Part shown: piece after piece, positions 1 through 64,000 of the stretch
Layout of the letters: the number at the start of each line of letters is the position of its first letter
Position numbering within the stretch: position 1 is the first letter of the stretch
Source: Candidatus Poribacteria bacterium
GTDB lineage: Bacteria; Poribacteria; WGA-4E; JAJDTR01
Reading direction: 5' to 3'
Assembly: GCA_965232235.1 (NCBI GenBank)
Contig: OZ246960.1
Location: 871,058 to 935,057 of the forward strand
Length of the DNA: 64,000 nt
Translations under genes and position numbers: made by a program
The notes under the pieces: model-generated
Seen by the model: only the letters and a program-made list of their open reading frames with translations
Databases searched by the model: none
What the model was told of the DNA's origin: nothing

Positions 1-12
1 TTTACCTAAATC

Positions 13-336
13 ATGCGCGTCGACCCGCCGCCGACCCAGTGGGGCAACCCGCCCATCGGCGTCCTGACAAAACAGATTGGTGAGAACGAGAACGCGCAGG
101 AAATTGTTGAAATTCAGTTTTCGCGTTATCCCGAAAACTATGATGTCGTCGACCTGCACCTTCCCTGGCTGGACACCACGCCGATCGGTACCAAGGGGCT
201 GTCGAGCGGCACCATTCACAAAGCCATAATAACCACCCGCTGCCACGATCCCGATCACACCGGCTACCTCGCTTTTCGACTGAGCTGGGACACCGGCTTT
301 GCCGATTTCGTCTACAAATGCCCCGAAGAGAACTAA
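13..336 (+). CDS. hypothetical protein (107 aa), complete small ORF with a stop just upstream
   Basis: ORF track only; no recognisable motif. Confidence 0.25.
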   Translation: MRVDPPPTQWGNPPIGVLTKQIGENENAQEIVEIQFSRYPENYDVVDLHLPWLDTTPIGTKGLSSGTIHKAIITTRCHDPDHTGYLAFRLSWDTGFADFVYKCPEEN

Positions 337-369
337 CGAATCCTACTCCAGTCGAGTGAAAGGAAAAAC

Positions 370-837
370 ATGAAATACTTAACCCTGCTCCTCCTACTTC
401 CGCTCCTCGCCTGCGAAGTCGCCGATCACGACCATCCGCTGCATACGGAAGGCGCCTTCATTGTGGAAATCGATCCGCCGATATCCGTGATCTACGTTAC
501 CAAGGACGACAACCATATTACGTCGCAGCTTTACGAGGCTTTCAAAGGCATCCCGCCAAGGGCAATACACCTTGAAACCGGTGATTGGCGAACCGTCACC
601 GTGACCTTCTCTTCACCGCCTCAAAGGCTCTCGGTTTACCACAGTACCACAACGGACGGCGAATGCAACCTATTCCGCGGCCATCGTTTGGACGGTACCA
701 AGCTATACATAGATATCTACTGTCCGCAGGAGTTAACTCAGATGGAGACGGATGTAAGCCCCTATGGTAAGATCCACATCGTGTGGCAGAGCGGCAGTCA
801 AATTCTGCGCACCTGGTGCAATAGCATAAGAAGATAA
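370..837 (+). CDS. small lipoprotein, paralog A
   Basis: N-terminal signal peptide with lipobox LLAC (MKYLTLLLLLPLLAC); AAGGAAA ribosome-binding site about 6 nt upstream; the C-terminal half aligns with the next ORF. Confidence 0.5.
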   Translation: MKYLTLLLLLPLLACEVADHDHPLHTEGAFIVEIDPPISVIYVTKDDNHITSQLYEAFKGIPPRAIHLETGDWRTVTVTFSSPPQRLSVYHSTTTDGECNLFRGHRLDGTKLYIDIYCPQELTQMETDVSPYGKIHIVWQSGSQILRTWCNSIRR

Positions 838-845
838 GGAGCATC

Positions 846-1334
846 ATGAAACCATTCTTTATATTCCTTCTACTCCCGCTCCTCGCCTGCAGCCACGAAC
901 ACCCGCTGAAAGACCACCAGCACGAACACAATCTGACCGACCATGAGCACGACCTCGCCGACCATACCCACGATCTGGTCGCATATCCCGCTGCCCAACT
1001 CATCTGGGATGACCCGGGGGTCGTCGTAAGCGATAGACAACCCATCTCGATAGGCAGACTCACATACGAAGGATCTCAGTGGATCTTAGTCGTGTTTTCC
1101 CAACCGCCTATCGGCCTCACCGTCACCGACGTATCCGACCCCGACGGACGACCGACAATACCCATCTCGAGATGGCATGTGGAAAAGCGGTCACTGAAGA
1201 TCTTGGCATACTGTACGAACGAAACGGCCAATGCTGGCGTCGGCGGTATTGCGGTACGACTGCAATGGCATTCCGGCGGCGCACTGTTACGCTACGCGTG
1301 CGGAGATTGGCCGAGGGAGAGGGACCTTCATTGA
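846..1334 (+). CDS. His-rich small lipoprotein, paralog B (HEH / DHxH repeats)
   Basis: MKPFFIFLLLPLLAC lipobox, then SHEHPLKDHQHEHNLTDHEHDLADHTHDL; paralog of 370..837. Confidence 0.5.
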   Translation: MKPFFIFLLLPLLACSHEHPLKDHQHEHNLTDHEHDLADHTHDLVAYPAAQLIWDDPGVVVSDRQPISIGRLTYEGSQWILVVFSQPPIGLTVTDVSDPDGRPTIPISRWHVEKRSLKILAYCTNETANAGVGGIAVRLQWHSGGALLRYACGDWPRERDLH

Positions 1335-1589
1335 ACCCCTAACGCGGCCGATCATAATGACCCGGATGCACGTCGACCGCGCCAGTCGCGTCCCGGTCGC
1401 GTCAAAAATAGCGGCCACCACAAGTGCGCCTTGTACGGATTCAAACATTCAACGAAGGCTAACCTCCTGTCTTGATACATCGTTCACCTTCCCTACCTGC
1501 ATGTGGCGCCGGGCAAATCCCTCGGCCTCCTCCAACGTCGAAAACGAGTCCCAACTCATGCCCGAATCGCTCCACTACAGCGTATACGA

Positions 1590-1928
1590 ACCGTTCTCCG
1601 GACGGTAGAATAGCAGCGTCCGCTTGTTAATCACCGTTTCCCTAACGAGTTGGCGTTTCATAGACACATCCTAGAAATTGTTAAGACACAAGCACTGTTG
1701 TGAGAACTGCCAATGCCCCTCTTGCACAGAAAATGAACATTGGCGTTCATTTGTTAGATACGTAAGGGCGAAACGCTGGTGCGTCTCAGGAACACATCTG
1801 GGGACAATTCCAATGAAATCCGTGTGATAGCGCCAAGTGTGGGCAGCTTATGGACGTGGCACACAACTTGCTGACACTCTGCTAACACAGTCAATCCGAT
1901 TGCCATCGATTCTAAGGGAGCCAATCCA
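1590..1928 (+). repeat. duplicated gene-end + leader segment, copy A (also at 6130..6412 and 9880..10324)
   Basis: Long near-identical stretches shared with the other two copies, including ...ttctccggacggtag and ...gcactgttgNgagaactgccaaYgcccct... Confidence 0.7.
1857..1871 (+). promoter_or_regulatory. sigma-54 (RpoN) -24/-12 promoter match TGGCAC-acaac-TTGC, 58 bp upstream of the BNR1 ATG
   Basis: Exact GG-N10-GC spacing in TGGCACACAACTTGC; conserved in leader copies B and C. Confidence 0.55.
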
Positions 1929-3035
1929 ATGATATGGACTCGACGTTTAATGCGAACCGCTTTCATTTTCTTGGTAATGATGACTATATTGGCGAACGAA
2001 TCCGATGCGAATATCCGCGCCGAGTGGACTCAACTCACTGTCGCGCAGCCCATGGGGCGCGTGAACGCGCTTGAAACCGATGGACGCCGACTCTACGCCG
2101 GGACATGGAATGGTGTGTACATCTCCCTTGATGACGGTTACACCTGGGGTTCAAGCGAAGTCAAACACACGTGTACTGTAATTGCAACCCATCAAAATAC
2201 GGTGTATGCGGGAACATATGGCAACGGCGTAGTTCGCTCCGATGATCGTGGCGAGACATGGATGTCCAAAAACGACGGATTGCCCCTACCCGACGAACTC
2301 GACCAATACGGACGCGTTGAGCAAATCCTCGTCACCAGCTCCGGCACAGTCATCACTGTGACGAGCCTGGGTACGTATACATCGACCGACCGAGGTGAGA
2401 CATGGCACGGCGTAATAGACGACTGGATAGTGCACCAGGACGCGTGGGGAGCGCTCGACTGGCCAATAACCCGTAGTACGTTGTCGATGACTGAGTTCGA
2501 TGGTTATCTCTGGGGCGAAGCGGATGGCAGCATGTTCCGTTCCCCTGACAACGGCCACACGTGGGAATCTATTCCTCGTTTCGGACACCACCCGGCGCAC
2601 AACTGGGCGGTGTTCAATGATAAATTATATGTCGCCGGAGGAAAAGGCTTTGCACGATGGAACGAAGAAGGACTCCCTTTCCCTTGGGAGTATCGCATTA
2701 AAGGGTTTCCAAGCGATTCCGATGGGTATTTAGACTACGCGCCCAGTTTAACAAGCTTGGCTGTAAGCGGCGGCCGTCTATTTGCCGGACTTTACGATCA
2801 CGGCGTCTACATGTTTGATACACGCTCGGACACATGGATTCCCGCAGGTCTGCAGTGGCTTACAGTTAGTGCGCTCGTATCTCATCAATCCGAGCTGTAC
2901 GCAGCAACCTATGCGCTCGACGAAAGGCAGGCAGGCACCGTCCACACGCCCCAAGGGATCTACCGCGCTACAATTCTGGCCGTGCAGCCCTACGGCAAAG
3001 CCGCCACCACTTGGGGCGCCCTTAAAACAAAATGA
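1929..3035 (+). CDS. secreted BNR/Asp-box repeat beta-propeller protein, paralog 1 (368 aa)
   Basis: Signal peptide; Asp-box motifs SLDDGYTW, SDDRGETW, STDRGETW, SPDNGHTW; C-terminal tail PYGKAATTWGALKTK. Confidence 0.75.
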   Translation: MIWTRRLMRTAFIFLVMMTILANESDANIRAEWTQLTVAQPMGRVNALETDGRRLYAGTWNGVYISLDDGYTWGSSEVKHTCTVIATHQNTVYAGTYGNGVVRSDDRGETWMSKNDGLPLPDELDQYGRVEQILVTSSGTVITVTSLGTYTSTDRGETWHGVIDDWIVHQDAWGALDWPITRSTLSMTEFDGYLWGEADGSMFRSPDNGHTWESIPRFGHHPAHNWAVFNDKLYVAGGKGFARWNEEGLPFPWEYRIKGFPSDSDGYLDYAPSLTSLAVSGGRLFAGLYDHGVYMFDTRSDTWIPAGLQWLTVSALVSHQSELYAATYALDERQAGTVHTPQGIYRATILAVQPYGKAATTWGALKTK

Positions 3036-3817
3036 AATACCTAATCTTCATACTGAGTTTGTTAAGCCTTATTGTTGCCACTGTTCTGCTCGTGATCGCC
3101 ATCAGCTCTTGCACGCCGGACGTCCATGCCGAAATTCGGGCACTCTGGGTTCCACTCGTTGGCACGGAGTCCCTGAAGCACGTGAACGCACTTGAAACCG
3201 ACGAATTCCGTCTCTACGCCGGGACGTCTGCCGGACTCTACATCTCCCGAGATGACGGTGCCACCTGGAGTTTAACTGACCTTACACACGCTTGTCAGGC
3301 AATCGCAATCCGTCAAAATGCAGTGTATGCAGGAACACAAATGCGCGGGGTATTTCGCTCCGATAATCGCGGCAACACATGGAAGACCAAAAATAACGGA
3401 TTCCACGAAGTGCGTTGGGGCGGCGAAGATCGCGGATTTCCATTCATTCATCAGATCCTCTTCTCTAATACCGGCACAGTCATCACAGTGATGTACCACC
3501 AGGGCACGTATACATCGACCGACCGCGGCGAGACATGGGACAGCGTCATAGACGACTGGAGACTAGGCGACTGGCAAATAGGCGGTGATATCTGGTCGAT
3601 GACCGAGTTTGACGGATATCTCTGGAGCGCCATTTCGGTGCACACCACGCTCCGTTCCCCTGACAGCGGTCAGACGTGGGAACATATTGACCACTTCGAA
3701 CACACCCGGGTAATCGGCGTAGAGGTAGCCGTCCCGCTGTGTTTTGAACACATCCGGGGGTATTTCGTCCGGTACAGCGAAGCAGTGATGAACTATAGCC
3801 AGCCAGCAAACGAGTGA
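3032..3817 (+). CDS. BNR/Asp-box paralog 2, C-terminally truncated or diverged (261 aa, lacks the conserved tail)
   Basis: ATGA start/stop overlap with paralog 1; Asp-boxes SRDDGATW, SDNRGNTW, STDRGETW, SPDSGQTW; similarity to paralog 1 is lost after about aa 225, suggesting a frameshift. Confidence 0.55.
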   Translation: MKYLIFILSLLSLIVATVLLVIAISSCTPDVHAEIRALWVPLVGTESLKHVNALETDEFRLYAGTSAGLYISRDDGATWSLTDLTHACQAIAIRQNAVYAGTQMRGVFRSDNRGNTWKTKNNGFHEVRWGGEDRGFPFIHQILFSNTGTVITVMYHQGTYTSTDRGETWDSVIDDWRLGDWQIGGDIWSMTEFDGYLWSAISVHTTLRSPDSGQTWEHIDHFEHTRVIGVEVAVPLCFEHIRGYFVRYSEAVMNYSQPANE

Positions 3818-3851
3818 TACATATTTCACTTTCATGGTGCCACCCTCTTAT

Positions 3852-3890
3852 GTTTTTGTTCGTAGGTTGGGTTGAACACCGTGAAACCCA
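3852..3890 (+). repeat. REP-like element gtaggttgggttgaac..gtgaaacccaac
   Basis: GTAG followed by inverted repeat ttgggtt/aacccaa; the same family sits at 19680, 22770 and 27838. Confidence 0.6.
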
Positions 3891-3891
3891 A

Positions 3892-4836
3892 CTATCTAGC
3901 TTCCTGAACGCGGCGTTTTAAGCTGCCCCATGTAGTCGCCAGCTTGTTCTCGGGCTCCACTGCGAGCGAACCGCCGGGGAAGAGGTGATATCCGTTGCCG
4001 GACGAATCTCGATACATGGCGGCTCCGGGACCTTCATCAAAGTGCCACAACGCTATAGTCTGTACATCCAACCGGAGTCGACGTCTCGGACGAATTTCCG
4101 CCTCTCCGTAACGGAATCCCTTGGAAACCCGAACTTCGTCGATGTAGCCCTTCATGGATCCAAATCTGTATCCCCATCCCCAACCATTTCGTTTGGTGCC
4201 GCCAATTAGCAGCGGCGCATCGGTGCGGTTCATCGCGCTGCTAAAGGTGAAACCTCCCCAGTCGCCGTCATAATACCATATAACTTTCATACGATTTCCT
4301 TTCACAGAAATCTGATAGGCAATATGCACCCAACGCTTCAACGGGAAATCGTGGGGCGGAATCTCAGGTCCAAAAATCCCCGTACTCATGCCACTCTGTA
4401 CTCCATATTCGATATATGTAGTACCTTCTGGATCCCCCCGTCTAATACCAGAGCCTAAGTATCTTCCCGTAACAGAAACGAAATAGCTGCTGGGCTTGGC
4501 AAAGATATTCCACCGTCCCTCGTGAGAATTCGCAGCGAAATTCCAATCTTTCGGTTTATCGGTCAAATAAATCCACGCTTCAACCGTGATGCCCTTGCCT
4601 TCCACGTCGTCGAAGACACCGGGGTAATCGGCGTAGACATACCCGTCCGGGCGCAGTGTCAACACATCGCGGGGAACCTTCTCGGGTAAAGCGACTACTT
4701 TTGGCACGACAAATAACAATGCAATCAAGGTCAGGGCGCAAAATGAATATACTGTCCTGAATCTCATGATTCCCGCCGATTGAGTGTTTGCTAGTGTAAT
4801 CCCCTGCATTTCGATTCCTCCCATTTTATGTTTCAT
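3892..4836 (-). CDS. secreted LamG/concanavalin-A-like lectin-fold protein
   Basis: Hydrophobic signal from the internal Met (MRFRTVYSFCALTLIALLFV), so the likely start is 4767; WVHIAYQ..YIDEVRVS is laminin-G-like; C-terminus KLATTWGSLKRR shares the TWGxLK tail. Confidence 0.5.
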   Translation of the reverse strand: MKHKMGGIEMQGITLANTQSAGIMRFRTVYSFCALTLIALLFVVPKVVALPEKVPRDVLTLRPDGYVYADYPGVFDDVEGKGITVEAWIYLTDKPKDWNFAANSHEGRWNIFAKPSSYFVSVTGRYLGSGIRRGDPEGTTYIEYGVQSGMSTGIFGPEIPPHDFPLKRWVHIAYQISVKGNRMKVIWYYDGDWGGFTFSSAMNRTDAPLLIGGTKRNGWGWGYRFGSMKGYIDEVRVSKGFRYGEAEIRPRRRLRLDVQTIALWHFDEGPGAAMYRDSSGNGYHLFPGGSLAVEPENKLATTWGSLKRRVQEAR

Positions 4837-4903
4837 GTAGGTGTGCCGAGTGATCTTCCTTCATAAGTATTTTCCGCTAGAAGCCGATTTCCCTAACTAA
4901 TTC

Positions 4904-4918
4904 GCAAAAATCTTGCCA
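4904..4918 (-). promoter_or_regulatory. sigma-54 -24/-12 promoter match (minus strand TGGCAA-gattt-TTGC) upstream of the LamG gene
   Basis: Reverse complement of 4904..4918 is TGGCAAGATTTTTGC with GG-N10-GC spacing, about 70 bp upstream of ATG 4836. Confidence 0.45.
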
Positions 4919-4977
4919 ATCCCTAACCGTACAGGCGCACAAGCCAAAAAAAATCCGGGACGTGCAATGACTTGAAT

Positions 4978-5625
4978 TTATGAGCCAGCCGGGACAGATG
5001 CAAATCTGTGGCATGAGAGTAGGGCTAAATTGCGATACAACCCATAGCCATCAAGATAGAGATGATGTTCAAGAGGTACGGGACGCTCAAGTTCCTGAAC
5101 CACATCAATCTCGATCTCGCGGACGCTGCGCATCCAATCCCCGAACTGGTTGAGATTGGGTATGGTCGCGCTTAAACACGCAAATTTTATATGCTGTGGG
5201 GCGAAAATTATGCTCTCTTCCCATACCGTCCCTCGTTCAACATCGTTGATGTAATGAATCTCGTCGAATATTGCGTATTCTACATCCGCCAAGCGTTCTA
5301 TATCGTCGAAAATCGTGTTTCGGAAGATTTCCGTTGTCATCAACAGAATTTGGGCATAAGGATTGAGGACAACATCTCCCGTTAAAATACCGACCCGATC
5401 GCCATATCGCTCAAAGAAATCCCGATATTTTTGGTTGCTCAACGCTTTGATTGGCGCCGTGTAAATCACACGCCGATCGCCCTGAATGCATTTATCAACC
5501 GCATACTCCGCTACCACCGTTTTTCCCGCCCCGCTTGGAGCGGCGACAATCACAGAACGCTCATGATCTATTGCCCGGATAGCCTCTTCTTGGAACCGAT
5601 CTAGCTGTAAACCCCTGTAGAACAT
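4978..5625 (-). pseudogene. N-terminal fragment of a DEAD/DEAH-box (Ski2/Lhr-like) helicase
   Basis: Walker A APSGAGKT and DEIH box, but only about 200 aa; the reading frame ends at a 21-bp direct repeat (5022..5042) that recurs at 6052..6072. Confidence 0.55.
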
Positions 5626-5721
5626 TCAAATCTCCCAAACCCAAGTAACAGCCGCATGATTTTAACTGTTTCCACCCGTTTTGTCAAATGTGAATATCCG
5701 GGTGTAGGGGTCGCATCGCTT

Positions 5722-5800
5722 GGACCCATTGGGATCAACTTAAGGGATTTTGTCTAGTATCAGTGGTGTTCTCCGACGCAAAACCCTTAACTTAGTCCCA
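5722..5800. repeat. long imperfect palindrome (cccattgggatcaacttaaggg ... cccttaacttagtcccatagg)
   Basis: Inverted repeat seen directly; a half-copy recurs at 6030..6052. Confidence 0.45.
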
Positions 5801-5849
5801 TAGGATGGGGAGGAAATCTCTATCATCCCCCACACGGTAGGTGCGATCA

Positions 5850-5883
5850 AGCGAATGGATAATGAGTGCGATAGAGATCCCTT
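5850..5883 (-). repeat. copy of the R1 short repeat family (ctatcgcNctcattatccattcgcttgatc)
   Basis: Reverse complement matches the family consensus. Confidence 0.6.
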
Positions 5884-6129
5884 TCCAACCGCACCGGCAC
5901 CTACGGAAACCAGCGCCATGAGTCATCTCTTGTGGCGCACCCATCAGTGAACGAACTGGTATTCCCTCGCTCACGTCTACATGGAGATTAACAGTTCAAG
6001 ACATTGAAGCCGCGTGACTTGCACCCTAAAACGCTTAACTTGATCCCTATGGGGCTAAATTGCGATACAACCTATCCTGACGCTGAGCAACGTCAGACTA
6101 TCCGACGCATTCTTAATCGAATTGTGGTC

Positions 6130-6412
6130 CAAGATCGAACAGAAATGGTGCCCTACCAGCTTTGTTGAACGCGGGCACTGTTGGGAGAACTGCCAACGCC
6201 CCTCTTGTACAGAAATTGGACAACGATGTTCATATTTTAGGTACGAAAGCACGAAACGCCATTGCGTCTTAATGACACATCGGAGCACAATACCGATGAA
6301 ATTCGTGGGTTAGTGCCCGAATCGGGGCAACTTATGGGCGTGGCACACCACTTGCTCACGCTCTACTTGCGCAGTCAATCCGATAGCCATCAGTTCTAAG
6401 GGAGGCAATCCA
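6130..6412 (+). repeat. duplicated leader segment, copy B
   Basis: Shares the last ~280 bp of copy A, including the sigma-54 site and ribosome-binding-site region. Confidence 0.7.
6341..6355 (+). promoter_or_regulatory. sigma-54 promoter match TGGCAC-accac-TTGC, 58 bp upstream of ATG 6413
   Basis: Same position as in copy A. Confidence 0.55.
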
Positions 6413-7509
6413 ATGATATGGGCTCAAATTTTCACGCAAACCGCTTTCATTTTCTTAGTAATGATGACTATCCTAGCGAACGAATCGGATGCGAATATCC
6501 GCACACTTTGGCTTTCACTCACTGGCACGGAGGATATGGGAGAGATAAACACACTTGAATCCGATGGAAGCCGACTCTACGCCGGGACACGGGACGGACT
6601 CTACATCTCGGACGATAACGGTTACACCTGGCGTTTAACCGAGTTTAAACTGCCTGTTAAGGTAATGGCAACCAGCCCGCAATCAATATACGTAGGATCG
6701 AATGTTTATGACGGCCTCATTCAATCCGATGATCGTGGAAAGACATGGGAGCCCCTAAACAACGGGCTTGGATATATCGATGAAACCAACCGTTTAGACG
6801 ACGGTCCCGTTGGGTACGGAGTGTTTAAATACTTTGTGCACACCCCTTACGGCACCATAATCAGTGTAATGGCCTGCTGCACTGATGACTCGGCCGACGG
6901 CAGCGACACCTGGCGTGAGGCGCCATCCGACTGGCGAGTCGACGATACCGACTGGATATTAGGCTACGCTGTAAAGTTGTTGTACGGCATGGATCACTAT
7001 CTGGTGGCCGGCTGGGTTAGCGGTATACTACGCTCCCGTGAGGGACAACCCGGCGGCCGCCTCATCTCTTCCTTCGGTGGGAACGTCGACCAGATCGCTT
7101 GGCCGACCGCCTGGGCCGTGCTCAATAATAGAGTGTATGTAACCTGAGCACCATACTTGTCAAACGCCCCGTTTTTCGCGCTATACGACCCGGAGCGCAC
7201 TTGGCAGTATCTCAACGTAGGGCTTCCGGAGAGCGACGGTGTATGGCTCCGATACAATATAAACACCTTCGCTGCTAACCGCGGCCGCCTCTTCGCCGGA
7301 CTTAACCGCCCCGCGGCGTATACATGTTTGATGAGCGCTCCAAAACGTGGATTCCGGCAGGCCTAGACGGGTTGACCGTTAGTTCGCTCAAATCCCATCA
7401 AACCGATCTGTACGCAGCAACCAATGAAGGAATCTACCGCGCTTCAATCCCGACCGTGCAGCCCTACGGCAAAGCCGCCATCATCTGGGGCACCATCAAA
7501 CAAAAATGA
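6413..7509 (+). pseudogene. BNR/Asp-box paralog 3, disrupted by at least two frameshifts
   Basis: Homology to the intact paralogs continues across three frames (6413..7147, 7157..7366, 7324..7509); ends with the tail PYGKAAIIWGTIKQK. Confidence 0.6.
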
Positions 7510-8576
7510 AATACACAACCCTCATCGTCACTCTATTAGCCCTGCTCCTCGTCATCTCCCTCGCCCGCGCCGAGTGGGAACTCCTTCTTGCCACGCATAA
7601 CATGAGCGGCGTGACGGCACTTGAAACCGACGGCAGCCGCCTCTTCGCCGGGGGATCGTTGGAAGGACTGTATACCTCGGACGATAATGGTGACACCTGG
7701 TGTACAACCGCCCTGACGCACGGATACGTTCAGGCAATTGCTATCAGCGGCGATGCGGTATATGCATTCGTGAATGAGCACGGCATGTTTCGCTCCGACG
7801 ATTACGGGAAGACGTGGAACCCGATAAACGACGGGCTCCGCACAATTCATGACCATACCCTCGACATCCGGATCCCGTACATTAACCAAATACTCGTTAC
7901 CCGTTCCGATATGGTCATCGCTGCGGGCGGCTTTGATGGGACGTACATATCCCGCGACCGAGGAGAGACATGGCACTTCGCGGCCGATTGGTCGTTTCCC
8001 TGCCCCAAAGGGCCCGAGGTGCCCGACTTTACATTCAGCGATTCCATCGATTCGATGATCGAATACGACGGTTATTTGTGGGCAGCCGCGTGGTTCCACG
8101 TATACCGTTCCCCCGACGACGGCTCCACATGGGAATGCGTGCCAGTATTGCCAAGGCTCGGCGAAGCCTACGACTGGGCAGTGCTCAACAATCAATTATA
8201 CGTCGCCGGAGGACACGGATTTGTACGATGGAACGAAGGCGAACTCGCTTGGGACGATCTCAACAACGGGCTGCCGGATTCCCCTGATTTGAGAAGCCTT
8301 GCCGTTAACCGCGGCCGCATCTTTGCCGCAGTTAGGGCGTCATCTATGATCAGACCAGGGGCTTATAGGACTGTCGCACACGGCGTGTACGAGTTCGATG
8401 AGCAATCCGAAACCTGGTTTCCCGCAGGCCTAGAGGGAGTGGCGGTATACTTGGTCGCATCCGATCAATCCTACCTCTATGCCTCGACGTACAAGGGCAT
8501 TTACCGCGCTTCAATCCCCGTCGTGCAACCCTACGGCAAAGCCGCCGCCACGTGGGGCGCCATCAAACGACCATGA
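7506..8576 (+). CDS. secreted BNR/Asp-box beta-propeller protein, paralog 4 (356 aa)
   Basis: Signal peptide; SDDNGDTW, SDDYGKTW, SRDRGETW, SPDDGSTW; tail PYGKAAATWGAIKRP; ATGA overlap with the upstream gene. Confidence 0.75.
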   Translation: MKYTTLIVTLLALLLVISLARAEWELLLATHNMSGVTALETDGSRLFAGGSLEGLYTSDDNGDTWCTTALTHGYVQAIAISGDAVYAFVNEHGMFRSDDYGKTWNPINDGLRTIHDHTLDIRIPYINQILVTRSDMVIAAGGFDGTYISRDRGETWHFAADWSFPCPKGPEVPDFTFSDSIDSMIEYDGYLWAAAWFHVYRSPDDGSTWECVPVLPRLGEAYDWAVLNNQLYVAGGHGFVRWNEGELAWDDLNNGLPDSPDLRSLAVNRGRIFAAVRASSMIRPGAYRTVAHGVYEFDEQSETWFPAGLEGVAVYLVASDQSYLYASTYKGIYRASIPVVQPYGKAAATWGAIKRP

Positions 8577-8584
8577 AAATGTAT

Positions 8585-8618
8585 CTGGTGCTTCCTCTCG
8601 ATTGAAAGGAAGCACCAG
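8585..8618. terminator. bidirectional hairpin terminator between convergent genes
   Basis: Perfect 12-bp stem ctggtgcttcct / aggaagcaccag with a 10-nt loop; a U-run follows on the minus-strand side. Confidence 0.45.
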
Positions 8619-8629
8619 ATGAGACTCCC

Positions 8630-9145
8630 TTAAGCAACGGTTATCTCGTGAGTGTTTCCAGACGAACCCGGATTAGGTGCCGGCTTGGGCGGGCTGCCTT
8701 GCGTTTGCGCATTTTGGAAACCCACGCTAGTGTAGGCCTCGATCTTCACCTTGTCGCCCGGTTCGAGAGGATCATCCAACTCGAACGTATAGACACGATC
8801 ATTCTCCCAAGAGGAATTGCCTTTGAGGTCTTCCATGTCGTCTTCGTCAAACGTGTCGCCCGAGTCGACCCTTATCACGCCCTCGTTACGATTTTGTCGG
8901 GGTGGCGCCGTCTGATCGGAAAACACATCGGGAGGATAGCCTCCGCCTCTATCGATGTTAACCTCATGCTTATACTCGATATCGAAAGTCTGGCGGCCGT
9001 CGTCCTTGTTTTCGATATCAAATCGGTGTTTGCTCCGGGTTGTGATCTCATCCCTGGCGGCGTTCACCGATACATTAATGTCAAAGCACTCCAAAGACGC
9101 CGTGGTTTGGTGGCTGTTGTATTGCTTGAGTGGACCGCGTACCAT
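8630..9145 (-). CDS. hypothetical protein (171 aa)
   Basis: ORF track; no motif recognised. Confidence 0.3.
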   Translation of the reverse strand: MVRGPLKQYNSHQTTASLECFDINVSVNAARDEITTRSKHRFDIENKDDGRQTFDIEYKHEVNIDRGGGYPPDVFSDQTAPPRQNRNEGVIRVDSGDTFDEDDMEDLKGNSSWENDRVYTFELDDPLEPGDKVKIEAYTSVGFQNAQTQGSPPKPAPNPGSSGNTHEITVA

Positions 9146-9204
9146 AGTTAAATCTCCTTAATTTCACCCTCCTACGAGTGTCACCGCTTATACTGAGGTA
9201 TAAA

Positions 9205-9732
9205 ATGAAAAGACTAAGCCTGCTCATATTGCTCATCGCCGCCTGCGGCGCCGAAGACACGATGCGCGAGCCCGACATTGAGCCAGTCCTTCCGGTCGTC
9301 GACATCGGGGCCTACGACATCAACTCCCAGTATTTCGTATATCAACTCGAGTCTGATCACACGGTAGACCGACCCATATACGTCTGGGTAGTTAAGACCT
9401 ATAGAGGGCATTATTCGAACGACAGGTTTCGCCGCTTTGAAATCTGCGACGTCGGCGGGCCTGCAAGGATAATAGCGGGTCTGCAAGAGTGCATCGGAAT
9501 TGCGGAAAGAACGATTGGCACCAGGAAAGAAACGGATCATCAATTCTCTAAGTCCAATGTCCCCTTTCAAGAGGGCGAGCAGGGTATTGTCACCTCTGTC
9601 GTCATAGAAATTTCGCAGTTGCCGCCGCAGGCCGAATGGTATATAGAGAGAGGCCACCCATTCACCGTAGGCGTCTCCACCCTGATGTTCACGACGCATC
9701 AAAACATTATTCGTCGACAATGGCAAACGTGA
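9205..9732 (+). CDS. hypothetical lipoprotein
   Basis: MKRLSLLILLIAAC lipobox from the internal Met at 9205. Confidence 0.4.
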   Translation: MKRLSLLILLIAACGAEDTMREPDIEPVLPVVDIGAYDINSQYFVYQLESDHTVDRPIYVWVVKTYRGHYSNDRFRRFEICDVGGPARIIAGLQECIGIAERTIGTRKETDHQFSKSNVPFQEGEQGIVTSVVIEISQLPPQAEWYIERGHPFTVGVSTLMFTTHQNIIRRQWQT

Positions 9733-9809
9733 AGGCATAAAAAAGGCCGCTGTCGCCTGGGGAGCTATAAAACAACCACGACTAAAGTAGACATAGAACA
9801 AGGTGTATC

Positions 9810-9908
9810 ATGAAAATCTATCTGCTCGTACTGCTCGTGCTCCTCGGCTGCCGGGAGACGGAGAATCGACCTGTTGTCGAACAGCCCGAAGCGTTCTCCG
9901 GACGGTAG
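9810..9908 (+). pseudogene. remnant lipoprotein signal peptide (32 aa, MKIYLLVLLVLLGC...FSGR*) inside leader copy C
   Basis: Translation by eye; ends with the same ..FSGR stop context as 1231..1608. Confidence 0.4.
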
Positions 9909-10324
9909 AATCGCAGCGTCCGCTTGTTAATCACCGTTTCCCTCACGAGTTGGCGTTTCATAGACACATCCTTGAAATTGTTAAGACAGAGGCACTGTTG
10001 CGAGAACTGCCAATGCCCCTATTGCACAAAAAATGAACATTGGCGTTCACTTGTTAGATACGAATGCACGAACCGCTAAGACACAGCAGGAGGTGAGTTC
10101 GATGCAATTCGTGGGGTAGTGCTAATACAGGGTAACTTATGGACTAGGACAGTCCTGGGACGTGATAGATAGTGGCGCACAACTTGCATACATTCCAATA
10201 ACGCAATCAATTCGAGAACCATCAACTCTACAAGAGACGGCAAATTTTGTGCACTCAACTCGGATCGACTTTCACGAAGTGCTGCCGCTATGAGAACTAA
10301 CACTGCCGAAAAGGTGAAAACCCT
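9880..10324 (+). repeat. duplicated leader segment, copy C
   Basis: First ~200 bp nearly identical to copy A. Confidence 0.7.
10173..10187 (+). promoter_or_regulatory. sigma-54-like promoter match TGGCGC-acaac-TTGC
   Basis: GG-N10-GC spacing retained; 138 bp upstream of ATG 10325. Confidence 0.4.
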
Positions 10325-10972
10325 ATGAACGACTCCAACTTGTTCGGACGAATCGTTAAGGCGGCGGTGGTCGTCGCCCTATACGCATTCTTTTTCATCG
10401 GTGCTGTCGTCCTGATAATCGGCTGCGGCGAGGAACGTGAGGATATCCTGCAGCCGGCCTTGCCAACGATTAATCTGAGAGCACAAGACATCGATCCGAG
10501 CTTTCGTCAGTTTGCATATGCCATCACCGCCAGCGAGCCGCTCCCCTATTCTATAACACTGCGCGTAGACACCACTGCCGACGTATTCGCAAACGGGCAC
10601 TTCCAAATTGTGAGAAATAAGGAAATCCTCACTTTCAAGCGTGGTTCACAGACGGTCTACGGATTCTACAACAGATATTTCCTGCAAGCGTTCCTGTATC
10701 AAAACAGCTTTTTTTTCGATAAGGAGTTCGGGACGCTGGAATGCGTTCGCGGCGGCGGCGCCGGTTCCGTCCCAGACCCCCCGCGTGGGGCTCACCCCGT
10801 GATTCAGATAAAGGTAATGATCTCACATCCACTGCCCAACGACGACCATTGCGTCAGCCTTGCCGGCGGTGCCTACACTATTGAGAGTTCGAAACTCACT
10901 TTAAGGGCGCCTGACGATCTCATCGAGACGCTGTTTCCTGACCCGGACACCCGCCCATGGGAAGTCCGATAA
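10325..10972 (+). CDS. hypothetical membrane-anchored/lipoprotein (215 aa)
   Basis: N-terminal TM helix ending in IIGCG. Confidence 0.4.
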   Translation: MNDSNLFGRIVKAAVVVALYAFFFIGAVVLIIGCGEEREDILQPALPTINLRAQDIDPSFRQFAYAITASEPLPYSITLRVDTTADVFANGHFQIVRNKEILTFKRGSQTVYGFYNRYFLQAFLYQNSFFFDKEFGTLECVRGGGAGSVPDPPRGAHPVIQIKVMISHPLPNDDHCVSLAGGAYTIESSKLTLRAPDDLIETLFPDPDTRPWEVR

Positions 10973-11013
10973 TACCCCTTATCGGACTTCCTTAAACCCG
11001 AGGTAAAGCACCA

Positions 11014-11230
11014 TGAAATATACCTGCTGCTACTCGTTACCCTCTTCGCCTGCAGCGAAACCGATAATACACTTATGCCGGTAGCATGGTTCCATACGGG
11101 GAAGGAGTCTGGACCTGGTCTGGTAGACCCGACTGGCCCGATTACGACACCTAGATATTCGAGTCTTTCTGTCTGGTGTCGGATATCCCCATGCCGGCCA
11201 CAACCTACATTTTGGTAGAAGACCGTTTCG
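11014..11230 (+). pseudogene. frameshifted lipoprotein remnant
   Basis: The +1 frame after codon 4 reads LLLLVTLFACSETDNT.., a lipobox. Confidence 0.35.
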
Positions 11231-11419
11231 TCCACATGGCCGAAGGCGAGCTCCGATCCCAGGAAGTCGTTTTCTGGAGTATATGTCCGCCCCGGACCAC
11301 TAACGACTCGCCCCCTAGGTTCGAGGCGCAAATAAAGCCGATGCACGAACGATCCCGACACTTGCCGTCTAACCCTTGAAGTTAGATACTGTACAGCAAT
11401 TACTATCCATCAGAACACC

Positions 11420-12223
11420 GTGTATGCCGGAACATGGTACGACGGCGTATTTCGCTCCGACAGTCATGGCAACACATGGCAACCCATAAACAACGGAATC
11501 CGCTTAATCGATCGGGGTAGCGAAGAACTCGGGCCTCCAATCATTGAGCAAATACTCGTGACGAGTTCCGGAACCGTCATCGCTGTGGGGTACCACAGCG
11601 GTACGCATACATCGACCGACCGAGGCAAGACATGGCACGACGTAACACTAGAGTGGAAAGTGCGCCGAGACGCATGGGGACTGCCCGACCGGATAATAGG
11701 CGATGGTATCTGGTCGATGGCGGAGTTCGACGGCTATCTTTGGGCAGCCTATTCGAGATACCAAGTATTCCATTCCCGTGACAACGGCGTAACGTGGGAA
11801 CATACCAGCGGATTCGGGCATGGCCGGGTTGCCGACTGGGCGGTGCTTAATGATCGATTATACGTGGCCGGGGACGAAGGCTTTGGGCGATGGAACGAAG
11901 CCGAACTCGCGTGGGACGATCTCAGCCGAGGGCTTCCGCCAGCTGGCAGGTGGCCCGACCGTCCAGACCTCTCAATACAAACCCTGGTTGTTCATCGCGG
12001 ACGTATCTTCGCCGGGCTTCGGAACAACGGCGTGTGGACGTTTGATGAGCGCTCCGAAACGTGGATTCCCGCTGGTCTCGACGGGTTGACCGTTACCTCG
12101 CTCGTATCCCATCGATCCGATCTGTACGCAGCAACCAAAGAGGGCATCTACCGCGCTTCAATCCCGACCGTGCAACCCTCCGGTAAAGCCCTCACGACAT
12201 GGGGCACCGTTAAAACAAAATGA
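11420..12223 (+). CDS. BNR/Asp-box paralog 5, 5'-truncated
   Basis: Homology to paralog 1 starts about 11390 (..TAITIHQNTVYAGTWYDG..), equivalent to residue ~90 of the full-length proteins; no signal peptide; Asp-boxes and the tail PSGKALTTWGTVKTK are present. Confidence 0.55.
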   Translation: MYAGTWYDGVFRSDSHGNTWQPINNGIRLIDRGSEELGPPIIEQILVTSSGTVIAVGYHSGTHTSTDRGKTWHDVTLEWKVRRDAWGLPDRIIGDGIWSMAEFDGYLWAAYSRYQVFHSRDNGVTWEHTSGFGHGRVADWAVLNDRLYVAGDEGFGRWNEAELAWDDLSRGLPPAGRWPDRPDLSIQTLVVHRGRIFAGLRNNGVWTFDERSETWIPAGLDGLTVTSLVSHRSDLYAATKEGIYRASIPTVQPSGKALTTWGTVKTK

Positions 12224-12235
12224 CGGAGACCGCTC

Positions 12236-13309
12236 ATGAATAACAAACTCAGCTTAACGTTTATCCTAACCCCACTCCTGCTCGCGATCTGGCTCTCCAA
12301 TTTCGTCCAAGATGCCCGCGCGGAGTGGGAACATATCCCCGGCACCGAGGTCATCGGGAGCGTCGAACTGCTTGAAAGCGACGGTGTCCGTCTTTACGCC
12401 ATAGGTGACGCCGGCTTTTACCTCTCCTTCGATGACGGTTACACCTGGCGTCGCCGCAACATTGGTCGCGGCATCGAGGACTTTTATATCACCGCCATTG
12501 GAAGCGGGGATGGTGCCGTCTATGTCGGTACGGCAGACCACGGCGTGATCCGCTCCGACGACGGCGGCAACACCTGGGAGCACATTAACGAAGGGCTCCA
12601 CATCTTCGACAGCCCGAAATGGGGGGCCCACTACGGAAAGGTTGAACAAATGCTTGTCACAGGTTCCGGCATGGTCATCAACGTAGGATACCACCGTGGC
12701 ACGCACATATCTAACAACCGAGGCGAGAAATGGCGCGACGTAATGATGGAATGGAAGGCATCCCAAGGACCGGGACAGCACGATTGGGCTTTCGGCGACG
12801 GCATCTGGTCGATGACCGAGTTCGACGGCTATCTCTGGGCCGTCTATTCGGACGCCCCGGTATTCCGGTCCCCCGACCAGGGCGCCACTTGGGAGCTTCT
12901 TCCAATCCGAAGCTACGGCAGCATCCGCGACTTTGGGCGCGTACACGACTGGGCGGAGCTTGGGGATAAGCTGTACATCGCCGGAATCGGCGGCTTCGGG
13001 CGATGGAACGAAGCCGAACTTGCTTGGGACGATTTCAGCCAAGGACTCCCGCCGGAACGGATAGCAAGCCTAGCGGTTAATCGCGGCCGTATCTTCGCCG
13101 GAACAAGGAACAACGGCGTGTGGGTGTTTGATGGCCGATCCGAAAGGTGGATTCCCACAGGTCTGGACGGGTTGACCGTTACTTCGCTCGAACCCCATCA
13201 ATCCGATCTGTACGCGGCAACCAAAGAGGGCATCTACCGTGCTTCAATCTCGACCGTGCAACCCTACGGCAAAGCTGCCGCCACATGGGGCGCCATAAAA
13301 CAACGATGA
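12236..13309 (+). CDS. secreted BNR/Asp-box beta-propeller protein, paralog 6 (357 aa)
   Basis: Signal peptide; SFDDGYTW, SDDGGNTW, SPDQGATW; tail KAAATWGAIKQR. Confidence 0.75.
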   Translation: MNNKLSLTFILTPLLLAIWLSNFVQDARAEWEHIPGTEVIGSVELLESDGVRLYAIGDAGFYLSFDDGYTWRRRNIGRGIEDFYITAIGSGDGAVYVGTADHGVIRSDDGGNTWEHINEGLHIFDSPKWGAHYGKVEQMLVTGSGMVINVGYHRGTHISNNRGEKWRDVMMEWKASQGPGQHDWAFGDGIWSMTEFDGYLWAVYSDAPVFRSPDQGATWELLPIRSYGSIRDFGRVHDWAELGDKLYIAGIGGFGRWNEAELAWDDFSQGLPPERIASLAVNRGRIFAGTRNNGVWVFDGRSERWIPTGLDGLTVTSLEPHQSDLYAATKEGIYRASISTVQPYGKAAATWGAIKQR

Positions 13310-14427
13310 ATTACCTAATCTTCGTACTTGCACTATTAAGCTTTCTTGTTGCCTCCGCTCTCCTCGTGCTCTCCCTCGACAGTTGCTCGCCGAACGCAGA
13401 TGCCGCTTTCCAGGCCGACTGGATTCACCTCTCCGGCACTGAGGCGCTGGAGGCGGAGCTTCTCGAAACCGATGGCAACCGCCTCTACGCCGCCACTTGG
13501 GAAGGAGTGTACATCTCCTTGGATAATGGTTACACCTGGCGTTATGCCGAGATTGCCCACGGTCTTGAACAATTTTATATTATCGCAATTGGAATAGGGC
13601 GCAATGCCGTGTATGCAGGGACACAACACCACGGCGTATATCGCTCCGACAGCCACGGCAACACCTGGAAGCCCAAAAGAAACGGTATACACATATTCGA
13701 TTTAGATGAACCCGATCTAGAACCCCATTACGCAGCCGTTAAGCAAATACTCGTCACCCGTTCCGGCACAGTCATTGCCGTGGGGTACCATGCGGGCACC
13801 TATATATCCACCAACCGAGGCGAAGCATGGCATGGCACCGACGAGTGGCGGTACACCAGAGAACATCTGGGCTTGGACGACGTGCCAATAGGCTATGATA
13901 TCTGGTCGATGACCGAGTTCGACGGCTATTGGTGGGCAGTTACTTCGAGCGGTTCGTACAAATTGTGCCGTTCCTCTGACGACGGCGAAACGTGGGAAGG
14001 TCTTCCCTACTGGGTAGCCGGCGGAAGTATCGCCGAGTACCCTCATGTAGTCGATTGGATAGTGCTCAATGATCGGTTATACGTCGCCGGAGCTGGAGGC
14101 CTCGGGCGATGGAACGAAGCCGAACTTGCTTGGGACGATTTCAGCCAAGGACTCCCGCCGGAACGGATAGCAAGCCTAGCGGTTAATCGCGGCCGTATCT
14201 TCGCCGGAACAAGGAACAACGGCGTGTGGGTGTTTGATGAGCTATCCGAAACGTGGATTCCCGCTGGTCTCGACGGGTTGAACATTTACGACCTCATATC
14301 CCATCAATCCGACCTGTACGCCGCCACGGACGAGGGCATCTACCGCGCTTCAATCCCGACCGTGCAACCCTACGGCAAAGCCGCCGCAACTTGGGGCGCC
14401 CTGAAACACGAAGCTCTCGCCAAATAG
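13306..14427 (+). CDS. secreted BNR/Asp-box beta-propeller protein, paralog 7 (373 aa)
   Basis: True start is MNYLIFVLALLSF at 13306 (ATGA overlap); the upstream part of ORF 13147.. is an antisense artefact; 133 bp at 14103..14236 are identical to 13001..13133. Confidence 0.75.
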   Translation: MNYLIFVLALLSFLVASALLVLSLDSCSPNADAAFQADWIHLSGTEALEAELLETDGNRLYAATWEGVYISLDNGYTWRYAEIAHGLEQFYIIAIGIGRNAVYAGTQHHGVYRSDSHGNTWKPKRNGIHIFDLDEPDLEPHYAAVKQILVTRSGTVIAVGYHAGTYISTNRGEAWHGTDEWRYTREHLGLDDVPIGYDIWSMTEFDGYWWAVTSSGSYKLCRSSDDGETWEGLPYWVAGGSIAEYPHVVDWIVLNDRLYVAGAGGLGRWNEAELAWDDFSQGLPPERIASLAVNRGRIFAGTRNNGVWVFDELSETWIPAGLDGLNIYDLISHQSDLYAATDEGIYRASIPTVQPYGKAAATWGALKHEALAK

Positions 14428-14545
14428 CCCGAGTTTCTACGTATAGAAAATCCATCGGATTTACATCAGAGTTGAATTGGTCAACCGTTCGCTCCGGCAG
14501 CACGGCATGTTTAAACAGCGTCGATTTAACTCGCAAAGCCCCAGT

Positions 14546-14585
14546 GGGGCTCCAGCGAATGGACAGCTAGTGCGATAGAAGTCCC
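14546..14585 (-). repeat. R1-family short repeat copy
   Basis: Reverse complement matches the consensus. Confidence 0.5.
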
Positions 14586-14949
14586 TTTGCCCCGCTTTGG
14601 AGAGACTTGATTGACGCTATTAACGCACCGCAGATATATAGAACTGGTATTTCTACATAGAGTCCAGGTTTTCGATCCGGAGGATCGGTATGTCAATAGT
14701 ATACGATATGTCCGAATTTCCGCGTTCCAGCGGAGCGCAATGTGTGGCATACACTTATCCTGACGGGATGATTATCTCATCAAGCAATACTCCTTTTTTC
14801 GCCCTTTGACTGGCTTTGAATTAGTGTTACTTGTGAGAATCCAATAAGGGACATGACGCGCCCAAGCACGTGTGGTATAATTGAATTGTAGGACAAAAGG
14901 GCTGCCTGACGGAATCGGGGCCTTGATTAGGAGCGACACGAGGAAAGCA

Positions 14950-15558
14950 ATGTCATCTGCTGCCGTGCAATCTCATCTGGCACCGGAAGAGTATCTCGCT
15001 CTAGAACGCAAAGCAACGATCAAGAGCGAATACCGAGAGGGCCGCACGCACCCGATGTCAGGATCAAACCGGGCGCATAATCTCGTCAGCGGAAATATCA
15101 GCTGTGGACTCCATCTCCAGTTGAAGCAGCGTTCCTGCGAGGTCTATGCTTGTGACATGCGCCTAAAGGTTAGCGCGGCGGGACTATATACCTACCCCGA
15201 TATCCTTGTTGTCTGTGATGAACCACGATTTGAGGACGCCAATGTTGATACACTCTTAAATCCCACCGCCCTTTTTGAAGTCCTCTCACCGCGCACCGAG
15301 GCGTATGACCGAGGGGCGAAATTCGGGTACTATCGACAACTCGACTCCATGCAAGAATACACCCTCGTCTCACAGGATTTTATGCGCGTCGAACACTACC
15401 TCCGACATAACGAGCAGTGGATCCTGACAGAATTCGGCAGCCTCAATGATGTTGTTCGTCTGACTTCAATAGACTGCGAACTCCCACTGCGTGAAATTTA
15501 TGCGAAAGTAGATTTCCCTCCGAACGAGTCACCCCGCCAATCCCAACAGACCGTTTGA
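14950..15558 (+). CDS. Uma2-family (DUF820) PD-(D/E)xK endonuclease-like protein
   Basis: Start at the internal Met; the central and C-terminal layout and length are typical of Uma2. Confidence 0.5.
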   Translation: MSSAAVQSHLAPEEYLALERKATIKSEYREGRTHPMSGSNRAHNLVSGNISCGLHLQLKQRSCEVYACDMRLKVSAAGLYTYPDILVVCDEPRFEDANVDTLLNPTALFEVLSPRTEAYDRGAKFGYYRQLDSMQEYTLVSQDFMRVEHYLRHNEQWILTEFGSLNDVVRLTSIDCELPLREIYAKVDFPPNESPRQSQQTV

Positions 15559-15650
15559 AAATCCATTCCTGGCAGCCTCATCCCCCTTCCTCCCTTCAAC
15601 GGCGAGACTCCCTTTACTAGCCACTGACCACAGAGCACTGGCAACTATTC

Positions 15651-16757
15651 TTACCTACCACTCCAGACGGCTCTTAACAAATCCCCCGTGTAAATCGCGC
15701 TGGGCAACACCTCGTACTCCGCCCAGCACCCGGGGCACTTGTTGACCCATTCCCGCTGCTTCCCTATCCTGCCATTCGCCCACAAATCGGCGAATTTCTC
15801 CTCCTTCAGATTCCCGACGCTTGTCGTGTTGAACTGGCACGTCGGCACACGCCCATCCGGCAGCAGCCGCAGGTGCGAATTAAGTGCGACGCATTTCGGA
15901 TTGGGCACGCCCTCACCTTGAAGCAACCGATTCCGGATGCCCTGCAGGTAGTAGCGTTTCGCGAGCCGGTCAAGCAGCGGATAATTCGTGAGGTCCTTCT
16001 CAATCTCGTCGAACAGCGTTTGAAGATGCTCCTCCGTGAATTCGCCAAACGTCGTAAACTGACCAATCTGCGACGGAGCAACCTCCAGCTCCTCCTCCAA
16101 GTTATAGGTCGCGCTTAGGTCGTAAGCCATCACGACATTGTTCCGAACACCCAACGGCTCTAGGAACTCCCGCAAGCGCTTATAGTGTTCAACCCCCTCC
16201 GCATCAACTATCGACTGATTCACCGACAGACTCATCCGCAGCTCCTTCTGACGCGGCGCCAGAGCATTGAGCGTCCTCACGATGAAATCCCACGCCTTGT
16301 CATGGCCCCGCACATGGTTATGCTTCTCATCCATACCGTCAACGGAAACGAGCATACTCAACGGAACATCCCGCCGCCGCTTCTCGCAGAACTGCACAAT
16401 CCGGTCTGTCAGGAAACCGTTCGTCGTGACATGAATCATTAGCGGTTTAAGTTTGTCTTGGACGAGATGAGCGATGTCCAATAGGTCACGCCGAACAAAC
16501 GGCTCACCACCCGTCAACCGCACGGCGTCCATCCGCGGCAGTTTATTGAAGATGTTTCCAATCTCGTCAATGCTCAAATCGTTCGGCGAAGGCTTGCGCC
16601 ACGAGTCGCACATGATGCACCTCGCATTGCACGAGAACGTCACGATATACGTCAAACACCGGGGTAGTGTCACGGCGCGGCGGCGGGCGCGCCCAACCGT
16701 GTGAAGAAACGAGAGCAGGCGATTCTTGATCTCGAAATGAGACGGGTGTCCGCTCAT
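15651..16757 (-). CDS. radical SAM protein
   Basis: CNARCIMC (Cx3Cx2C) near the N-terminus; GGEP motif. Confidence 0.75.
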   Translation of the reverse strand: MSGHPSHFEIKNRLLSFLHTVGRARRRAVTLPRCLTYIVTFSCNARCIMCDSWRKPSPNDLSIDEIGNIFNKLPRMDAVRLTGGEPFVRRDLLDIAHLVQDKLKPLMIHVTTNGFLTDRIVQFCEKRRRDVPLSMLVSVDGMDEKHNHVRGHDKAWDFIVRTLNALAPRQKELRMSLSVNQSIVDAEGVEHYKRLREFLEPLGVRNNVVMAYDLSATYNLEEELEVAPSQIGQFTTFGEFTEEHLQTLFDEIEKDLTNYPLLDRLAKRYYLQGIRNRLLQGEGVPNPKCVALNSHLRLLPDGRVPTCQFNTTSVGNLKEEKFADLWANGRIGKQREWVNKCPGCWAEYEVLPSAIYTGDLLRAVWSGR

Positions 16758-17875
16758 GTGGCGAGCTCCTTCTTACGTGTGGCGGGGGGCAATGGTGAGG
16801 CGATAGGTTTATATCCCGGCAAATACTGATTGATAATATTTAGAGCGGCGGTGTTCCCATACACCTGCCGACGATTGATGCGAGCGCGAAATGCCTCGCA
16901 CCGCTCCATAAAATAGCGCGTATGTACCGGCGAAATCTGCTCCATTCCCACGCTCATACCGGCTCCCGAACGTTGGACAAAATGCCCGTTGATGCGTTGC
17001 TCGTGGTTGCGGTGTTCCGGCATGGCGAGCACCGGCTTTTCAAGATAGAGAGCTTCCCCGATGAGTTGGTTTCCAGCCGTGCTTATCAATGCGCGGCTCG
17101 TCGCTAGGTCTTCCACGAACCGGTGCATGTCGATCGGCAAGAATCGCAATCGCCCGGAAGACGACTGCTCTCCCAGTCCGTAAATGCGCACCTCGCACCC
17201 GCAGGCTTCAAGCGCGCCAAAAACTTCGCGCGAACCGAATCGCCGCAGATACACCACTAGATGATCGCCGCGCTCCGGTGCGGCTTCCAGAACTTCGGAC
17301 CTCAGCAATACGCCAATCTGGGTGACATCATGCGCTCTAGGTTTAAGCGGCGGAAAGTAGAACGACGAGACAACCGTTTGCAATTGACCACGGCAATAGC
17401 CGCGCACGATCTGTGCCATGAAGAACGCATGCCATCTTAGCTCCATGGGCAGCGAACTCAGGTCCGACGTAACTAGCACGTGTTGGTGATCCAGACTGAT
17501 GTAAGGAACGCCTGCGTGCCGTATGGCTCTGGGCAGCGCGGGCTCGAAATCGGTTATCGCCAAGTCGGGTGACTCTCGCTCAATATCCGACCGCAGCCGC
17601 CGAGAAAGCGCGGCGTACTTCGCGGCATAGGACAACCCCTTTATTCCCGTTCTTACGGGATTCAGCCGATGGCTGCGAGTGTAATGAAACGACAGCCCCG
17701 GAATGTGTCTAACGGTAACATCACTCTCTTGATACACCGGTTGTAACAGGTCGTAGGCTTGCCCCGGCGCGTAAATTACAATCCGATGATTCTTCCGCAA
17801 CTCCTCGACAATGGCGCGCACACGTGTGGCATGACCGCGCCCCTCACCGGACAAGCTATAGAATATAGTTGCCAT
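16754..17875 (-). CDS. glycosyltransferase (GT1/GT28, MurG/MGT-like)
   Basis: N-terminal YSLSGEGRGHATR Gly-rich loop; 373 aa GT-B-like. Confidence 0.55.
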   Translation of the reverse strand: MATIFYSLSGEGRGHATRVRAIVEELRKNHRIVIYAPGQAYDLLQPVYQESDVTVRHIPGLSFHYTRSHRLNPVRTGIKGLSYAAKYAALSRRLRSDIERESPDLAITDFEPALPRAIRHAGVPYISLDHQHVLVTSDLSSLPMELRWHAFFMAQIVRGYCRGQLQTVVSSFYFPPLKPRAHDVTQIGVLLRSEVLEAAPERGDHLVVYLRRFGSREVFGALEACGCEVRIYGLGEQSSSGRLRFLPIDMHRFVEDLATSRALISTAGNQLIGEALYLEKPVLAMPEHRNHEQRINGHFVQRSGAGMSVGMEQISPVHTRYFMERCEAFRARINRRQVYGNTAALNIINQYLPGYKPIASPLPPATRKKELAT

Positions 17876-17910
17876 AATTTATCTGTCCCCCGCATGTGGA
17901 AAACTGTAGG

Positions 17911-17950
17911 GTGTGATCAACCGAATGGATAATGAGGACGATAGAGATCC
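17911..17950 (-). repeat. R1-family short repeat copy
   Basis: caaccgaatggataatgaggacgatagagatcc. Confidence 0.5.
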
Positions 17951-17998
17951 TCTGCGCACCAGCCTTTGAAAGCACCCAAGTTCCGTTCGCCGACTTCT

Positions 17999-18976
17999 CT
18001 ATTCACGCCAAGAGGAGGTTCCTCGCGCGGAATCGTTCAAGGCAAGCAACCCCACAACTCCGAGGTGATCCGAAAGGATCTGCGTTTTGAGGACGGCGCT
18101 GTAACGCAACTTGACTCCCTCCCCATGAACCATCAATCCGTCAATGGCTTCCCGCTTTGGCGCTCTCCCGCTAAACCGGTTCACCCCCCTTCGAGTTAAC
18201 GGATTGAGGCGAGTATCGTAGGTTGCATCGGTGGCGGCGATATTAAACGGCTCTCCGTGTTTCGCGTTCAGTTCCACCCGGTGCGGATACGTCAAATTGT
18301 AATCACCGCCGACAACGAGATTGGGATAGATGGCTGCAAGGCTCAAGACCTCCCTGAACTGCGACTCCGTGAAGGCTCTGCCGGTAGTCCTCGGCGAATA
18401 CAGATGCGTGTTCCCCAACGTCAATCCGTTGCTGTCGGTGACCAGCAGCACCCCCTTTTCCGCATGGATCTCGTCTAACCTTCCGCCAACAGGTTTCCCG
18501 AAATACTTGTAAGTCGACTCATGCGGCTTCGTCGATTTGACCAGCGTGACCAAACCGCCCTTATTCATCAAATGGCGCTTCTGACCTGATCGGAACACCT
18601 GATATTCAGATAACCGTTTCTCTAACGCATTCACATCGCATGAGCACCACACCTCTTGCAGTAGAACATAATCCGGCTTGTGTTGCTTGATATACGAGAC
18701 AATCCGATTCTGTCGCGGCTTGTTTCTATACGACAACCAAAGAGGAAGCGCCCATACATTGAGAACAAGAATCGATCGCGACTCCTGCCGCGTCAATGCC
18801 GTTGGGCTTGCTTTTATCCATGATGGCGTTTCATCCATGAATTGAATCTCCCTTTCAATTCGGTGCCAGTGTTGAATTTCATGAAGCCTTGCGCCATTGG
18901 GAGTAACAGTGTGCTTTTCTGCTCGGCGCGTCCCTGACGCGCTAAGACCGGCTAGCACTACACAGCAGCATTCCAA
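17999..18976 (-). CDS. endonuclease/exonuclease/phosphatase (EEP) family hydrolase
   Basis: LVLNVWALP, VLLQEV, GGDYNLT motifs. Confidence 0.6.
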   Translation of the reverse strand: MECCCVVLAGLSASGTRRAEKHTVTPNGARLHEIQHWHRIEREIQFMDETPSWIKASPTALTRQESRSILVLNVWALPLWLSYRNKPRQNRIVSYIKQHKPDYVLLQEVWCSCDVNALEKRLSEYQVFRSGQKRHLMNKGGLVTLVKSTKPHESTYKYFGKPVGGRLDEIHAEKGVLLVTDSNGLTLGNTHLYSPRTTGRAFTESQFREVLSLAAIYPNLVVGGDYNLTYPHRVELNAKHGEPFNIAATDATYDTRLNPLTRRGVNRFSGRAPKREAIDGLMVHGEGVKLRYSAVLKTQILSDHLGVVGLLALNDSARGTSSWRE

Positions 18977-19827
18977 CGCAGAAACTCGTTATACCATTTC
19001 GCTTGAATAATAGTGCATACTCTGCCTTAAAACATATCATTCACTTAGCCCGTAGGTGGGGCTTCTTGCCCCGCCGACTTTGCGCGGAGACGAGACTTCT
19101 TGATCCGTTCCACGGAAATTTACTGACCTGATTCACGCGATCAATGCACAAGCATTATAGAGAAATGGTATAGCCGGCGTCAGCCGCATAACAGTGACGC
19201 TGAAAAGGCGTTTGCACCGTCAACGCCTTGGATGATAGCAGGGGCATGTTACAGACAGATGACGATTATGTGAATGCTATCTTTCTATTTTGTTACGATT
19301 CTGTCACATTCCTGCCCCGTTAACACTGTCTTGGGTGCCTGCTCGGGAGCCATCCCCACATCGCGAAAATTCATAGCAACACCCAACCACTGCAGTACCG
19401 AAACTACCCGGAACCCAGTCATATCAAGGCATACAGCCCTTCTCCCGTTTCCGATGAAAACTCCAATTGTTATGAAAAGTATGAAATTTCCCACGACGAC
19501 TATGCCTCTTCTTTAACCGGCGCGACCCGTCCCAAAACCGAATCTTTTACATTTTCTTTCCATGCCACTTCGCTTACCCTCCAACTTTCCATCATTCCGA
19601 TAGCGACTTTGCCGCCTGGTATTCAAGCACGTTCTCATATTTTCCAAACTTTTTAAGGGTAATATTGCGAAAACTATGCGATAATTACGTAGGTTGGGTT
19701 GAGCAGATTTCCATGAAGAATCACATATAGTAGGAAGGCTTTCGATATTTCCGGTTCGCTTGAAACGCCGAAATTCCAGTGAAACCCAACGCTTCATCTG
19801 ATTCATCACACCAGGAACCGAGCATTC

Positions 19828-20481
19828 ATGCGCATAGTGACATCCGAATTCCCCGGAGCCGCATTCCCGCCGGGGACGATAGTATCGTTCAGGACAAAGA
19901 CAGGCTTGCAGGAGGGCACCGTCCAAAAACTTCTGACACGGCGGGCGCGGGTTGGGACACGGCACGAAGGTTTATGGGACGTCCCGTACGGCGCCTTGAC
20001 TTGTACAACGCCGGCGGCAGCGCCCGCCATGCCGCTCAAAGAGGTTGAGGCGCTCGGGCTGCGACTCGTCCGAAAACACGAAGCGGTGAACGGTCTGAAA
20101 AAAGGGTGGGATTTTGCGTTCGATCTTGCGCCTGTGCGCGGAGGTGTCTGTAGGTACAAGGATAAGCTGATCGCGCTTTCCGTAACATACTGCTTGAAAG
20201 CATCCAAGCAGGAGATTACCGATACGATTCTGCACGAAATTGCCCACGCCATCGTCGGACCGAATCATGGCCACGATGAGGCGTGGAAAACCGTGGCGCG
20301 GCGGATTGGGTGTACGGCGAAACGCTGCCACCACGTCGACCACACGCCCGCGCGCTGGCGAGGAGCGTGTCCGTGCGGTAAGGAGTGGAAACGGCAGCGC
20401 CTGAGTCAGCGGACACGAAGGGGCCGTTGTCCGAAGTGCAAGGAGAGAATAACTTGGCAAAGGGCAGAGGCAGCATCGTGA
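19828..20481 (+). CDS. SprT-like zinc metallopeptidase domain protein with a C-terminal Cys-rich zinc ribbon
   Basis: HEIAHAIVGPNHGHDEAW (HExxH); CPCG..CPKC. Confidence 0.65.
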   Translation: MRIVTSEFPGAAFPPGTIVSFRTKTGLQEGTVQKLLTRRARVGTRHEGLWDVPYGALTCTTPAAAPAMPLKEVEALGLRLVRKHEAVNGLKKGWDFAFDLAPVRGGVCRYKDKLIALSVTYCLKASKQEITDTILHEIAHAIVGPNHGHDEAWKTVARRIGCTAKRCHHVDHTPARWRGACPCGKEWKRQRLSQRTRRGRCPKCKERITWQRAEAAS

Positions 20482-20632
20482 AGCGCAAACGGCTCACAGA
20501 AACTATACAGTCGGAAAATTGGCATTGAAAACCCACATTAGCGCCGCAATTCTGTGACATCGACCAAGTATGTTGCCCTCTACTGCCGAAGAGTACCAAT
20601 TCATCGCCGCTGATGCTACGGAGAAATCATTG

Positions 20633-22369
20633 ATGACTTACAACTGCCGACAAGTCTATAGTATCCTAACCGTCGTCGCCGTGCTCGTTTCAATCACGGT
20701 CCCCTTGGAAGCTGAATCGCCGGATTTCCCGGACCGTGTTCCGATGGTAGAACGCCCATTTTCGGATGATCCGGACAAGTTCAGCTTTGCTATCATCGGC
20801 GACAAGACCGGCGGCGGCGAGAACAAGTGGCACGTGTTCGACCGTGCCATAGCCGAAATCAATGCGCTAAAACCCGACTTTGCTATCATGGTCGGCGACC
20901 TGATTCAGGGGTACACGGAGGACATTAGGAAGATTGAGTCGGAATGGATTGAGTTCTGGGGGCGTCAATCGCCTTTGGAAGTCCCCTTTATACCGCTGCC
21001 CGGCAACCACGACATCACCAACCGCGTGATGTACGACTACTGGGTTGAAAATCTCGGGCGCACTTATTCGGCGTTCACCTACAAGCACTGCCTTTTTCTG
21101 CTGCTCAACACGGAGGAATGGCACGGTCTTCCCGAATCAGGCGATAGCGCGCCGGAGAACTGGTTCGGCGATCGGCAAATCGACTACGCGCTCACAGTGT
21201 TGGCGGAACACAATGACGTGCGGCACACCTTTGTTATGCTGCACAAACCCGCATGGCTGCATGAAGACTCGGGTTGGCTTGAGATTGAGGCGGGGCTTGC
21301 CGGACGTGAATACACGGTTTTTGCGGGGCACTACCACAACCTGACGCTGCACTCGCGGAACGACCGTCGCTATTTTGTTCTGGGCGCCACCGGCGGCGCT
21401 TTTACGCCGCGGGCGTCGAAGGAGTTCGGCGCGTTCGATCACTACAGCATCGTAACCGTGGACGGCGGCGATGTGGGCGTTGCGATCATCGAACCCGGCA
21501 ACGTTCATCCGGCGGACATTTCGACGGCGGAATTCAAAGAGAAACTGGCGAGCCTAGTCACATTCGAACCCGATTTCAAGGTCAGCAGGAAACAACCGCC
21601 GTCCCGCGGCACGATTGAAGTGCGGTTGAAGAACACGCTCGAAAATCGTGTCAAAGCCGAACTCGCTTTCATCACCGATACGAACTGGCGGGTAACGCCG
21701 CGCATAGTTACCCTCGAAGCTCAACCGGGGGAGGAGATGAGGAGAATCGTGAAGTTTTCCTGCGCAGCCGACGCGTTGCTCCCCTTCCCTACCTACGGCT
21801 ACGGGATTCTGTACGGTGGGGAGCGGTTGTACGGCCGCGCTGATATAATTAACCCGGTTGACCCGACGGACATGCATTCCGTCAAGGACTGGATGGTTCT
21901 AGGGCCGTTCGACCTGGGCGTGACACAAAAACCTACTACGCCGGGAGAATATCCGGCTGCGTTCACCTCAAACTTCCAGCCGAGGCTGGACACTTCAACC
22001 TACCCGGGGAAAACCGGGCAAATCGGCTGGCAGGAATACCGTACTGGAGATGGTCTGGTTAGTTTGGACGAGGCGTTTGGTGAACCGGATTGGGCAATCG
22101 GATACGGAGTGACCCATATCAAGAGCCCCGAGGATCGGACGGTTCTGGCGGCGGTGCAATGGAACGACATCGGGCGGCTCTTCCTCAACGGCGACGAACC
22201 CTGGGTGCAAATCACGGATAACCCACATTTGGGTTACGTCGAACTGCCATTGCGGGCGGGCTGGAACACCCTAATGGTAAAGTGCGCGAACTACACGGGC
22301 GCATGGAGCTTTCGGATAGCAATCGAAAACCCGCGGGACGACCTCCAATTCTCTAATCGGCAGAAGTAG
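20633..22369 (+). CDS. secreted calcineurin-like metallophosphoesterase with an extra C-terminal domain
   Basis: Signal peptide; GDKTGGGE, MVGDLIQ, PGNHD motifs. Confidence 0.65.
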   Translation: MTYNCRQVYSILTVVAVLVSITVPLEAESPDFPDRVPMVERPFSDDPDKFSFAIIGDKTGGGENKWHVFDRAIAEINALKPDFAIMVGDLIQGYTEDIRKIESEWIEFWGRQSPLEVPFIPLPGNHDITNRVMYDYWVENLGRTYSAFTYKHCLFLLLNTEEWHGLPESGDSAPENWFGDRQIDYALTVLAEHNDVRHTFVMLHKPAWLHEDSGWLEIEAGLAGREYTVFAGHYHNLTLHSRNDRRYFVLGATGGAFTPRASKEFGAFDHYSIVTVDGGDVGVAIIEPGNVHPADISTAEFKEKLASLVTFEPDFKVSRKQPPSRGTIEVRLKNTLENRVKAELAFITDTNWRVTPRIVTLEAQPGEEMRRIVKFSCAADALLPFPTYGYGILYGGERLYGRADIINPVDPTDMHSVKDWMVLGPFDLGVTQKPTTPGEYPAAFTSNFQPRLDTSTYPGKTGQIGWQEYRTGDGLVSLDEAFGEPDWAIGYGVTHIKSPEDRTVLAAVQWNDIGRLFLNGDEPWVQITDNPHLGYVELPLRAGWNTLMVKCANYTGAWSFRIAIENPRDDLQFSNRQK

Positions 22370-22736
22370 GGTGGGCACCGCCCACCGTTTCTCGTAGAGA
22401 TTAATCGGGCAAATAGACTAAGCTCGACTTTGTACATTTGAGCGACACAACAAGCGGTGTTAATCAAACGTTGAAGAAACATTGAGAGTGCGCCATTGTC
22501 CCTGTCGGAATAATTCTTTCAGCAAGCAACACTTTCTGGTCGGAGTCCCTTTCCTCGATCCAGAGGATCGAAATGTTAATAGAATGCGGCATGTCCAGAT
22601 TTCCGCGCTCCAGCGGAGCGCCATGTGGTGTATTGATAGATAGTGTTACTTGAGAGGATTTTAACCATCTGGTCTTTTCGGTTGACCTGTGAAAAAATCT
22701 CAGCGGTTTCTAGTGCCATCACAGCGGGGCAAGATG

Positions 22737-22885
22737 GGATCTCTATCGCACTCACTATTCACTCACTTGACCGTAGGTTGGGTTGAACGGTACCTCGAAA
22801 AACTCACACATGGAGCACACATACCTTCGAATCTCCACATCCGCTTATAGGCACCAAAATCTTCGTGAAACCCAACACCTCAGCC
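22737..22885 (+). repeat. R1 repeat copy followed by a REP-like gtaggttgggttgaac..(90 nt)..gtgaaacccaac
   Basis: Seen directly. Confidence 0.5.
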
Positions 22886-22910
22886 AACCTCAACAATGAA
22901 GGCAAGCTTT

Positions 22911-23702
22911 ATGTCCATTTACCTTGAACCGTCACAACTCAATTTTTGGGAAACTAACGGCTATCTCAGAATTCCCGGTTTTTTATCGGATAGCGAGGTT
23001 TCCGCACTGCGTCAATGGGTTGCCGAAATCGAAGGCTGGGAGCAGGATCCGGGTAGATGGATCCACCACTACGAATCGGTATCGGATGGCACCAGGCTCT
23101 CGCGTACCGAAGACTTCATTCCGTATCACGAGGGAATGAAATCGACACTGACGAGCGGCAAAGTGCCGGACGTTATCTCGGAGTTGACCGGAGAGCCAGC
23201 CGTTCTCTACAAAGAGAAAATCAACTACAAATATCCCGGCGGCGGCGGTTATGCCCCTCATCAGGATGCCCCCGCCTACGAGTTCGTCAAAAACCACACC
23301 ACATGCTTAATCTCGATAGATGCGTCGACGGCAGAGAACGGGTGTCTGTACTTCTCGCCCGGGCGGCATCGCGAGGGCATGATTGCGCTGGACGCTGACG
23401 GCTGTATTGATCCCGACGTTGCAGATAGCATGGATTGGGTTGCCGCGCCCACGCAGCCGGGCGACATTCTGTTGTTCAGCTCCTACGTTCCGCACAAGAG
23501 CGGCGAAAACGGCTCAAATCTCCCCAGACGCATCATCTACGCCGTCTACAATAACCTCTCCGACGGCGATTGGCGCGACAAATATTACGAGGACAAGCGT
23601 CAAGCTTTTTCACAATATGCGGGGGACGAGTCGGGAAAATCCGGTCAAATCAGTAAGATAGCCCATTTTCAAGGAAGGACGGTTTTGAACCATGAAGAAT
23701 AG
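22911..23702 (+). CDS. PhyH-family Fe(II)/2-oxoglutarate dioxygenase, PhnY-like candidate
   Basis: YAPHQDAPAY ..VPHKS.. HxD...H facial triad; PhyH-like N-terminus; about 265 aa. Confidence 0.5.
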   Translation: MSIYLEPSQLNFWETNGYLRIPGFLSDSEVSALRQWVAEIEGWEQDPGRWIHHYESVSDGTRLSRTEDFIPYHEGMKSTLTSGKVPDVISELTGEPAVLYKEKINYKYPGGGGYAPHQDAPAYEFVKNHTTCLISIDASTAENGCLYFSPGRHREGMIALDADGCIDPDVADSMDWVAAPTQPGDILLFSSYVPHKSGENGSNLPRRIIYAVYNNLSDGDWRDKYYEDKRQAFSQYAGDESGKSGQISKIAHFQGRTVLNHEE

Positions 23703-24288
23703 CCCCCACGAAACGCTCGCGGAGGACATGACAGGCGCATCGAGCAGTCAGAAGGTTGCCGCCTTATTCGACTTTATGATGCGGAGAGGACAGACTTTCT
23801 ACGACGAGTCCGTGACGCAACTTGAACACGCGCTCCAATGCGCCAACCAAGCGAAAATTCATGACGCCACGGCAACGCAGATAACAAGCGCCCTGCTGCA
23901 TGATCTCGGTCATTTTCTGCTGGACGAGCACAACGCCGACAAAGCGTTTTTGGCGGACGACCTGAATCACGAAGCGGTGGGCGCGGAGTTTATGGAGGCG
24001 TTCTTCCCGGATGCGGTAACGACGCCGGTGCGGTTGCACGTTCCCGCAAAACGCTACCTCTGCACGACAGACGCGGCGTACTACGACGGATTATCCGAAG
24101 CGTCAAAGCGAAGTTTACGAGTTCAGGGTGGTGTGATGTCGGATGAGGAGCGGTCCGCGTTTGAGCGAATCCCCCATTTCGAGGATGCGCTCAGCTTGCG
24201 CCGGTGGGACGATCTCGCGAAAGTGAAAAACCTCGAAACACCCGGGTTGGAGACTTACCGCGGCGTTGTAGAGAGTTGTTTGCGGTGA
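23692..24288 (+). CDS. HD-domain phosphohydrolase/oxygenase, PhnZ-like candidate
   Basis: ALLHDLGHFL HD motif; about 195 aa; start overlaps the stop of the PhyH gene. Confidence 0.45.
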   Translation: MKNSPHETLAEDMTGASSSQKVAALFDFMMRRGQTFYDESVTQLEHALQCANQAKIHDATATQITSALLHDLGHFLLDEHNADKAFLADDLNHEAVGAEFMEAFFPDAVTTPVRLHVPAKRYLCTTDAAYYDGLSEASKRSLRVQGGVMSDEERSAFERIPHFEDALSLRRWDDLAKVKNLETPGLETYRGVVESCLR

Positions 24289-24353
24289 GGCGTTAGGGAT
24301 TGCCAATTCGTATCGATGCACCGCCTGCGTACAGAATCACAGCGAAACCCAAC

Positions 24354-24680
24354 TTACGCATTTTCGGTGTTGACGCTTACACGTTCTCTGATTTCGGCGC
24401 GAAGATCGTTTGCTGCATTATTAAGTTGTTCTGTGAATTTCCTCGTGTCCTCATGAATCGCTTGGGAGTTGGCATCAATCTTATCGGAATGTCGTTGGAT
24501 TTCAGATCGCATGTGGCGCATCTCTTCGCGAATTTCATTAGTGATCGCAAGCGTTGCAGAAAATCCGTGATTAAGGGTAATTGTGAGTTTGGTGATCCTG
24601 CTACCTATGTGCTTTCCCCGTTTATCGATTGAGCGATCCATATCAACCTTGCTCTGAAATCGCCACCCCAACAAAAACAC
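24354..24680 (-). CDS. hypothetical coiled-coil protein (108 aa)
   Basis: ORF track only. Confidence 0.25.
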   Translation of the reverse strand: MFLLGWRFQSKVDMDRSIDKRGKHIGSRITKLTITLNHGFSATLAITNEIREEMRHMRSEIQRHSDKIDANSQAIHEDTRKFTEQLNNAANDLRAEIRERVSVNTENA

Positions 24681-24929
24681 CGTAACTCAGATTCCCAGAA
24701 ATGTACACAAATTGACTATAAGCAGAAGCCATACCGTCAAAACATCAATAGAGTTGTCCATTGTCTCAAACTCTACCTTCTACGCCAAATTCTCAAGCCG
24801 TTTCGCTCCAAATTAACTGCATACCCAAATCACACGCCGCCAATTAAAACGATTCAATTGTTTTGGATACATGCAGTCTGGACGAAGTCGGAAATTTTAT
24901 AGCCATCAATCGCACCCTTCAACTTGTGA

Positions 24930-26456
24930 TTACCCTAATATAAGCGGCAGGATGAAGGGCACAATCAACTTCTGAATCACGGTTAGCGTTCCAAAGATTG
25001 AATAAAACACGGCGCACAGCACCAGCCCAATCTGCCGCCAAACCGGAGGCCAAATCTCTTTCGGCAGGAACTTCCGGTTCACGTAAAGCGTGTGCAGCGA
25101 CGTAATCACCAGCAGGTATCCGCCAATCGTCGCGGAAACCAGAATCATGAAAAACGGTTTGGCTAGGTACATGGCGACGACGCCCCAAAGAATATAAACG
25201 ATGAGAATAGGATAATAGATGTATTTCGCATCCGATTCTTTCATTCCCCTCGCCTTTGAGAACCCTGTCCAGATGATGTCCGTGTAACGACGCGGAACCA
25301 TGTCCACGTTGCCCAACTGCGTGGAAAATAGCACCCAAAACCCGCACAACAGTGTAAGATACCAAAAGATTTGCCCACCCTTCTCCGCGAGTCCCTCCGC
25401 TTGGAATGCCGCTGCCGACCACTCGTCAATCGCCTGCCCCGCCGGGACAAATGAAATGGTTAGCATTGCGGGAAGCGCCATCCCGAAAAAGCAGCCTACC
25501 ACCCAGATATAGTATTGCTCGAAGCGGTTATACTTCCACCACTCGCGGAAGCGTTTCACGTTTTCCGGGGTAATTCGAAACACCTTGCCGAGATGCGACA
25601 GCGTCACCTTCTGCCCGCCGATTATCGACGGTATGGCTCCAACCAGTCTGCTCATGCCCCAGCCCTTATCGCGGACGTAGTTGGTAATGGTAATGTTCCC
25701 CAATCCGCCGCTGCCGGCGAACGCCGCAAACGCACCGAGCAGCAGCCAGTCAATCCCGCCGCCGCCCTCGTCCGGCGAAGGCAATGCGCCGAAACTAAAG
25801 AACCCTTTGATAACCGTCCACCAAACCTTCGGGGAGACCATGAAGATGTCGATGATGAGCAGGTATCCGATAATCCATACGACCATGACGAGTTGAACTT
25901 TCTCAAGGGCGTTATAGATTTTGCCGCCGAACAGAACAATAAAAAGACAAACGAAGAAGATGAGATACGCAAATGTCCGAACCGTTCCCTGATCGGCATC
26001 GGCGGGCATATACCCCAACCACGCGGCGGCAACGGCTGTAGCCGCCGCCATCGCCCAGCCGGGCCAGATCCCGAAGAAGTCGATGATTGAATAGAAGAAC
26101 GCCCAGAACCGCGACCCCGGACGGCACCGCATGTAGCCGCTCAACATCGGTTCGCCCGTGTAAAGGGTGTAGCGTATGGATTCCGTGTTGAGGAACGCCT
26201 GAAGGAAGATGGCAATCGACGCTATCCAGAGTAGCCTGCCGCCGTATTGTGCCGTAATCGCGGGACCTAACAGCCATTCCCCGCTGCCAATCGATCCGCC
26301 AAGCATGATGATTCCAGGACCCAGGATATTGCGAAATGCACCCCCGAAACGGTAGGCCGGCGGTGCGGGTAGATCATGAACCTCCCAGTCCGGCAAACAC
26401 CCGCCGGGGACCGTTTCCGCGGCTGATCTGTCCGTGTTATTTTGATTTTCTGCCAT
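24930..26456 (-). CDS. NRAMP-related polytopic membrane transporter (variant motif)
   Basis: LGPGIIMLGGSIGSGEW..YGGRLLW matches the NRAMP TM1 region, with GSGE in place of DPGN; more than 10 predicted TM helices. Confidence 0.45.
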   Translation of the reverse strand: MAENQNNTDRSAAETVPGGCLPDWEVHDLPAPPAYRFGGAFRNILGPGIIMLGGSIGSGEWLLGPAITAQYGGRLLWIASIAIFLQAFLNTESIRYTLYTGEPMLSGYMRCRPGSRFWAFFYSIIDFFGIWPGWAMAAATAVAAAWLGYMPADADQGTVRTFAYLIFFVCLFIVLFGGKIYNALEKVQLVMVVWIIGYLLIIDIFMVSPKVWWTVIKGFFSFGALPSPDEGGGGIDWLLLGAFAAFAGSGGLGNITITNYVRDKGWGMSRLVGAIPSIIGGQKVTLSHLGKVFRITPENVKRFREWWKYNRFEQYYIWVVGCFFGMALPAMLTISFVPAGQAIDEWSAAAFQAEGLAEKGGQIFWYLTLLCGFWVLFSTQLGNVDMVPRRYTDIIWTGFSKARGMKESDAKYIYYPILIVYILWGVVAMYLAKPFFMILVSATIGGYLLVITSLHTLYVNRKFLPKEIWPPVWRQIGLVLCAVFYSIFGTLTVIQKLIVPFILPLILG

Positions 26457-26741
26457 ATCGTCTCCGATTTCCCGTAGGGTGCGCGCTGCGCACCGGCCTT
26501 TTGCTCCTTCGCAACCAAGAGGCGATTTCTATCGCAGTGCGTCGGCAAATGATGGCGGGCAATGCCCACCCTACACATAGGCTATTCATTCGGTTGATCG
26601 CTATTCGCTCATTTGACTTCGTTATTCAGGCGCATAATCGATTGTTGGATATCGTTTGTTCCCACCCTTACATGCTATCGCGACCGGGAGGTCGCTCCTA
26701 CAAAATCCGTGTCAATTTACGCCATCCCATAGTTCCAATCT

Positions 26742-27716
26742 TTAAGGCGTTTGTGCGCCCTGTGTCTCCACATAGAGCGAATATAAAGATTGGCTGCCAG
26801 CCATAAACAGCCGATTCCTCTTGACGCCGCCGAAGCACAGATTGGCGCAAACCTCGGGGAGATGGATTCTGCCGATGAGGTCGCCGTCCGGGGCGAAGAC
26901 GTGTACCCCGTCGAATCCTTCGCCAGCCCAGCCCGCCGACGCCCACAGGTTGCCGTCAATGTCGCAGCGTATGCCATCCGAAGTTCCCGGCGCCATGTCG
27001 CAAAAATTCCTGCCGTTCGTCACGCTCGAACAGTCCACGACATCGTAGACGCGGATGTGACGAGAATGATCCGGCTTGTGCGAGACGCCGGTGTCAACCA
27101 GATAGAGACACGAGTAATCGGGCGAGAAACATAGTCCGTTCGGTTTCTCAAGTTCGTCTACCACCACGGTTGCCTCGCCGGTATCCGGATTGAGGCGGTA
27201 GACGTTGGTCGGTAACTCGAAATCTGCCCGGTGTCCCTCATAATTCAAGAGTATCCCGTACCCCGGATCGGTGAACCAAACGTGCCCGTCTTTGTGCACC
27301 ACCGCATCGTTGGGCGCGTTCAAGCGCTTGCCCTCGAACATGTCCATCAGTACCGTGATTGTGCCGTCAAGCTCGGTGCGCGTGACGCGGCGTGCGCCGT
27401 GTTCACAGGTAATCAGCCGCCCCTGTTTGTCGCGCGTGTTGCCGTTGCTGTTGTTGGAAGGCGATCGGTAGACGCTAACCTCGCCCGTCGCCTCCGTCCA
27501 ACGCAAGATTCTGTTATTGGGGATGTCGCTCCAAAGGAGATAGCGTCCATCGCCAAACCATACGGGGCCTTCCGCCCAGCGGCAACCGGTCCAGAGACGT
27601 TCCACCGCCGAATTTCCAATTGCATAATTTTTAAACCGCGGATCGAGTATTTCTATTGCCGGATCGGGATACCGAACCGGTCCCCCATCCCAATTTCTAT
27701 TCATAGATGCCTCCAC
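26742..27716 (-). CDS. SMP-30/gluconolactonase/LRE-like beta-propeller hydrolase
   Basis: EGPVW, LLWSDIPNNRI, NAPNDAVV, WFTDPGYG motifs. Confidence 0.75.
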   Translation of the reverse strand: MEASMNRNWDGGPVRYPDPAIEILDPRFKNYAIGNSAVERLWTGCRWAEGPVWFGDGRYLLWSDIPNNRILRWTEATGEVSVYRSPSNNSNGNTRDKQGRLITCEHGARRVTRTELDGTITVLMDMFEGKRLNAPNDAVVHKDGHVWFTDPGYGILLNYEGHRADFELPTNVYRLNPDTGEATVVVDELEKPNGLCFSPDYSCLYLVDTGVSHKPDHSRHIRVYDVVDCSSVTNGRNFCDMAPGTSDGIRCDIDGNLWASAGWAGEGFDGVHVFAPDGDLIGRIHLPEVCANLCFGGVKRNRLFMAGSQSLYSLYVETQGAQTP

Positions 27717-27943
27717 CGTGTTTCTCTACCGAATCCATAAGTAGGGTACGGCCCTTGTGCCGTACCGAAACCAGGAGTAACAATCATGATTGCCCCGACC
27801 GGACTGTTTGCGATCTACTGACGCCAATTGGGGAGAGGTCCGTAGGTTGGGTTGAACCCCGTGAAACCCAACATTTTGGCTTTCATTTCTTCGTTCGTTA
27901 AGATTTAGACGACGTGGAAGCGTACCTTCCACTCTTCCGTCCC

Positions 27944-29101
27944 TCACTCCGACGAAAACGTGAACAGAAGGCTGTGGCTATAGACATCTCCCGGACGCAG
28001 AATAACCGATTGCCAACCGGGCGTCCCCTCTTTGTTGATTGCATCCGGAAAGTGCTGGGTTTCGAGACAGAACCCCGCATGTTTTTTGTAGACCGTATCG
28101 TCCTTGCCGGTGAGTGAACCATCAAGGTAGTTGCCGGTGTAGAGTTGCACCCCCGGCGCGTCTGTGTGCACTTCCATCTTGCGACCGGAACTCGGTGCAC
28201 TGACACGTGCCGCCAATCTCATCTCCCCCGCCTCCCCATTGAGAGCGAAATTGATGTCGTATCCTCCCGGATCCTCGCCGCCATCCCCGGGCAACTGTCC
28301 AATGTCCCGTCCAATCGGTTTGGATTCGCGGAAATCGTACGGCGTGTTTTCCACCGATGCAATCTCGCCGGTGGGGATGACCGTTTCGTCGGTCGGCGTG
28401 TAGTTGTCGGCATTCAGGCTCAATTCGTGCTTGAGGATATCGCCGGCGTCATGCCCGGCGAGATTCCAGTACGCATGATTGGCAAGATTCACGATGGTGG
28501 GCGCATCGGTTTCTGCGCGCATATCTATCCGAAGGTCGCGCGTCATTAGGGTGTAAGTGACCGTCACCGTCAGGTTGCCGGGATAGCCCTCTTCGCCGTC
28601 GGGGCTGACGTATTTCATTGTCAAGAACGCACCGTCGGCGCCTTTCTTTGACTCTACGACATCCCACACCTTTTTGTCAAAGCCCTCCTCGCCGCCGTGC
28701 AGGTGGCTGGGACCGATGTTGGTCGCGAGTGTGTACTCCTTTCCATCAAGCGTGAATTTGCCGTCGGTGATGCGGTTCGCGACTCTGCCGACAGTGCAGC
28801 CGAAATACGGGTGACCGGCGAGGTAGCCGTCAAGCGTATCGAATCCGAGGGCGACATCGGCGTTCTCCCCGTTGCGGTCAGGGAGGTGAAGTTCCGTGAG
28901 GAGCGCCCCGTAGTTGGTGATTTTTGCGGTTATGCCGTACCCGTTCTTGAGCGTGTATAGATAAACGGGTGTGCCGCCAACCGTTCCCCATTCGCTTTTG
29001 TGGATACCTGCGCCGCCGTGCCCTGTAACGTGTGCTCGGGCGGACGTCACCAGTAAGCCCACCATGAGCATTAACGCAACTGTGTATACGGAAATTCCCA
29101 T
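27944..29101 (-). CDS. galM: aldose 1-epimerase (galactose mutarotase), secreted
   Basis: Signal peptide; HLHGG and characteristic mutarotase blocks. Confidence 0.75.
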   Translation of the reverse strand: MGISVYTVALMLMVGLLVTSARAHVTGHGGAGIHKSEWGTVGGTPVYLYTLKNGYGITAKITNYGALLTELHLPDRNGENADVALGFDTLDGYLAGHPYFGCTVGRVANRITDGKFTLDGKEYTLATNIGPSHLHGGEEGFDKKVWDVVESKKGADGAFLTMKYVSPDGEEGYPGNLTVTVTYTLMTRDLRIDMRAETDAPTIVNLANHAYWNLAGHDAGDILKHELSLNADNYTPTDETVIPTGEIASVENTPYDFRESKPIGRDIGQLPGDGGEDPGGYDINFALNGEAGEMRLAARVSAPSSGRKMEVHTDAPGVQLYTGNYLDGSLTGKDDTVYKKHAGFCLETQHFPDAINKEGTPGWQSVILRPGDVYSHSLLFTFSSE

Positions 29102-29410
29102 CGTTTACCTCCTTGGAATAGAGAATGAATTTCTTTTCGAATCTTCAGATTATCCTTCTAAATCTGTAGGGTGCGCACGGCGCACCAGCCTTTTCTCATG
29201 CAAGATACCCCGTAGATTGAATAGTGCACGGTAAAGAATCCAGACAACGAGTGCTTGCGGTAGGAGAGAATTCCAATTCCTGATGTGTGTGGATACTCAT
29301 CGCTCGGGATTAGCAATCAGGATTCTCTATCGCGCTCTCTATGCGGTCGCTTGTACCTTCCTTATTCAATCGCTTGATTATTACCACCGCAATCCAATAG
29401 CACTCACGAT

Positions 29411-29623
29411 TCATCTGCGCCAGTATGTGCGAGGCTTCTTCCGAGTTTTGCTAGCCTCGCGCTTTTTCTTCTCCTCTAGTTTCGCGTGGTAGAGTTGATG
29501 ACACTCACGGCAGAGCGCGGTTAAATCTGTGAGCCGCTCTTTGCCTCGGCGTTGGTAATTCACGTGATGCACCTCGGTGGCGGGGGCACCGCAGACGCGA
29601 CACTTCCCGCCAGATTTTTTCAT
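29411..29623 (-). CDS. small HNH nuclease-motif protein (70 aa)
   Basis: CRVCG..EVHHVNY..N..CRECHQLYH; the ORF could extend upstream into repeat-derived sequence. Confidence 0.45.
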   Translation of the reverse strand: MKKSGGKCRVCGAPATEVHHVNYQRRGKERLTDLTALCRECHQLYHAKLEEKKKREASKTRKKPRTYWRR

Positions 29624-29821
29624 GATGGTATCGCGCTTTGATTTCCATTTTGACGATCCCAGATACGACCTGTAATTGCGTTGACGTGTTTGCTTGGACG
29701 GTTGATGTTGTCTTTTTCGCTGCGCCACTGTGAACCATCCTTTCGAGTAAATGTCAGCACTCCTGTAGGGTGCGCACCTGTCGAAGTTATGAAATATGAG
29801 TAGGATGGGCGATCCCCCTGG

Positions 29822-30245
29822 GACCTCTATCGCGCTCATTATCCATTCGCTTGATTCTCCCACAATCGGGGAACAATAAGCTCTATCGGGATTGGATACC
29901 GTACCCAATGTCTCACGTGGCACTCCGCTGGAGTGCAGGAACTGGGACTTTTCCTTTCTATTGACATGCCGCCCCTCCGGGGCGGGGAGCCGCGTTCTGG
30001 AGGGGATCTCTGTGGGAACGCTATCGCGCTCATTATCCATTCGCTTGATCCTCCCACAATCGGGGAACAATAAGCTCTATCGGGATTGGATACCGTACCC
30101 AATGTCTCATATGGCACTCCGCTGGAGTGCAGGAATTGGGACTTTTCCTTTCTATTGACATGCCGCCCCTCCGGGGCGGGGAGTCGCGTTCTGGAGGGGA
30201 TCTCTGTGGGAACGCTATCGCGCTCATTATCCATTCGCTTGATCC
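29822..30245 (+). repeat. 194-bp tandem direct repeat (2.15 copies), each unit holding R1 + hairpin + ttctattgacat + GC hairpin
   Basis: The consensus starts at 29827, 30021 and 30215. Confidence 0.8.
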
Positions 30246-30291
30246 CCGCTCCTATGAAGATGGTGGGCGGTGCCCACCCTACAGATCTCGT

Positions 30292-31260
30292 TCAGGCCTC
30301 AGAGGCTTGTTGCTTTGCCCTTCGCTTGGCGGCGAAACGCTTGATGAACTCGTCGACCGTGACGCCGATCAGAATCACGCTACCGATCACCGTGAACTCG
30401 GACTCGGTGGCAACGTTTAGGAAAAACACCGCGTTCTTTATCACTTCGACCATCGCCGCCCCGCAGATGATGCCGCCGATAGTTCCCTCGCCGCCGCGAA
30501 GGCTGCACCCTCCGAGCACCGCGCCCGCAATGGCGTACAACTCGTAAAAGTTTCCGAACGTCGAGGGTTGAACCGAGTTCTGATCCAGCGCGAACAGCAT
30601 CCCTCCAAACCCCGCCAGCACCGAGCAGATCATGTAGGCACAGATGACCATCCGATCCGTGTTGATTCCGCTGAAGCGTGCCGCCTTTTCGTTTCGACCA
30701 AGCGCCAACAGGTAACGTCCGTATACCGTTTTGTTGAGAAAGAGCGCAGCGATGCCCCCGAGCAGCAGAACAATCACGAACGGCATCGGGATGACGTCAA
30801 ACACCCGGTACTTCACGATGAGGCGCAATCCCTGAAAATCGTTGCCGAAACCTTGGTTAATCTCACCCGTGATGTACCGGGCGACGCCGCGGTAGATGAA
30901 CAGCCCGCAGAGCGTGACGATGAAGGGTTGCAACTTGAGCTTGGTGATTAACAGCCCGTGCGCGAAGCCGATTGTCAACGCTAGAAAGATGACCAGAGCG
31001 AAACCGACGCCGACGGGCAGCCCTTTACCGACCAGAAAAAGCGGAAAGAGCGAACCGGACAGCCCGATCAGTGAGCCGATCGAGAGATCGATGCCGGAGG
31101 TGATAATTACAAACCCCGCCCCGATAGCCAGGATACCGTAGAGCCCCGTCCACCGCGCCATGTTCGTCAAGTTGCCGACTCCCAGAAAGAGCGGCTCGAT
31201 TATCCCGGTGATGAGGAAGATGACTGCCAAGAGCAGGAAAATTGCCAGCGTCTTTTTCAT
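30292..31260 (-). CDS. sugar ABC transporter permease (RbsC-like)
   Basis: 8-10 TM helices; family-typical blocks. Confidence 0.8.
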   Translation of the reverse strand: MKKTLAIFLLLAVIFLITGIIEPLFLGVGNLTNMARWTGLYGILAIGAGFVIITSGIDLSIGSLIGLSGSLFPLFLVGKGLPVGVGFALVIFLALTIGFAHGLLITKLKLQPFIVTLCGLFIYRGVARYITGEINQGFGNDFQGLRLIVKYRVFDVIPMPFVIVLLLGGIAALFLNKTVYGRYLLALGRNEKAARFSGINTDRMVICAYMICSVLAGFGGMLFALDQNSVQPSTFGNFYELYAIAGAVLGGCSLRGGEGTIGGIICGAAMVEVIKNAVFFLNVATESEFTVIGSVILIGVTVDEFIKRFAAKRRAKQQASEA

Positions 31261-31364
31261 GAATCTTAACCGTTATGCACTTCGGTTTGTAGAAGTTTGG
31301 TTCATCCAGGGTTGGGGATTGCGTTCACGGTCTAAAGACAACCTGCTATAGTATTTCAATGGGG

Positions 31365-31760
31365 ATTCTATCGCACCTGAGATTACTCGCTTGATTCCAC
31401 CCCACAACTATCCGGCCGGTTGATGTACGGCTGATTCATGCTTACGGAGTATTGGGGCATACCCCACATAGCGCTCCTCTGGAGCGCGGGGTTTTGGTCA
31501 TCGCTATTCTATTGACATTGCGCTCCTCTGGAGCGCGGAAATGGGACTAATACCATTTCGCTTGAATAACAGTGCATATAGAGCCTGTTTGAATACTCGA
31601 TAGCCAAGCAATTTTGGTCATTTATAGGAAGTTTTTTCGCGTTTTTATATTTGTCTGTCGCGTATCTGTCGCCCCGCTGGGGCTTAGGTGCATGGGGCTT
31701 TGGCGTTTCTATATACCTTCCGCCCACTGGGGCTTTTAAAGGCTGGTGCGCAGTGCGCAC
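31365..31760. repeat. intergenic repeat mosaic: R1 copy, ttctattgacat module flanked by gcgctcctctggagcgc hairpins, gccccgctggggc hairpins, REP gtagggtgcgcactgcgcacc
   Basis: Seen directly. Confidence 0.6.
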
Positions 31761-31942
31761 CCTACAAATGTACTTTTTAAACAGGTTCTATAGTGTTTTC
31801 CTTATACTATTATGAAATGCCCCATACCAACTGTTGCGCTTCACACCAAACCCCGTAGTCGGGAATCAAACTAACGAATAGTGAGTGCGATAGAGATTCC
31901 CTTGCCCCGCTTTGGAAAGACTTGATTGACGCGATTAATACA

Positions 31943-33484
31943 CTACCAATTTTCGGCTGACCCAGTTGCCAGTCCCATGACCGCCTCTTCACTGAGCATA
32001 TCGCGCCCGAGTTCACCCGCCAGCGCTCCATCGTGCATGACCAACACACGATCCGAAATCCGAAGAATCTCCTCAAGGTCACTGGAAATTGCCAAGATAG
32101 CTACACCCTGACCTGCCAGGTCTTCGATCAACTGGTAAATCTCGCTCTTGGAGCCGACATCAATACCCCTGGTAGGCTCGTCTAGGAGGAGGACTTTCGG
32201 TTTGAGGGAGATCCACTTGGCGAGCACCACTTTCTGTTGATTGCCGCCGGAGAGCAGCCCGACCTCGTTTTCGATGGAAGTTGTCTTCACATTGAACTCG
32301 TCCACCGCATCCGCCGCAAGGTCGGCGACCTCCTTCTGGCGCACGAACTTTCCTGTCTGATAGCGGTCTAGCGCGGACAACGAGATATTGTCGCGGACGG
32401 CTAACTCCGTAATCAGCCCGTAATCGCGGCGATCCTCAGGTACGAGCGCGATGCCCGCGTTGATTGCGTCGCGGGGGTTGTTGATTTCTACAATCTCTCC
32501 GTCTACCGCAATCGTCCCGGAGACAGCGCCGTCGACGCCGAAGATTGCCTGCGCCAACTCCGTCCGCCCCGCTCCCACGAGACCCGCCATGCCAACCACT
32601 TCGCCGGCGTGGAGCGTGAAATTGATGGGGCGATCCGTATGCCCGGGCACCACCAAATCGGCGACCTCAAGCACCGGCGCACCTCTCTGATGTTCTTCAT
32701 GTTGATAGAATTGCGTCAGCGATCTTCCCACCATCAGCGATACCATGCGCTCATGGTCAATCTCGCGGCGCTCCAACTCGCCGCTATTTTCACCGTCTCT
32801 GAGAACAATGACCCGGTCGGCTATCTGACCGACTTCCATCAGGCGATGGGAGATGTAGACGATACAGACGCCCCGGGATTTCAGACTTCGGATAAGATTG
32901 AAGAGGCGGTCCGTTTCGTGTTGAGTCAGGCTGCTCGTCGGCTCATCCATGATGATCATCCGGGCGTTCTGGGACAATGCCTTGGCGATCTCCACCATCT
33001 GCTGGTGCCCGATGGAAAGCTCACGGACGGTTGTCTCGGGATTGCAGTCCATCTCAAGTTGATCTAGGATATCGCGGGTGTCCCGGCGAATCGCTTTCTG
33101 GTCGATGATACCGATTCCCCCGAACTTGCGCGGCTCCCGTCCGAGGTAGATATTCGCCCCTACGCTCAAATTGTCCGAGAGATTGAGCTCTTGATGAATA
33201 AATGCGATTCCCAGCTCTGTTGCTTTGGAGACTGTCGTGATGGTCACCGGTTGCCCTTCAAGCGTGATGCTTCCCGCGTCGGGCGGATGGACGCCGGCGA
33301 TGACCTTCATCAACGTGCTTTTGCCCGCGCCGTTTTCCCCGATGACCGCAACGACCTCTCCGGCGTGAAAGACGGCATTCACGTGGTTCAGCGCGTGCAC
33401 CCCCGGGAAGCGTTTGTGTATTCCAGTCGCCTCCAGGAAGGGGTTTGCATCAGTGTTCGGCATAGTATTTCCGGGATTTGTCAT
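31943..33484 (-). CDS. sugar ABC transporter ATP-binding protein (duplicated NBD, RbsA/MglA-like)
   Basis: Two Walker A motifs (GENGAGKST, GLVGAGRTE), signature LSGGNQQK, Walker B. Confidence 0.85.
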   Translation of the reverse strand: MTNPGNTMPNTDANPFLEATGIHKRFPGVHALNHVNAVFHAGEVVAVIGENGAGKSTLMKVIAGVHPPDAGSITLEGQPVTITTVSKATELGIAFIHQELNLSDNLSVGANIYLGREPRKFGGIGIIDQKAIRRDTRDILDQLEMDCNPETTVRELSIGHQQMVEIAKALSQNARMIIMDEPTSSLTQHETDRLFNLIRSLKSRGVCIVYISHRLMEVGQIADRVIVLRDGENSGELERREIDHERMVSLMVGRSLTQFYQHEEHQRGAPVLEVADLVVPGHTDRPINFTLHAGEVVGMAGLVGAGRTELAQAIFGVDGAVSGTIAVDGEIVEINNPRDAINAGIALVPEDRRDYGLITELAVRDNISLSALDRYQTGKFVRQKEVADLAADAVDEFNVKTTSIENEVGLLSGGNQQKVVLAKWISLKPKVLLLDEPTRGIDVGSKSEIYQLIEDLAGQGVAILAISSDLEEILRISDRVLVMHDGALAGELGRDMLSEEAVMGLATGSAENW

Positions 33485-33594
33485 TTCACGGTAGAAGGTA
33501 TGAGGTAGGCGGGTATATTACGAATCTTTAGAGATAGAAACCGAGTTTTTTCTTCAAAACTCGGTTTCTCTAAATGAATTGCGCAACTCCTGAT

Positions 33595-34629
33595 TTATTC
33601 CGGCATCGGCTTGTTCATTAACTCGTCAATCACGCCCTGCCGCCGCTGCTGCGCATTCAGCACATCCAATTTCCCGACAAAAATCATCAGTTTGCCGCCG
33701 TCTGGCAGCGCCTCTTTGACCAACTTGCCAACCTGCCGCCCGCCGAGATAGTTATTCGTTCCGAGATAGAACAGGCGGTTGCTGTCGGGCGCGTCGCTGT
33801 CGTGGCACAGGAGGTCGACCTTCTCGGCTACCTTATTGAGAAGTTGCGTCTGATTCTTCGGATCAAGCGGGCTCACGGCAATCCCCTTAATTTCGTCTTT
33901 CTGGATAAGGGTTTCTAGGATCCGATTCTGTTCCGCCGATGAACCGTCGTGGGGAATCTTGAAATCGCAGAGCACGCCGAAATCCTGTTCCGCTTTATAG
34001 CAGCCGGCTCTGGCATAATTCCAGAACTCGTTGGGGACATTCACCACGAAAGCGAAATGATGCCCGCCCATGGGCTTTTCCGCGGCTTTCGCGGTTTCAC
34101 CCATCGCACTGAGTTCCTTGAGGTTCGCCCAAAATTCATCGACGTTGTCCTTCTTAATCACCTTGGTCGGGATGTCCAGCGTTTTGTTCGGCGGAATCAC
34201 GGAGGTGTCGCCCTCCGCCAGCGCGTTTAGGTATTTCATCGACTGGTAGCCGAATTCGTATGGCTGCTGCACGACGGTGCCGTGCACATGGCCGTCCTTG
34301 ATTCCCTGCAACGTCGAGCTATCTTCGTCGAACGAGATTAACTTCACCTTCCCCTCCACCCGTGCGTCCTTCACCGCTTCGAGGCATTGAGGGGTATTGT
34401 ACGCCCAAAGCCCGACCATGGCGTCGATGTCGGGATATTTCTTCAGGGTGTTTTCGGCGTTCTTCTTTGCCGCCGCCGAATCGCCCTGATCCGTCCGCGT
34501 GTCGAGAATGATATAGTTCCCAGCCACGATGGCGCTTGCCGGGAGATCGCTGCCCTTCTCACAGCCGCTCGCCGTGATAAGGAGCAACAAAATGAGTAGC
34601 AGTGGGATTACCGAGATTTGCCGTATCAT
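33595..34629 (-). CDS. periplasmic sugar-binding lipoprotein (LacI/RbsB-type binding fold)
   Basis: Lipobox LITASGC; family-typical size and blocks. Confidence 0.7.
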   Translation of the reverse strand: MIRQISVIPLLLILLLLITASGCEKGSDLPASAIVAGNYIILDTRTDQGDSAAAKKNAENTLKKYPDIDAMVGLWAYNTPQCLEAVKDARVEGKVKLISFDEDSSTLQGIKDGHVHGTVVQQPYEFGYQSMKYLNALAEGDTSVIPPNKTLDIPTKVIKKDNVDEFWANLKELSAMGETAKAAEKPMGGHHFAFVVNVPNEFWNYARAGCYKAEQDFGVLCDFKIPHDGSSAEQNRILETLIQKDEIKGIAVSPLDPKNQTQLLNKVAEKVDLLCHDSDAPDSNRLFYLGTNNYLGGRQVGKLVKEALPDGGKLMIFVGKLDVLNAQQRRQGVIDELMNKPMPE

Positions 34630-35019
34630 GTGAGCTCCTTTGATTGTTGGACCGTTATTCCGTCATGTGAATCACGAAGGTCGTTTGACGACATTTTAGC
34701 AGAAGCGGGAACTTTGAGCAACTTCAAAGCGACTGCCGCGGATGCCCAACACCCCTGAAATCGCCGAGTCGTCACATTTTTAGGTTTACATCACACATCA
34801 GATTCTGTTGCAAGTGGTTTGGCGATGCGTGCGCAGGTAGAAGTGTCGGTTGGGTTGTGCCGGCAAGGGAGTGGATAACGAGAGACCAGATGAGTTTGAA
34901 GTTTAGGACCACGTCCTTGTGAACGAGATTGCGACGAATCGTGGCACGGTTGAAGAAAGGAAATCAATCAGGGCAAGATGCCCCTCCTACATGTGGGAAA
35001 TAGGGAATGGCGGGCAGAA

Positions 35020-35130
35020 GATCTTTATCGCGCTCCTTATCCAGTCGCTTGATCCTACGAACGGAGTGGGGAATCGCGATTCGGCGATCGCTCCTACAGA
35101 AGGATGGCCCAGGTTCTTTATCGCGCGAGA
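35020..35130 (+). repeat. R1-family repeats at the left border of the lower-GC island
   Basis: gatctttatcgcgctccttatccagtcgcttgatcc. Confidence 0.5.
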
Positions 35131-35463
35131 CCAAAGTTGCCTGTGGCTGGAGGCGGGAACCGCGCCCCTACGGGAATTGGGGGAGGCAAGATACTCCAAT
35201 GTAACCGGGAATGAGTATGCCTGAGCACACTAAGGTAAATTGTTGTCCACCAACCTTGCTTGCTCAATGACTTGGCAGCAGACCCAGCAGAGAATTAGCG
35301 ATGTAGCCGAATATGGAATGCAAGTTGAGGTGTCGTGTATGTTAACTGCTAGAGTTAGTTAGAGGACGGAGCCGCGCGCACTCACACTGTAATTGATTGT
35401 GAAATCGGCAACGAAGTTAGACGTTTCGTTCCTTGCATTATCCCCGTATGTTCTGAAGGAAAG

Positions 35464-36261
35464 TTATTTGCTCACCGCGCGAACTATGCTGAAAAAACCG
35501 ATAATTAAAACGAAAGCGATGAGTATATTACCGTCCGGTTCGCGCTTTTTCGGTTTGGAGGGAGGTGGACGGGTGAACATGATTTTATTATCGATACTGC
35601 CGCCTTCCAGTATCACCCGTATGCTGTCTGTCGTCCCGGGGTAATATTGTGTCCATTGTGTGGATATGCCTGCTGGTAGGGAAGTCGGGGCGAAACTCTC
35701 GTAATATAAATTGTAAGGTAAGGCCTCCTTGTCGTGAAATTCGGTAATGATGGCAGCTTGTTCATAGGCACGATAAATACTAACAACCGCGTCAAAAATG
35801 CTGTCCACCAGTGTATCTCCATGCGAGGACGGATAAGAGGTGTTCAATCGGGCAATTTGCGCCGCCTCTCGCCAATTCCCGCCGTACAATTTATACATTA
35901 CATGATCAAGTGGTAGTGGTTTCACGATAGAATTCCTAGCATCAATGACCTGTAGCGGGTTGAACTCTAATAGGTAAGTGTTCGGATTGTTATTGCGACA
36001 AGAGACGCTAATGCCAATAAAGCTATTAGTGGAGTTCTCAAGTTGACGGAATTGCGTACAAATCATTTCGAACGTTAGTCCTTCGTTCTCTAACTTGCCA
36101 ATTTCGACCGTTGCACCGTGGATTTCCTGCGGTGTGTGCCACAGATGGGATTGCCATTGACGCGCATAAGGGGTAGTGCAACCCATTGTCAGGGTCACTA
36201 GAGTTAGAATGAGTAAGGCTTTCAATTCATGGGTCTCCTTTCGCCGGAAGCCAACAATCAT
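35464..36261 (-). CDS. hypothetical lipoprotein with a C-terminal hydrophobic anchor (island gene 4)
   Basis: Internal Met start gives MIVGFRRKETHELKALLILTLVTLTMGC; C-terminal ILIAFVLIIGFFSIV. Confidence 0.35.
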   Translation of the reverse strand: MIVGFRRKETHELKALLILTLVTLTMGCTTPYARQWQSHLWHTPQEIHGATVEIGKLENEGLTFEMICTQFRQLENSTNSFIGISVSCRNNNPNTYLLEFNPLQVIDARNSIVKPLPLDHVMYKLYGGNWREAAQIARLNTSYPSSHGDTLVDSIFDAVVSIYRAYEQAAIITEFHDKEALPYNLYYESFAPTSLPAGISTQWTQYYPGTTDSIRVILEGGSIDNKIMFTRPPPSKPKKREPDGNILIAFVLIIGFFSIVRAVSK

Positions 36262-36373
36262 CGGCAAATAGAAGCATTGTACCGAATAATTAATATGCCG
36301 GGACCAAACACGAGTTAAGGTGTCATACATGCCAGTCGTGGAAGAGCTAGTATTGGTGAAGTTGGGCATGGAA

Positions 36374-36871
36374 CTAATCGATTTCGAGCTCTATTGCGCG
36401 ACAGGTAAATGCGAAAGTACCAAAAACGTCATCGGCACGGCTTTTGCTGTTGGGATAGCCCAAAGCCACAATGCCGTGAGGGTATGGTGATTTCTGTACG
36501 CCAAATGCGACGTGGGCGGTGACACGAAAAGCATTTCGCTTGTCATCATACCATTTTACAACACTTGCGATCTTATGTAGGTCAATTTCAACATCGTCCA
36601 GGCTGTGCACAAACCTGTCGTTTACCGGACCATCGTTTAAGAGTTTTCGTTGCTGAATGTACGCAAATTCTTTGGTGCAAGGCCCTTTCAGAATGACGAC
36701 TTTTTCACGTTCATCTGCTAAACAGTTTAACGGCCCGCAATTATTCGGAAAATGTGCCAAGAGTTGATGACCGCTCTCATAGGGGTGGCATGTGATGCGT
36801 CGAATAAACCTAAGATTAATCAAAGCTTCGACGGGTATACAGGCAGCGCCGTTTGGAATTTTCAGGAACAT
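36374..36871 (-). CDS. hypothetical protein (165 aa, island gene 3)
   Basis: ORF track; lower GC. Confidence 0.35.
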   Translation of the reverse strand: MFLKIPNGAACIPVEALINLRFIRRITCHPYESGHQLLAHFPNNCGPLNCLADEREKVVILKGPCTKEFAYIQQRKLLNDGPVNDRFVHSLDDVEIDLHKIASVVKWYDDKRNAFRVTAHVAFGVQKSPYPHGIVALGYPNSKSRADDVFGTFAFTCRAIELEID

Positions 36872-37042
36872 AGAGGTGTAGCTCCGATTTGAGATTTAGG
36901 GGACAGTACGCGGCAGTTTCTCACAATGTAGTATATTTCCGATGGTCACTTTCCACGTCATCGTAACGCTTTGATACCGTGGTGGGCAATTTCTGCAATT
37001 CATCGGGTTTGAGAATGAAGATTGTAGCTACTGTCAACTTCG

Positions 37043-38212
37043 TCAACGCAGGCTCATAAGCTGGTATTTCGGCTTGGTGATTTCATCTGTGGTCTCATGT
37101 CTTTCGGTAATCTCTTGAATTCTTGCCGTGTACTCGGCGCTCATTCTTGCCGTGCTAATGGCCTCAATGGCTTCGTCAGCAATGGAGCCAGAATAGACTT
37201 TGCCATTAGCATCAATTTCGAATCTTTTGGATTTCAGAGACGCGCCTATTAGCGTACCGGTAATGGTAACCGTTGACGGATCTTCTTCTTGAAATCTCTG
37301 CAGAATTTCAATTACCTCCTGCATCTGCGTTTTGGACAGGTACGCGGCTCCGCCTCGTTCAGGATGTGGTGAGGTCCATGTGAGATTGGTGTCGCTTACG
37401 GATTCGGTGAGCGATTTTAGGAGTTTGGTATAGTTCTCTGCAACTCTTGTTCTGAGATGTCCAAGGAGTTTTTTGAGTTTGTCTTGGTCATTTCCGGCAT
37501 TGAGAAGTTCCAAGAATTTTTCGATCGCATCTCCGAAATCAGAATTACTGAAAAGGTCAACGTTTTCTGTGGACGCTAGTCGAATATCGAATGATCCTGC
37601 CCCAATTCCTATTAGTGAAATTTGCATCCTACGTCTGAGGTCCTCTGTGACTTGATTTAAGTTAAAGCATATCATTCCGACTGTGTTAATGACGTCTTGA
37701 AGTGTTCCAAGAATCTGGCTTAGGGCAGTGGCAGGTGCTTCTGTACCGAAGACGCCCTCAAAATTGAGAGTTAAATGCAGAATTTCTTGCCTTCTGGATT
37801 TCGCTATATTTTCGGGACTACTCAGCACCGGGAGCGTATTGGTTTTAATATTGAGACGTTCACCGGGGATTGGGAGCATGTCTTCAGAGATTTGATCGGG
37901 CAGGATGGAGTCGAATTCGATTTCGGTCTGACTGTCGTACGGAACTATTGCCTGGACCAAATAGCCATTCTCTGGATCAGCGAATGCGTGATGCAGGTCA
38001 ATTGCTCCGGCTCGAATGCAATTGAGACGTCCCTCGGAGACCGCACCGTACAGCCATGTCTCATTTTGCTCGTTTTCATCGGCGGCTACAACCAGGTAGA
38101 GATGTCCAGCAGCGTTCCTACAGGAAAAGAGGACTGGCTGATCGTAGTATTCGAAGGTTTCTAAAATTTCGAGTCTACCCAACACGCGGTTATTGAGTAA
38201 GTCATCCATCAT
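37043..38212 (-). CDS. hypothetical protein (389 aa, island gene 2)
   Basis: ORF track; lower GC. Confidence 0.4.
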   Translation of the reverse strand: MMDDLLNNRVLGRLEILETFEYYDQPVLFSCRNAAGHLYLVVAADENEQNETWLYGAVSEGRLNCIRAGAIDLHHAFADPENGYLVQAIVPYDSQTEIEFDSILPDQISEDMLPIPGERLNIKTNTLPVLSSPENIAKSRRQEILHLTLNFEGVFGTEAPATALSQILGTLQDVINTVGMICFNLNQVTEDLRRRMQISLIGIGAGSFDIRLASTENVDLFSNSDFGDAIEKFLELLNAGNDQDKLKKLLGHLRTRVAENYTKLLKSLTESVSDTNLTWTSPHPERGGAAYLSKTQMQEVIEILQRFQEEDPSTVTITGTLIGASLKSKRFEIDANGKVYSGSIADEAIEAISTARMSAEYTARIQEITERHETTDEITKPKYQLMSLR

Positions 38213-38242
38213 ATACCTCTGTGTTATTCGACTGTTCGCTAT

Positions 38243-38662
38243 CTAACTGTTGATAACGTTAAAAACAGTCCAAGGCTTTCCTTCAACGGGTACCCACCAA
38301 GTATGATGTGATTCCTCTTTTGACGGTGTGTGTTGAATCATGCCAAACGTTGGATTTAGACTACCTTTTGCAATCTGTCTGTTTTTGAATTTTCTGGACC
38401 GCTTCTTAAGTCGTTCCCGTAGTCGCTCGCTGTCTGATATGTCTCTATGGACGGAGAGTCCATAGATCTTGAGAGTTTTCTTTTTTATGGCTCCTCGTGG
38501 GTTTTCTTCAAAGACTGATTTGAAATCTTCTGCCCGTGCCGGGTCGTGTTTCACGAGGCGGTACACTTTTCCGGAAGCAGGTTCGGCTTCCGCTGGAGGA
38601 CAGTTTTCTGGAAAAAAATCTGGCCATGTCAACTTCGTAAGGCTGTCGCCCTCGTTATTCAC
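38243..38662 (-). CDS. hypothetical protein (139 aa, island gene 1)
   Basis: ORF track; basic C-terminal half. Confidence 0.35.
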   Translation of the reverse strand: MNNEGDSLTKLTWPDFFPENCPPAEAEPASGKVYRLVKHDPARAEDFKSVFEENPRGAIKKKTLKIYGLSVHRDISDSERLRERLKKRSRKFKNRQIAKGSLNPTFGMIQHTPSKEESHHTWWVPVEGKPWTVFNVINS

Positions 38663-39089
38663 TCGGTTGATCCTTTCATTTTATAGGTGATTGACTACCG
38701 AGTGTCGTCCTATCAGCCTTTTTGAACACTTCGGCAAATATACTATACATATATTAAGTTGTCAAGTCTATATTGGTGTGCGGATATAGACTCTGTAATT
38801 GGTACAGTTTTGGAGAGGGCACACATCACTGGGTGGCGTAACGCATCCTGTCGCTCAAATAACGTGCATAGTGTGCCAGAATGTCGAAGGTGCTGTCAAT
38901 GAAAAATGCCGTCACTGTCTACCCAATGCTTGTCGAATAGGCGCGTCTGTTGTAGCGCAGTCGGATTCGGAACGCCCGCGGTCTAGAGAGCCGAGTTTGA
39001 GCAGTTCTGCGGGAACAGAGCGGGACGTTTTCGGGGCGGGGCAAGATGCCCCTCCTACATGTGGGAAACAAGCCATGGTGGGCAGAAAA

Positions 39090-39270
39090 TCGCTATCGCG
39101 CTCATTATCCATTCGCTTGATCTCCGTCTGGAGTGGGGAGTCGCGATTCGGAGCGGATCTCTATCGCAGGATTTACTATCGCCCGGGATCAACTATCGGG
39201 ATTCACTATCGCGCTCATTATCCATTCGCTTGATCGTACGTTATTCACTCACTTGATTCTTATCAGCCGG
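39090..39270 (+). repeat. cluster of R1-family repeats
   Basis: At least four consecutive tatcgc..ttgatc units. Confidence 0.6.
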
Positions 39271-39479
39271 TTGATCGATTCATTGATCAGTGCGCGCCCT
39301 AGACTTTTGAAACGCTGTTGGTATTTCATTTGAAACACGGTTACATTTGTGGTATGCTTTTGACGAATAGCGAGGCGCGCTTTGAACGCTTTGCGGAAGG
39401 AATCCGTAGCTCACAACGGCACCGTCAATAGCATCCCGTCCCCTCTTTGGAGTAATCTTACCTCAACCTTGAATACGCC

Positions 39480-40112
39480 ATGCGGCTTGAAGTCGGTATC
39501 ATCGCGCTTGTTGCCGAAGTGTTGGGCGTTCCCGCCGATCGCAATGCACAATTCGATTGGCTGACGAACAAGCCGACAGCGGAGCATTTTGGAGAGCATT
39601 ACTCGAAAATTCTTCAACTCTTCGAGGAATTGGGCGGCGATAAGGACGGACTGATCGGGAAGGCGGACGGCTACTTGACTCCGGACGCCTATTTCGCGGA
39701 GCCTTATAACTTTATCTTTGAGTTTGACGAACTGCAGCACTTCACCGTCCCTCGGCAGAAAACGTTGGCGCTGTATCCGGCGGAGGTGTCGTTGGCGTAT
39801 GACCGGGGACAATACCTTCGGTTCTGCGCGGAATACCACGAGGCGGCGGTTCGGAAGGGAACGGATCGATTTCGGCGCAAAACCGCTGATTTCCCTTTCG
39901 TAAATGGACGCGCCGCGCAGCGCGCTTTCTTCGACACGTTTCGAGATTGGCTGCCGCCGCTGCACGGGCTTAGTCCGACGCTGCGCATCGCCGAGTTTGA
40001 AGTTGCCAAAGTCCTTCGCGGGGAGCTCACGGGCAAAGCCGCAAGGGAGTACGTCGCCGCATTACTGGAACCGCGGCTGGGGACGAGGTTTGAGCATACT
40101 TTTTCAAATTAG
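39480..40112 (+). CDS. hypothetical protein (210 aa)
   Basis: ORF track; FEFDELQH could be a PD-(D/E)xK-like motif, which is speculative. Confidence 0.3.
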   Translation: MRLEVGIIALVAEVLGVPADRNAQFDWLTNKPTAEHFGEHYSKILQLFEELGGDKDGLIGKADGYLTPDAYFAEPYNFIFEFDELQHFTVPRQKTLALYPAEVSLAYDRGQYLRFCAEYHEAAVRKGTDRFRRKTADFPFVNGRAAQRAFFDTFRDWLPPLHGLSPTLRIAEFEVAKVLRGELTGKAAREYVAALLEPRLGTRFEHTFSN

Positions 40113-40189
40113 GAACTTGTGCAACTGCACGGGGATTGTGCCTGTTATTTTGTATAGACTTCGTTTAGGAATGGACACCACACCGTATA

Positions 40190-41119
40190 ATGAGTAACCA
40201 AGCCGCGTACGACGCGGACCCTTCGACGTACCCCATCCTTCAACAGATTGGTAACACGCCTCTGGTCAAGATCAACATTTTTTCCGACGAATTTCCAGAG
40301 GTTGAAATCTACGCGAAAGCCGAGATGTACAACCCGGGCGGGTCGATCAAGGATCGTTCCGTACTGCGGATGTTGATAGAAGCTATCCGGACCGGGGAGC
40401 TGAATCGGGATAAAATAATTCTGGACTCAAGCTCGGGTAACGCCGGAATAGCGTATGCCATGATTGGCGCGGTGTTGGGGTACCGCGTGGAGCTTGTTAT
40501 CCCGGACAACGCGAGCGAGGAGCGAAAAAAACGCATCACGGCGCACGGCGCGGATATTGTGTACACGGACGCCATTCTCGGATATGACGAGGCGCTGCGC
40601 GAGGTCCACCGCCGCTTCGAGGCGTCGCCCGACAAATACTTCTTCGCCGACCAGTACACAAACGAGAACAACTGGCGTGCCCATTACGACACGACAGCCG
40701 TCGAAATCTTGGAACAGAGCCGCGGCGAACTAACGCATTTCGTCGGGGGCGTGGGAACGGGCGGCACCGTGACGGGAACCGGACGACGACTCAAAGAGTA
40801 CAATCCTGACATCCAAATCTGCTGCATCACTCCGGACGAGTTTCCGGGAATCGAAGGTCTCAAGCCGCTCGGCAATCCGGGGGACATCGTGCCGGAAATC
40901 CTTGACGAGAGCATTATTGATTGCAAGATCCCGGTCAACATCTATCAGGCGCACGGTATATGCAGCCGTCTGGCAAAACGCGGGTGGTTCGTCGGACAAT
41001 CGTCCGGGGGCTATCTGCAGGGCGCCTACGAGGTCGCCAAGCAGATCGGGAAGGGAACCATCGTGACGGTGTTCAATGATCTCGGGGAGCGCTATTTCAG
41101 CGCGCATCTATGGGATTGA
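40190..41119 (+). CDS. PLP-dependent cysteine synthase family enzyme (CysK/CysM/CBS-like)
   Basis: GSIKDR and SSGNAGIAYAMIGAVLGY motifs. Confidence 0.8.
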   Translation: MSNQAAYDADPSTYPILQQIGNTPLVKINIFSDEFPEVEIYAKAEMYNPGGSIKDRSVLRMLIEAIRTGELNRDKIILDSSSGNAGIAYAMIGAVLGYRVELVIPDNASEERKKRITAHGADIVYTDAILGYDEALREVHRRFEASPDKYFFADQYTNENNWRAHYDTTAVEILEQSRGELTHFVGGVGTGGTVTGTGRRLKEYNPDIQICCITPDEFPGIEGLKPLGNPGDIVPEILDESIIDCKIPVNIYQAHGICSRLAKRGWFVGQSSGGYLQGAYEVAKQIGKGTIVTVFNDLGERYFSAHLWD

Positions 41120-41197
41120 CCGTTCATTTATTTTGCGCCGCAAAGGATTACGCTGCGTCTGTTGAGATGATTCCTTCCAAACATCGGAGATGGTCGC

Positions 41198-41467
41198 ATG
41201 TCTTATAGCAATTACACGCCGCAAGAAATCGAATCAAGAGGTGAAGCCATATACGTCCGGCAGATTCGAGACAAGGTGAATCCCGATCACAAAGGCAAGT
41301 TCGTCGTCATCGACATTGAAACGGGTGAATACGAGGTAAATGAAGACGACTTGGCAGCTACAAAACAGTTGCTTACACATTGTCCCGATGCCGTGATTTA
41401 CGGTTTGCGGATTGGGTTTCCCACCGCTTATCGAATCGGTAGCGGATTTGCAGCGAAAACAGAATGA
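41198..41467 (+). CDS. hypothetical small protein (89 aa), translationally coupled to the protease gene
   Basis: ATGA overlap with the next ORF. Confidence 0.35.
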   Translation: MSYSNYTPQEIESRGEAIYVRQIRDKVNPDHKGKFVVIDIETGEYEVNEDDLAATKQLLTHCPDAVIYGLRIGFPTAYRIGSGFAAKTE

Positions 41468-41853
41468 TCACAGGACGTGTGTCAGCCAACCGCGAAGCCA
41501 TCATAGAATTGGAAATTGTTCCTTCAAATCGGAAAAACGAAACAGTTGAAGTGGCGATTGATACTGGTTTCGATGGTTACCTCACCTTACCGAGAAATAT
41601 CGTTAAACGCCTCAAACTTCAACCGGCGGGAAATCGACGTGCCACTCTTGGAGACGGGAATACGGTTGTGTTAGATGTGTATCTTGCGAAAGTATTGTGG
41701 CATAGGAAAGAACGGGAAATCCTTGTGTTGCAAGCAGAGGGTGGTCCGTTGGTCGGGATGTCGTTGCTTAATGGAAATCGTGTGACAATAATGGTTGTAA
41801 CCGGTGGTGCCGTAACGATAGCGCCCGTGGGGCAGATTAAGCGCGTTTTCTGA
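41464..41853 (+). CDS. retropepsin-like (clan AA) aspartic peptidase domain protein
   Basis: AIDTGFDGYLTLP DTG motif; about 130 aa. Confidence 0.55.
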   Translation: MITGRVSANREAIIELEIVPSNRKNETVEVAIDTGFDGYLTLPRNIVKRLKLQPAGNRRATLGDGNTVVLDVYLAKVLWHRKEREILVLQAEGGPLVGMSLLNGNRVTIMVVTGGAVTIAPVGQIKRVF

Positions 41854-42062
41854 TCCGTCATTACAGTTTCCATGCGTCCGGTAGATACATGGTAAGTATG
41901 ACGAAATCATCAAGTTTCTCTGTGCTCCTCCGAGATGGAAATCCTCCCATACACACCCGATATGGTGTTTACCTTAACTTGTAAGAGCGATCTCTAGGTC
42001 GCGACCTCGTGTTGCTAATGTAAGGCCTAAATCTGTCAATTAAAAACAAAGGAAATTATTAA

Positions 42063-42482
42063 ATGAATGGAAGAACAGTAGGATTGGCTTTCCTACTGGT
42101 TGGGTGCGCGCTTTGGGTCTGTGGTTGCGGCGCAAGTTTCGACGATTCCGCGGAGGAACTCGGATTGGTATTCGACAGTCCGGGGGACGGCGGCAGGCAC
42201 AGCCCATCGTTTCAGAATGATATTCTCCCTATACTGACGCAACGGTGCGCGCTCTCCGGTTGCCATGTTGCCGATGGACCGCACGGCATCGATCTCAGGA
42301 GCTATGAGGCGCTGCAGCAGGGAGGAGAGCACGGCGACATCATTATAGCGAGGAATGCTCGTGGGAGTGAACTCGTCGAAGAGATTGTTGAAGGCAAGAT
42401 GCCTCCAGAGGGCCCTCCTTTGGACGCAGCTCAGATTCAACTCATTATTGACTGGGTTAATGAAGGCGCCAAGAATAACTGA
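42063..42482 (+). CDS. small lipoprotein with a PSCyt1-like (planctomycete cytochrome c-type) domain
   Basis: Lipobox; ILTQRCALSGCHV ... GIDLRSYEAL..GG..G ... MPPEGPPL ... IDWVNEGA. Confidence 0.55.
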   Translation: MNGRTVGLAFLLVGCALWVCGCGASFDDSAEELGLVFDSPGDGGRHSPSFQNDILPILTQRCALSGCHVADGPHGIDLRSYEALQQGGEHGDIIIARNARGSELVEEIVEGKMPPEGPPLDAAQIQLIIDWVNEGAKNN

Positions 42483-42577
42483 ACCTAGGATTTGCGGCTA
42501 ACCTAGGACTACCGTGTAAGCAGGAAGCGACCAATTTCGTTTTCGAAACTTTCAGTGAAAAGGAAAGGATTATTGCT

Positions 42578-42978
42578 ATGAATGGAATAAAATTAGGAAT
42601 GGCGTTACTACTGACAGCGTTCACGTTTTGGGTTTGCGGCTGCGGCACGAGCGATGATGGCACGGGCGGGGTAGTCGGTGGTGAGACGGGCAGCGTAGTC
42701 TCTTTTCAAAACGATGTCTTGCCTATACTCACGCAGCGGTGTGCGCTGTCAGGGTGTCATGTCGCCGGGGGGGACCGCGCGGGATTGATCTCCGAAGCTA
42801 TGAGTCAGTTTTGGAGGGCGGGCAACGCGGCGCCATCGTCGTTGCGGGGGATGCGGCTGGAAGCGAAATCGTCAACCAGATCGCCACGGGGAATATGCCG
42901 CCCGGCGGACCGCCTCTGGAAGACGCTCAGGTTCAACTCATAACGGATTGGATCAACGACGGCGCCGAAAACAATTAA
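42578..42978 (+). pseudogene. PSCyt1-like lipoprotein paralog, frameshifted near 42770
   Basis: Homology continues in the +1 frame (42739..42978: GIDLRSYESVLEGG..MPPGGPPL..DWINDGA). Confidence 0.5.
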
Positions 42979-43317
42979 AAGCAGCGATCTGTTGCCAGTG
43001 GCTAGTGACCAGTGAGTATTAACTTCAAGAAATGCTCAATATTTCTCACACGTCATCGGGTGCCGCGAATTCCTGTTGCGCGTGGCTCTTGAACAAACAC
43101 CACTCGTCTCAATTGGATGATTGTCTTGGTTCCACCCAAACGTATTCCCCGGCAGGATGCTTTGGTTGGAGAACGGGCGAGGAGTCGCGACCTGGACGGG
43201 ATATCTATCAAGACTTACTATCGCCCTCCTTTTTCAGTCCGTCGATCAGTCATTATTCATTCCTTTGATCTCCTACAGATATCCCTCCGCCCCGCATTGA
43301 AATATTCTGAATCTCTT

Positions 43318-43923
43318 GTAGGGTGGGCATTGCCCACCATCTCCCTCTTGGTGCAAACCCCCAGTCCTAGCGCAACCACAGCCCAATTTCCGAGGCGACG
43401 ACCATTTTTCCGGCTTTGAACAATCAAGCTACGTGCACGCGTGTTCTCGGAACGGGCGGGGAAACCCCGCCCCTACATTGTTTTCCTCGAACTGCCCACC
43501 CGGTTGAATTATCTTACGTTATAGACGGAAAAAGGCTGGTGCGCGGTGCGCACCCTACGATGCTATCGCGACCAGGAGGTCGCTCCTACCAAATCCTACA
43601 ATCACAACAATTTTACGTGAGTAGGGTGGGCATTGCCCACCATCTCCCTCTTGGTGCAAACCCCCAGTCCTAGCGCAACCACAGCCCAATATCCGTGGCG
43701 ACGGCATTTTTCCGGATTTGATAAATCGAGCAACGTACCTGCGTGTTTTCGGAACGGGCGGGGAAACCCCGCCCCTACATTGTTTTCCTCGAACTGCCCA
43801 CCCGGTTGAATTATCTCACGTTATAGACGGAAAAAGGCTGGTGCGCGGTGCGCACCCTACGACACTATCGCGACCGGGAGGTCGCTCCTACCAAATCCTA
43901 CAATCACAACAATGTTACGTTAG
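43318..43923 (+). repeat. 303-bp tandem duplication (2 copies) made of four REP-like hairpins
   Basis: Copies start at 43318 and 43621; each contains gtagggtgggcattgcccacc, ggcggggaaaccccgcccctaca, ggctggtgcgcggtgcgcaccctac, atcgcgaccgggaggtcgctcctac. Confidence 0.8.
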
Positions 43924-45210
43924 TTAAGCGGCTGCGCGAATGTTCGCTCTCGTACCGCCGATGTCGAAACAGTCGAACTGATTATCCCGCATAATGCGTT
44001 CGGCGATAGCCATGGCTCGCTTTTCGGTCATATAACCGTCCGCTATCTCCGATTCGAGCGCGCGGGTGATTTCAGACCGCGCTTGGATGGCGTACGCCAT
44101 GGCGCTGGTGGGCCAGTGGGTGTCGCCGCCGAATGCAAAAATCTTGTTAATCGGCACCGCATGGATAAAGCGGCGTAAAAAGTCGCGGGAACTGTAGGGG
44201 TCGATGCTCCACGCCCAACACATGTCCACCCAGATGTTTCGATAGTGCTTCGCTAGTGCGACCAGCTCATCGTTGTACGGGTAGGCGATGTGCATCAGGA
44301 CGAATTTTGCGTCCGGGTAACGGGCGAAGAGTTCGCACATGTTCCCTGCCGCAATCCGGCTCACGGGCATGCGGTCGTTTCCGGCGTAGTAGCCGGTATG
44401 GATTTTGAACGGCAGGTTGTGTTCGATTGTCAGTTCGACGCCGCGCGCCCAGCACCAATCACCGAGGCAGAGTTGGGATTGGAGGTGCATCTCCTCTCCG
44501 CGCAACGCGGCTGCGAGGGCGGTGGACGCTTCCGCGTCGCTGCGCTCCGTCCAATCGAGGGTTCGGCTGTATGCGTGCTGAGCTTTTACGGCAATGGCAT
44601 TGGGAGCGTGTTTTGAAAAGATGGCTTCCATGCCGCGTTTGAGCGAGCCGAGATCGGTCACCACGACGCCGGTTTCCGCCTCGATTTTCTCGGGATCAAT
44701 TTCGCCGTTGCAGAACGTCCGCCACGAAAGGTCGTAGAGAAAGAAGTCCAGCCCCGATTTATCCGGCGCGCACTCCCACTGCCCGTCATCGGTCTGCGTG
44801 TGGTCAAGGTTGGCTACGTCGTGCAGCAGCCGGTAGCGTTCGCCCGGTTCTCGAAGGACGCGGTTCTTGTGCTGCGCCATTTCGATGGATTTTCCGGACA
44901 GTTCGTCGATGTCGTAGGCGTGATTTGCGATGAGTCGGACCGCTTCGCCGTATCCGGTAAACTGCGTCGCCTCCCATGCCCTCCGGACACCTTCAAATCG
45001 TCCGGCGATATCCGGGTCGTTTCCATCCTTGAGGCGGGACATCGCCTGCGGCGACGCACCGGCGGTGATGAGGTCCGCGACGACGTAATTCCCGAACAGG
45101 TCTTGCAGTATATCGGGACCGTTGTCCACCCATGCGGGTTCTCGATCTAGGTGTTCGTGCGTATCGACCATTGGAGTTTCTTGAATGTGTTGCGCCAAAT
45201 CGGTCGGCAT
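43924..45210 (-). CDS. amidohydrolase-superfamily metal-dependent hydrolase (TIM barrel)
   Basis: N-terminal VDTHEHL metal-binding His pair; 428 aa. Confidence 0.45.
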   Translation of the reverse strand: MPTDLAQHIQETPMVDTHEHLDREPAWVDNGPDILQDLFGNYVVADLITAGASPQAMSRLKDGNDPDIAGRFEGVRRAWEATQFTGYGEAVRLIANHAYDIDELSGKSIEMAQHKNRVLREPGERYRLLHDVANLDHTQTDDGQWECAPDKSGLDFFLYDLSWRTFCNGEIDPEKIEAETGVVVTDLGSLKRGMEAIFSKHAPNAIAVKAQHAYSRTLDWTERSDAEASTALAAALRGEEMHLQSQLCLGDWCWARGVELTIEHNLPFKIHTGYYAGNDRMPVSRIAAGNMCELFARYPDAKFVLMHIAYPYNDELVALAKHYRNIWVDMCWAWSIDPYSSRDFLRRFIHAVPINKIFAFGGDTHWPTSAMAYAIQARSEITRALESEIADGYMTEKRAMAIAERIMRDNQFDCFDIGGTRANIRAAA

Positions 45211-45612
45211 GTTTTAGTCTCCTATCCTTTTAGCTGCGATTGGGGCTTGAGTATCATCTCCTACGCTATTTTTTGACTATCACCGCCGGTCTCATTTCGC
45301 TGATGTGTCCCCGCCCACGATAGGCGCGTAGATGGTGGTTTTGTCCATAGTCATGACTGCCTTGAATGTCATTATAGCACGGGCGCAAAGGGATTGAAAC
45401 GGAAAAGGTGGTGCCCTCCGAGGGCGCATCCAATTGTAGGTGGTTGCATGCGGGATGGCGCAGGGCGGTTCAACAGTAGTAGACTTTAGAGTCGTGTCGT
45501 GATAGGCTGTCGTGTCGCGAGCGTCAAGGCGGGATTGGCTTCACAACTATTGAACCGAAGGGCTGAAATAGACGGAAGAGGGCAAAGCATTTATCCGGCA
45601 GGGGAGGGAGCA

Positions 45613-46728
45613 ATGACACTTCTGAGAGTTGTTTTGATAGTGGTTCTGGCGGCAGCCTCGAATCCGGTAGTTGCCGACCTAAAGATTCGTTTTTGGTCAG
45701 ACCGCGATGACGGCGAAAGTTCACTCTTCGTCATGAATCCTGACGGATCCGACCCGGTTAATGTAAAAGAGGAGATGGTTCTACCCACAGCGCCAGCCTG
45801 GTCGCCCGACAGAACGAAGATTGCCTTCACGTTTGGCCGCTATGAGAAATCCGATATTTATGTGATTGATATTGACGGTTCCAATCTTGTGAATCTTAGC
45901 AATAAAGGCGGCGGCGACTACAGCCCACGTTGGTCTCCGGATGGAACGAAGGTGCTCTGGTATGGATGGCCGCCGAGGAAGGGTGAAGGAGGCGCAAGAA
46001 TCTTCGTGAATGATGCGGACAGCTCAAATCTGCGTGACTTGGGCCCGGGTATCTGGCCCAAATGGTCACAAGATGGGACGATGATTGGCTTTACTCTCTA
46101 CGGGATCGTAGAAACTGCATTTATAGTAAACGCCAATGGTTCAGGCAGGCGCGCGGTGACCGAGCGGATTATAGACACTCAATTTCTTTCTTGGTCGCCC
46201 GATGAAACGAAGATTGGTCTTGCCAAACATATTCAGCATAACTCACACAAGGATCTTACGCAGTGGTGCGTCTATGTAATAGACATTGATGGTTCCAATT
46301 TAGTGCATCTTTCAAAAGATCTCCGAAACCTCGACGCCCATGGCGCTGCTTGGTCGCGGGATGGGAGGAAGATTGCTTTTTACACAAACGGCCTTGCCGT
46401 CGATGTTGGCGATATTTTCGTCGCGAATGCTGATGGCACGAACCGGATTAATCTCACTGAACACCATCCTCGCGGAAAAGACCGCAGCCCGCAATGGTCT
46501 AGAGATGGAAGGGAGATCCTGTTTGAAACCGACCGAGACGGCAACCGTGAGGTCTACATTATGAACGCGGACGGCACGAATCCGGTAAATCTCACGAATC
46601 ACCCCGCGGACGACGGGGCGGCGTCTTGGTTCACGTTCGACACCGACCTTCTTACAAGAGTCCCCTTGCCGTGGGAAACGCTGATTACGACGTGGGGACA
46701 GATAAAGGCAGTTGCCAGTGACCGGTGA
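45613..46728 (+). CDS. secreted PD40/TolB-like beta-propeller repeat protein, paralog 1
   Basis: Signal peptide from the internal Met; repeated WSPDGTKIAF/WSRDGRKIAF/WSQDGTMIGF units; tail LITTWGQIKAVASDR. Confidence 0.65.
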   Translation: MTLLRVVLIVVLAAASNPVVADLKIRFWSDRDDGESSLFVMNPDGSDPVNVKEEMVLPTAPAWSPDRTKIAFTFGRYEKSDIYVIDIDGSNLVNLSNKGGGDYSPRWSPDGTKVLWYGWPPRKGEGGARIFVNDADSSNLRDLGPGIWPKWSQDGTMIGFTLYGIVETAFIVNANGSGRRAVTERIIDTQFLSWSPDETKIGLAKHIQHNSHKDLTQWCVYVIDIDGSNLVHLSKDLRNLDAHGAAWSRDGRKIAFYTNGLAVDVGDIFVANADGTNRINLTEHHPRGKDRSPQWSRDGREILFETDRDGNREVYIMNADGTNPVNLTNHPADDGAASWFTFDTDLLTRVPLPWETLITTWGQIKAVASDR

Positions 46729-47005
46729 CCAGTGGTGAGTGAGGAAGTGCGGTAAAGCAGAAGACGAGAGAACGAGAAAACGGGAGGGGGCGGTGGAGTG
46801 GGGATGTGCGATGCAGGGAAACGCTATCATGGGACGGCACGGGGGCCGTCCCCTACAGATGGGGTGTTTGCGTTTCTAGAGGCCAGCTCGTACAATTGTG
46901 CATTACGGGGGACGGGGCGGAATTCCATATTCACTACTTACGCCAAAAAACGTTATGTGAATCCAAAAAGATACGGTATTCTCTGATGGAAAGGAAACGG
47001 GCGCA

Positions 47006-48118
47006 ATGAAATATCTGATGGTTGTATTGACATTAGTCTTGCTAGTTGCCTCAACGAGTTACCCAGTATTCGCCGATCTAAAGATTTTCTTTGAGTCCGG
47101 CAGAGATAACGAAACTTGGTCCTGGTTCTCGCTCTTTATGATGGATCCTGATGGCTCCAACCCTGTCAATCTTTCCAAGGCACTCGGCGTAAAATTAGGC
47201 GCCGTCTGGTCACCTGATGGGACAAAAGTTCTTTATTCGTCAGGCCCCGATTTTGAACGCGAGATACTTATGATGGATCTGGACAGTTCTAATGTTTTAA
47301 ATCTTACGAATGACCCCGGATCAGACAGTTTTCCGCGCTGGTCGCCTGATGGAACGCTGATTGCTTGGAATAGATGGCCGCCGCGCGGACTTGGCGGAGC
47401 AGTGGAGATCTTCACGATGAATGCCGACGGCTCCAATCCGCGCAACTTGGGGCGCGGTTTTCGTCCCAAGTGGTCTCCCGATGGGACAATGATAGGGTTT
47501 ATTCTCTCTGGCAGACCGGATAATGCTTTCGTAATGAATGCCGATGGCAGCGGTCGGCGGCGGGTGACCAATGACCTTCCGAACACTAAGTTTGTTTCGT
47601 GGTCGCGCGACGGAACAAAGATCGCCTTTTATCATCGACCTTTGATTGGATTTAATAAGAATAAGATCTACGTCGTAAACCTTGACGGAACCGGTTTGGT
47701 CGAACTCACCAAAGACCTAGCTGATATTGACCATTTCGGCGCCGCTTGGTCGCCGGACGGAACGAAGATAGCTTTTTATTCCTCGGAACTAGGCTTGAAT
47801 TGGTCCCACATCTACGTCGTGAATACCGATGGCACGAATCGGGTTAATCTTACCATACACCATCCACTTGGCATCAACAGGGTGCCCCAGTGGTCTCCGG
47901 ACGGAAGGGAAATTCTGTTTCAAACCAAACGCGATGGCAACTGGGAGATTTACCTCATGAACGCGGACGGTTCCGATCCGGTAAATCTCACGAATAACCC
48001 GTTCAACGATGAGCATCCCGCCTGGTTCAGATTCGATCTCCCGACAACATCGATCTCGCCGCAGGAAAAACTAATCACTTCTTGGGGACAGATAAAGGCA
48101 GTGGCCAGTGATCGGTGA
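47006..48118 (+). CDS. secreted PD40/TolB-like beta-propeller repeat protein, paralog 2
   Basis: Signal peptide; WSPDGTK repeats; tail LITSWGQIKAVASDR. Confidence 0.65.
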   Translation: MKYLMVVLTLVLLVASTSYPVFADLKIFFESGRDNETWSWFSLFMMDPDGSNPVNLSKALGVKLGAVWSPDGTKVLYSSGPDFEREILMMDLDSSNVLNLTNDPGSDSFPRWSPDGTLIAWNRWPPRGLGGAVEIFTMNADGSNPRNLGRGFRPKWSPDGTMIGFILSGRPDNAFVMNADGSGRRRVTNDLPNTKFVSWSRDGTKIAFYHRPLIGFNKNKIYVVNLDGTGLVELTKDLADIDHFGAAWSPDGTKIAFYSSELGLNWSHIYVVNTDGTNRVNLTIHHPLGINRVPQWSPDGREILFQTKRDGNWEIYLMNADGSDPVNLTNNPFNDEHPAWFRFDLPTTSISPQEKLITSWGQIKAVASDR

Positions 48119-48289
48119 ACAATGGCTAGTGGCTGGAGGAGGGTGGGGAAGGATGGAAAGATTGGAAGGATTCGGTCAAGCGAACTCTGAGTATACGTTT
48201 GGGACGACATGGGTCCGACTAGGATTTCAATCGATCAAGTGAGTAAATAGCGAACGATCAACTGACTGGACTAGGAAGGCGACAGAAAG

Positions 48290-48410
48290 TCTTGTTAGTC
48301 CATCCTATTCCTTAATCGGTTGCTTGATCTATTCACTCGGTTGCGGGATTTCTATCGCATAAGATGTACTATCGCCCTCGCTATTCACTCGGTTGATCCT
48401 CTCCAATGCT
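48290..48410 (+). repeat. R1-family repeat cluster
   Basis: Seen directly. Confidence 0.5.
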
Positions 48411-49961
48411 CGAACTCGTCGCTAGTAGCGCCTTCCGAAGTACCTCGTTATCAAACGCCTCAAGCAACGCGCTGCCATAAATTTGCACGTAGGCATCGAT
48501 TGCCATCTTTTCGGCAGCGTCGATAGGCTCATCCAACCGCGCCGCGGTCAATTCCCCGCTTTCGAGAATCTCGGAAATGGTTTTCGAGAAACTTCTAATC
48601 TCTTCGTCACTCGCCGCGCCGATCCCTTCCAACGCTCTCGCGGCTTGCGTCAAGTCTGTTAGCGTTTGCGTGCCAGCAAGTTCCGGGTGTTCCGCATAAT
48701 CTTGAAGTTGCTGCTCCAGTTCATCCGCCCCGTGAAACGCTTCAATTTCGATATCCAGTTCCTCCAACCGCTCGAGCGATTCCTTCATAAGATGCCCCGC
48801 CGTCACTAACGACTGCCTATTGGAAATGCGTGAACTTTCATCGACCTCCTCAGCACCTTGTACCGCGATAAGCAGCAGTTCGGCAACCCGCTGCTTATCC
48901 CCTCGGTCAGCCGCCTCGCCAATCGCGAAACGCAGCCCCGTCTTCACATCATCCGGCACTGTCGTTGTCCCTGTCTCAAATAATTCCCGAAACTCCTCAA
49001 ACGCTTCCGATTCTCCTCCCGCCTCAATCGATTCTCGGAATTTATCGAACCTATCGGAGCCCGACGGCAGTTTGGCGACCCCTTCCGCGATTTGCTTGAG
49101 CGTATCCGTAGCTGTCTCGTTCCTTCCGTCGGCTGAACCAAACATCTCCTCACCCAAAGCGGTTATCCGATCAGTCTCCGTTGATGTCAGGTCAACGCCC
49201 TCAAAGATTGACGGATCGGCGCCGCCCTCCTCCTTGCTGCTGCCGACATCTCCAGTCATTCTCACTCTTTTCTGGTGGATCATCTTCACTCCCGCCTCGT
49301 CTCCGATAACTCCGGATGTCACCGCCTCCTCCACATCACTCGCAAACTCCAAGAACGTGTCGATCTCAATCCGTTCAGCGCCTGGCGCCGAATCCTCGGG
49401 CAATCCATCTATCTCTCGCAGGCCCGACTCATAACGTCCGTTATTTTCCGTCGGCGTGTCCCCGAGCAACCCTCCATCATACAGGTTCGTCCACTGATCC
49501 GCCTTCCGCTTCCGTTCCGCCTCGTCCACTTCCGTTTTTGTCTCCGGCGGCGTCTCCAACTCAATCCCGATCCGCTTCAGAATCGCCTTTTCAAACCTGT
49601 CCGCTTTTTCCGTATTTCCCGTCTTTTCCGCTCTATCCAGCAGATTCCCGAGAACCTCCAGATCCGCCTTCTTCGTTTCGTTTTCCTGCTTTAGCTCGTG
49701 TTCGGACGTTTCCCGCTCTTGCTCCGCCGCTTCTTCCGTCCACTGATCCTGAATCTCCTGTAGCTGCACCCGCTTGTCGTCAAGCAACTGCTGCGCCAAC
49801 CGCTTCTCACGCTCCGTCTCCGCCTGATGCACCATCACCTTCGCCTCAAGGTAGGCGCGAATCCCGGCGGCTAAGCGCCGTGCGGTGTCTGCCCCGATTT
49901 GCGTGCCAACGGGCGGTTGGTACGATGTGGTTTGTCCATCGATTCTCTGAATGTTTGGCAT
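48381..49961 (-). CDS. acidic coiled-coil protein (526 aa), possibly phage scaffold-like
   Basis: Glu/Asp-rich, low complexity; the N-terminal ~20 codons overlap an R1 repeat. Confidence 0.35.
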   Translation of the reverse strand: MPNIQRIDGQTTSYQPPVGTQIGADTARRLAAGIRAYLEAKVMVHQAETEREKRLAQQLLDDKRVQLQEIQDQWTEEAAEQERETSEHELKQENETKKADLEVLGNLLDRAEKTGNTEKADRFEKAILKRIGIELETPPETKTEVDEAERKRKADQWTNLYDGGLLGDTPTENNGRYESGLREIDGLPEDSAPGAERIEIDTFLEFASDVEEAVTSGVIGDEAGVKMIHQKRVRMTGDVGSSKEEGGADPSIFEGVDLTSTETDRITALGEEMFGSADGRNETATDTLKQIAEGVAKLPSGSDRFDKFRESIEAGGESEAFEEFRELFETGTTTVPDDVKTGLRFAIGEAADRGDKQRVAELLLIAVQGAEEVDESSRISNRQSLVTAGHLMKESLERLEELDIEIEAFHGADELEQQLQDYAEHPELAGTQTLTDLTQAARALEGIGAASDEEIRSFSKTISEILESGELTAARLDEPIDAAEKMAIDAYVQIYGSALLEAFDNEVLRKALLATSSSIGEDQPSE

Positions 49962-50108
49962 GAATTACCTCCGTAATGCGTAATAGGGCCTCTATCGCAC
50001 GGGACTTAACTATCGATCAACGGAACGGATAGTGACTGCGATAGGAAGTCCTACTCGTTATTCGCTCGTGTGATCGTTAGCAGCCAATTTGCTTAGCATA
50101 GTCTGTTC

Positions 50109-50137
50109 TTGACTCTAATCTCACAATCTGCTATAAT
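50109..50137 (+). promoter_or_regulatory. near-consensus sigma-70 promoter TTGACT-N17-TATAAT
   Basis: TTGACT at 50109..50114, 17-nt spacer, TATAAT at 50132..50137; AAGGAAA ribosome-binding site then ATG at 50196. Confidence 0.6.
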
Positions 50138-50195
50138 GCCATCGTCGCTAGCGAAACGCGACAATGCGAATCCTCCTCTTGCAAAGGAAAACGCT

Positions 50196-50651
50196 ATGAA
50201 CCTCAGCGACACAGCCCAAATCGCAGGTCTAGTCATTTTATACCTAGGTGGCATATTCCTAATCGGCAACTACATGGCAACCACACTCGGTAAACGCATG
50301 GATGATCTGGGCAAACGCATGGACGACATGCGATCCGACATCAACGCCCGTATGGGCGATATGAACACCCGTATGGACGAGATGCGAACCGACTTGCTTA
50401 TGCGCATGGGCGACATGCAATCCAACATCAACGCCCGCATGGGTGACGTTAACAATCGCATAGACGATATGAACACCCGCATGGATGAGATGCGAACCGA
50501 CTTGCTTTCGCGCCTGGGCGACATGCAATCCAACACCAACGCCCGCATGGGCGATATGAACACCCGATTTGACGATATGAACACGCACATGGATGAGATG
50601 CGATCCGACCTGCTTACGCGCATGGACGACATGCGATTCCAACTCAGCTGA
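50196..50651 (+). CDS. membrane-anchored Met-rich tandem-repeat protein (151 aa)
   Basis: Start moved to the Met downstream of the promoter; N-terminal TM helix, then about 11 repeats of RM[DG]DMxxxINA / RMDEMRTDLL. Confidence 0.55.
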   Translation: MNLSDTAQIAGLVILYLGGIFLIGNYMATTLGKRMDDLGKRMDDMRSDINARMGDMNTRMDEMRTDLLMRMGDMQSNINARMGDVNNRIDDMNTRMDEMRTDLLSRLGDMQSNTNARMGDMNTRFDDMNTHMDEMRSDLLTRMDDMRFQLS

Positions 50652-50800
50652 GAACACGATACCCTGGCGACAAAAGTCGACACCATCGATCAAAAGCTAA
50701 CCCACCACATCGGCGATCACGAAATTCATGAAAAATGGCAAACATGATTTCCTGATAAATACACAAGGCCACCGTCTCTCCTCTCCGTGCTCTTCATGTT

Positions 50801-52594
50801 TCACACCCTGACAACACTTCGCCTCTGTTTCCTAACTGCTGCCTGATCGATCCTCTGCTGCGCTGTCGTCATGATGCGAGAGCGGCAGGCGCCCTGCACC
50901 GCGTCCGGTGCATCGTTGTGATCCGCCGACGGGAATTGCCTGAACTGCTTCCAGAACTCCGGCGGCAACTCCCGCTCGTTGAACGCCAGCCATCCGTTCG
51001 CTATCGCAGGCTCAAGCGTTTCGATCCGGTCTTCCTTGTTCTGGTGCTGCTCGTGATACGTAATCACCCCTTCAAAGCGATGGCGCTCTTTCGTGGCACG
51101 AAACGCATGATCGGTTGACATTCGTATTGTGCCGTCCGTGTCCGGTCTCTGTTCGCATACGAAGTTGGTCTTCGGGTAAGCGGGCGCCAACATCGCTTCC
51201 GCGCGCTGCGCCAGCAGGATGGCGTTCTCCATCTGCTCCGTCAACGGAGCGCGCTCCAGCCACGCCAGCATCACGTACCCGTTCACTCCGGATAGCGAGT
51301 CGGGATTCATCGATTGCCCGCCGAGGAGCGGCTCCCACGCCACCACAACGGCGCACGCATAACTGTTCGCAACCGCATCGCGGCCGCCCATGGTGTCGAG
51401 ATACGTCGTGAATCCGCCGATATCGTGCCACGGCACGACACGCCCGTCGCTCCGGCGAAAGCCTTCGTCCGTGACGGAGAACGTGATCGCTGCGTCCATG
51501 TTGAACAGCGACATGGAGGGATCGCGCGCATCGTTCTGGAGTTCGCGCATGACGCTGTGGTAGCCGCGTTCCACGACCTCCTTCCGCACTCGGAGATACG
51601 GCAACTCCTTCTCCCACAGCATCGACACGCCCGCCGTCATCTCATTCTCATGTTCGTTGAAGAACGCGTCCGCCTTGCTCTCGCGATCCAGGTCATCGAG
51701 CGTCGTGTCGCTGTAGAACCGCTCCCACTCTTTCCACAGATACTCGGCGGTAGGGTGATAAACATCTTTGGGATAACGCACCGCTTCGTAGCGCAGCGTC
51801 TCCCAACCGGGCACGGTGCGGAGATGTTCGGACAGCGATTCGGGGTGTTTCACCGTGTCAACTATCATGGTGTTGGAGTGCTTGCTCCCCAAGTCGCCGG
51901 CGTACATAAAGTCGGTCATGAACCAGTCCCTGTCTTCTTCGCGCAGCTCGGGATTCAGGCAGCGTTTCGGATCTTCGATGTCGTCGCACAGTTTCAACGT
52001 CGGGCGCACATCGCCGAGCAGTGCGCCCCGAGGCGACGCGCCCCGTCCGAGCGGTCTTAGCCCAACGCCGTTGCTGGTATCGGTCTCCGTCTTTGACCAC
52101 GGATCGCCGACCAGGTCGCCAAAATCTTGTCTGATAAAAGGATTGCGTTCGAGGACTTGGCGAATTTCGGTGATGCGTTGGCGCGCCATGCGCTCGTTTC
52201 GGCCCACGATGAGGATAAACTCCTCAGGCGGTCTATCCATGGCGATATCGAAGTCCTTGTAGCAGATCCGCCAGATGGGGATTAGGCGGTTGACAATTGT
52301 TGTCTTTCCGGTGCCGCGCGGCGCTTGGACGTTTACCTGTTGCCCGTAGTCGCCGGGTTTTATCGCGTTCAATATCTGAAGATGAAAGTCTTGAAATTCG
52401 AGGATGCGATAGCTGATGTTTCTGATATAGTACCAGATGAATAGTTCCGGATACAGATATCCGGCGTGCGCTCTAAGACTCCTCGCCATCTTCGGATTCT
52501 TGCGCATCTGCCTCACAACATGCTGCGATATAAGTAATCGCGGCAGCGTTGACATCGTCTGGATGAGAGTCTTCGAGGGTACTATCTTTGTCAT
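50801..52594 (-). CDS. phage terminase large subunit (TerL)
   Basis: Walker A VQAPRGTGKTT; acidic LKLCDDIED box; C-terminal RNaseH-like nuclease motifs including SADHNDAPDAV; the real start may be the internal Met at 52489. Confidence 0.65.
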   Translation of the reverse strand: MTKIVPSKTLIQTMSTLPRLLISQHVVRQMRKNPKMARSLRAHAGYLYPELFIWYYIRNISYRILEFQDFHLQILNAIKPGDYGQQVNVQAPRGTGKTTIVNRLIPIWRICYKDFDIAMDRPPEEFILIVGRNERMARQRITEIRQVLERNPFIRQDFGDLVGDPWSKTETDTSNGVGLRPLGRGASPRGALLGDVRPTLKLCDDIEDPKRCLNPELREEDRDWFMTDFMYAGDLGSKHSNTMIVDTVKHPESLSEHLRTVPGWETLRYEAVRYPKDVYHPTAEYLWKEWERFYSDTTLDDLDRESKADAFFNEHENEMTAGVSMLWEKELPYLRVRKEVVERGYHSVMRELQNDARDPSMSLFNMDAAITFSVTDEGFRRSDGRVVPWHDIGGFTTYLDTMGGRDAVANSYACAVVVAWEPLLGGQSMNPDSLSGVNGYVMLAWLERAPLTEQMENAILLAQRAEAMLAPAYPKTNFVCEQRPDTDGTIRMSTDHAFRATKERHRFEGVITYHEQHQNKEDRIETLEPAIANGWLAFNERELPPEFWKQFRQFPSADHNDAPDAVQGACRSRIMTTAQQRIDQAAVRKQRRSVVRV

Positions 52595-53117
52595 TCAGTA
52601 ACTTTTGCAACTTCTCCCCGTGCGCAGCCGCCCTGTCTTGCGCTTCCAACGATTGCACCCGCGCCCGCATCTGGCTCAGATGTGTGCTGTCGCTCTCGGC
52701 GTTCATCGCCTTGATGTCGGCAATCAGCCCCTTCATGGCTTCCACATGGGCGGGGATGAGCAGACCCGTCGTGCGTTCCAACTCCTCCTGCCTCGCACGG
52801 TGCGCTATCGCGCCGTATTTTTCGCTGTCAAAGTGAGGGCTGTGCGGATTAAATGCCTGAATCGCCTCTTCTATCTCCCGATAATCCTTACAATAGTTCT
52901 GCTGGGGTGTCTTGTCCTCAATTTTAGATTGGCAATCGGGACAGGCCTCATAGATTTCGCGGATAACCGTATCGGGCGAGTCAAGTATCGCGAGTTTCCT
53001 CGCAATCATCTCGCGTATGGCTTTCCCTTCAAGATGCTTATTCCATTCAACTCTTTCCTGTGCCACATCCACATGAGAACTCCTGAACCCCGGTGGTGAG
53101 TAAATAAAGACTCGCAA
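52473..53117 (-). CDS. hypothetical protein; candidate small terminase subunit by position only
   Basis: Immediately upstream of, and overlapping, the TerL start; CPDC Cys pair. Confidence 0.25.
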   Translation of the reverse strand: MRVFIYSPPGFRSSHVDVAQERVEWNKHLEGKAIREMIARKLAILDSPDTVIREIYEACPDCQSKIEDKTPQQNYCKDYREIEEAIQAFNPHSPHFDSEKYGAIAHRARQEELERTTGLLIPAHVEAMKGLIADIKAMNAESDSTHLSQMRARVQSLEAQDRAAAHGEKLQKLLNDKDSTLEDSHPDDVNAAAITYIAACCEADAQESEDGEES

Positions 53118-53908
53118 AAGTAAGTCTCGATCGTCAGATCAAGATGGAGCCCTTTCTGGCTCGCAAGTCTCCATTACTCACTGTTCCTTAAATCACCACT
53201 GTCGACCCTACGACAATCTCTAGGCTTTACGTTCTGGCGGCAATCCTCGCGTCTGCACTACGAAGTTGGTTCATGCAATAAAAAAAACCCGCCAGCGGTG
53301 TCACTAAAAAGCAGTGGCTAGCGGCCAGTCGCCAGTGACCAGTGAAAGCCAGGAGATTCTCTTGGCGTTACTGACCACTAACTGCTGACCACAAGCCACT
53401 GGGTTTCAATGACTTCCACTAACGGGCTTGTCTTGGTTGCGTTTTCCGATGAACGCGGTTCAAATTGTTTTATGTACGGCTGCTATGAGGACGAGTGCCG
53501 ACAGCGGCAACCGACGTAATTTTACCATGTTGGGGCGGGTTTTTCAATCGTCAAAAATAAGTTTGAACACTGGGGGAGAAGCAGTGAGGAGGGAAGGATG
53601 AGGGGGCAGAGACGGGAAGAAGAGAGTAGGGGAATGCGTGGAAACAATAGATCGGAGAAAATAGAGGAATGGGCACGGTGGTTGGGTAAGAGGATTGGTT
53701 AAAGGGATTCTAGAGATTCCTTTCGCCATCATTATGGGAAATCTGTCGCACCGGATGTGCTTTCGTTTAACCTCCTTTGATCGAATTGTATCCAGTAGGA
53801 CATGGTGGAGAAACTCCTTTCTTTTGCTTGGCGTTTCCGAGCCCTATTGTCGCCCAGATGATGACCATTGTTCCAGTCGAATGGATCTCTTATTCAACTG
53901 TCTAGTTT

Positions 53909-54313
53909 TTGGGGGTAATTACAGCTTTCTATCTGACTTTGAACACGGCGTTTCTGGCACTGATTGGATATACCCTCAGATCTGGTACAAACAATGAAAA
54001 TTTAACTTCGATACTTTTTATTCCCATTGCATCATTATTGGGGTTAGTTCTATCTCACTTGTGGTTCAGAACAATAAAATCTCATAAGCAACTCAATATT
54101 GGGAAGTTTGATGTTATTCTTCTGATGGAAAGAGAGTTGCCGTTTGCGCCATACACTGCCGAATGGAAATCTCTTGAAGAAGGAAAGAATCCCAATAGGT
54201 ATCAAGAAATTACAAACATTGAGTCGAGGCTACCGAAGATTTTTGCCGGAATGTACGTGGTATTCGGAACACTGCACATTGTTCCAATATTAGTCAGTAA
54301 AATCGGCGGGTAA
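53909..54313 (+). CDS. small 2-TM membrane protein (134 aa) inside the cassette
   Basis: Two hydrophobic helices at the N-terminus and another at the C-terminus; low-GC codon usage. Confidence 0.4.
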   Translation: MGVITAFYLTLNTAFLALIGYTLRSGTNNENLTSILFIPIASLLGLVLSHLWFRTIKSHKQLNIGKFDVILLMERELPFAPYTAEWKSLEEGKNPNRYQEITNIESRLPKIFAGMYVVFGTLHIVPILVSKIGG

Positions 54314-54520
54314 AACGTCAAGCACCTCTATCGTTTTCCATGCCCACTCCCTATCACTTTCTTTCTCTTCCTCAGATAAATCATCATAGTTGATTTTAAT
54401 TTGGCGGCGCCATCTGGAAATATTTTCGTCTGTGAGGTTCTCAAGCATATAACTCGTCCAGTGCGCCCATTGCTCATGTTCGAGCGCTGCGAGCTTTTCA
54501 ATCAGTTCTTTGGAAACCAT
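54290..54520 (-). CDS. small hypothetical protein (76 aa) inside the cassette, convergent with the membrane protein
   Basis: ORF track from the internal Met MVSKELIEKL. Confidence 0.3.
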   Translation of the reverse strand: MVSKELIEKLAALEHEQWAHWTSYMLENLTDENISRWRRQIKINYDDLSEEEKESDREWAWKTIEVLDVLPADFTD

Positions 54521-55347
54521 TTTTTCTTCCTTAAATACTATGATTGTTAAGCAACCGTAACTAACAAAATTACAGATCAATATTATAACAGTTTCTCATA
54601 ACATGTCAACTCGTTCCGTCCCCACCCTTGCTTGAACCTTCATCACTTCCACCCGTTATACGTCCCCGCCTGATAAAAAGCTACTAATAAACTAGTAGTC
54701 ATTATGTACTCTTTCCGCAGCACATTTGTCTCTTAATGATATAAAACACTGTTCTGGCGGAAAATTTTTTCGCAAACACGCATTCCAGCGACGTGGTAGA
54801 TGCTTGATGCTGAGTCAAGTCGATCTCTATTGGACTAACTATGGGAACTAACACCGCCTTCGCTATTCACACAGTTGATCGCTCGGTTATTCGCAATCCA
54901 CTTGCGTGAGGGATTTTCTATCGCGGTCATTATTCATGCGCTTGATCGGACGAGTGCCAACGGGGTCAGCCGAGATAATTTTAACATGTTGGGGCGGGTT
55001 TTTCAATCGTCAAAAATCCTGCTGAACATTGGAGAGGGCTGTGGCGAGTCGGGAGGGATGAGGGGGAGAAGACGGGAATTCGTGAAACAAAAAAAAAGCC
55101 CGCTAGCGGGAGCGTTCATGGAGGCGAAACCACTTCCGCTGACGGGCTCGGCTTGGTGTTGCACACTGGAACTTGTAGTGTGCGACTAGCTTGTTTTTAT
55201 ACACGTTAGGAGGTGTATATTTTCATAGACGGGATCGGTTTTTGGAGGTTTAGAGAGAAGGGCGTTTTTTTTGGGGATTAAGGGGAACCGCGGGGGAATG
55301 GATAGCCAGAAAACGGGGATGGATAGAGCGCGCCGATTGACTGTTGA

Positions 55348-55704
55348 TTAATTGTCCCGTAATCTGGGCGCGGTGAAACGGAACAGCAGGATTAATGCGA
55401 TCACGATGGTTAGCACCAGGAGCACTCGATTATTGGTTTCTCTGTCTCTTTTCTCGCGGTGCTCACGCACGTCTATCTGTGTCCTGAGGTTGGCATTTTC
55501 GACTTCTGCTTCGGAAAGTACGAGTTTGAGTTTCGCGTTCTCTTCCCTCAAACCCTTGATTGTCTCGCCCTGATCGACGGTACTAATCGTGTCCTCGGAA
55601 CCCACATCGGCTCTTACGACCGTCCTTGAAGCGCCAAAATGGGGTGGCACACAGATCGCACATAGGAGTATTATGCACCGGAAAAGGGTTTTCGGGTCGA
55701 GCAT
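55348..55704 (-). CDS. small coiled-coil protein with an N-terminal signal and a C-terminal TM helix
   Basis: ORF track. Confidence 0.3.
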   Translation of the reverse strand: MLDPKTLFRCIILLCAICVPPHFGASRTVVRADVGSEDTISTVDQGETIKGLREENAKLKLVLSEAEVENANLRTQIDVREHREKRDRETNNRVLLVLTIVIALILLFRFTAPRLRDN

Positions 55705-56057
55705 GTTTGGCTCCGTGTGCGTCGGGTTGGGGCGCGTGACGGAGGAAGGGCGCCCTCAGTGATGTTAAACATAGCACGGCTGCCGCGGTTTGTCAACGGG
55801 AGGAGGCAGGATTGGACAGACTTGTCGCGTGGTGCGGCGGTCGGGCGGCGCAACCGAGATCGGTGATGACGGAGAAAACGGGAGGGATGGGAGTGGAAAC
55901 CATGGAGTCTGTCAGGAGATGCATTCGGATAGAGTGTTGTTCATGGGTGTAATGAGAAACATCTTGACGCGAGGGACTGCCTCCCGTAGTATGAAGGATA
56001 GGTGACACCGCGAACGGAGACGGACCGACCAAGATTTTGAAGTGTCTATAAGGTACA

Positions 56058-57023
56058 ATGACGAAGATGATTAAAAGGGACCTACAATATTACGTGGAGA
56101 AGATGAAGCGCTTGAAGATTGACAGGGCGCACGGTCCGGCGCCGCATAAGCCGGCGCTGCTGCTGTCGGTCATCGCGCTGATTGAGGATGGGCTAGTTAC
56201 AGAGAATCGAATTGAGTTGTCCCCCGAAATGGCGGAGATCTTCATCCGATATTGGTCGAGGGTCACTAATCGAAAGCCTGATATTTCGTTGCCATTTTTC
56301 CACCTGCAGAGTGATGAGTTCTGGCATCTGCACCCAAACACGGGTTACGAAACGGCTCTGCGTGTTGCCAACCAGATTAAAGGGATTTCTCGGATTCGCG
56401 AGGTTGTTGCATACGCTGGTTTGGACGATGAGTTATTTCTGTTACTCACTGACGCGGTCGATAGAGAGACGATTCGTCGAACACTAATACGTACGTATTT
56501 CCAGGAATATATTAAACAGATTGGGGAGTTGATTGAGGAGGAGCAGCAGATCGGAGCGTACAGAGAATCGTTAATTGACGAAGTTGAATCGCCGTTTTCA
56601 ACGACGAAACCAAAAAGGCAAACTGGGGCTTACACCAAGGTACGCGATGCCGGGTTTCGGCAAGCGATCATGCGACTATACGATTACACTTGTGCGGTTT
56701 GCGAGTTGCGTATCGTCACTATGGATGGCGAGAGTGCAAGTGAAGCGGCTCATATCATCCCGTTTCGTGTTTCGCAGAATGACGATACACGGAACGGAGT
56801 CTCATTGTGCAAATTGCACCATTGGGCGTTCGACAGAGGACTGTTTTCGTTGAGCGAGAACCATCGGGTGGTTGTTTCCGGGTTGATGTCGGAGGATCGT
56901 CCAACGGAGTGGAAGTTGACGGAACTTGAAGACACACGTATTCAGTTACCGGATAGGGTTCAATTTCGCCCTGCACAGGAAGCAATGGCGTGGCACCGGG
57001 AAAATGTGCTCAAGCAGAATTGA
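56058..57023 (+). CDS. HNH_2-type endonuclease with an N-terminal DNA-recognition-like domain; candidate modification-dependent (type IV) restriction enzyme
   Basis: CAVCEL..EAAHIIPF..NGVSLCKLHHWAFDRGLFSL HNH motif at the C-terminus; N-terminal HKPALLLSVIALIEDG block. Confidence 0.5.
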   Translation: MTKMIKRDLQYYVEKMKRLKIDRAHGPAPHKPALLLSVIALIEDGLVTENRIELSPEMAEIFIRYWSRVTNRKPDISLPFFHLQSDEFWHLHPNTGYETALRVANQIKGISRIREVVAYAGLDDELFLLLTDAVDRETIRRTLIRTYFQEYIKQIGELIEEEQQIGAYRESLIDEVESPFSTTKPKRQTGAYTKVRDAGFRQAIMRLYDYTCAVCELRIVTMDGESASEAAHIIPFRVSQNDDTRNGVSLCKLHHWAFDRGLFSLSENHRVVVSGLMSEDRPTEWKLTELEDTRIQLPDRVQFRPAQEAMAWHRENVLKQN

Positions 57024-57239
57024 GTAATCGGTGTGATCGGAGAGATTTGTGTCGCGCGGGTTTGGGGGCAGAACAGAATGAGCGCCGGAACCTAGGATCC
57101 CTATCGCCCTCCCTATCCGGTCGGTTAATCTCACGCTGGAGCGGGGAATCGCGACCGGGAGGTCGCTCCCACAAAGGCTGGTGCGCGGTGCGCACCCTAC
57201 ATATAGATTTGTTCCCACCCCACAACTACTCCCGTGACG

Positions 57240-58031
57240 TCACTTGCGCTGATCCGGAGGGGTGGGTTTACGCTTTGGAGGTGTGGGTTGGTTCATTTTT
57301 CTTAATTCGGCCCATGCATTGCTTGAGATCCACTTATCGGGGTGCTTTTCCAGCCGTTGAAGCCCCTTCTTCCTCTGGTCAAGATCGGGGATGGACATGA
57401 CTTCGCAGAATGCTTCCAAGACCGGGAGTTTTTTCTGGTAGTATTCCCGGGACAATTGCCAGGTGGCTTGCTCGTTGCGAATGGAAGCTTCGAAGTAATG
57501 CTCTTCCGTCATGTCGAGTTTGGTTCGAATTTCGGATTCGCGGGCGTGCATGCTCCAATTCTCATCCAAGATCACGGCATTGTCGGGAACGAATTCGGGG
57601 AATTTTGAGATCTTCAGGAAGTAGACCAGGTCCTCCGTCTCTGAAAACATAGGACCTTCCGTGTGACCTGAGATATCGCACTGATACGCGAGAAGGGTCG
57701 CCGGGCTGCGTTCAGGTTGCGGCTTTAGTTTCTTGTTGATTTCTTTCAGGTCGCGTTCGGAAAAGAGGGCTTGTACGATCTTTTCTTTCGCGTAGAGTAC
57801 CCGGTTGATTCGGATTGTATGCAAGGAACCGTCGTCTGATGTATCGATGATGGGTGACTTCCAATTGACAATGACGAACTGGGTGCTGGTGACCCTTCCG
57901 AAGAACACGATATCGGATTTCTCGACGAGTTCGTGAATATGAATCACCGACGAGATGGCGTGAGCCAGAATGGTTGGAATGACGGATAGCGCTAGAACGG
58001 CGATGCCTGATAACCAAGAATGGCGTTTCAT
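57240..58031 (-). CDS. secreted hypothetical protein (263 aa)
   Basis: Signal peptide MKRHSWLSGIAVLALSVIPTILAHA. Confidence 0.35.
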   Translation of the reverse strand: MKRHSWLSGIAVLALSVIPTILAHAISSVIHIHELVEKSDIVFFGRVTSTQFVIVNWKSPIIDTSDDGSLHTIRINRVLYAKEKIVQALFSERDLKEINKKLKPQPERSPATLLAYQCDISGHTEGPMFSETEDLVYFLKISKFPEFVPDNAVILDENWSMHARESEIRTKLDMTEEHYFEASIRNEQATWQLSREYYQKKLPVLEAFCEVMSIPDLDQRKKGLQRLEKHPDKWISSNAWAELRKMNQPTPPKRKPTPPDQRK

Positions 58032-58129
58032 TTTTGCCTCCGACGGCGGTTGGTCGATGGTGTTGTCCGTGACGATGCTGGGAATGCAGGGGTTCGTTGG
58101 GGGACATTATCGCACATGAGCTGCCGATT

Positions 58130-58720
58130 TTGCAAACCGTATGGGATCAAGCGAATGAAAAATGAGTGCGATTGGGATTCTAAGGCGATGGAAATTTCTA
58201 ATGGCTATTCGCAGATTGTAGAGGGTGGAGTTCTGTTGCGGGGATAGGGCGGGCGTGGGAGATCTATGTCGTCGTACGGATGAGATCACAATCTAACAGA
58301 TTGTGGTACTGGGATCGGGCGCGGGAACCGCGCCCCTACGACGCATCGGGTTTGTTGAGGGATTTGCTATTGCGCACACATCTTTATCGGCGTAGAGAGA
58401 GATCACAATCTAACAGATTGTGGTACATGGCTTTTGTGCTTGATCACATGCGGCTAATCGGGGCAAGGGAATCTCTATCGCGGTCGCTATCCACTCCCTT
58501 GATTCCCTCCTACAACCGGGCGGAGGGAGATTTCTGTTGCGGGGATGGGGCGCGGAGACCGCGCCCCTACGAACCCGACTGGGCAGGGGATTTCTATCGC
58601 GCGAAGATCTCTATCGGGATGGACTATCGCGTTCCCTATTCGGTCACTTGATCCCTCACTATCCGTTCGGTTGATCTTATCCAGTCGGTTGATTCCCGCC
58701 TACAGATTTATTCAGAAGGG
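58130..58720. repeat. dense cluster of R1-family repeats, GTAG-REP hairpins and a duplicated palindrome atcacaatctaacagattgtggtac (58283, 58400)
   Basis: Seen directly. Confidence 0.65.
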
Positions 58721-58721
58721 C

Positions 58722-59285
58722 TTACGATCTGGCGGCAAAACTTGCGTCAAGCGTGCCGCCGGGAGAGAAAATATCCCCCAAGCCGACCGGTGTCTCTTTC
58801 GTCTGATCGCCGCCGCCTGAATCGCCCTCGACATGCAATTCCATATCTTTCGCGGCTTGCTGGCTCTCCTTTTCAGCCGCCGTCTGATACATCTTACCGA
58901 AGATGTCGGACACGCCGATCACGTCTCCGCGCAAAAACGCATACGCCGCCTCCCAGAGTTGCGGCTCCGAGGCGTCGGGGTGTTTCATGCGGATTTCCTT
59001 CTCCGTCTCAAGAATCTTCATCTTCAAATCCTGCCGATACTGATTCTCAAGGATAAGCCGCTGTTCCTCGGTAATCTCGTCGCCGTTCTGCTGCGGCAGG
59101 CCGCCCAGACTCTCGATGATAGTCGCAATCTTCTGATCCATCGACAACGCTGCGGACGGTTCGGGCAATCCCTCGATCTGGATGCCTTGTTTCCCCAAGG
59201 TATCAATAACTTCGTCGAGGGTCATGGTGCGCTTGGTGTCGGTGTCTTGCTGCTGGTTTTGTTCTGTTGGTTGAGTTGGTGCCAT
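58722..59285 (-). CDS. acidic hypothetical protein (187 aa)
   Basis: ORF track. Confidence 0.3.
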   Translation of the reverse strand: MAPTQPTEQNQQQDTDTKRTMTLDEVIDTLGKQGIQIEGLPEPSAALSMDQKIATIIESLGGLPQQNGDEITEEQRLILENQYRQDLKMKILETEKEIRMKHPDASEPQLWEAAYAFLRGDVIGVSDIFGKMYQTAAEKESQQAAKDMELHVEGDSGGGDQTKETPVGLGDIFSPGGTLDASFAARS

Positions 59286-59319
59286 GATATGTCCTCCTGG
59301 TGCGGATGAGTTTGGTTTG

Positions 59320-59960
59320 CGTAACGGGCGAGGGAAGATCTCTATCGCCTTCCTTGTTCAGTCAGTTGATCCTCGCCCCTACAGGTCAAATGGCTCGACA
59401 GAGCATAGTCGCGATTCGGAGATCGCTCCTACAACCGTATAGCTCACATTGCACTCCGCTGGAGTGCGGAGATTTGACGTATGGTGTTTCTATTGACATT
59501 GCACTGCGCTGCAGTGCGATGGAAGGTGTGGGACTTACTATCGCGCTCGTTATTCACTCGCTTGATCCCACCCTACAACTGCTAAATCGCGACCTGGAAA
59601 TCGCTCCTACAAATGGAGAGAAATCTCTATAGCGCCCGATGCCTCACATTGCGCTCCGCTGGAGCGCATAGGCGAATATGGCGATTTTCTATTGACATGC
59701 CGCTCCGCTGGAGCGGGGAATCGCGACCGGGAGGGGGATTTCTATCGTCCTCGTTATCCACTCGCTTGATCGTTCCTACAGGTCAAATCATGCCGGTGTC
59801 CATGCCCGACGCGACATTTTGGTTAAGGGGATTTCCTATCGTCCTCCCTATCCGGTCGGTTGATGGATTCCCGCGGGATTTACTATTAGGATTTGCTACC
59901 GCACTCACTATCCGTTCGCTTGATCCCTCGCTATTCGGTCGGTTGATCTCCGTTGGTTGA
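59320..59960. repeat. dense cluster of R1 repeats plus two ttctattgacat+hairpin modules and GTAG-REPs
   Basis: Seen directly. Confidence 0.65.
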
Positions 59961-61504
59961 ACCGGTTGCGAAAACGTGTCATCATCCCAACCGTAGCCGG
60001 TGTCGAATCCCACAAACTTGATTAACTCGCTAATTGACATGTGCGCGCCCAGCGCCGCCATGATCTGCGCGATCTCCAGCTTGCCAGCCGGCGTGTTCGG
60101 CAGTGAGGTCGCGTCGGGCATCTTCATGCGGTATCCGATATACCGCGCCTCCTCCCTGAGCGAATCAGGGAAATCAATACCCCGCCGCCAAATATGAGCC
60201 GCAAGCGGACGGCGGGCAAACTGTTGTGTCAACGAAATCAGCAACCGCATCCGATGAAGCCGGAATTCGTTCATCTCGCGGACGTTGTTGCTTATCTGGT
60301 TAAACGCCGCCCACTGCAGCGTGTTCACCATTCTGCCGCTGGCGTTGGAGGACGGGGCTTGCCCGGCGAACACCGGATTCAGAGACGGCATCATGTCCGC
60401 AATCCCTTGAATCGAGTGTTGCAAGAGATTGTACAGAATCGGCGGCACCGCTTCCGTTGGAAACGGTTTGATATCTCTATCAAGGTCGTACTCCTCCTCG
60501 ACCTCGATGTTGACGCCGTATCCCGTAAACACCTGCTCCATATCCAGCGCGCCGCGCTTCGATATCATGCGGCCTATCGACAATCGACGCAGCATCAGGA
60601 TAAGGTTGGAGTAAACCTCGTCGAGAAACTTCTGCTGCGACCAGCACAGTGCTCCGTAACCGTGTCCCCAAAACGATCGCGATTGATTACTGCTGTGTTT
60701 GATGACGGGGAAATTCCGCCACGTCGCAAACGGGAAATCGGGGTAATAGTACGGCGTTGTCCGAATCCGCACGACGTCGTTGTCGATTGCCGTCGCATAG
60801 AAAACCTCCGTGTCGCCCGCGTCCTTCACCTGTATGCCCTGCATCTCGGCAATCCATCGCCGCATCCACAGTTCCCGAATCCTGAACTGTCGCTGCTCAT
60901 TATCCAGATTTGAGCCGGTTTTTGAATCGGAAATCTGGTAGTCGGGATAGTGGTAGCGGATATAGCGCTCGTTCTGTGTCGTCTCGTGCACCAGGAATCC
61001 CGCATTCGACAAATCCGTGCTCGTTGCGTCCGGATCGACGGAGAACGCCAGCGGCGAAATCGGTACCATCCGCACCACGCGATAGCGCGGGTCATACACC
61101 GCTTTCGAGATGGCGTGTCCGAAGATCAGGTTGTGGTAAACCGCATCTTCAAGGCGCTCACCCTCCTTGTCCACCTCCTGAAACATCTGGGTCCACTGTT
61201 TCAAATCCTCGATATTCTCGGCATCCTCAATGCTGTGGCGGCTCCTGTCCGGCAGCAGTTCTATCCGTGCCGCCTGCTCCGTGAACGCCGGCACCAGACG
61301 CAGGATTCCCTTCTGAATCTCGGGATTCAGGCTCTCATGCGTTATCGGAGACACATTCCCAATAGACGTGCCATCGACGTACGCACTGCGATTATTGTAA
61401 ATCGCGAGCTCATGACGCATCCGGCTGTGGTGTTCCTGCGCCGCACCCTGCGCCTCGTCCATGAGGCTGAAAAATTTTTCGGCTGATTTTTTGTTTATCA
61501 TCAC
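59783..61504 (-). CDS. putative phage portal protein; the C-terminal ~55 codons are repeat-derived
   Basis: Size and position in the module; the last part of the ORF reads through the R1 repeats (..ERIVSAVANPNSKSRGNP..). Confidence 0.35.
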   Translation of the reverse strand: MMINKKSAEKFFSLMDEAQGAAQEHHSRMRHELAIYNNRSAYVDGTSIGNVSPITHESLNPEIQKGILRLVPAFTEQAARIELLPDRSRHSIEDAENIEDLKQWTQMFQEVDKEGERLEDAVYHNLIFGHAISKAVYDPRYRVVRMVPISPLAFSVDPDATSTDLSNAGFLVHETTQNERYIRYHYPDYQISDSKTGSNLDNEQRQFRIRELWMRRWIAEMQGIQVKDAGDTEVFYATAIDNDVVRIRTTPYYYPDFPFATWRNFPVIKHSSNQSRSFWGHGYGALCWSQQKFLDEVYSNLILMLRRLSIGRMISKRGALDMEQVFTGYGVNIEVEEEYDLDRDIKPFPTEAVPPILYNLLQHSIQGIADMMPSLNPVFAGQAPSSNASGRMVNTLQWAAFNQISNNVREMNEFRLHRMRLLISLTQQFARRPLAAHIWRRGIDFPDSLREEARYIGYRMKMPDATSLPNTPAGKLEIAQIMAALGAHMSISELIKFVGFDTGYGWDDDTFSQPVQPTEINRPNSEGSSERIVSAVANPNSKSRGNPSTDRIGRTIGNPLNQNVASGMDTGMI

Positions 61505-62178
61505 AGTCCCATATAATTAAAGCCGATTGGTTGTTTTTCATAGCGTCGGGTGAACGGATTCAGAAATCGCGCGTTTGGGCTATTTCTCCATACATCGGGA
61601 TCAGCGATATATCCTTCGCCTGGCAGCGAATCAAGTATCGCTTGCGCGTCCGAACCGCCAAACAGTGTGTCCACGGCGCCATTAGTCGTTTCGTCGTCGG
61701 GGTTTTGACCTATTTTTTTCAGGTACGCAAGGTTCTTGATAATCGAGGCGAGATCCTCCATGAACGACGAATCACCCGACAGATTCTTGAGCCGATCGTT
61801 CACTGTCTTAGACAGACCGGACAACGATGCGCCGTACTGCGAGCTTGCCGCTTGCATCGCCGCGTTAATCGGCGCCTGCTGCGCCTGCTGCAGCAGCGCC
61901 AGACCCGCGGGGCTGGACGGCCCCAACCGAGCAGCGATATTACCGGACGCCGCCTGCATCTGAGGCCCCGCGTTCTGGCGTATCATCGCCAGTTCCGCTT
62001 CGGTAAACTTCCCGCGGCTGCGGCGTTGAAGATCTCTGTTGAACTGCACTTGCTGATTCAACACCTCTTGTTGCAGCCTGTAGAGATCTCGGTTCGCGAT
62101 TCGGTCATAAATTCCGAGTCCGAGATTCGCCAACGCGCTTCCGCCCGCTATGAGCGCCATTGTCGTGGGTTCTGCCAT
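61501..62178 (-). CDS. hypothetical phage-module protein (225 aa)
   Basis: 4-nt overlap with the portal start. Confidence 0.3.
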   Translation of the reverse strand: MAEPTTMALIAGGSALANLGLGIYDRIANRDLYRLQQEVLNQQVQFNRDLQRRSRGKFTEAELAMIRQNAGPQMQAASGNIAARLGPSSPAGLALLQQAQQAPINAAMQAASSQYGASLSGLSKTVNDRLKNLSGDSSFMEDLASIIKNLAYLKKIGQNPDDETTNGAVDTLFGGSDAQAILDSLPGEGYIADPDVWRNSPNARFLNPFTRRYEKQPIGFNYMGL

Positions 62179-62179
62179 T

Positions 62180-62371
62180 TTAAATCACCTTTTCCGTGGA
62201 CACTTTAAACCATCCGTCAATCAGAAATTTGTACAATTCGCCATCCATCACAACTTCATCGCCGAACTGTGCACTTCCGGGCAGTTCTCGAACTTCTCGC
62301 ACCCTGTCCTGCTTTTCGTCGTCCACATGTCTCGTTAACGCATCCAAGGATTGCTGTTCTTTCAGTGGCAT
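62180..62371 (-). CDS. small hypothetical protein (63 aa)
   Basis: Tight coupling to the neighbours. Confidence 0.25.
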   Translation of the reverse strand: MPLKEQQSLDALTRHVDDEKQDRVREVRELPGSAQFGDEVVMDGELYKFLIDGWFKVSTEKVI

Positions 62372-62512
62372 TGCCGCCTCATTGATTATGAAAAACGCGA
62401 TGAGTTGACCGAATAGGAAATCAGGTTTCCTTTGGGAGTTCTATCGGGATTTTCTATCGCGGTCACTATTCGTTCCCTTGATCCCAGTTGATTGATAGAA
62501 AGACTACCGGCG

Positions 62513-63985
62513 TTACACGTACGCTCGAACCTTCAACCCTCTAATTGTCGCGCCGCCCGTTCCGGCAATCTTGAACCGCATCGCAAATCCCCGACGGTCT
62601 ATCCGAACCCGCACATAATCGAATCTTTCCCCGCCCATCCTATTCGCCGTGATAGTTTTCTCGACCGGCTCTTGATCATCGATGTAAAATGCGGCGGTTA
62701 CGTCTTTCTCCGCGTTCCCGTCAATCACCAGTTCCTTGAAGGTTTTCATCTCGCTTCCAAGCCCCTGCGAGTTCCAATCAAGCTGCTGCGATTCCCAAGC
62801 CCAATCAATTTCCTCCGTGGGAGCGCCCTCTTGCCCCGTGTACTTCGTTAAGCCGTCAACCGTTTCGTCATCGACCACCCAATCGAGCAGGCGCGGTGAG
62901 CGCTGCCCGTCGGCGATCACGCCCGTCAGCGGCTGTTCGTCAAACTTCACCGAAGCGTATTGACGGATGTGCGCCCCGTCAGGGACTTCTATCGCACGGG
63001 ATTTACTATCAGGTTTTACTATGGGATTAGCTATCGCAGTCGCTATCCGCTCCTTTGATCCTTCGTTATCAAGATCTCTATCGCACTCGTTATTCACTCG
63101 CTTGATCTCAGTTGATCCTTGCGCGAAGCGCACCCAATCGTTGCCATCATTAACAAAATAGATGATATCGGTATTGCCGGTCGACTTATGGCGGCGGCGA
63201 ATCCCCCACAGGCTCGCATTGTTCGGCAGCATACCCACAAACCCGTCGTCCACCTCGTACCGATTGAAATATCCTTTCAACTGGGGCACAGACTCCGGCG
63301 CAGCCGTTCCGTCCGTCAGGTAGAGCCCGTCACTCCCCACAAAGCCGAAGGCTTTTTCGAGCACACTCCACGCATGGGGTGATGCCGGACCGCGTGCCGA
63401 AATTCGGTCGTATCGAAACGTCTGTGGTGATGTGCCGCTGAGCCGGTGAAGATTATCGGCCGCGCCGAACAGCAGCATCCCTCGATATTCGGCGCAGAAC
63501 TCAATGCGCTGACCGGTGGTGATGGCATTTATGACAGGCCAAGCATGCCACCGCGGTGTCAAATTGCGCACGTCACTAAATCGGAGTTCGTTTCCGTTTG
63601 CGCCAAACAGCCGGTCGTTAAATCTTTCTATCTGTGAAATACTCGGAGGCATTCGGCTGCTGTCCGTTAGCGGGTTCGACACATCGATTACGATTTCCCC
63701 ATCTTCAAGTTCATAATTGTCGTCGTCAAATTCAACGTCTTCATCGCCGATTTCAACCTCGCCGACGCGATAGTATGTAATGTTCGCGTCGTTTTCAAAT
63801 AGGTCGAAAGCGCCGCCGCTCCGGTATATGCGAACTGCTGTTACGCGGCTATCGTCGGAATGCGGTATATTGCGCAACGTTGCCAGCGGAACGTCTTGGA
63901 CCGGCGTTTGGCGGTAATTGATTGCGCGCCGTTCTGAAGCGGGTGATTCGATGGATCCTACGCGGCTGAACGCTACATAGGTCAA
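62513..63985 (-). CDS. phage-module structural-size protein (490 aa) with an in-frame repeat-derived segment
   Basis: The reading frame stays open across the R1 repeat cluster 62985..63110 (..SKERIATAIANPIVKPDSKSRAIEVPD..). Confidence 0.35.
   Translation of the reverse strand: MTYVAFSRVGSIESPASERRAINYRQTPVQDVPLATLRNIPHSDDSRVTAVRIYRSGGAFDLFENDANITYYRVGEVEIGDEDVEFDDDNYELEDGEIVIDVSNPLTDSSRMPPSISQIERFNDRLFGANGNELRFSDVRNLTPRWHAWPVINAITTGQRIEFCAEYRGMLLFGAADNLHRLSGTSPQTFRYDRISARGPASPHAWSVLEKAFGFVGSDGLYLTDGTAAPESVPQLKGYFNRYEVDDGFVGMLPNNASLWGIRRRHKSTGNTDIIYFVNDGNDWVRFAQGSTEIKRVNNECDRDLDNEGSKERIATAIANPIVKPDSKSRAIEVPDGAHIRQYASVKFDEQPLTGVIADGQRSPRLLDWVVDDETVDGLTKYTGQEGAPTEEIDWAWESQQLDWNSQGLGSEMKTFKELVIDGNAEKDVTAAFYIDDQEPVEKTITANRMGGERFDYVRVRIDRRGFAMRFKIAGTGGATIRGLKVRAYV
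62985..63110. repeat. R1-family repeat cluster embedded in-frame in CDS 62513..63985
   Basis: Four tatcgc..ttgatc units. Confidence 0.6.
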
Positions 63986-64000
63986 TTTGTAAAAATGGTA

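Follow-up and report, generated by a model that had tools for sequence, protein, structure and literature searches.

Duplicated upstream regions with a predicted sigma-54 promoter precede secreted beta-propeller genes in Candidatus Poribacteria

What might control the secreted beta-propeller and lipoprotein genes of Candidatus Poribacteria, an uncultured sponge symbiont? The question is raised by three similar DNA segments lying in front of such genes in a stretch of 64,000 nucleotides, hereafter the window. Each segment (copies A, B and C) contains a regulatory block of about 190 bp that ends in a sigma-54-type (-24/-12) promoter motif.

Copy A extends from position 1682 to the -12 element at 1871 (nhmmer match 1677-1911, E 5e-66), copy B from 6165 to 6355 (match 6160-6397, E 8e-74) and copy C, a 'long' variant, from 9982 to 10187 (match 9977-10221, E 4e-58), all on the plus strand. 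Alignment of the three leaders confirmed the repeat, although the copies are less alike than the first-pass annotation described. Indeed, the segments are homologous and not near-identical, with pairwise core identities of 77% (A-B), 78% (A-C) and 74% (B-C). An upstream extension is 96% identical between A and C (1590-1683 versus 9890-9983) and absent from B, where homology begins at about 6160-6165 instead of 6130 as first proposed. In the alignment, copy C carries a 27-nt insert (10145-10171) immediately 5' of its promoter box and lacks an 11-nt stretch that A and B both have.

The A/C extension corresponds to the N-terminal codons of a small divergent gene of 70 codons (1449-1661, minus strand), interrupted in copy A by an in-frame TAG at 1575-1577; positions 1590-1661 are antisense to these codons. 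An intact ortholog of 70 aa is present in L092 (5547-5759, minus strand), and a remnant of about 26 codons lies upstream of copy C (9885-9961, minus strand). In Pfam, the gene matched just Cauli_VI, with an E-value of 0.14. The plus-strand frame ending in FSGR and a stop codon had been taken for the end of an upstream gene. Since this stretch is antisense to the divergent gene, the copying did not involve a 'gene end + leader' unit. In copy C, the same frame is part of a 32-aa lipoprotein-gene stump.

Behind copy A, a predicted 5' untranslated region read from the sequence (1872-1928, plus strand; Shine-Dalgarno AAGGGAG at 1914-1920), far less conserved than the block above it, leads to a BNR/Asp-box beta-propeller gene (gene 1, 1929-3035, plus strand). 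Its product has a signal-peptide-like N-terminus and matches BNR, Sortilin-Vps10 and Kelch in Pfam. The best PDB matches of its AlphaFold model (pLDDT 84, pTM 0.81) were the 7-bladed propeller YCF48 (5oj3) and the BT4663 sensor propeller. Paralog 2 (3032-3817, plus strand) overlaps gene 1 by 4 nt, as in an operon; its BNR part runs to about 3700 and is followed by an antisense LamG-like fragment. Paralog 3, behind copy B (6413-7509, plus strand), is a pseudogene here, with a stop at 7145-7147 and then a frame change, and its ortholog in L006 is intact (363 aa). Downstream of paralog 4 (7506-8576, plus strand), a terminator-like hairpin lies at 8583-8620.

The boxes of copies A (TGGCACACAACTTGC, 1857-1871, plus strand) and B (TGGCACACCACTTGC, 6341-6355, plus strand) match TGGCAC-N5-TTGC exactly. 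An exact box had also been claimed for copy C, but TGGCGCACAACTTGC (10173-10187, plus strand) reads TGGCGC, with one mismatch; GG-N10-GC is present in all three. The boxes of A and B are the only exact matches in the 64 kb, against 0.16 expected, and both lie in the repeat. In these two copies the ATG starts 58 nt past the last box base (57 intervening nt), confirming the distance first reported. The box thus holds the same relative position in A and B, but not in C, with its insert and 137 nt from box to next start codon. Placing transcription starts about 12 nt downstream of the GC predicts positions near 1883, 6367 and 10199.

Searching with nhmmer returned 20 copies of the block across the window and 12 related poribacterial loci taken together. 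We aligned 22 sequences from at least 10 Poribacteria assemblies and derived a conservation profile from 16 non-redundant copies. Conservation is high from about 1684 to 1871 and collapses directly past the -12 element. The box belongs to the top two stretches for conservation: its 16-nt window (1856-1871) ranks second of 289, all 22 aligned sequences have the GG and 21/22 the TTGC, and the 5-nt spacer varies (ACAAC, ACCAC, AAAAC, ATAAC, AGGTC, GCTAC). The relaxed pattern YGGCRC-N5-TTGC occurs 25 times in 189.6 kb, versus 1.8 expected from composition. Twenty-one of these matches lie upstream and in the sense of genes, mostly 42-80 nt before the starts of BNR, lipoprotein or membrane-anchored (signal-peptide) proteins; these enrichment figures are biased by ascertainment, since the loci were picked for containing the element or its genes.

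A sigma-70-family (ECF-type) promoter region, with TGGCAC-N5-TTGC serving as a repressor or activator operator or as a conserved spacer, would be another way to account for this pattern. Many genes of this family are listed for poribacterial single-cell genomes, and the roughly 170 bp of upstream conservation could contain other promoter elements. However, no TTGACA/TATAAT-like pair was found on the plus strand inside copies A, B and C. Moreover, conservation falls on precisely the positions of the sigma-54 consensus, the GG-N10-GC spacing being strict and the spacer variable; it stops at -12, and canonical boxes adjoin sigma-54 activator genes in the same phylum (see below). A sigma-70-type promoter is thus unlikely here.

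As all copies share ancestry, their conservation could partly result from recent duplication or gene conversion and not from selection. Taken to its end, this would mean that the similarity only reflects recent segmental duplications and gene conversion within an array that rearranges fast, with the -24/-12 motif a functionless passenger. Pseudogenes, truncations and rearranged paralogs do abound in the region, and the 96% identity of the A/C extension points to recent exchange. Yet the non-coding block is 74-83% identical, against 63% for the coding sequence behind it (A versus B), and three copies in which the flanks have otherwise been replaced (L089_5799, L005_4853 and L089_x3679) retain the box. 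In L001, L088 and L092, unrelated lipoprotein genes also lie behind this block. We regard a mere passenger as improbable. Two promoters, L089 3679 and L005 7996, kept the box with almost no other alignable similarity.

Copy C reads as a one-time BNR promoter that lost its own gene start through decay and would now feed a lipoprotein-like gene. The segment 10188-10324 (plus strand) is homologous to the 5' untranslated region and signal-peptide codons of A and B, but its Shine-Dalgarno and ATG are lost; its untranslated part is 60% identical to that of A (alignment ...CAAATTTTGTGCACTCAAC versus ...CCAATGATATGGACTCGAC). The next intact ORF is, as the first-pass annotation stated, lipoprotein-like (10325-10972, plus strand; lipobox LIIGC) and had no match in Pfam or NCBIfam. 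In L005_4853, the ortholog of copy C, both the -24 and the -12 hexamer are unchanged (TGGCGCATAACTTGC), and the gene that follows is also the same. The decayed leader argues for descent by gene decay and not by insertion. It therefore bears on whether the block could be the terminus of a mobile MITE or IS that has an outward-facing promoter and inserts before genes. The block is indeed multi-copy and placed before non-homologous genes, and MITE-like repeats are plentiful in the genome. But neither terminal inverted repeats nor target duplications were found around the copies, no transposase lies nearby, and the upstream boundary is not fixed: at least three flank types occur, recombining at short common stretches. 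A mobile-element end is very improbable, and the block would have spread by duplication and recombination along with its gene arrays.

The length and conservation of the block also resemble those of RNA leaders, and a hairpin can be drawn at 1734-1749. The 190 nt might then form a structured cis-regulatory RNA (riboswitch-like or attenuator) transcribed from further upstream. No Rfam match was obtained even at E <=5, the minimum free energy was no better than that of shuffled sequences (z -0.16 on the plus strand, -0.88 on the minus strand), and RNAalifold gave 0/33 compensatory pairs. Moreover, the least conserved part is the one nearest the start codon, and type-I copies abut the divergent gene, leaving no room for an upstream promoter. 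We give almost no credence to an RNA leader.

If the block acts as DNA, its upstream part most likely holds one or more sites for a bacterial enhancer-binding protein. The candidate first put forward, GCACTGTTGTGAGAACTGCCAATGCCCCT (1692-1720, plus strand), is invariant or almost so in most copies. Its position was given as 60-150 bp upstream, but the distance to the box is 137-165 nt, which corresponds to about -191 to -163 relative to the predicted start. This candidate is missing from the most divergent members, L089_5799, L005_4853 and L089_x3679, which still carry the box and keep instead a palindrome block 14 nt further downstream. Among inverted repeats with arms of 5 nt or longer, this palindrome, TGAACATTGGCGTTCA (TGAAC-N6-GTTCA, 1734-1749, centred about -141), alone stays complementary in 80% or more of the copies. 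Its right arm is overlapped by the 16-nt windows at 1740-1760, which rank first of 289 for conservation. The motif recurs as TGGACAACGATGTTCA in copy B (6217-6232), at 10034-10049 in copy C, and as TGAAC-N6-GTCCA at L089 3600-3615, where the promoter is otherwise unalignable. The palindrome is thus the best candidate for an upstream activator site, although its distance to the box varies (73, 107, 118, 134 and about 155 nt or more) without consistent helical phase. Near-continuous conservation over about 170 bp exceeds the needs of a single activator site, and further functions are likely, for example, in some copies, as promoter of the small divergent gene.

A sigma-54 promoter before the BNR genes would imply an enhancer-binding protein. 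No activator or RpoN signature was detected in the 64-kb window, and no listing of rpoN was found in the published literature searched. Poribacterial genomes carrying the block do encode several activators of PAS-Sigma54_activat-HTH_8 architecture. In L090, one such gene (Walker A GETGVGKE, loop AAFTGA) is found 4 kb away from the element; since the downstream side of this gene faces away from the element, it is probably not the cognate activator. About 85 clusters are related to it, several per genome, two of which bear the NCBI name 'sigma 54-interacting transcriptional regulator [Candidatus Poribacteria bacterium]'. At two further activator loci, the sole -24/-12 match in 21.5 kb is intergenic and comes right after the activator gene (L094 TGGCACAGCATTTGC; L093 TGGCATAGGGCTTGC). 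Supplementary listings for poribacterial single-cell genomes include sigma-54-specific regulators, transcribed in situ (PMC3909097, PMC5087111). More generally, sigma-54 and its activators co-occur and are near-universal in LPS-bearing diderms, and they are associated with cell-exterior genes, lipoproteins included (Francke et al. 2011, PMC3162934).

Altogether, the conservation and position of the box, the lack of a competing promoter, RNA structure or transposon ends in the searches described, and the activators encoded in Poribacteria make the sigma-54 reading well supported in silico. The central proposal of the first-pass annotation, a sigma-54 promoter on duplicated leaders, therefore holds in the comparative analysis, without the near-identity, the exact box C, the gene-end unit and the enhancer block attached to it. 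Each copy probably regulates an operon encoding exported proteins and combines a sigma-54-dependent promoter with conserved DNA over the preceding 170 bp or so, in which activator site(s) would lie. Sigma-54 RNA polymerase would sit on the box as a closed complex, with GG at -24 and GC at -12. An AAA+ activator bound upstream, probably a PAS-Sigma54_activat-HTH_8 paralog, would loop over; on a signal received by its sensor domain, it would spend ATP to open the promoter. The BNR arrays and neighbouring lipoprotein operons would thus be switched on jointly. Since the block is also found in related genomes, an activator probably turns these families of surface proteins on together.

Sigma-54 (RpoN) -24/-12 promoters with upstream activator sites are well known from glnAp2/NtrC, nifH/NifA and pspA/PspF. 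The poribacterial regions share with them TGGCAC-N5-TTGC(T) with strict GG-N10-GC spacing, a 30-50 nt leader from the predicted start, conserved DNA including a dyad 100-190 bp upstream, and AAA+ activators with a Fis-type HTH in the same genomes. They differ by an unusually long (about 170 bp), near-continuous upstream conservation, and by many copies per genome before two unrelated gene families. The exported or surface nature of the targets (signal-peptide BNR propellers, lipoproteins, possibly a LamG protein) fits sigma-54 control of the cell exterior, although that survey was without Poribacteria and concerned mainly biosynthesis and transport genes, not hypervariable secreted paralog arrays (PMC3162934). 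In concept, homologous promoter regions before non-homologous genes, within and between related genomes, recall putative mobile promoters and promoter reuse (Matus-Garcia et al. 2012, PMC3488235; PMC3575422); the poribacterial spread differs in proceeding by duplication, recombination and gene decay in linked arrays, with no sign of mobility.

Finally, a possible second -24/-12 box, TGGCAAGATTTTTGC (4904-4918, minus strand), lies upstream of the LamG gene 3892-4836 (minus strand); we assign it with low confidence. L091, L006, L002 and L003 retain its GG and TTGC (TGGCAGGATTTTTGC), and indels begin right past the box. The adjoining DNA is 98-99% identical to L002 and L003 over 4903-6368, and to L006 and L091 over 4903-5868; past about 5870, identity is 95.8% with L006 and 93.7% with L091. 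Separately, the sequence reads as similar between 3700-3835 and the reverse of 4621-4700.

Three homologous upstream segments, as described in the first-pass annotation, are present in the window. Each carries a regulatory block of about 190 bp (copy A, 1682-1871; copy B, 6165-6355; copy C, 9982-10187) ending with a -24/-12 box. These segments had been called near-identical, but the identity of their cores is only 77% for A-B, 78% for A-C and 74% for B-C. An identity of 96% is found only for a stretch that extends copies A and C (1590-1683 versus 9890-9983) and that copy B does not possess. The coding sequence behind the block is 63% identical between A and B, which is less than for the non-coding cores. 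Exact matches to TGGCAC-N5-TTGC occur only twice in the window, at 1857-1871 and 6341-6355 (0.16 expected), and two matches were attained in 0 of 100 shuffles. An exact box had been reported for all three copies; this holds for A and B, but the box of copy C reads TGGCGCACAACTTGC (10173-10187) and has one mismatch (TGGCGC). GG-N10-GC is retained there despite the mismatch, and the base after the box is T or A in all three copies. GG and GC stand exactly 10 nt apart within TGGCAC-N5-TTGC(W), the arrangement that marks the sigma-54 class.

Sigma-54 promoters start about 12 nt past the GC, and they need sigma-54 together with ATP hydrolysis by an activator. Predicted starts would therefore lie near 1883, 6367 and 10199. 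From the end of the box it is 57 nt to the BNR ATG in both A and B, and 137 nt to the next intact ORF in C. In most copies, 42-80 nt separate the end of the box from an ATG in sense orientation, greater distances being confined to copies with an intervening MITE or a decayed leader.

The genes that would be driven by the block encode beta-propellers with Pfam matches to BNR, Sortilin-Vps10 and Kelch, and with signal-peptide-like N-termini. The AlphaFold model of the propeller (pLDDT 84, pTM 0.81) matches the 7-bladed YCF48 and the BT4663 sensor propeller. Among the window and the related poribacterial loci used for comparison (L001-L006 and L088-L094), the block precedes BNR genes in A, B, L004, L005, L088 and L090-L092, and lipoprotein genes in L001, L088_4108, L092_2246 (locus and position) and C. 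Copy C does stand before an unrelated lipoprotein gene, as had been proposed: the next ORF is lipoprotein-like (10325-10972). Copy C represents a BNR promoter region that has decayed; the leader still aligns to those of A and B with 60% identity, and the Shine-Dalgarno sequence and ATG are gone. L005 has the same arrangement, TGGCGC included.

Short and long promoter variants are defined by an insert of 27-48 nt, which in the long variant lies immediately 5' of the -24 element (10145-10171 in C). In L001, L088 and L092 the long variant stands before genuine lipoprotein operons, and in L090 before a BNR gene; thus, one regulatory block serves two unrelated families of exported proteins. The copies also differ by an 11-nt indel (columns 1775-1787), about one helical turn, that is present in A and B and absent from C and several others. 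No small ORF inside the block is conserved between copies on either strand.

At the upstream boundary, at least three flank types occur, and short shared sequences such as GAAATTGT form their junctions. The codons ending in FSGR* had been read as the copied end of an upstream gene. Instead, the A/C extension covers, in antisense, the first codons of a small gene on the minus strand. In L092 this gene is intact (5547-5759, minus strand, 70 aa; MKRQIVKETVINKRTLLFYR...SWGSFLTLEEAEAFARRH...), in the flank of copy A it has one in-frame TAG (1449-1661, minus strand), and in the flank of copy C a remnant of about 26 codons runs into what is left of a lipoprotein gene, a stump of 32 aa. As the extension is the start of a divergent gene, the block corresponds in that flank type to a 267-nt divergent intergenic region. 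The 70-aa gene, divergent from the BNR operon in this one flank type, is also found in L005 and L088; the sole hint to its function is a weak likeness to the RNase H1 N-terminal domain (Cauli_VI, E 0.14).

When species-representative genomes were scanned with a 27-nt core, six loci were found, each of them in a Candidatus Poribacteria MAG. A profile built from those copies revealed additional ones within the same six loci, and more copies came from six loci obtained via close homologs of BNR gene 1 (1929-3035, plus strand, behind copy A). The total is 20 copies in the window and 12 loci, often 2-3 per 8-13 kb. A DNA-pattern scan of the JGI metagenome collection for the element core gave 0 hits. 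A protein scan of the same collection with the BNR alignment gave no close relatives, only propellers of 22-42% identity, and was therefore useless for footprinting. Exact-protein look-up of the BNR gene 1 product gave no record.

In an alignment of 22 sequences, two of them box-only promoters, the stretch G[TC]GGC[AG]C-N5-CTTGC is conspicuous. GG is found in 22/22 sequences and TTGC in 21/22, the only exception being L005_995, in which everything downstream is missing. The spacer of five bases varies and has six forms (ACAAC, ACCAC, AAAAC, ATAAC, AGGTC and GCTAC). Among 16 non-redundant copies, the 16-nt box window ranks second of 289 for conservation and is surpassed only by windows at 1740-1760, which overlap a palindrome in its right arm. 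Directly past the C of TTGC conservation collapses, so that the predicted leader is the least conserved part. The box is retained in L089_5799 and L005_4853, in both of which the upstream half has been replaced. Moreover, two otherwise almost unalignable promoters, at L089 3679 and L005 7996, read TAGTGGCACGCTACTTGC, 55-56 nt before genes for membrane-anchored proteins. TGCACA-N4-TGAACA-N5-GTCCA-N-TTGTT is also retained in L089. Judged from the alignment, this pattern is the one expected for a promoter with an upstream protein-binding site.

The only dyad conserved across copies is TGAAC-N6-GTTCA (1734-1749), centred at about -141. Activator sites of sigma-54 promoters usually lie about 80-200 bp upstream. 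On sequence grounds, this palindrome is the best candidate for the enhancer (activator) site, and within the window the palindrome block is present only in copies A, B and C. The enhancer block put forward earlier (1692-1720) shows good conservation in the majority of copies, but the most divergent copies lack it. The spacing between palindrome and box is variable (73-155 nt) and gives no support from helical phasing; looping activators tolerate such variation.

Other explanations for a conserved non-coding block were assayed on the same copies. A structured cis-regulatory RNA leader would be expected to match a known family, to fold with excess stability or to covary. Rfam returned no family, either over the whole window or over 1300-10600 at a permissive threshold (E <=5); a ZMP-ZTP match (E 1.3) is a chance match inside a BNR pseudogene. 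Copy A folded no better than shuffles on either strand (z -0.16 and -0.88), and RNAalifold on eight copies found compensatory changes in 0/33 pairs. A sigma-70 consensus scan of the plus strand found nothing inside any copy. For an outward promoter borne by a MITE or an IS, no terminal inverted repeats are shared around the copies, and these lie in at least three flank types. Altogether, these results argue against an RNA leader, a plain sigma-70 promoter and a transposable element. The block does resemble a putative mobile promoter (PMC3488235), in that a single block stands before non-homologous genes. It agrees with promoter reuse when judged on concept rather than on the formal thresholds of that work.

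In a six-frame translation of the window, none of the motifs GAFTGA, Walker A, ESELFGH and RpoN box was found. Genes for enhancer-binding proteins, implied by the earlier proposal of sigma-54 control, were thus not found in the window but do occur in related genomes. L090, a locus on a poribacterial contig of 4.57 Mb with an element copy and a 76% ortholog of BNR gene 1, encodes a PAS-Sigma54_activat-HTH_8 activator (229-1773, minus strand; Sigma54_activat E 9e-55) 4 kb from the element, with the Walker A sequence GETGVGKE and the loop AAFTGA. Related poribacterial genomes therefore possess an AAA+ enhancer-binding protein with a GAFTGA-type loop. A database search with this activator gave about 85 clusters at 57-96% identity, several per genome. 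They are on contigs sized like the element-bearing ones (6,153,064, 5,635,097, 2,063,690, 5,962,673 and 4,573,269 bp), and two are named by NCBI 'sigma 54-interacting transcriptional regulator [Candidatus Poribacteria bacterium]'. These activators form an expanded poribacterial family with several paralogs per genome.

L094 and L093 each contain a single -24/-12 match in 21.5 kb. Both matches are intergenic, directly behind an activator gene and before the gene cluster that follows (L094 11874, TGGCACAGCATTTGC, exact; L093 11861, TGGCATAGGGCTTGC). This layout is the classic one of activator and target, and it shows that Poribacteria use the canonical motif. The proteins of the clusters behind these boxes mostly have no Pfam match, and the two intergenic regions have conserved blocks in common about 150-250 nt upstream of the box. 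We also considered the L090 activator as the cognate regulator of the element. Its proximity is probably coincidental, since in L093 and L094 the targets lie downstream of the activator, and the downstream side in L090 is beyond the fetched locus.

Sigma-54-specific Fis-family regulators are present in poribacterial single-cell genomes (PMC3909097 supplements), and sigma-54 regulator genes of Poribacteria are transcribed (PMC5087111 supplement). Sigma-54 occurs together with its activators, both being almost universal in LPS-bearing diderms, and sigma-54 is linked to genes of the cell exterior, including those for lipoproteins (PMC3162934). Searches of the literature and supplements for rpoN in Poribacteria gave only activators and PspA, never rpoN itself; we infer its presence solely from the activators.

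We consider it probable that the block acts as a sigma-54 promoter with an upstream AAA+ activator. Sigma-54 holoenzyme would sit on the box as a closed complex, and the activator bound at the upstream block, probably a PAS-type paralog, would open the promoter upon a presumed signal. BNR arrays and lipoprotein operons would then be co-induced. The analysis demonstrates the motif with its footprint and location, as well as activators in related genomes; dependence on sigma-54, the starts, the cognate activator and the signal are inferences. Our literature search returned nothing on poribacterial transcriptional control and no paper linking Poribacteria to sigma-54. What is new is the recognition of sigma-54 promoters in Poribacteria and the multi-copy use of a single regulatory block before two protein families. 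Because sigma-54 activation as such is textbook knowledge, the value lies in the organism and not in the concept. Poribacteria are abundant, uncultivated sponge symbionts. With a recognisable multi-copy promoter region of the sigma-54 type before their genes, the secreted beta-propellers and lipoproteins form a candidate host-facing regulon, and a sensor-activator would have to decide when they are produced.

Upstream of box B, identity across genomes is 98-99%, and the BNR genes behind this promoter are 82-96% identical or replaced outright. BNR arrays behind near-identical promoters also differ strongly between close relatives. The arrays, 2 to 8 genes long, are decaying and shuffled (window 3032-3835, 6413-7509 and about 11385-12223; L006, L091, L002 and L003). 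One gene is a pseudogene with a stop at 7145 that is intact in L006, one 3'-truncated copy is fused to an antisense LamG fragment, and one copy is 5'-truncated. Because the arrays differ strongly and hold truncated copies, surface-protein cassettes might be exchanged behind a fixed sigma-54 promoter. The block would then be a portable expression site made of enhancer and promoter, for which truncated and promoter-less copies could be silent donors. This reading appears to us improbable. If true, sigma-54 control in response to a signal would be paired, in a sponge symbiont, with recombination that varies the exposed proteins, as at antigenic-variation loci of pathogens.

Several exported proteins of the window have a common C-terminal tail, K-[LA]-x-[TA]-[TS]-W-G-x-[ILV]-K followed by 2-8 residues (for example ...VQPYGKAAATWGAIKQR and ...EPENKLATTWGSLKRRVQEAR). 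The carriers are BNR propellers, one LamG protein and two others (1929-3035, 7506-8576, 11420-12223, 12236-13309, 13306-14427, 3892-4836 on the minus strand, 45499-46728 and 47006-48118). The tail matches no NCBIfam model and may be a sorting or anchoring tag. Operons of small lipoproteins with histidine-rich N-terminal stretches, such as CSHEHPLKDHQHEHNLTDHEHDLADHTHD, are found at 370-837 and 846-1334 and in L092 (2831-5030). These lipoproteins match no Pfam or NCBIfam model and could bind metal.

Two types of repeat were observed. A dispersed repeat of about 40 nt (GGGAT.TCTATCGCGCTCATTATCCATTCGCTTGATC) looks like a REP/MITE-type family; it has 20+ copies on the two strands, frequently grouped in twos or threes at intervals of about 194 nt (5841-5881, 17915-17961, 22724-22771, 29308-30246, 35006-35054, 38624-39239, 43210-43247, 48350-48398, 50015-50068 and 54899-63110). 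Related loci from Poribacteria, for example L090, have intergenic regions filled with this repeat as well. In L002 and L003, a MITE-like element of about 165 nt, with terminal inverted repeats GAGCCTGTTTGAAAA / TTTTCAATCAGGCTC and internal GGCTGGTGCGCAGTGCGCACCCTACAAAT, lies in the predicted 5' UTR of a B-type promoter, between the -12 box and the ribosome-binding site. It extends the leader to about 200 nt, and related arms are found in the window at 29159-29193, 31738-31772 and 57173-57204.

Finally, the LamG gene (3892-4836, minus strand), whose first ATG is at 4836, has a TGGCAAGATTTTTGC box about 68 nt upstream of that ATG (4904-4918, minus strand). This box reads TGGCAGGATTTTTGC in four related genomes, where indels begin directly after it, and is possibly a further sigma-54 promoter for another exported protein. 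Next to it, a DEAD/ResIII helicase fragment (4978-5625, minus strand, 215 aa), comprising the N-terminal part only, is conserved in this fragmentary form, at 98-99% identity, in four further genomes. Two occurrences of the 21-mer GGGCTAAATTGCGATACAACC (5023-5043 and 6053-6073) bracket the region upstream of copy B.

Follow-up and report, generated by a model that had tools for sequence, protein, structure and literature searches.

A window of 64,000 nucleotides (the whole stretch of DNA analysed here) from a member of the Poribacteria, a phylum of sponge symbionts, encodes secreted proteins of three families that had been noted to end in the same few residues, and raises the question of whether this ending is a trace of common descent or a signal that sorts its carriers. 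The suggestion that such a C-terminal tail is common to unrelated secreted families was confirmed by six-frame translation of the window, which places it at the extreme C-terminus of five to six BNR copies, one LamG protein and two PD40 propellers (8 tagged genes in the window count), and the tail extends well beyond the window. The nucleotide pattern AAR-N9-WCN-TGG-GGN-N4-TN-AAR has 7 matches in the window, against 0.00 expected from 100 dinucleotide-preserving shuffles.

BNR1 (1929-3035, plus strand) is an exported seven-bladed BNR/Asp-box propeller that ends in KAATTWGALKTK (tag 2982-3035, VQPYGKAATTWGALKTK); its stop and the BNR2 start share the letters ATGA. BNR2 (3032-3817, plus strand) is a truncated paralog of 261 aa that lacks the C-terminal half and the tail, and is abutted by the gene of the exported LamG protein (Laminin_G_3; 3892-4836, minus strand), which ends in KLATTWGSLKRRVQEAR (tag 3892-3960, VEPENKLATTWGSLKRRVQEAR) as had been stated. 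A frameshift has made BNR3 (6413-7509, plus strand) a pseudogene, with an interrupted ORF at 6413-7147 and a detached 3' ORF, ending at 7509, that retains a degenerate tail at 7456-7509 (KAAIIWGTIKQK, that is VQPYGKAAIIWGTIKQK), in which the TT pair has become II. BNR4 (7506-8576, plus strand), an exported propeller with Foldseek resemblance to the Ycf48, GH74 and BT4663 propellers, ends in KAAATWGAIKRP (tag 8523-8576, VQPYGKAAATWGAIKRP), and is followed at 9743-9790 on the same strand by a relic tail within a 34-aa ORF ending in KKAAVAWGAIKQPRLK, which is probably all that is left of another BNR paralog. The array continues on the plus strand with BNR5 (11420-12223), a 5'-truncated or frameshifted paralog ending in KALTTWGTVKTK (tag 12170-12223, VQPSGKALTTWGTVKTK), BNR6 (12236-13309), ending in KAAATWGAIKQR (tag 13256-13309, VQPYGKAAATWGAIKQR), and BNR7 (13306-14427), whose true ATG at 13306 overlaps the BNR6 stop codon and whose product ends in KAAATWGALKHEALAK (tag 14362-14427, VQPYGKAAATWGALKHEALAK). 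The claim that all BNR paralogs end in the motif thus stands for BNR1 and BNR4-BNR7, but not for the truncated BNR2 or the frameshifted BNR3. The two PD40 proteins, both claimed to have a TTWG-type ending, are both tagged, with one exception to its letter: the exported TolB-like propeller PD40a (45613-46728, plus strand) ends in TLITTWGQIKAVASDR (tag 46663-46728, VPLPWETLITTWGQIKAVASDR), with T for K at W-5, and the exported propeller PD40b (47006-48118, plus strand) ends in KLITSWGQIKAVASDR (tag 48053-48118, ISPQEKLITSWGQIKAVASDR), with S for T at W-1, immediately before the tryptophan.

The motif first proposed, (K)[AL]xTTWGx[IL]K, is present but too short, as the conserved block also includes a proline at W-8, invariant within the window, and a valine at W-10. 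The consensus is [L/T/F]-[A/P/S]-V-[E/D/S/Q]-P-x-[G/D]-K-L-[A/T/S]-T-T-W-G-x-[L/I]-K, 17 residues long (in short form V-E-P-x-G-K-L-A-T-T-W-G-x-L-K), for which the provisional name TTWG-CTERM is used. The search pattern itself required P, K, TT, WG and K, so that the near-100% conservation of these residues in the sequence logo is partly built in; they were, however, independently confirmed in LamG and BNR homolog sets gathered by whole-protein similarity. Positions that the pattern did not force are also conserved, including the valine at W-10 (95% across loci), leucine at -4 (71%), [A/P/S] at -11 and [E/D] at -9. Among BNR homologs, 113 of 120 keep the tail, even at identities as low as 39%; for LamG homologs the figure is about 108 of 120. 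At its V, P, K, L, T, T, G and K positions the full set of synonymous codons is used (four each for V, P, T and G, six for L), indicating that selection acts on the protein. No description of the tail was found in the databases searched or in literature searches, and it is covered by no Pfam model (24 tagged proteins scanned) and no NCBIfam family (11 tagged proteins, E<=1).

The final K is followed by 1-6 residues, mostly polar or basic, 30% of which are R or K; 40% of the tails end in R and only ~15% in F or Y. The tail contains no transmembrane segment (mean maximal 12-residue Kyte-Doolittle score of 0.77 over the last 40 aa), as the sequence-only reading had stated, but its accompanying statement that there is no basic cluster needs qualification given this short basic-rich end. 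The variability of the last residues makes a PDZ-type reader of the free carboxylate unlikely. Membership among the β-signals of outer membrane proteins, by which a β-barrel ends in an aromatic residue (F/W/Y), is also not met, given the terminal residues and the fact that the carriers are soluble propellers and jelly-rolls.

The proposal of a tag would have failed if the motif were confined to the paralogs of the window, or were as frequent inside proteins as at their ends; genome searches point the other way on both counts. When 185,579 species genomes were scanned with a degenerate DNA pattern, at least 119 loci matched, and the tail is in place at no fewer than 108 of them, from at least 79 assemblies, where it ends at least 23 protein clusters that have no similarity detectable by BLAST outside the tail. 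Among the matches listed, 105 of 108 tail loci and 76 of 79 assemblies are labelled Poribacteria, and the tail is terminal in 135 of 136 cases (1-12 residues before the stop, mode 3), the sole internal occurrence lying in an antisense ORF. The motif was not found in 720 kb of non-Poribacteria loci; the scan gives lower bounds, and both how many tags a genome carries and whether other phyla lack them were sampled, not determined exhaustively. By their record names, loci L066 and L085 are water-column MAGs (Caspian Sea 150 m and ocean 3000 m), and locus L091 (isolate MSPOR6) has a GC content of 34.5%.

The tagged cargo comprises, by Pfam, Laminin_G_3, CBM9, F5/8-C (discoidin), 3-keto-disaccharide hydrolase (DUF1080), DUF3108-like, DUF4960, Kelch, PD40 and BNR domains, together with a 1055-aa LTD protein and an esterase, the only one in the sample and on a contig of uncertain origin. 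Non-catalytic binding modules dominate, LamG alone accounting for 73 of 135 sampled proteins, and an N-terminal signal-peptide-like hydrophobic segment (h-region) is found in 122 of 123 full-length tagged proteins. LamG proteins with the same tail are also encoded on T4-like marine phage contigs, where the tail copies sit alongside T4-like replication genes; where the relaxed motif occurs by chance in viral contigs, it is scattered through ORFs. These phages probably infect pelagic Poribacteria, and by inference have equipped a secreted LamG protein of their own with the tag, presumably to exploit the pathway of the host.

AlphaFold2 models, which had been suggested as a check, gave pLDDT values below 50 for both tails tested: in LamG the domain exceeds 90 and residues 296-314 fall below 50, and in BNR4 the propeller is at ~95 and residues 343-356 fall below 50. 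In both models the tail is directly appended to the domain and unpacked. A near-invariant sequence predicted to be disordered beside confidently folded domains behaves like a short linear motif.

We lean, at little better than even confidence, towards reading the tail as a C-terminal tag for sorting or docking that is specific to this lineage, has no transmembrane helix and is recognised in trans by an envelope partner yet to be identified; this mechanism is inferred and has not been shown. The absence of a transmembrane segment, the predicted disorder, the lack of any Pfam or NCBIfam model and the phage carriers fit a tag read in trans and not domain descent, supporting the suggestion of an undescribed sorting or recognition tag; the tail is independent of fold, restricted in position, disordered, under selection at the protein level and confined to one cellular route, as is expected of short linear targeting motifs in general. 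Tagged proteins would be exported by Sec via their N-terminal signal peptides (the signal-like segments are observed, the export is inferred), the flexible tail is predicted to remain unfolded in the periplasm, and one common Poribacteria-specific envelope component may then read it as a short linear motif and route or tether the cargo, mostly small lectin-like β-sandwich and β-propeller modules, to one common place, for instance the outer membrane or the cell surface. With no partner, cleavage or localisation shown, it is undecided whether the tail serves export, anchoring, processing or docking. Against the targeting reading stand the lack of an identified reader, translocon or processing enzyme, the absence of experimental localisation or C-terminal proteomics, and the make-up of the sampled cargo, which is mainly non-catalytic, whereas many enzymes should also bear a general secretion signal.

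Among known systems, the C-terminal domain (CTD) of T9SS cargo is also a very C-terminal signal without transmembrane segment, found on unrelated Sec-exported families, lineage-restricted and serving many cargoes with one machinery. The T9SS CTD is, however, a folded β-sandwich of 70-100 aa, whereas the tag is a predicted-disordered linear motif of 17 residues, and neither TIGR04183 (type A) nor TIGR04131 (type B) matched any tagged protein searched, so that membership is not met. CTD-like domains have been reported from Poribacteria in the absence of T9SS genes, and in poribacterial single-cell genomes Kamke et al. 2014 found no structural genes for Por secretion (PMC3909097). LPXTG, PEP-CTERM/exosortase, GlyGly-CTERM/rhombosortase, PGF-CTERM and MYXO-CTERM resemble the tag in being short, lineage-specific, extreme C-terminal signatures on dozens of exported proteins per genome, and the V-E-P of the tag, with its short basic-rich end, superficially recalls the (V)PEP of PEP-CTERM. 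In contrast to these sortase-type signals, the tag has no hydrophobic helix between motif and basic end, and is conserved over a whole 15-residue stretch, not only over a cleavage motif of 3-5 residues. The PEP-CTERM model (TIGR02595) and related NCBIfam CTERM models gave no match (11 tagged proteins, E<=1). Membership of PEP-CTERM is not met, as the proline is followed only by x-[G/D]-K-L-x-T-T-W-G-x-L-K and 1-6 residues; nor is that of the other four, given the missing helix and NCBIfam match. PTS1, read by the TPR domain of PEX5, and KDEL are likewise short, unstructured C-terminal peptides that are read by a soluble receptor regardless of cargo fold, but they are eukaryotic and consist of the last 3-4 residues with their free carboxylate, whereas the bacterial tag is periplasmic or extracellular and its block is followed by 1-12 variable residues. 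In its logic the tag may thus be likened to the T9SS CTD or PEP-CTERM, as a signal by which many cargoes would address one reader; in form, without helix or folded domain, it differs from both.

An unlikely alternative, though one to be taken seriously, is that the tail is not an export signal but a docking peptide, which would attach many lectin-like modules non-covalently to one scaffold, secreted or on the surface, by the logic of cohesin and dockerin, with CRTAC1-like FG-GAP propeller + ASPIC proteins, periplasmic TPR proteins or the WD40 ectodomains of ECF-sigma fusions as candidate scaffolds. A dockerin, too, is one C-terminal adaptor on many secreted modules, implying a common scaffold, but is a folded, duplicated Ca2+-binding module (F-hand) of ~70 aa, whereas the scaffold for the tag is unidentified, and no Dockerin_1 or cohesin Pfam match was found in 24 tagged proteins. 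The cargo, overwhelmingly single-domain binding modules of 200-350 aa, and the disordered tail joined straight onto the domain both suit docking. CRTAC1-like genes occur at 18 of the 108 tag loci among the matches listed, 10 of the 18 lying no more than 500 bp from a tagged gene on the same strand, against ~13% under a simple placement null (p ~3e-5), and tagged proteins from six different families follow them. TPR proteins are recurrent neighbours too, and both they and the CRTAC1-like proteins have signal peptides. TPR domains and β-propellers are classical readers of terminal or linear peptides (PEX5-PTS1, WD40-degron complexes), a precedent that may be compared with the Foldseek matches of BNR4. 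However, Poribacteria encode TPR, WD40, VCBS and ASPIC families in great abundance (PMC3909097), leaving the baseline for co-occurrence unknown; the window has its 8 tagged genes but no ORF that looked CRTAC1-like (ORF lists were read, without a profile search), and CRTAC1 homologs are widespread in other environments with no tag nearby, so the family is not tag-specific.

Covalent modification or attachment at the two invariant lysines, the Thr-Thr pair or the invariant tryptophan is improbable, although the presence of these residues invites it, and could take the form of an Lpp-like bond between a lysine of the C-terminal region and peptidoglycan, of O-glycosylation at Thr-Thr or of a Lys-Trp cross-link introduced by a radical SAM/SPASM enzyme, whose gene (15651-16757) lies 1.2 kb from the BNR array. 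Many peptide-maturase models match this protein weakly, among them that of WgkB, which forms Trp-Lys cross-links (43.7 bits, cut-off 650), but such scores are generic superfamily matches far under the cut-offs, and none of the 108 tag loci listed encodes a homolog of it. Radical SAM maturases modify small peptides inside the cytoplasm, whereas the cargo bears Sec signals, and no L,D-transpeptidase or glycosyltransferase recurs among the neighbours of tagged genes.

Very little credence remains for plain homology, by which the tail would be the closing structural element of a single ancestral domain, or a functionless 3' segment passively inherited. Within each of the BNR, LamG and PD40 families the tail is indeed inherited with the domain, but the dissimilar clusters include β-propellers, jelly-rolls, an α/β-hydrolase and LTD proteins, the tail is unpacked in both models and far more conserved than the adjoining domain sequence, and it decays in the frameshifted BNR3. 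Cargo loading into an encapsulin or bacterial microcompartment, already disfavoured, is scarcely credible: the tail is short, disordered and C-terminal with a G-x-[L/I]-K ending, and its WGSLK form resembles the LxIGSLK of encapsulin targeting peptides, but encapsulin and microcompartment cargo is cytoplasmic, and that of encapsulins is encoded beside or fused to an HK97-fold shell gene, whereas nearly all tagged proteins have the signal-peptide-like N-terminus and their folds are lectin-like and extracytoplasmic, and no shell gene family recurs among the neighbours, so that membership is not met; compartments in Poribacteria have been discussed in earlier work (PMC3909097). A translated nucleic-acid element (repeat, terminator or recombination site), with which the constant adjacency of motif and stop codon would agree, is refuted by the use of every synonymous codon at the conserved positions, and a DNA repeat also by the differences between the window's BNR, LamG and PD40 families at synonymous sites in the tail.

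If the tail is the sorting or docking tag favoured here, it may report a previously unrecognised sorting or surface-display pathway unique to Poribacteria, with dedicated envelope machinery and with marine T4-like phages that exploit it by way of their tagged LamG, a wider claim that is tentative and to which we give somewhat less than an even chance. Were such a dedicated pathway to exist, the exported proteins that carry the tag would probably number from dozens to more than 100 per genome.

The sequence-only reading had placed a short conserved tail, built around T-T-W-G, at the extreme C-terminus of several exported proteins, and six-frame translation bears out that position on five intact or 5'-truncated BNR/Asp-box propeller genes (ends 3035, 8576, 12223, 13309 and 14427), on a Laminin_G_3 (LamG) protein (3892-4836, minus strand; no record of this exact protein in the contig index searched) and on the TolB-like PD40 propellers PD40a (45613-46728) and PD40b (47006-48118). 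The claim that all BNR paralogs are tailed holds for those five and not for two others: BNR2 (3032-3817) is a truncated copy from which the tail is absent, and BNR3 is frameshifted (6413-7147), with a decayed tail, KAAIIWGTIK (TT to II), on a detached 3' ORF reaching 7509. Both PD40 proteins do end in the motif, although PD40b (KLITSWGQIK) has S at a site that had been given as T. As a degenerate DNA pattern, K-x3-[T/S]-W-G-x-h-K has seven matches in the window, compared with 0.00 expected from 100 dinucleotide-preserving shuffles, and the codons used for identical tail residues differ from family to family, so the similarity is one of protein and not of DNA.

The tandem BNR array is decaying, with one copy each that is truncated, frameshifted, 5'-truncated (11420-12223) or reduced to a relic tail; the last is an orphan tail at 9743-9790, in a 34-aa ORF ending in …KKAAVAWGAIKQPRLK. 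Intact adjacent copies are joined by overlapping ATGA stop/start sequences (3032-3035, 7506-7509 and 13306-13309). Two small families, each of weakly related proteins (~28% identity), lie among the BNR genes, at 13-336, 370-837 and 846-1334 and at 9178-9732 and 10325-10972; a lipobox is present in several of these proteins, the mature N-terminus of some is rich in His (e.g. LLACSHEHPLKDHQHEH), and the tag is absent from every one of them. A prophage-like region (48381-64000) follows directly after the tagged PD40 genes, and includes genes for a terminase large subunit (50801-52594, phrog_38), a portal protein (59783-61504) and an internal virion protein (62513-63985).

In a logo of the tails from the listed loci and the window, numbered with W as position 0, conservation is not limited to the positions that the search pattern imposes. 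The upstream half reads [L/T/F](−12), [A/P/S](−11), V(−10, 95%), [E/D/S/Q](−9), P(−8), any residue and [G/D](−6), and the downstream half K(−5), L(−4, 71%), [A/T/S](−3), T, T, W(0), G, any residue, [L/I](+3) and K(+4). Between one and six residues trail K(+4), 30% of them R or K, and the final residue is R in 40%. All synonymous codons are in use for the conserved residues V, P, K, L, T, T, G and K, and, as initially described, no transmembrane segment is present.

Conservation was also assessed in homolog sets gathered by whole-protein similarity, a check that is independent of the motif pattern. The tail is present in 113 of the best 120 BNR homologs, down to 39% identity, and in its strict form in 88 of the best 120 LamG homologs, about 20 more having one-residue variants, while mean column identity across the LamG and BNR domains is only 40-43%. 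AlphaFold2, given input alignments 109 and 111 sequences deep, predicted a LamG jelly-roll with pLDDT above 90 and a seven-bladed BNR propeller with pLDDT of about 95, with values below 50 for the tails (residues 296-314 and 343-356, respectively). Foldseek placed the LamG domain among LG/LNS/pentraxin folds and the BNR domain among the Ycf48, GH74 and BT4663 propellers. Near-invariant yet, in these models, unpacked on two unrelated folds, the tail has the character of a short linear motif that another factor recognises.

The pattern P-x2-K-x2-T-T-W-G-x-h-K matched at least 119 loci when one genome per species was scanned for 185,579 species. Among the matches listed, the tail is properly placed at 108 loci in 79 assemblies, 105 of these loci being labelled Poribacteria and three 'uncultured bacterium'. 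The tag-positive records listed include a WGA-3G single-cell genome, MAGs that their record names assign to the water column (Caspian Sea, 150 m; ocean, 3000 m) and isolate MSPOR6 (locus L091), which has a GC content of 34.5%. The window itself contains a cysteine synthase that belongs to a protein cluster to which NCBI gives a poribacterial name. The initial observation of the tail stands, and it extends to the phylum as a whole. The 11 remaining loci of the 119 listed are chance matches: nine in riboflavin synthase (L012, L030, L031, L035, L065, L105, L108, L109 and L114), another out of frame and the last in an ORF of 35 aa. The look-alike in the Rhodobacterales enzyme (IPHTKEVTTWGDVK) is internal, with the C-terminus 23 residues further on, and any search for the tag can be expected to pick it up falsely.

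The motif is terminal rather than internal, as the first description implied: across the listed poribacterial loci and the window, a relaxed form lies 1-12 residues from a stop codon in 135 cases (mode 3), versus a single internal case, in an antisense ORF. A control scan of 2.9 million viral contigs found 78 instances of the relaxed motif, the majority of them scattered over internal sites or confined to tiny ORFs. A word-indexed search of 5.8 billion proteins by 50-aa tail alignment yielded no more than 13 short fragments, all BNR/PD40, and is uninformative on other families. Two tail-only HMMs, one built from the window tails and one from 188 LamG and BNR tails, scored the tails of other families at a median of ~24 bits versus ~27-29 bits for the best untagged ORFs, an overlap with background that makes them too weak for a 1.84-billion-sequence library.

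Nor is the tag confined to the paralogs of the window, since the carriers from the listed loci and the window, once stripped of their tails, fall into 23 clusters without BLAST similarity to one another. By Pfam, Laminin_G_3 accounts for 73 of the 135 carriers, and the other families are CBM9, F5/8 type C, 3-keto-disaccharide hydrolase (DUF1080), DUF3108-like, DUF4960, Kelch, PD40 and BNR; ten or more of the clusters lack a Pfam assignment. Carriers have a median length of 268 aa, an N-terminal hydrophobic h-region is found in 122 of the 123 that are full-length, and ten have a lipobox-like motif. Judged by these families and h-regions, the typical carrier is a putatively Sec-exported, single-domain lectin-like module, either a beta-sandwich or a beta-propeller. 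At locus L098, a 1055-aa protein (4183-7350, minus strand), with three Lamin Tail Domains as its sole Pfam match and a TTWS variant of the tag, has in common with an adjacent gene (7695-8000, minus strand) an Ig-like C-terminal domain of ~80 aa (signature W-T-T-E-S-E-x-x-N-A-G-F-N-I…Y-Y-Y-x-x-E-D-V) that precedes the tag; a T9SS-CTD-like identity for this domain was rejected, the 102-aa ORF having no Pfam or NCBIfam match. The only clearly enzymatic carrier seen is a PF00756 esterase (L276, 1422-2534, minus strand) with an N-terminal hydrophobic segment and the ending …GARGKLPTTWGEMKRQ, on an IMG/VR contig of 51% GC whose phage or host origin is unresolved.

Tagged genes also occur in phages. 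Four of the five strict-pattern matches in IMG/VR are genuine tags, and the relaxed scan added L266 (5468-6421, plus strand). Together with L120 (12770-13696, plus strand), L123 (8629-9552, plus strand) and L122, it encodes a Laminin_G_3-like protein of 307-317 aa (partial in L122), with a hydrophobic N-terminal segment wherever the N-terminus is complete and a C-terminus of the form …GLK[V/I]EPKxKLTTTWGEVKK, and in the 282-aa product of L121 (3524-4372, minus strand) the tag lies 30 residues short of the end. The contigs are of T4-like marine myovirus type (31-36% GC) and carry DNA polymerase B (phrog_262, 946 bits), a DnaB-like helicase, a clamp loader and a UvsX with 56% identity to that of cyanophage P-TIM40; Fe-S cluster assembly genes (NifU-like, IscA-like and glutaredoxin) adjoin the tagged gene. 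This LamG protein is absent from cultured phages. As the GC content of the contigs resembles that of the low-GC poribacterial L091, pelagic Poribacteria are inferred to be the probable hosts. The presence of the tag on a phage's own secreted protein speaks for a portable module that host machinery reads.

The untagged neighbours that recur across the 108 listed tag loci include CRTAC1-like proteins (FG-GAP_3 x6 + UnbV_ASPIC; 18 loci), periplasmic TPR proteins (16 loci) and ECF-sigma fusions with WD40 or BNR ectodomains (12 loci), along with FGE-sulfatase, Gfo/Idh/MocA and PhyH proteins. A recurrent same-strand order runs from the TPR gene through the CRTAC1-like gene to one or two tagged genes of varied families (L112 1412-5251 and L081 3970-7847, and also L099, L101, L060, L094, L103, L070, L041 and L086), and at L080 the TPR and CRTAC1 parts are fused in a single 1013-aa protein. 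Large ORFs of 680-990 aa (L023 507-3476, L086 4308-7244, L064 2-3302 and L020 1-3980) lie, in several cases, directly upstream of a tagged LamG gene; the N-termini of those at L023 and L086 match ECF sigma-70 models, that at L086 also matches a BNR-type glycosylhydrolase model, and that at L020 is a WD40 propeller protein.

For ten of the 18 CRTAC1-like genes, a tagged gene is located less than 500 bp away on the same strand, against ~13% under a simple placement null (p ~3e-5); the tagged genes involved come from six families. This proximity makes the CRTAC1-like and TPR proteins candidate partners of the tag, and it is among the points for the main rival explanation, which we rate as less likely than the one favoured below: that the tag purely docks its carriers on CRTAC1-like or TPR scaffolds. 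The lead is weakened on three counts. Such repeat families are very abundant in Poribacteria (PMC3909097), and reading of the ORF lists (no profile search) found no CRTAC1-like ORF in the window, which has eight tagged genes. CRTAC1 homologs elsewhere, moreover, are without tagged neighbours: in 720 kb of non-poribacterial metagenome sequence (79 CRTAC1-centred loci), the relaxed motif is absent from every frame. Identity to the query is only 40-50% in 78 of these loci, and the records, which for the most part do not resemble sponge samples, are usable as a negative control only and not as a reverse test of the neighbour association.

The tag fits none of the known sorting systems with which it was compared. 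It resembles the T9SS CTD and dockerins in being one C-terminal label common to many exported cargoes, but it lacks the defining features of a T9SS CTD, having neither a folded domain of 70-100 aa nor a match to the models; T9SS genes are reported to be absent in Poribacteria, whose genomes were noted to contain sorting-domain-like sequences with no known secretion system for them (Kamke et al. 2014, PMC3909097). The defining features of PEP-CTERM, LPXTG, GlyGly-CTERM and MYXO-CTERM are likewise missing, because the tail has no transmembrane helix. Dockerin and outer-membrane-protein beta-signal identities were also rejected, as was an encapsulin cargo peptide, since the carriers, by their N-terminal h-regions, are exported. 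No model in Pfam-A (24 tagged proteins) or NCBIfam release 20 (11 tagged proteins) covers the tail, and no description of it was found in the literature searched on TTWG, Poribacteria sorting signals and related systems. Swapping for other sorting signals at the same site in homologs from outside the phylum is left without a comparison set, as each of the two sets of 120 best homologs (LamG and BNR) looks entirely poribacterial. Modification of the tail by the radical SAM/SPASM enzyme encoded just downstream of the BNR array (15651-16757, minus strand, overlapping a glycosyltransferase gene by 4 bases; pair 15651-17875) was rejected, since this pair has no homolog in the 108 listed tag loci and is not linked to the tag.

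The sequence-only reading had proposed an undescribed export, anchoring, processing or docking signal, and several features favour a tag for sorting, anchoring or docking: the terminal position of the tail, its independence of fold, its predicted disorder, selection at the protein level, its restriction to proteins that by their h-regions are exported, and its capture by phages. The interpretation we favour, with some reserve, is that of a C-terminal targeting tag, read in trans, which would route or tether exported binding modules in the envelope; its reader and the fate of the cargo are unidentified.

Poribacteria are dominant sponge symbionts whose cell biology is known from genomes only, and to our knowledge they have never been cultivated. 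A targeting tag, if this is what the tail is, would point toward unknown envelope machinery in these bacteria, and as a peptide bait, antibody epitope or HMM it could allow recovery of its partners. It would also help to assign hosts to the uncultured marine phages that bear it, and prokaryotic C-terminal sorting signals would gain a form without a transmembrane helix or folded domain. Should this one tag mark a large share of exported lectin-like proteins, it would serve as a one-line predictor of the surface and secreted interaction proteome of the phylum.

Follow-up and report, generated by a model that had tools for sequence, protein, structure and literature searches.

The region between positions 1929 and 14427 of the window (the whole stretch of 64,000 nucleotides that was analysed, from Poribacteria, a phylum of sponge symbionts) carries seven recognisable BNR/Asp-box paralogs on the forward strand. 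The question raised by this locus was whether they form one translationally coupled tandem array which varies as a contingency locus, as had been proposed in a preliminary description, or a family organised and evolving in another manner.

Organisation of the locus and predicted promoters

The number of paralogs (seven, here named P1 to P7) agreed with the earlier count. They were not contiguous, being arranged in three blocks (P1-P2, P3-P4 and P5-P6-P7) split by the intervals 3892-6412 and 8577-11380. The propeller proteins are about 360 residues long; genes for small lipoproteins are interspersed among theirs, and a divergent LamG gene adjoins. In the first block P1 (1929-3035, type B) is intact and encodes a predicted exported seven-bladed Asp-box propeller of 368 residues with the C-terminal tail GKAATTWGALKTK, while P2 (3032-3817, type E) encodes a lipobox-type protein of 261 residues cut after blade 4. 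The second block consists of P3 (6413-7509, type A), a pseudogene in the window strain based on alignment to its orthologs in contigs L001 and L041, and P4 (7506-8576, type C), which is intact and encodes 356 residues with a signal peptidase I-type signal peptide. In the third block P5 (type N, from about 11381 or 11420 to 12223) is truncated at its 5' end, begins in blade 2 and lacks both signal peptide and ATG. It is followed by the intact P6 (12236-13309, type F, 357 residues), whose product was chosen for structure modelling, and P7 (13306-14427, type G, 373 residues), also intact and with a lipobox-like signal. Coupling by ATGA overlaps was found for P1/P2 (3032-3035), P3/P4 (7506-7509) and P6/P7 (13306-13309) but not elsewhere, P5 and P6 being separated by 12 nt.

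The interval between the first two blocks holds a LamG gene, a helicase-fragment ORF and a promoter region. The LamG gene (3892-4836, reverse strand; Laminin_G_3) encodes an exported protein which shares the propeller C-terminal tail (KLATTWGSLKRR...), and has a conserved -24/-12 element, TGGCAAGATTTTTGC, at 4918-4904; LamG genes divergently flank propeller arrays in at least eight species. The helicase ORF (4978-5625, reverse strand, 215 residues) represents the N-terminus of a DEAD-box helicase with the RecA1 domain only and is not a member of the propeller family. It is located between the divergent LamG and propeller promoters, within an insert of approximately 1010 bp (5043-6051) flanked by exact 21-bp direct repeats at 5022-5042 and 6052-6072. 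The second interval begins with a hairpin with a 17-bp stem (8583-8620), a likely bidirectional terminator closing the P3-P4 operon, and contains in addition an unknown ORF, two small lipoprotein genes and one lipoprotein pseudogene, all three of the latter on the forward strand. The first lipoprotein gene (9205-9732) belongs to a family which recurs in the propeller arrays of other species, with tblastn matches in 10 loci. The second (10325-10972, 215 residues) is the first gene after the third promoter copy, and its counterpart in L001 is ATGA-coupled to a propeller gene. The pseudogene (11013-11400; compare L007 4505-4978) is a frameshifted remnant of a type which alternates with propeller genes in other species.

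Each operon is preceded by a duplicated module of about 330 nt comprising an enhancer-like region, a near-consensus sigma-54 -24/-12 promoter, a 5' UTR and a leader peptide. Based on repeat families D13 and D19, alignment, pattern scans and cross-species conservation, upstream elements were recognised on the forward strand at 1587-1871, 6071-6355 and 9887-10187, ahead of P1-P2, P3-P4 and lipoprotein-P5-P6-P7, with the predicted sigma-54-type promoters TGGCACACAACTTGC (1857-1871, at the end of its element), TGGCACACCACTTGC (6341-6355) and TGGCGCACAACTTGC (10173-10187), respectively. Downstream of the first of these comes a conserved 5' UTR, in which the ribosome-binding site reads AAGGGAG. The pattern TGGC[AG]C-N5-TTGC occurred 43 times in 743 kb of loci, compared with 2-6 times in shuffles; all but one of these sites (42/43) were on the gene strand, typically 57-77 nt 5' of the first array gene, and the three in the window lie ahead of the three blocks. 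About 170 nt 5' of the promoter are kept across species, including an invariant TGAAC-N6-GTTCA palindrome and a ACTGCCAA box at -151. A search of approximately 875 kb of Poribacteria DNA yielded neither rpoN nor an enhancer-binding protein. The operons would be turned on by an enhancer-binding protein together with sigma-54.

Family, predicted fold and C-terminal tail

A total of 268 homologs were identified at E<=1e-3, and all source names giving an organism were Candidatus Poribacteria. All 32 genome loci were from Poribacteria MAGs, closed chromosomes included, with arrays of up to 11 copies per 21 kb and, summed over adjacent loci, approximately 17-20 copies. All seven window paralogs match BNR/Asp-box and Sortilin-Vps10 models weakly, with two to four canonical SxDxGxTW boxes each, and signal peptides in the family are of type I or lipobox type. 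The AF2 model of P6 (pLDDT 87.6, pTM 0.84) has seven blades, of which blade 7 is completed by residues 30-33, and a disordered tail (342-357); the mature protein begins with a conserved AEW strand, by which blade 7 is closed. Among PDB folds the closest were WD40 propellers, Ycf48 and the sensor propeller of BT4663 (TM-scores 0.6-0.7). The description of these proteins as exported, Ycf48-like beta-propellers was thus upheld, the predicted fold being seven-bladed. Ycf48/HCF136, a photosystem II assembly factor (PDB 2xbg, 5oj3, 5ojr), is likewise a single seven-bladed propeller of about 330 residues with an N-terminal signal or lipobox, and was among the top fold matches of P6 (TM-score 0.58-0.71). 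In sequence, however, there is next to no match (PRK13684 scores 22 bits, the cut-off being 326). Ycf48 is encoded by a single gene outside any array and has no C-terminal tail, and Poribacteria are not phototrophs.

A secreted battery of glycoside hydrolases (sialidase, GH74-like or F510_1955-like) acting on sponge or algal glycans, the paralogs being for different substrates, appears fairly unlikely. BNR/Asp-box motifs are present, GH33 is reported to be enriched in sponge symbionts (PMC8163846), which was counted in favour of hydrolases, and NCBI annotates one member of the family as "sialidase family protein". The best NCBIfam match was the F510_1955 "glycosylhydrolase" model (NF045728), with E down to 3.5e-17; given this partial match and the NCBI label, catalysis is therefore still conceivable. 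The F510_1955 proteins and Reut_B4987 (PDB 3b7f, also partially matched) are single-propeller BNR proteins of unknown function and of similar size, but they have neither the tail nor arrays, and the F510_1955 matches, at 50-62 bits, stay below the cut-off of 175. Successive blades carry SxDxGxTW Asp-boxes, as do the beta-propellers of GH74 xyloglucanases and of the sortilin/Vps10 domain (Quistgaard & Thirup 2009, PMC2716378), which gave the best sequence matches in PDB (2cn3, E=2e-17) and in Pfam (Sortilin-Vps10). These matches span only query residues 30-170 approximately, and in GH74 enzymes two seven-bladed propellers form the catalytic cleft and sortilin is ten-bladed, whereas the Poribacteria family has one propeller. 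GH33 sialidases, with which the BNR repeats are shared, combine six blades with an Arg triad and a FRIP motif; for the Poribacteria proteins seven blades are predicted, no conserved FRIP or RIP motif was present, and the best BNR_2 (PF13088) score was 14.5 bits against a gathering cut-off of 31.4, so the label "sialidase-like" was not retained. The matches as a whole are limited to structural Asp-box blades and fall under curated cut-offs, and the invariant residues occupy Asp-box or blade-core positions, conservation being lowest in the loops of the putative ligand face. Column entropy was 0.99 bits for the tail, 1.28 for strands and 1.79 for loops, rising to 2.2-2.4 in loops after blades 2-4; the scaffold and tail are conserved and the loops after the Asp-boxes are hypervariable.

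The tail, VxPxGKAATTWGxIK, is invariant and disordered and was found also on LamG and PD40 proteins. An N-terminal hydrophobic signal was present in 88% of tail-bearing ORFs, compared with 37% of other ORFs. No match to NCBIfam sorting-domain models was obtained, even at E<=10. The tail may serve as a sorting or anchoring tag, the basis for this being that it is conserved, disordered and co-occurs with signal peptides. LPXTG, PEP-CTERM, GlyGly-CTERM and the T9SS CTD are similarly short invariant C-terminal elements on unrelated exported families within one lineage. The Poribacteria tail differs in that the 0-12 residues following it contain no transmembrane helix or basic cluster, and in being about 17 residues long and not a domain of 70-100 residues.

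Strain variation, decay and gene conversion

Comparison of strains, as had been suggested, revealed a locus strongly different between close relatives. Approximately 18 old, diverged gene types were distinguished, and close strains hold different combinations of these: [B E] / A C .. N F G in the window, A C .. O F G in L001, A D B H in L035, A C I B J P in L036, A C I B Q R H in L037 and A D B K L M in L038, despite flanks which are 94.6-97.9% identical. The ortholog of P1 is 92% identical in L036 and L037, yet is placed inside the main array. The claim of ongoing duplication was not supported: outside one tract shared by P6 and P7 the window paralogs are 54-73% identical to one another in nucleotide sequence, no pair exceeds 73% overall, and strains differ in the set of old types that they carry and not by newly arisen duplicates. 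Of the mapped synteny breakpoints, several coincide with gene ends (7509, 8578 and 3037) and one with the junction of signal peptide and mature protein (2008). The last 200 nt or so of the paralogs are 73-80% identical, against 44-69% elsewhere, and exact matches of 27-40 nt fall there. Whole genes would be shifted as cassettes, probably both within and between arrays, by homologous recombination at two conserved parts, the 3' sequence coding for the tail and the 5' leader.

Decay, described earlier for P2, P3 and P5, was confirmed for these and seen in one lipoprotein gene as well. P2 has indeed lost its C-terminus. Family homology stops at about 3700-3716, and the 3' end continues into what is left of the 5' part of a second LamG gene, in antisense orientation (3820-3686). 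The cut is a rearrangement junction, synteny of L035-L039 with the window beginning at 3696, and the same 261-residue ORF is found in the independent scaffold L041. P3, thought to be frameshifted twice, carries instead one nonsense change (G>T at 7145, GGA>TGA, the stop occupying 7145-7147) and one 2-bp insertion (CC at 7309-7310) relative to the intact 364-residue orthologs of L001 and L041, and is otherwise identical to the L041 gene. These two lesions could in principle be assembly errors; in 5.9 kb compared with L041 there were zero further frame-breaking indels. P5 has lost its signal peptide, as had been noted, and blade 1 as well; at this position sister strain L001 has a different paralog, type O, 52-77% identical and with an in-frame stop.

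These losses, namely three of the seven copies inactivated and a further pseudogene in the sister strain, together with dN/dS values of 0.34-1.15 overall, could be taken to mean that the genes are dispensable and under little selection, being duplicated, deleted and decayed without adaptive diversification. We consider this unlikely: the family is kept in many copies in all Poribacteria genomes sampled, its scaffold, tail and promoter module are strongly conserved across species, and dN/dS is below 1 at higher divergence (0.34-0.78 even at dS 0.2-0.4). The high dN/dS could nevertheless be explained by relaxed constraint instead of diversifying selection. Values of dS were 0.02-0.09 in array genes against 0.004-0.007 in flanking genes.

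The identical block in P6 and P7 was confirmed as exact, with a length of 138 bp (12996-13133 and 14102-14239, forward strand) and not 133 bp. It comprises 85 consecutive concordant polymorphic sites, the longest run in 2000 GENECONV-style permutations being 28 (p<1/2000), and was the one significant tract among the 21 paralog pairs tested. The reading as gene conversion was upheld. The tract occurs with an unchanged 3' boundary in the L001 and L002 assemblies, from two samples. It is older than the divergence of the two strains sampled, so that the conversion is recent but not demonstrably ongoing here. Exact tracts of 100-416 nt were seen in arrays of other species.

Nature of the locus

Recombining families of exported proteins are known from host-associated bacteria, among them Treponema tpr, Helicobacter hop/hom, Neisseria pilE/pilS and Borrelia vls. 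As in these, the paralogs of the present locus are conserved at their ends and variable inside, conversion tracts and pseudogenes occur, and each strain has a repertoire of its own; the locus differs in having a propeller fold and not a beta-barrel or pilin, sigma-54-type operons, and whole-gene cassette turnover which outweighs segmental conversion, and in lacking a single expression site and dedicated switching machinery. That it is a programmed contingency or antigenic-variation locus with dedicated high-frequency switching, P2 and P5 acting as silent donor cassettes, is quite improbable. Promoterless truncated copies, a conversion tract, marked variation between strains and variable loops on a conserved scaffold would suit such a locus. 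However, no homopolymer or short-repeat tracts were found in the 5' regions, and no inverted repeats, invertible segment, recombinase or invertase, or silent-cassette system of promoterless donors was found at the array. Intact copies carry their own signal peptides and each block is behind its own sigma-54-type promoter, the single significant tract is older than the strain split, and the truncated copies are strain-specific, as decay products would be. Nothing points to a programmed switching mechanism, and the designation "contingency locus" was dropped.

A collapsed or chimeric contig as the source of the identical block and odd gene fragments, to which the ends of L001 and L002 at window position 4951 and the want of database records for the window's own proteins might point, has next to no probability and was rejected for block and junctions, given the recurrence of the tract in two samples, the end-to-end match of L041 to 1628-7532 (97.6%, truncated P2 included, same P1-P2-LamG-helicase-P3 order, no stray frameshifts) and the crossing of the LamG-helicase-P3 junction by contigs L035-L039, which have read-depth tags in their names.

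The locus is a recombining multigene family, and the array really is fast-evolving, the gene content of its short operons differing among closely related strains. Three short operons of exported, seven-bladed propellers known only from Poribacteria, under sigma-54 control and subject to cassette turnover, with the propellers as binding modules and the tail as a tag, is the account which we regard as probable, if not firmly so. The propellers would then be modules of the cell envelope or surface which bind ligands without catalysis, and their specificities may be diversifying.

Organization and decay of the propeller genes

Seven paralogous genes of a single family were identified on the plus strand at 1929-14427 by ORF listing and translation, repeat finding and Pfam scans. 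They lie in three blocks: P1 (1929-3035; 368 aa) and P2 (3032-3817; 261 aa); P3 (6413-7509) and P4 (7506-8576; 356 aa); and P5 (about 11381-12223), P6 (12236-13309; 357 aa) and P7 (13306-14427; 373 aa). P1, P4, P6 and P7 are intact; P2 is without its C-terminus, P3 is disrupted and the N-terminus of P5 is absent. The preliminary description was right about the number of copies but not about their contiguity, as other genes split P1-P7, and the ATGA coupling which it had extended to the whole array holds for P1/P2, P3/P4 and P6/P7 only, P5 and P6 being separated by a 12 nt gap. Exact-protein look-ups for P1, P2, P4 and P6, and for P0112, returned nothing on record.

The decay proposed for P2, P3 and P5 was upheld, with one correction. 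P3, said to be frameshifted twice, carries one stop and one frameshift relative to its intact orthologs in L001 (sister strain) and in L041, an independent scaffold that covers the whole of window 1628-7532 with 97.6% identity. Position 7145 has a G>T nonsense mutation and CC is inserted at 7309-7310; apart from these lesions P3 equals the L041 ortholog. They are probably real, because the 5.9 kb compared between the window and L041 contain no other frame-breaking indel. In P2, family homology ends at about 3700-3716; from 3696 on, homology is to DNA lying downstream of the LamG gene in strains L035-L039, and this part contains an antisense 5' remnant from a second LamG gene, so that P2 was cut by a rearrangement. 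The identical 261-aa P2 ORF was found in L041 in the same P1-P2-LamG-helicase-P3 context. P5 starts within blade 2, with neither a signal peptide nor an ATG.

Between P2 and P3 are a LamG gene (3892-4836, minus strand), a promoter region and a 215-aa ORF for the N-terminal part of a DEAD-box protein (4978-5625, minus strand). The latter is in a segment of ~1010 bp between exact 21-bp direct repeats (5022-5042 and 6052-6072), of which species L003 and L016 have one copy without the insert. Its protein is 98.6-100% conserved across related strains and species, and the region's best sigma-70-like promoter (11/12 matches) is located upstream of it at 5687-5659.

A strong hairpin with a 17-bp stem (8583-8620), two small lipoprotein genes (9205-9732 and 10325-10972) and a frameshifted lipoprotein remnant (11013-11400) separate P4 from P5. 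An ORF of 171 aa on the minus strand (8630-9145) converges on P4 and shares the hairpin with it; this ORF has no signal peptide or family match and was seen in the window and in the sister-strain contigs L001/L002 only. The stretch 11013-11100 was considered as a remnant of a propeller signal peptide, and was rejected since it belongs to the small-lipoprotein pseudogene. Small lipoprotein families (157-215 aa) alternate with propeller genes in several species (besides the three in the window, L007 4505-4978 and L035 6188-7273); because the genes are interleaved and sometimes ATGA-coupled, the arrangement suggests that the two kinds of protein are functional partners.

Upstream of P1, two tandem genes (370-837 and 846-1334, plus strand) encode small lipoproteins with His-rich N-terminal regions (HEHPLKDHQHEHNLTDHEHDLADHTHD), the second with a 27-nt tandem repeat at 894-952. 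The two proteins have no family match and may bind metal; homologs occur near arrays in L001, L011, L015 and L025. A Uma2-family gene (putative restriction-endonuclease-like, PADLOC PDC-S03) follows at 14881-15558 (plus strand), and such a gene lies directly downstream of the array 3' end in several species (L007, L010, L020, L034 and L036). A reading of the array as a defence island was rejected: PADLOC gave no matches for the propellers, LamG or lipoproteins, its other matches being PDC-S03, to the Uma2 gene, and generic DEAD-box models, to the helicase fragment. Genes for an HNH endonuclease (56058-57023) and a P22-like portal protein (59783-61504) suggest a prophage or phage remnant towards the window's other end.

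Protein fold, family and C-terminal tail

The paralogs show the repeated SxDxGxTW hairpins in propeller blades that characterize the BNR/Asp-box superfamily, with 2-4 canonical boxes each. PF02012 scored 26-31 bits against a cut-off of 27, and all paralogs matched BNR/Asp-box and Sortilin-Vps10 models near or under threshold. An AF2 model computed from a 40-sequence alignment (pLDDT 87.6, pTM 0.84) has seven four-stranded blades, of which blade 7 is closed by residues 30-33, an AEW(E) strand conserved at the N-terminus; the model is disordered over residues 342-357. The top Foldseek matches in the PDB were WD40 propellers, the BT4663 sensor propeller and Ycf48 (TM-score 0.6-0.7), with GH74 lower, and sequence matches to solved structures were restricted to the Asp-box blades.

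Of the affinities suggested in the preliminary description, that to Ycf48/HCF136 survived at the level of fold, but the best PRK13684 score was 22.2 bits against a cut-off of 326. GH74 xyloglucanases consist of two tandem seven-bladed propellers with a catalytic cleft in about 730 aa, whereas the proteins here have one propeller in 356-373 aa, and PDB matches cover residues 30-114 only; they are not GH74 enzymes. Matches to the F510_1955 glycosylhydrolase model (NF045728) were partial (50-62 bits versus 175 for full length). Nor are the proteins GH33 sialidases: those are six-bladed in contrast to the seven blades modelled here, the sialidase-domain model BNR_2 (PF13088) was matched by P2 alone at 14.5 bits (cut-off 31.4), and in a search for the FRIP/Arg-triad motif of GH33 the RIP was absent in 5/6 copies scanned, that of P4 being in a variable loop.

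Invariant residues are Asp-box or blade-core positions. Column entropy was 1.28 bits in strands and 1.79 in loops, rising to 2.2-2.4 in the loops after the Asp-boxes of blades 2-4; from the known topology of Asp-box propellers (PMC2716378), these loops should be on the ligand-binding face. At least three kinds of signal peptide occur: an A-x-A type, a lipobox type and a leader that goes with the promoter module.

A search with the P6 protein returned 268 homologs (E<=1e-3), and every source name that gave an organism was Candidatus Poribacteria; several homologs lie together on multi-megabase contigs. When each GTDB species was scanned through one genome, 32 loci were found, all in Poribacteria MAGs, closed chromosomes included. 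A locus contains up to 11 copies in 21 kb, and adjoining loci (L005+L012 and L009+L011) together have about 17-20 copies in 37-41 kb. An exhaustive family-profile search placed 97,094 representative proteins in the Asp-box superfamily (E<=1e-3), of which the Poribacteria family is a small full-length subset of ~340-390 aa.

The most conserved segment of the family (0.99 bits) is the disordered C-terminus, with the consensus V-x-P-x-G-K-[AL]-A-T-T-W-G-[AS]-[LIV]-K followed by 0-12 residues. This tail ends 146 of the 660 unique ORFs of >=150 aa in the Poribacteria loci examined. An N-terminal hydrophobic signal was present in 88% of the tail-bearing ORFs versus 37% of the others, and none of the former had a hydrophobic or transmembrane segment after the motif. 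In the window the tail is found at the 3' ends of P1 and P3-P7, at 3916-3933 (minus strand), where it ends the LamG protein, and at 46690-46707 and 48080-48097 (plus strand). The last two sites belong to a tandem pair of PD40/TolB-like paralogs (45613-46728 and 47006-48118, plus strand; 53% identical), which have signal peptides and end in …TTWGQIKAVASDR and …TSWGQIKAVASDR. The tail is hence common to three unrelated exported folds, Asp-box propeller, LamG and PD40.

NCBIfam searches with whole proteins and isolated tails gave no match at E<=10, and a paper describing the tail was not found in the literature. Unlike the T9SS C-terminal domain (TIGR04183), PEP-CTERM and LPXTG signals, the tail matches no such model and is not followed by a transmembrane helix and basic segment; identification as a T9SS domain was rejected for want of a model match. 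T9SS-like C-terminal domains were reported in Poribacteria without T9SS genes by Kamke et al. 2014 (PMC3909097); that domain is probably another, longer one. The radical-SAM/SPASM and glycosyltransferase genes (15651-17875) were rejected as a maturase for the W/K-containing tail, because they recur only in loci syntenic with the window and not with arrays generally. The tail is a candidate sorting or anchoring tag.

Gene conversion and variation of gene types between strains

Within the first 20 kb, no exact repeat is longer than the one shared by P6 and P7 (12996-13133 = 14102-14239). The block had been reported as 133 bp; its existence was confirmed and its length is 138 bp. Elsewhere P6 and P7 are 70% identical (54-73% for all 21 paralog pairs). 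In a GENECONV-style test the tract spanned 85 consecutive concordant polymorphic sites, versus a maximum of 28 in 2000 column permutations. It was also present in L001/L002, two samples of the sister strain with 99.995% mutual identity, with the same 3' boundary and a 5' start ~18 nt further out. There the two copies differ at 3/138 tract positions, 3/3 of them private to L001, and the sequence immediately beyond the tract has 34-47 differences between the paralogs per 100-170 nt. An assembly artefact, the explanation that would have removed the block, does not hold given its occurrence in both samples; the tract is a real product of gene conversion, older than the split between the window's strain and the sister strain. 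Exact tracts between array members in other species (416 nt in L006, 168 nt in L011 and 100 nt in L007) show that conversion recurs in the family.

The two short-read contigs of the sister strain, which come from different samples, both stop at 4951 of the window, a point with the helicase ORF on one side and the LamG promoter on the other. A chimeric window at 4951 or 3696 was ruled out by L035-L042; since other assemblies span 4951, the break is probably due to strain heterogeneity.

Copies were clustered into gene types at >=88% nucleotide identity and arrays were read to the right of the helicase ORF. The order was A (pseudogene) C .. N (truncated) F G in the window, A C .. O (pseudogene) F G in L001, A D B H in L035, A C I B J P in L036, A C I B Q R H in L037, A D B K L M in L038 and A D B K L M J in L039; types B (P1) and E (P2) are on the opposite side of LamG in the window and L041. 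Gene-type content thus varies between strains, as had been anticipated, despite flanks that are 94.6-97.9% identical. At the position of P5, the window and L001 hold different paralogs (52-77% identity), while the adjoining P6 and P7 are 92-100% identical. Evidence for fresh duplications, described previously as ongoing, was not found in this comparison.

Synteny breakpoints coincide with gene ends (7509, 8578 and 3037) and with a signal-peptide/mature junction (2008). The 3' ~200 nt of the genes is the region most alike between paralogs (73-80% identity versus 44-69% elsewhere; 64-76% at third codon positions), and the 27-40-nt exact matches between paralogs sit there. Homologous recombination at such conserved ends would allow whole genes to move as cassettes. 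Mismatches between window 1628-7532 and L041 are strongly clustered: P2, LamG and the 5' part of P1 have 14-19 per 300 nt, and 5200-7500 has 0-2 per 300 nt, a mosaic typical of between-strain recombination.

Ortholog dN/dS was 0.34-0.78 (1.15 for P6, on few changes), and still 0.43-0.60 at dS 0.2-0.4. Between the window and L001, dS was 0.02-0.09 for array genes versus 0.004-0.007 for the radical-SAM and glycosyltransferase genes that flank them. The array therefore forms a local divergence hot spot, for which recombination with divergent alleles could be responsible, or selection that is relaxed or diversifying, or the two together. The programmed contingency locus proposed earlier is wrong or unproven: no hypermutable tract, invertible promoter or system of silent cassettes supplying a single expression site was found, and multiple copies are predicted to be expressed. 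Switching by simple-sequence or inverted repeats was rejected, TRF giving only low-copy 19-59-nt repeats, none at promoter or 5' coding positions of propeller genes, and the repeat search no inverted repeats.

Sigma-54-type promoters and biological meaning

A repeated upstream element of ~285 nt precedes each block on the plus strand (1587-1871, 6071-6355 and 9887-10187) and ends in a near-consensus sigma-54 promoter, TGGC(A/G)C-N5-TTGC. The sites at 1857, 6341 and 10173 fit the -24 and -12 motifs of sigma-54 promoters (TGGCAC and TTGC, 5 nt apart), and the looser TGGC-N7-TTGC matched 9 times in the window versus 2.4 expected. In 743 kb of Poribacteria loci, 43 sites of the stricter pattern were counted versus 2-6 in shuffles; 42/43 were on the gene strand, typically 57-77 nt 5' of the first array gene. 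Across species, the ~170 nt upstream is more conserved than coding sequence and contains an invariant TGAAC-N6-GTTCA palindrome and a ACTGCCAA box at -151. A structured RNA was rejected: the Rfam search of the window gave no matches and RNAalifold on 12 copies of the element yielded a covariation term of +0.26 with one compensatory pair. The conservation accordingly resides in the DNA sequence, and transcription of the arrays is predicted to be enhancer-dependent and driven by sigma-54. No GAFTGA or RpoN-box motif was detected in 875 kb of Poribacteria loci, which are partial genomes, and literature searches on sigma-54 or BNR arrays in Poribacteria found nothing relevant.

In each cluster the leading LamG gene is preceded, at a distance of ~80-90 nt, by a separate conserved -24/-12 element, TGGCA(A/G)GATTTTTGC (window 4904-4918, minus strand; L003, L009, L012, L013, L016, L019, L020 and L035), because of which the divergent LamG cluster also looks sigma-54-dependent.

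After these corrections the earlier observation is essentially right. Its interpretation was right on conversion, decay and variability; ongoing duplication, programmed contingency and sialidase affinity are wrong or unproven. The locus is a modest instance of a fast-recombining, Poribacteria-only multigene family encoding predicted exported seven-bladed propellers behind sigma-54-type promoters. Annotation of this family as sialidases because of its BNR repeats is unjustified, and could feed claims on sialic-acid use by sponge symbionts.

Two features are worth pursuit: the module with the enhancer, and the C-terminal tail that the three folds share. The near-consensus promoter with its palindromic enhancer offers a handle for regulator hunting and metatranscriptome mapping, and the tag one for a proteome-wide census and localisation. 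A speculative reading, which we consider rather unlikely, is that the tail is an undescribed sorting or anchoring signal without a sortase- or exosortase-type transmembrane segment, marking a large sigma-54/enhancer-controlled regulon of exported binders (Asp-box, LamG and PD40) in which strain-specific propeller cassettes form a variable interface with the sponge host or phage.

Poribacteria, which are still uncultured, belong to the dominant symbionts of marine sponges, and to our knowledge little is understood of their interaction with the host. The propeller family is phylum-specific, multicopy and exported, and few parts of the genome change faster when near-identical strains are compared, a profile expected of molecules that face a host, phage or a variable substrate.

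Follow-up and report, generated by a model that had tools for sequence, protein, structure and literature searches.

Does the DNA upstream of a LamG-like secreted gene in this Candidatus Poribacteria contig hold a working sigma-54 (RpoN) promoter, and does that promoter belong to a larger set that governs unrelated genes with the same C-terminal tail? We addressed both questions in a window of 64,000 nucleotides, by which we mean the whole stretch of DNA that was analysed, and in related loci. We consider it likely that the motif at 4903-4919 on the minus strand is a functional sigma-54 promoter with a start near 4892, that it drives the LamG gene at 4809..3892 (originally a tandem LamG array), and that it was ancestrally paired with the promoter of a BNR array. 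The features around the gene are these:

4903..4919, minus strand: sigma-54-type promoter core TTGGCAAGATTTTTGCG, read from the sequence, with a position weight matrix (PWM) score of 16.3 bits and kept in 13 intact orthologs
4810..4892, minus strand: predicted 5' untranslated leader, placed by promoter geometry, with the putative start at about 4892, 12 nt past the -12 C
3892..4809, minus strand: LamG (Laminin_G_3) gene, 305 amino acids, Pfam PF13385 at E=1.3e-8, start taken from the homolog alignment
3696..3835, minus strand: truncated second LamG paralog (LamG-2'), downstream of LamG in the same orientation
4937..4984, minus strand: promoter-proximal conserved upstream blocks from ortholog alignments, with a putative role

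The open reading frame spans 3892-4836 on the minus strand, and its true start is likely the ATG at 4809, not 4836, as judged from homolog N-termini and a ribosome-binding site. An alignment of 26 homologs has a conserved N-terminus, MQ(G/R)I..., that corresponds to ATG 4809, and GGAGGA lies 6 nt upstream of this codon, at 4821-4816. Measured to this ATG, the -12 element is 95 nt upstream, which corrects the roughly 70 bp given in the original prediction. The protein has a signal-peptide-like hydrophobic segment at its N-terminus and the tail KLATTWGSLKRRVQEAR at its C-terminus. We found 419 LamG homologs, and among the 120 that were listed, all those with a named source came from Candidatus Poribacteria. 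The 79 loci that we fetched from reference genomes were likewise all from Poribacteria MAGs. LamG-2' is cut at about 3696, where it adjoins a truncated BNR gene, and is intact in three other loci (L004, L007 and L087).

The sequence at 4918..4904 on the minus strand is TGGCAAGATTTTTGC, with the -24 GG at 4917-4916 and the -12 GC at 4905-4904. The gap between GG and GC is exactly 10 nt, which is the canonical -24/-12 spacing and confirms what had been proposed for this strand. The sigma-54 consensus described by Barrios and colleagues in 1999 is reportedly YTGGCACGrNNNTTGCW. Like canonical sigma-54 promoters, the LamG site has a T before the GG, a CA after it and TTGC at -15..-12, has no -35/-10 pair, and is intergenic and a short distance upstream of a gene. 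Unlike them, it has A at -21 instead of C, and G at -11. The A at -21 is found in just 3 of 80 strong Poribacteria sites, and the orthologs of the LamG site have G there.

There is one mismatch between TGGCAAGATTTTTGC and TGGCAC-N5-TTGC, and the window holds 12 matches with at most one mismatch where 3.8 were expected. We scored the site with an approximate sigma-54 PWM modelled on the Barrios 1999 consensus, and its bit values should be read as estimates. It scored 16.3 of a possible 21.5 bits and ranked second in the window on both strands, while about 0.1 sites of at least 16.3 bits are expected by chance per 64 kb (both strands, 200 Markov-1 shuffles). The scan that accompanied the original prediction as a check thus came out above background. 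When the matrix was instead trained on Poribacteria, using 61 unique sites from loci only distantly related to this one, the site was joint first in the window, with 0.41 expected. The best score with the first matrix, 17.1 bits, belongs to a match at 36432 on the plus strand that is probably due to chance: it lies within a minus-strand ORF, and there is no plus-strand gene for 2.3 kb downstream. Since this match has a comparable score and yet sits inside a gene on the opposite strand, the PWM is fallible when used by itself and a high score is no proof. The LamG site, on the other hand, is inside non-ORF DNA (4861-4977, no long open frame) and has the orientation of the Laminin_G_3 gene that follows it.

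We also looked for other control elements. There was no sigma-70-like promoter on the LamG strand in the intergenic interval 4837-4977. A regulatory RNA or riboswitch in the leader was rejected, because there were no Rfam matches over 3600-6500 at E<=1 and the leader RNA folds no better than shuffled sequences (z=0.31).

The pattern of substitutions between orthologs is the most informative evidence. We compared 13 intact orthologous loci, which are the window, L001-L005, L007, L008 and L080-L084; all are from Poribacteria and some are near-duplicates. Protein identity is 58-95% overall (about 60-90% for L001-L005/L007/L008 and 58-70% for L080-L084). All 13 keep TTGGCAGGxxxxTTGC[G/T/A], 85-95 nt before the start codon. 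The ten positions that the consensus specifies (-26..-22, -20 and -15..-12) are invariant in every one of them, while six of the seven degenerate positions vary (-21, -19, -18, -17, -16 and -11). The probability that all six variable positions would be degenerate ones is about 6e-4 (hypergeometric, 7/12376). Just downstream of -12 the alignment breaks up into indels. Two further loci have in-frame stop codon(s) in their LamG gene; in one (L006) the -12 GC has become GT, and in the other (L009) the motif is absent. The motif is therefore kept with 13 of 13 intact LamG genes and with neither of the two pseudogenes (Fisher p=0.0095). Orthologs are 65-80% conserved over the whole intergenic region of about 400 nt; conservation as such therefore does not single out the motif, and it is the substitution pattern that carries information. 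Within this region one upstream block, TTGGCTTGTGC, lies at 4947-4937 (about -55 to -45), and another, CTCATAAATTCAAGTCATTGC, at about -92 to -72, contains an IHF-like ATTCAAGTCATTG at 4977-4965.

A second sigma-54 match faces the other way, and the features connected with it are these:

6341..6355, plus strand: divergent partner sigma-54 site TGGCACACCACTTGC, heading the BNR genes 6413-7147 and 7506-8576
6217..6232, plus strand: palindrome TGGACAACGATGTTCA of the TGAAC-N6-GTTCA type, followed about 117 nt further on by the BNR -24 element
1857..1871, plus strand: paralogous BNR-type sigma-54 site TGGCACACAACTTGC, heading the tail-bearing BNR gene 1929-3035
10173..10187, plus strand: third, degenerate BNR-type copy TGGCGCACAACTTGC, 11.7 bits
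5043..6051, minus strand: insertion of about 1 kb, specific to this lineage, that interrupts the control region once shared by the divergent promoters

In L004, L005, L007, L008, L081-L084 and L088 we found a conserved layout in which a BNR array and a LamG array are transcribed away from each other, each from its own sigma-54 site, with about 400-570 nt between the two sites. The BNR-side site in these loci is on the opposite strand from the LamG site and reads GTGGCACA...CTTGC[T/A], with scores of 15-17 bits. Behind it come two to six BNR genes, nearly all with the tail, and behind the LamG promoter one to three LamG genes. A counterpart of the 6341 site is kept on the opposite strand in L001-L004, L007, L008 and L080-L084. 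In the window, the LamG site at 4918 (minus) and the BNR site at 6341 (plus) are 1.4 kb apart. Of the two BNR genes behind the latter, 6413-7147 is truncated or frameshifted and 7506-8576 bears the tail. The degenerate copy at 10173 has G at -22, where 80 of 80 strong Poribacteria sites have A, and is followed by ORF 10325-10972 and three BNR genes with the tail.

TGAAC-N6-GTTCA occurs only three times in the window, at 1734-1749, 6217-6232 and 10034-10049, and each copy is about 115-140 nt upstream of a BNR-type site. The palindrome is at the equivalent place in L004, L005, L081-L084 and L088. It is at the position expected of an activator site and may be one, that is, a candidate site for an enhancer-binding protein. 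Immediately upstream of the LamG promoter we found nothing similar: no inverted repeat or recognisable activator site is present within 150 nt (4880-5060 checked), so we discarded a proximal inverted repeat as the LamG activator site.

Divergent pairs of sigma-54 promoters that share one activator region are known from E. coli, where hyc/hyp is controlled by FhlA and zraP/zraSR by ZraR. The LamG/BNR promoters are like these in that they point in opposite directions, a few hundred base pairs apart, with a conserved palindrome in between that is about 115-140 nt from one of the two. They differ in their products, which are multi-copy secreted LamG and BNR proteins instead of enzymes or a regulator, and in that the pair in the window is split by the 1-kb insertion.

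What the sequence shows directly is the quality of the motif, its position, its conservation and the synteny; from these we infer RpoN dependence, a start site at about 4892 and an activator site. As is general for sigma-54 promoters, RpoN holoenzyme would bind the LamG promoter in a closed complex, and this would stay closed until an enhancer-binding protein that hydrolyses ATP, itself bound further upstream, reached it by DNA looping. In the ancestral state the LamG and BNR-array promoters would have pointed outward from a common control region of about 400 nt, and the palindrome in that region is the possible activator site. In this genome the 1-kb insertion has left the BNR half, together with the palindrome, about 1.3 kb from the LamG promoter.

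This insertion is the basis of the better of the two alternatives, namely that the ancestral sigma-54 promoter has been weakened or bypassed here and that LamG is mainly transcribed by read-through from a sigma-70-like promoter that came in with the inserted DNA. On either side of the inserted segment (5043-6051) is a copy of a 21-bp direct repeat (5022-5042 and 6052-6072). The insertion separates the LamG site from the shared control region and is absent from L004, L005, L007, L008 and L081-L084. It carries a 215-aa N-terminal fragment of a DEAD/Hel308-like helicase (ORF 4978-5625). We considered a 948-aa gene in the neighbourhood of L001 as the full-length source of this fragment and rejected it, as it encodes a 5'-nucleotidase/FlgD_ig protein. 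The insertion also carries TTGACA-17-TAAAAT at 5687..5659 on the minus strand, which is the LamG orientation, with 11 of 12 consensus matches. No terminator-like site was found between this promoter and LamG, so read-through transcription is a real alternative in this lineage and may supplement or bypass the output of the LamG promoter. The neighbourhood also appears to be decaying (truncated LamG-2' and BNR fragments), and the A at -21 departs from the G of the orthologs. However, LamG retains an intact ORF, and no consensus position of the core motif has changed. L001-L003 and L085-L087 have the same insertion and yet keep both the motif and the LamG gene, 125 nt of native upstream DNA is still present in the window, and enhancer-binding proteins can act over about 1 kb. 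Taking both sides together, we regard it as unlikely that read-through has become the main source of LamG transcripts.

We then asked how common such sites are in Poribacteria at large, using 736 kb of fetched sequence from loci chosen around LamG homologs. Sites of at least 14 bits numbered 86 in this sequence, compared with 13.3 expected, a 6.5-fold enrichment. Most are intergenic (71 sites), and 54 have a gene start on the same strand no more than 300 nt downstream. The local consensus derived from Poribacteria, TTGGCA[T/C]G[A/G]AA[A/T]TTGCT, is by its sequence a textbook sigma-54 promoter, and differs from the canonical consensus in its A-rich spacer. The enrichment and its intergenic bias are strong, though indirect, evidence that sigma-54 is used in this phylum. 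Genes for rpoN or enhancer-binding proteins were absent from the window, from 88 loci and from the 20-kb neighbourhoods of two orthologs. We applied Pfam to the 38 window proteins and searched all the sequence in six frames with regular expressions for GAFTGA, the RpoN box and the Walker A of enhancer-binding proteins. No relevant paper turned up that deals with sigma-54, rpoN or sigma factors in Poribacteria, and it appears that this ordinary kind of element belongs to a phylum for which such promoters had no prior description.

The remaining alternative, that the motif is a chance resemblance in a conserved intergenic region and its bases serve another factor without RpoN (a sigma-70 -35-like TTGGCA or a repressor site), draws on the region-wide conservation, the 5 of 6 matches between TTGGCA and TTGACA, the roughly 0.1-0.4 matches of such quality expected per window, and the lack of rpoN in the window and the 88 loci, but we judge it very improbable: TTGGCA has no conserved -10 partner, since there is no acceptable -10 hexamer 16-18 nt downstream, where the orthologs vary and have indels; the substitutions follow the sigma-54 information profile exactly; a second sigma-54 match of different sequence is conserved on the other strand; and the enrichment in Poribacteria is orientation-biased and intergenic.

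We therefore return to the functional sigma-54 promoter as the reading that the evidence favors. The points for it are the GG-N10-GC geometry, the score, and the non-coding position on the correct strand; the invariant core in the intact orthologs and the loss of the motif in both pseudogenes; and the conserved BNR site on the opposite strand, the enrichment across Poribacteria, and the lack of a sigma-70-like promoter, Rfam match or structured leader. The points against it are that rpoN and enhancer-binding-protein genes were missing from the window and the fetched loci, that no activator site is proximal, that conservation extends over the region, and that -21 is A and -11 is G.

The second question concerns the tail. 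It had been claimed that LamG shares a C-terminal TWG tail with the BNR and PD40 families, and this was borne out: a ...TTWGxxK tail is common to LamG, five BNR/Sortilin-like ORFs (stop codons at 3035, 8576, 12223, 13309 and 14427) and two PD40 ORFs (stop codons at 46728 and 48118) in the window. Across all the fetched sequence, 128 tail-bearing ORFs give the consensus LAV[EQ][PA]xGKL[AT]TTWGx[LIV]K, followed by 1-10 residues. The tail has no NCBIfam match even at E<=10. A possible match to the T9SS C-terminal domain TIGR04183 has been described on poribacterial WD40-type proteins (Kamke et al. 2014, PMC3909097). The TWG tail resembles such sorting tags in being a short conserved end on unrelated families of secreted domains; unlike TIGR04183, it is just 17-25 aa or so in length, has no hydrophobic anchor and matches nothing in NCBIfam.

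From the shared tail and the sigma-54 match it had been proposed that these unrelated genes are co-regulated by RpoN as a functional module. For this comparison we defined transcription units crudely (same strand, gaps of less than 200 nt) and took strong sites as those of at least 14 bits, in loci centred on LamG homologs. A strong site was present for 39 of 92 units that hold a TWG-tail gene (42%) and for 19 of 236 units that do not (8%; odds ratio 8.4, p=5e-12). When the seeding LamG unit of each locus was left out, the counts were 12 of 43 and 14 of 217 (p=2e-4). Dereplication, in which each 50%-identity cluster of first genes was counted once, gave 8 of 30 and 6 of 164 (p=2e-4). Gene by gene there was no association between the tail and a site within 300 nt (15/120 vs 43/436, p=0.4). 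Tail genes sit in arrays, so the association is absent at the level of single genes and can be seen only at the level of operons.

The PD40 tail genes in the window, 45499-46728 and 47006-48118, have no sigma-54 site (best scores 2.5 and 9.4 bits). In more distant Poribacteria there is a recurring cassette in which a sigma-54 site is followed by a small lipoprotein of about 130 aa, often by a PD40 gene, and then by LamG with the tail, which links PD40 and LamG under such promoters elsewhere. Co-regulation takes more than a common sigma factor, because every sigma-54 promoter depends on an activator of its own; a common activator would be the stronger link. The module proposal is thus partly supported. 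The divergent layout and the statistical enrichment of sites across operons in the fetched loci speak for LamG and BNR. The PD40 genes here fall outside the module, the gene-by-gene comparison was null and the third BNR site, at 10173, is degenerate.

We tentatively suggest something broader, with somewhat less than even confidence: Poribacteria place a large, paralog-rich secretome (tail-marked LamG, BNR and PD40 proteins and small lipoproteins) under sigma-54 control through promoters of the TTGGCATGAAAATTGCT type. Dozens of near-identical promoters may be involved, either in cassettes that run from promoter to lipoprotein, PD40 and tail-bearing LamG, or in divergent BNR and LamG pairs. The genes downstream of the Poribacteria sites are mostly signal-peptide or lipoprotein genes, among them LamG, BNR, PD40 and small lipoproteins. 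Francke and colleagues are said to have described sigma-54 in 2011 (BMC Genomics) as a controller of the "bacterial exterior". The Poribacteria targets agree with that theme in the predominance of signal-peptide and lipoprotein genes, and depart from it in being paralog-rich families with a phylum-specific TTWGxxK tail instead of flagella, pili or polysaccharide genes.

Poribacteria are dominant uncultured symbionts of sponges, and the LamG and BNR products are putative surface or secreted proteins of such a symbiont. A sigma-54 promoter gives no transcript until an activator that senses a signal switches it on, and the conservation of such a promoter on LamG and BNR genes suggests that these proteins are induced by a specific cue and are not made constitutively. 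Because Poribacteria are unculturable and we found no paper on their sigma-54 regulon, predicting the regulon at the level of sequence is among the few ways forward. It could sort the many proteins with the tail that are now labelled "hypothetical" into functional modules, and point to those that may interact with the host. For the LamG site alone the gain is modest, a well-supported annotation of a standard promoter type. The wider pattern, with many sigma-54 promoters before tail-marked secreted families in an uncultured symbiont phylum, appears to be undescribed. If it is true, the expression of host-facing proteins at the cell surface would hang on signalling through enhancer-binding proteins, and an uncharacterised sorting or processing tag would be tied to one regulatory circuit.

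We found a C-terminal motif, LAV[EQ][PA]xGKL[AT]TTWGx[LIV]K followed by 1-10 residues, that is common to the LamG, BNR and PD40 families and to other families, with 128 such ORFs in the fetched Poribacteria DNA. This TWG tail contains no hydrophobic anchor, and there is no NCBIfam model for it. Kamke et al. 2014 (PMC3909097) described proteins of Poribacteria as possibly matching a T9SS-type CTD; the tail motif differs from that CTD. The tail-bearing ORFs and the other features that we discuss are as follows.

Features of the window (window coordinates)
13-1334, three small histidine-rich lipoproteins, with HxH repeats after an LLAC/SSC lipobox
1734-1749, 6217-6232 and 10034-10049, palindrome TGAAC-N6-GTTCA
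3032-3835, truncated BNR gene adjoining a truncated second LamG gene (LamG-2)
Stops at 3035, 3892, 8576, 12223, 13309, 14427, 46728 and 48118, tail-bearing ORFs
5043-6051, insertion of ~1 kb between 21-bp direct repeats (5022-5042 and 6052-6072)
5687..5659, minus strand, near-consensus sigma-70-like promoter inside the insertion
Within 14950-17875, Uma2-family endonuclease gene
15651-16757, minus strand, radical SAM/SPASM gene
16754-17875, minus strand, family-1 glycosyltransferase gene
29411-30040, second HNH gene
36432-36448, plus strand, sigma-54 PWM match TCGGCACGGCTTTTGCT
56058-57023, plus strand, HNH endonuclease gene
59783-61501, minus strand, P22-like portal protein gene

The Uma2, SPASM and glycosyltransferase genes come directly after the BNR array; peptides are frequent substrates of modification by SPASM enzymes. 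At the right end (56058-61501), the window suggests a prophage or phage remnant because it has both the P22-like portal gene and an HNH endonuclease gene.

The control region between LamG and BNR is split by the insertion, which is bordered by the direct repeat GGTTGTATCGCAATTTAGCCC (minus-strand reading) and encodes a 215-aa N-terminal fragment of a helicase, the final 22 codons of which are native DNA beyond the insertion. It is found in loci L001-L003 and L085-L087 and is absent from more distant orthologous loci. The contact between BNR and LamG-2 is a rearrangement junction: the plus-strand BNR gene loses sense past ~3690, and the minus-strand LamG-2 runs from 3835 down to ~3696. In related strains LamG-2 is either intact or broken differently (L087 versus L085/L086).

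Other Poribacteria (L022-L079; for example L025 2345-8800, L031, L040 and L054) have a recurring cassette in which a sigma-54 site is followed by a small lipoprotein, often a PD40 gene, and then a TWG-tailed LamG gene. The site is very strong (TTGGCATGAAAATTGCT, 18-21 bits), the lipoprotein is ~130 aa with the pattern MNRWRCLLFILACLSQ.GC...IETIQFYTVADKGD, and in some cases there are two or three tandem copies of the cassette.

The best sigma-54 match in the window, at 36432-36448 (17.1 bits), falls within a minus-strand ORF (36374-36871), and the next plus-strand gene is only at 38799. This match is probably due to chance, or possibly an antisense promoter.

The histidine-rich lipoproteins are orthologous to a three-gene operon in L080 (366-1947). 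At the head of that operon stands a sigma-54 site of 17 bits, divergent from a LamG promoter. The promoter of the three lipoprotein genes in the window would be situated beyond its left end.

The three palindromes are the only occurrences of TGAAC-N6-GTTCA in the window, and each is ~115-140 nt upstream of a sigma-54 site of the BNR type. The palindrome is at the equivalent position in L004, L005, L081-L084 and L088. Judged from sequence, we consider it a candidate enhancer-binding-protein site.
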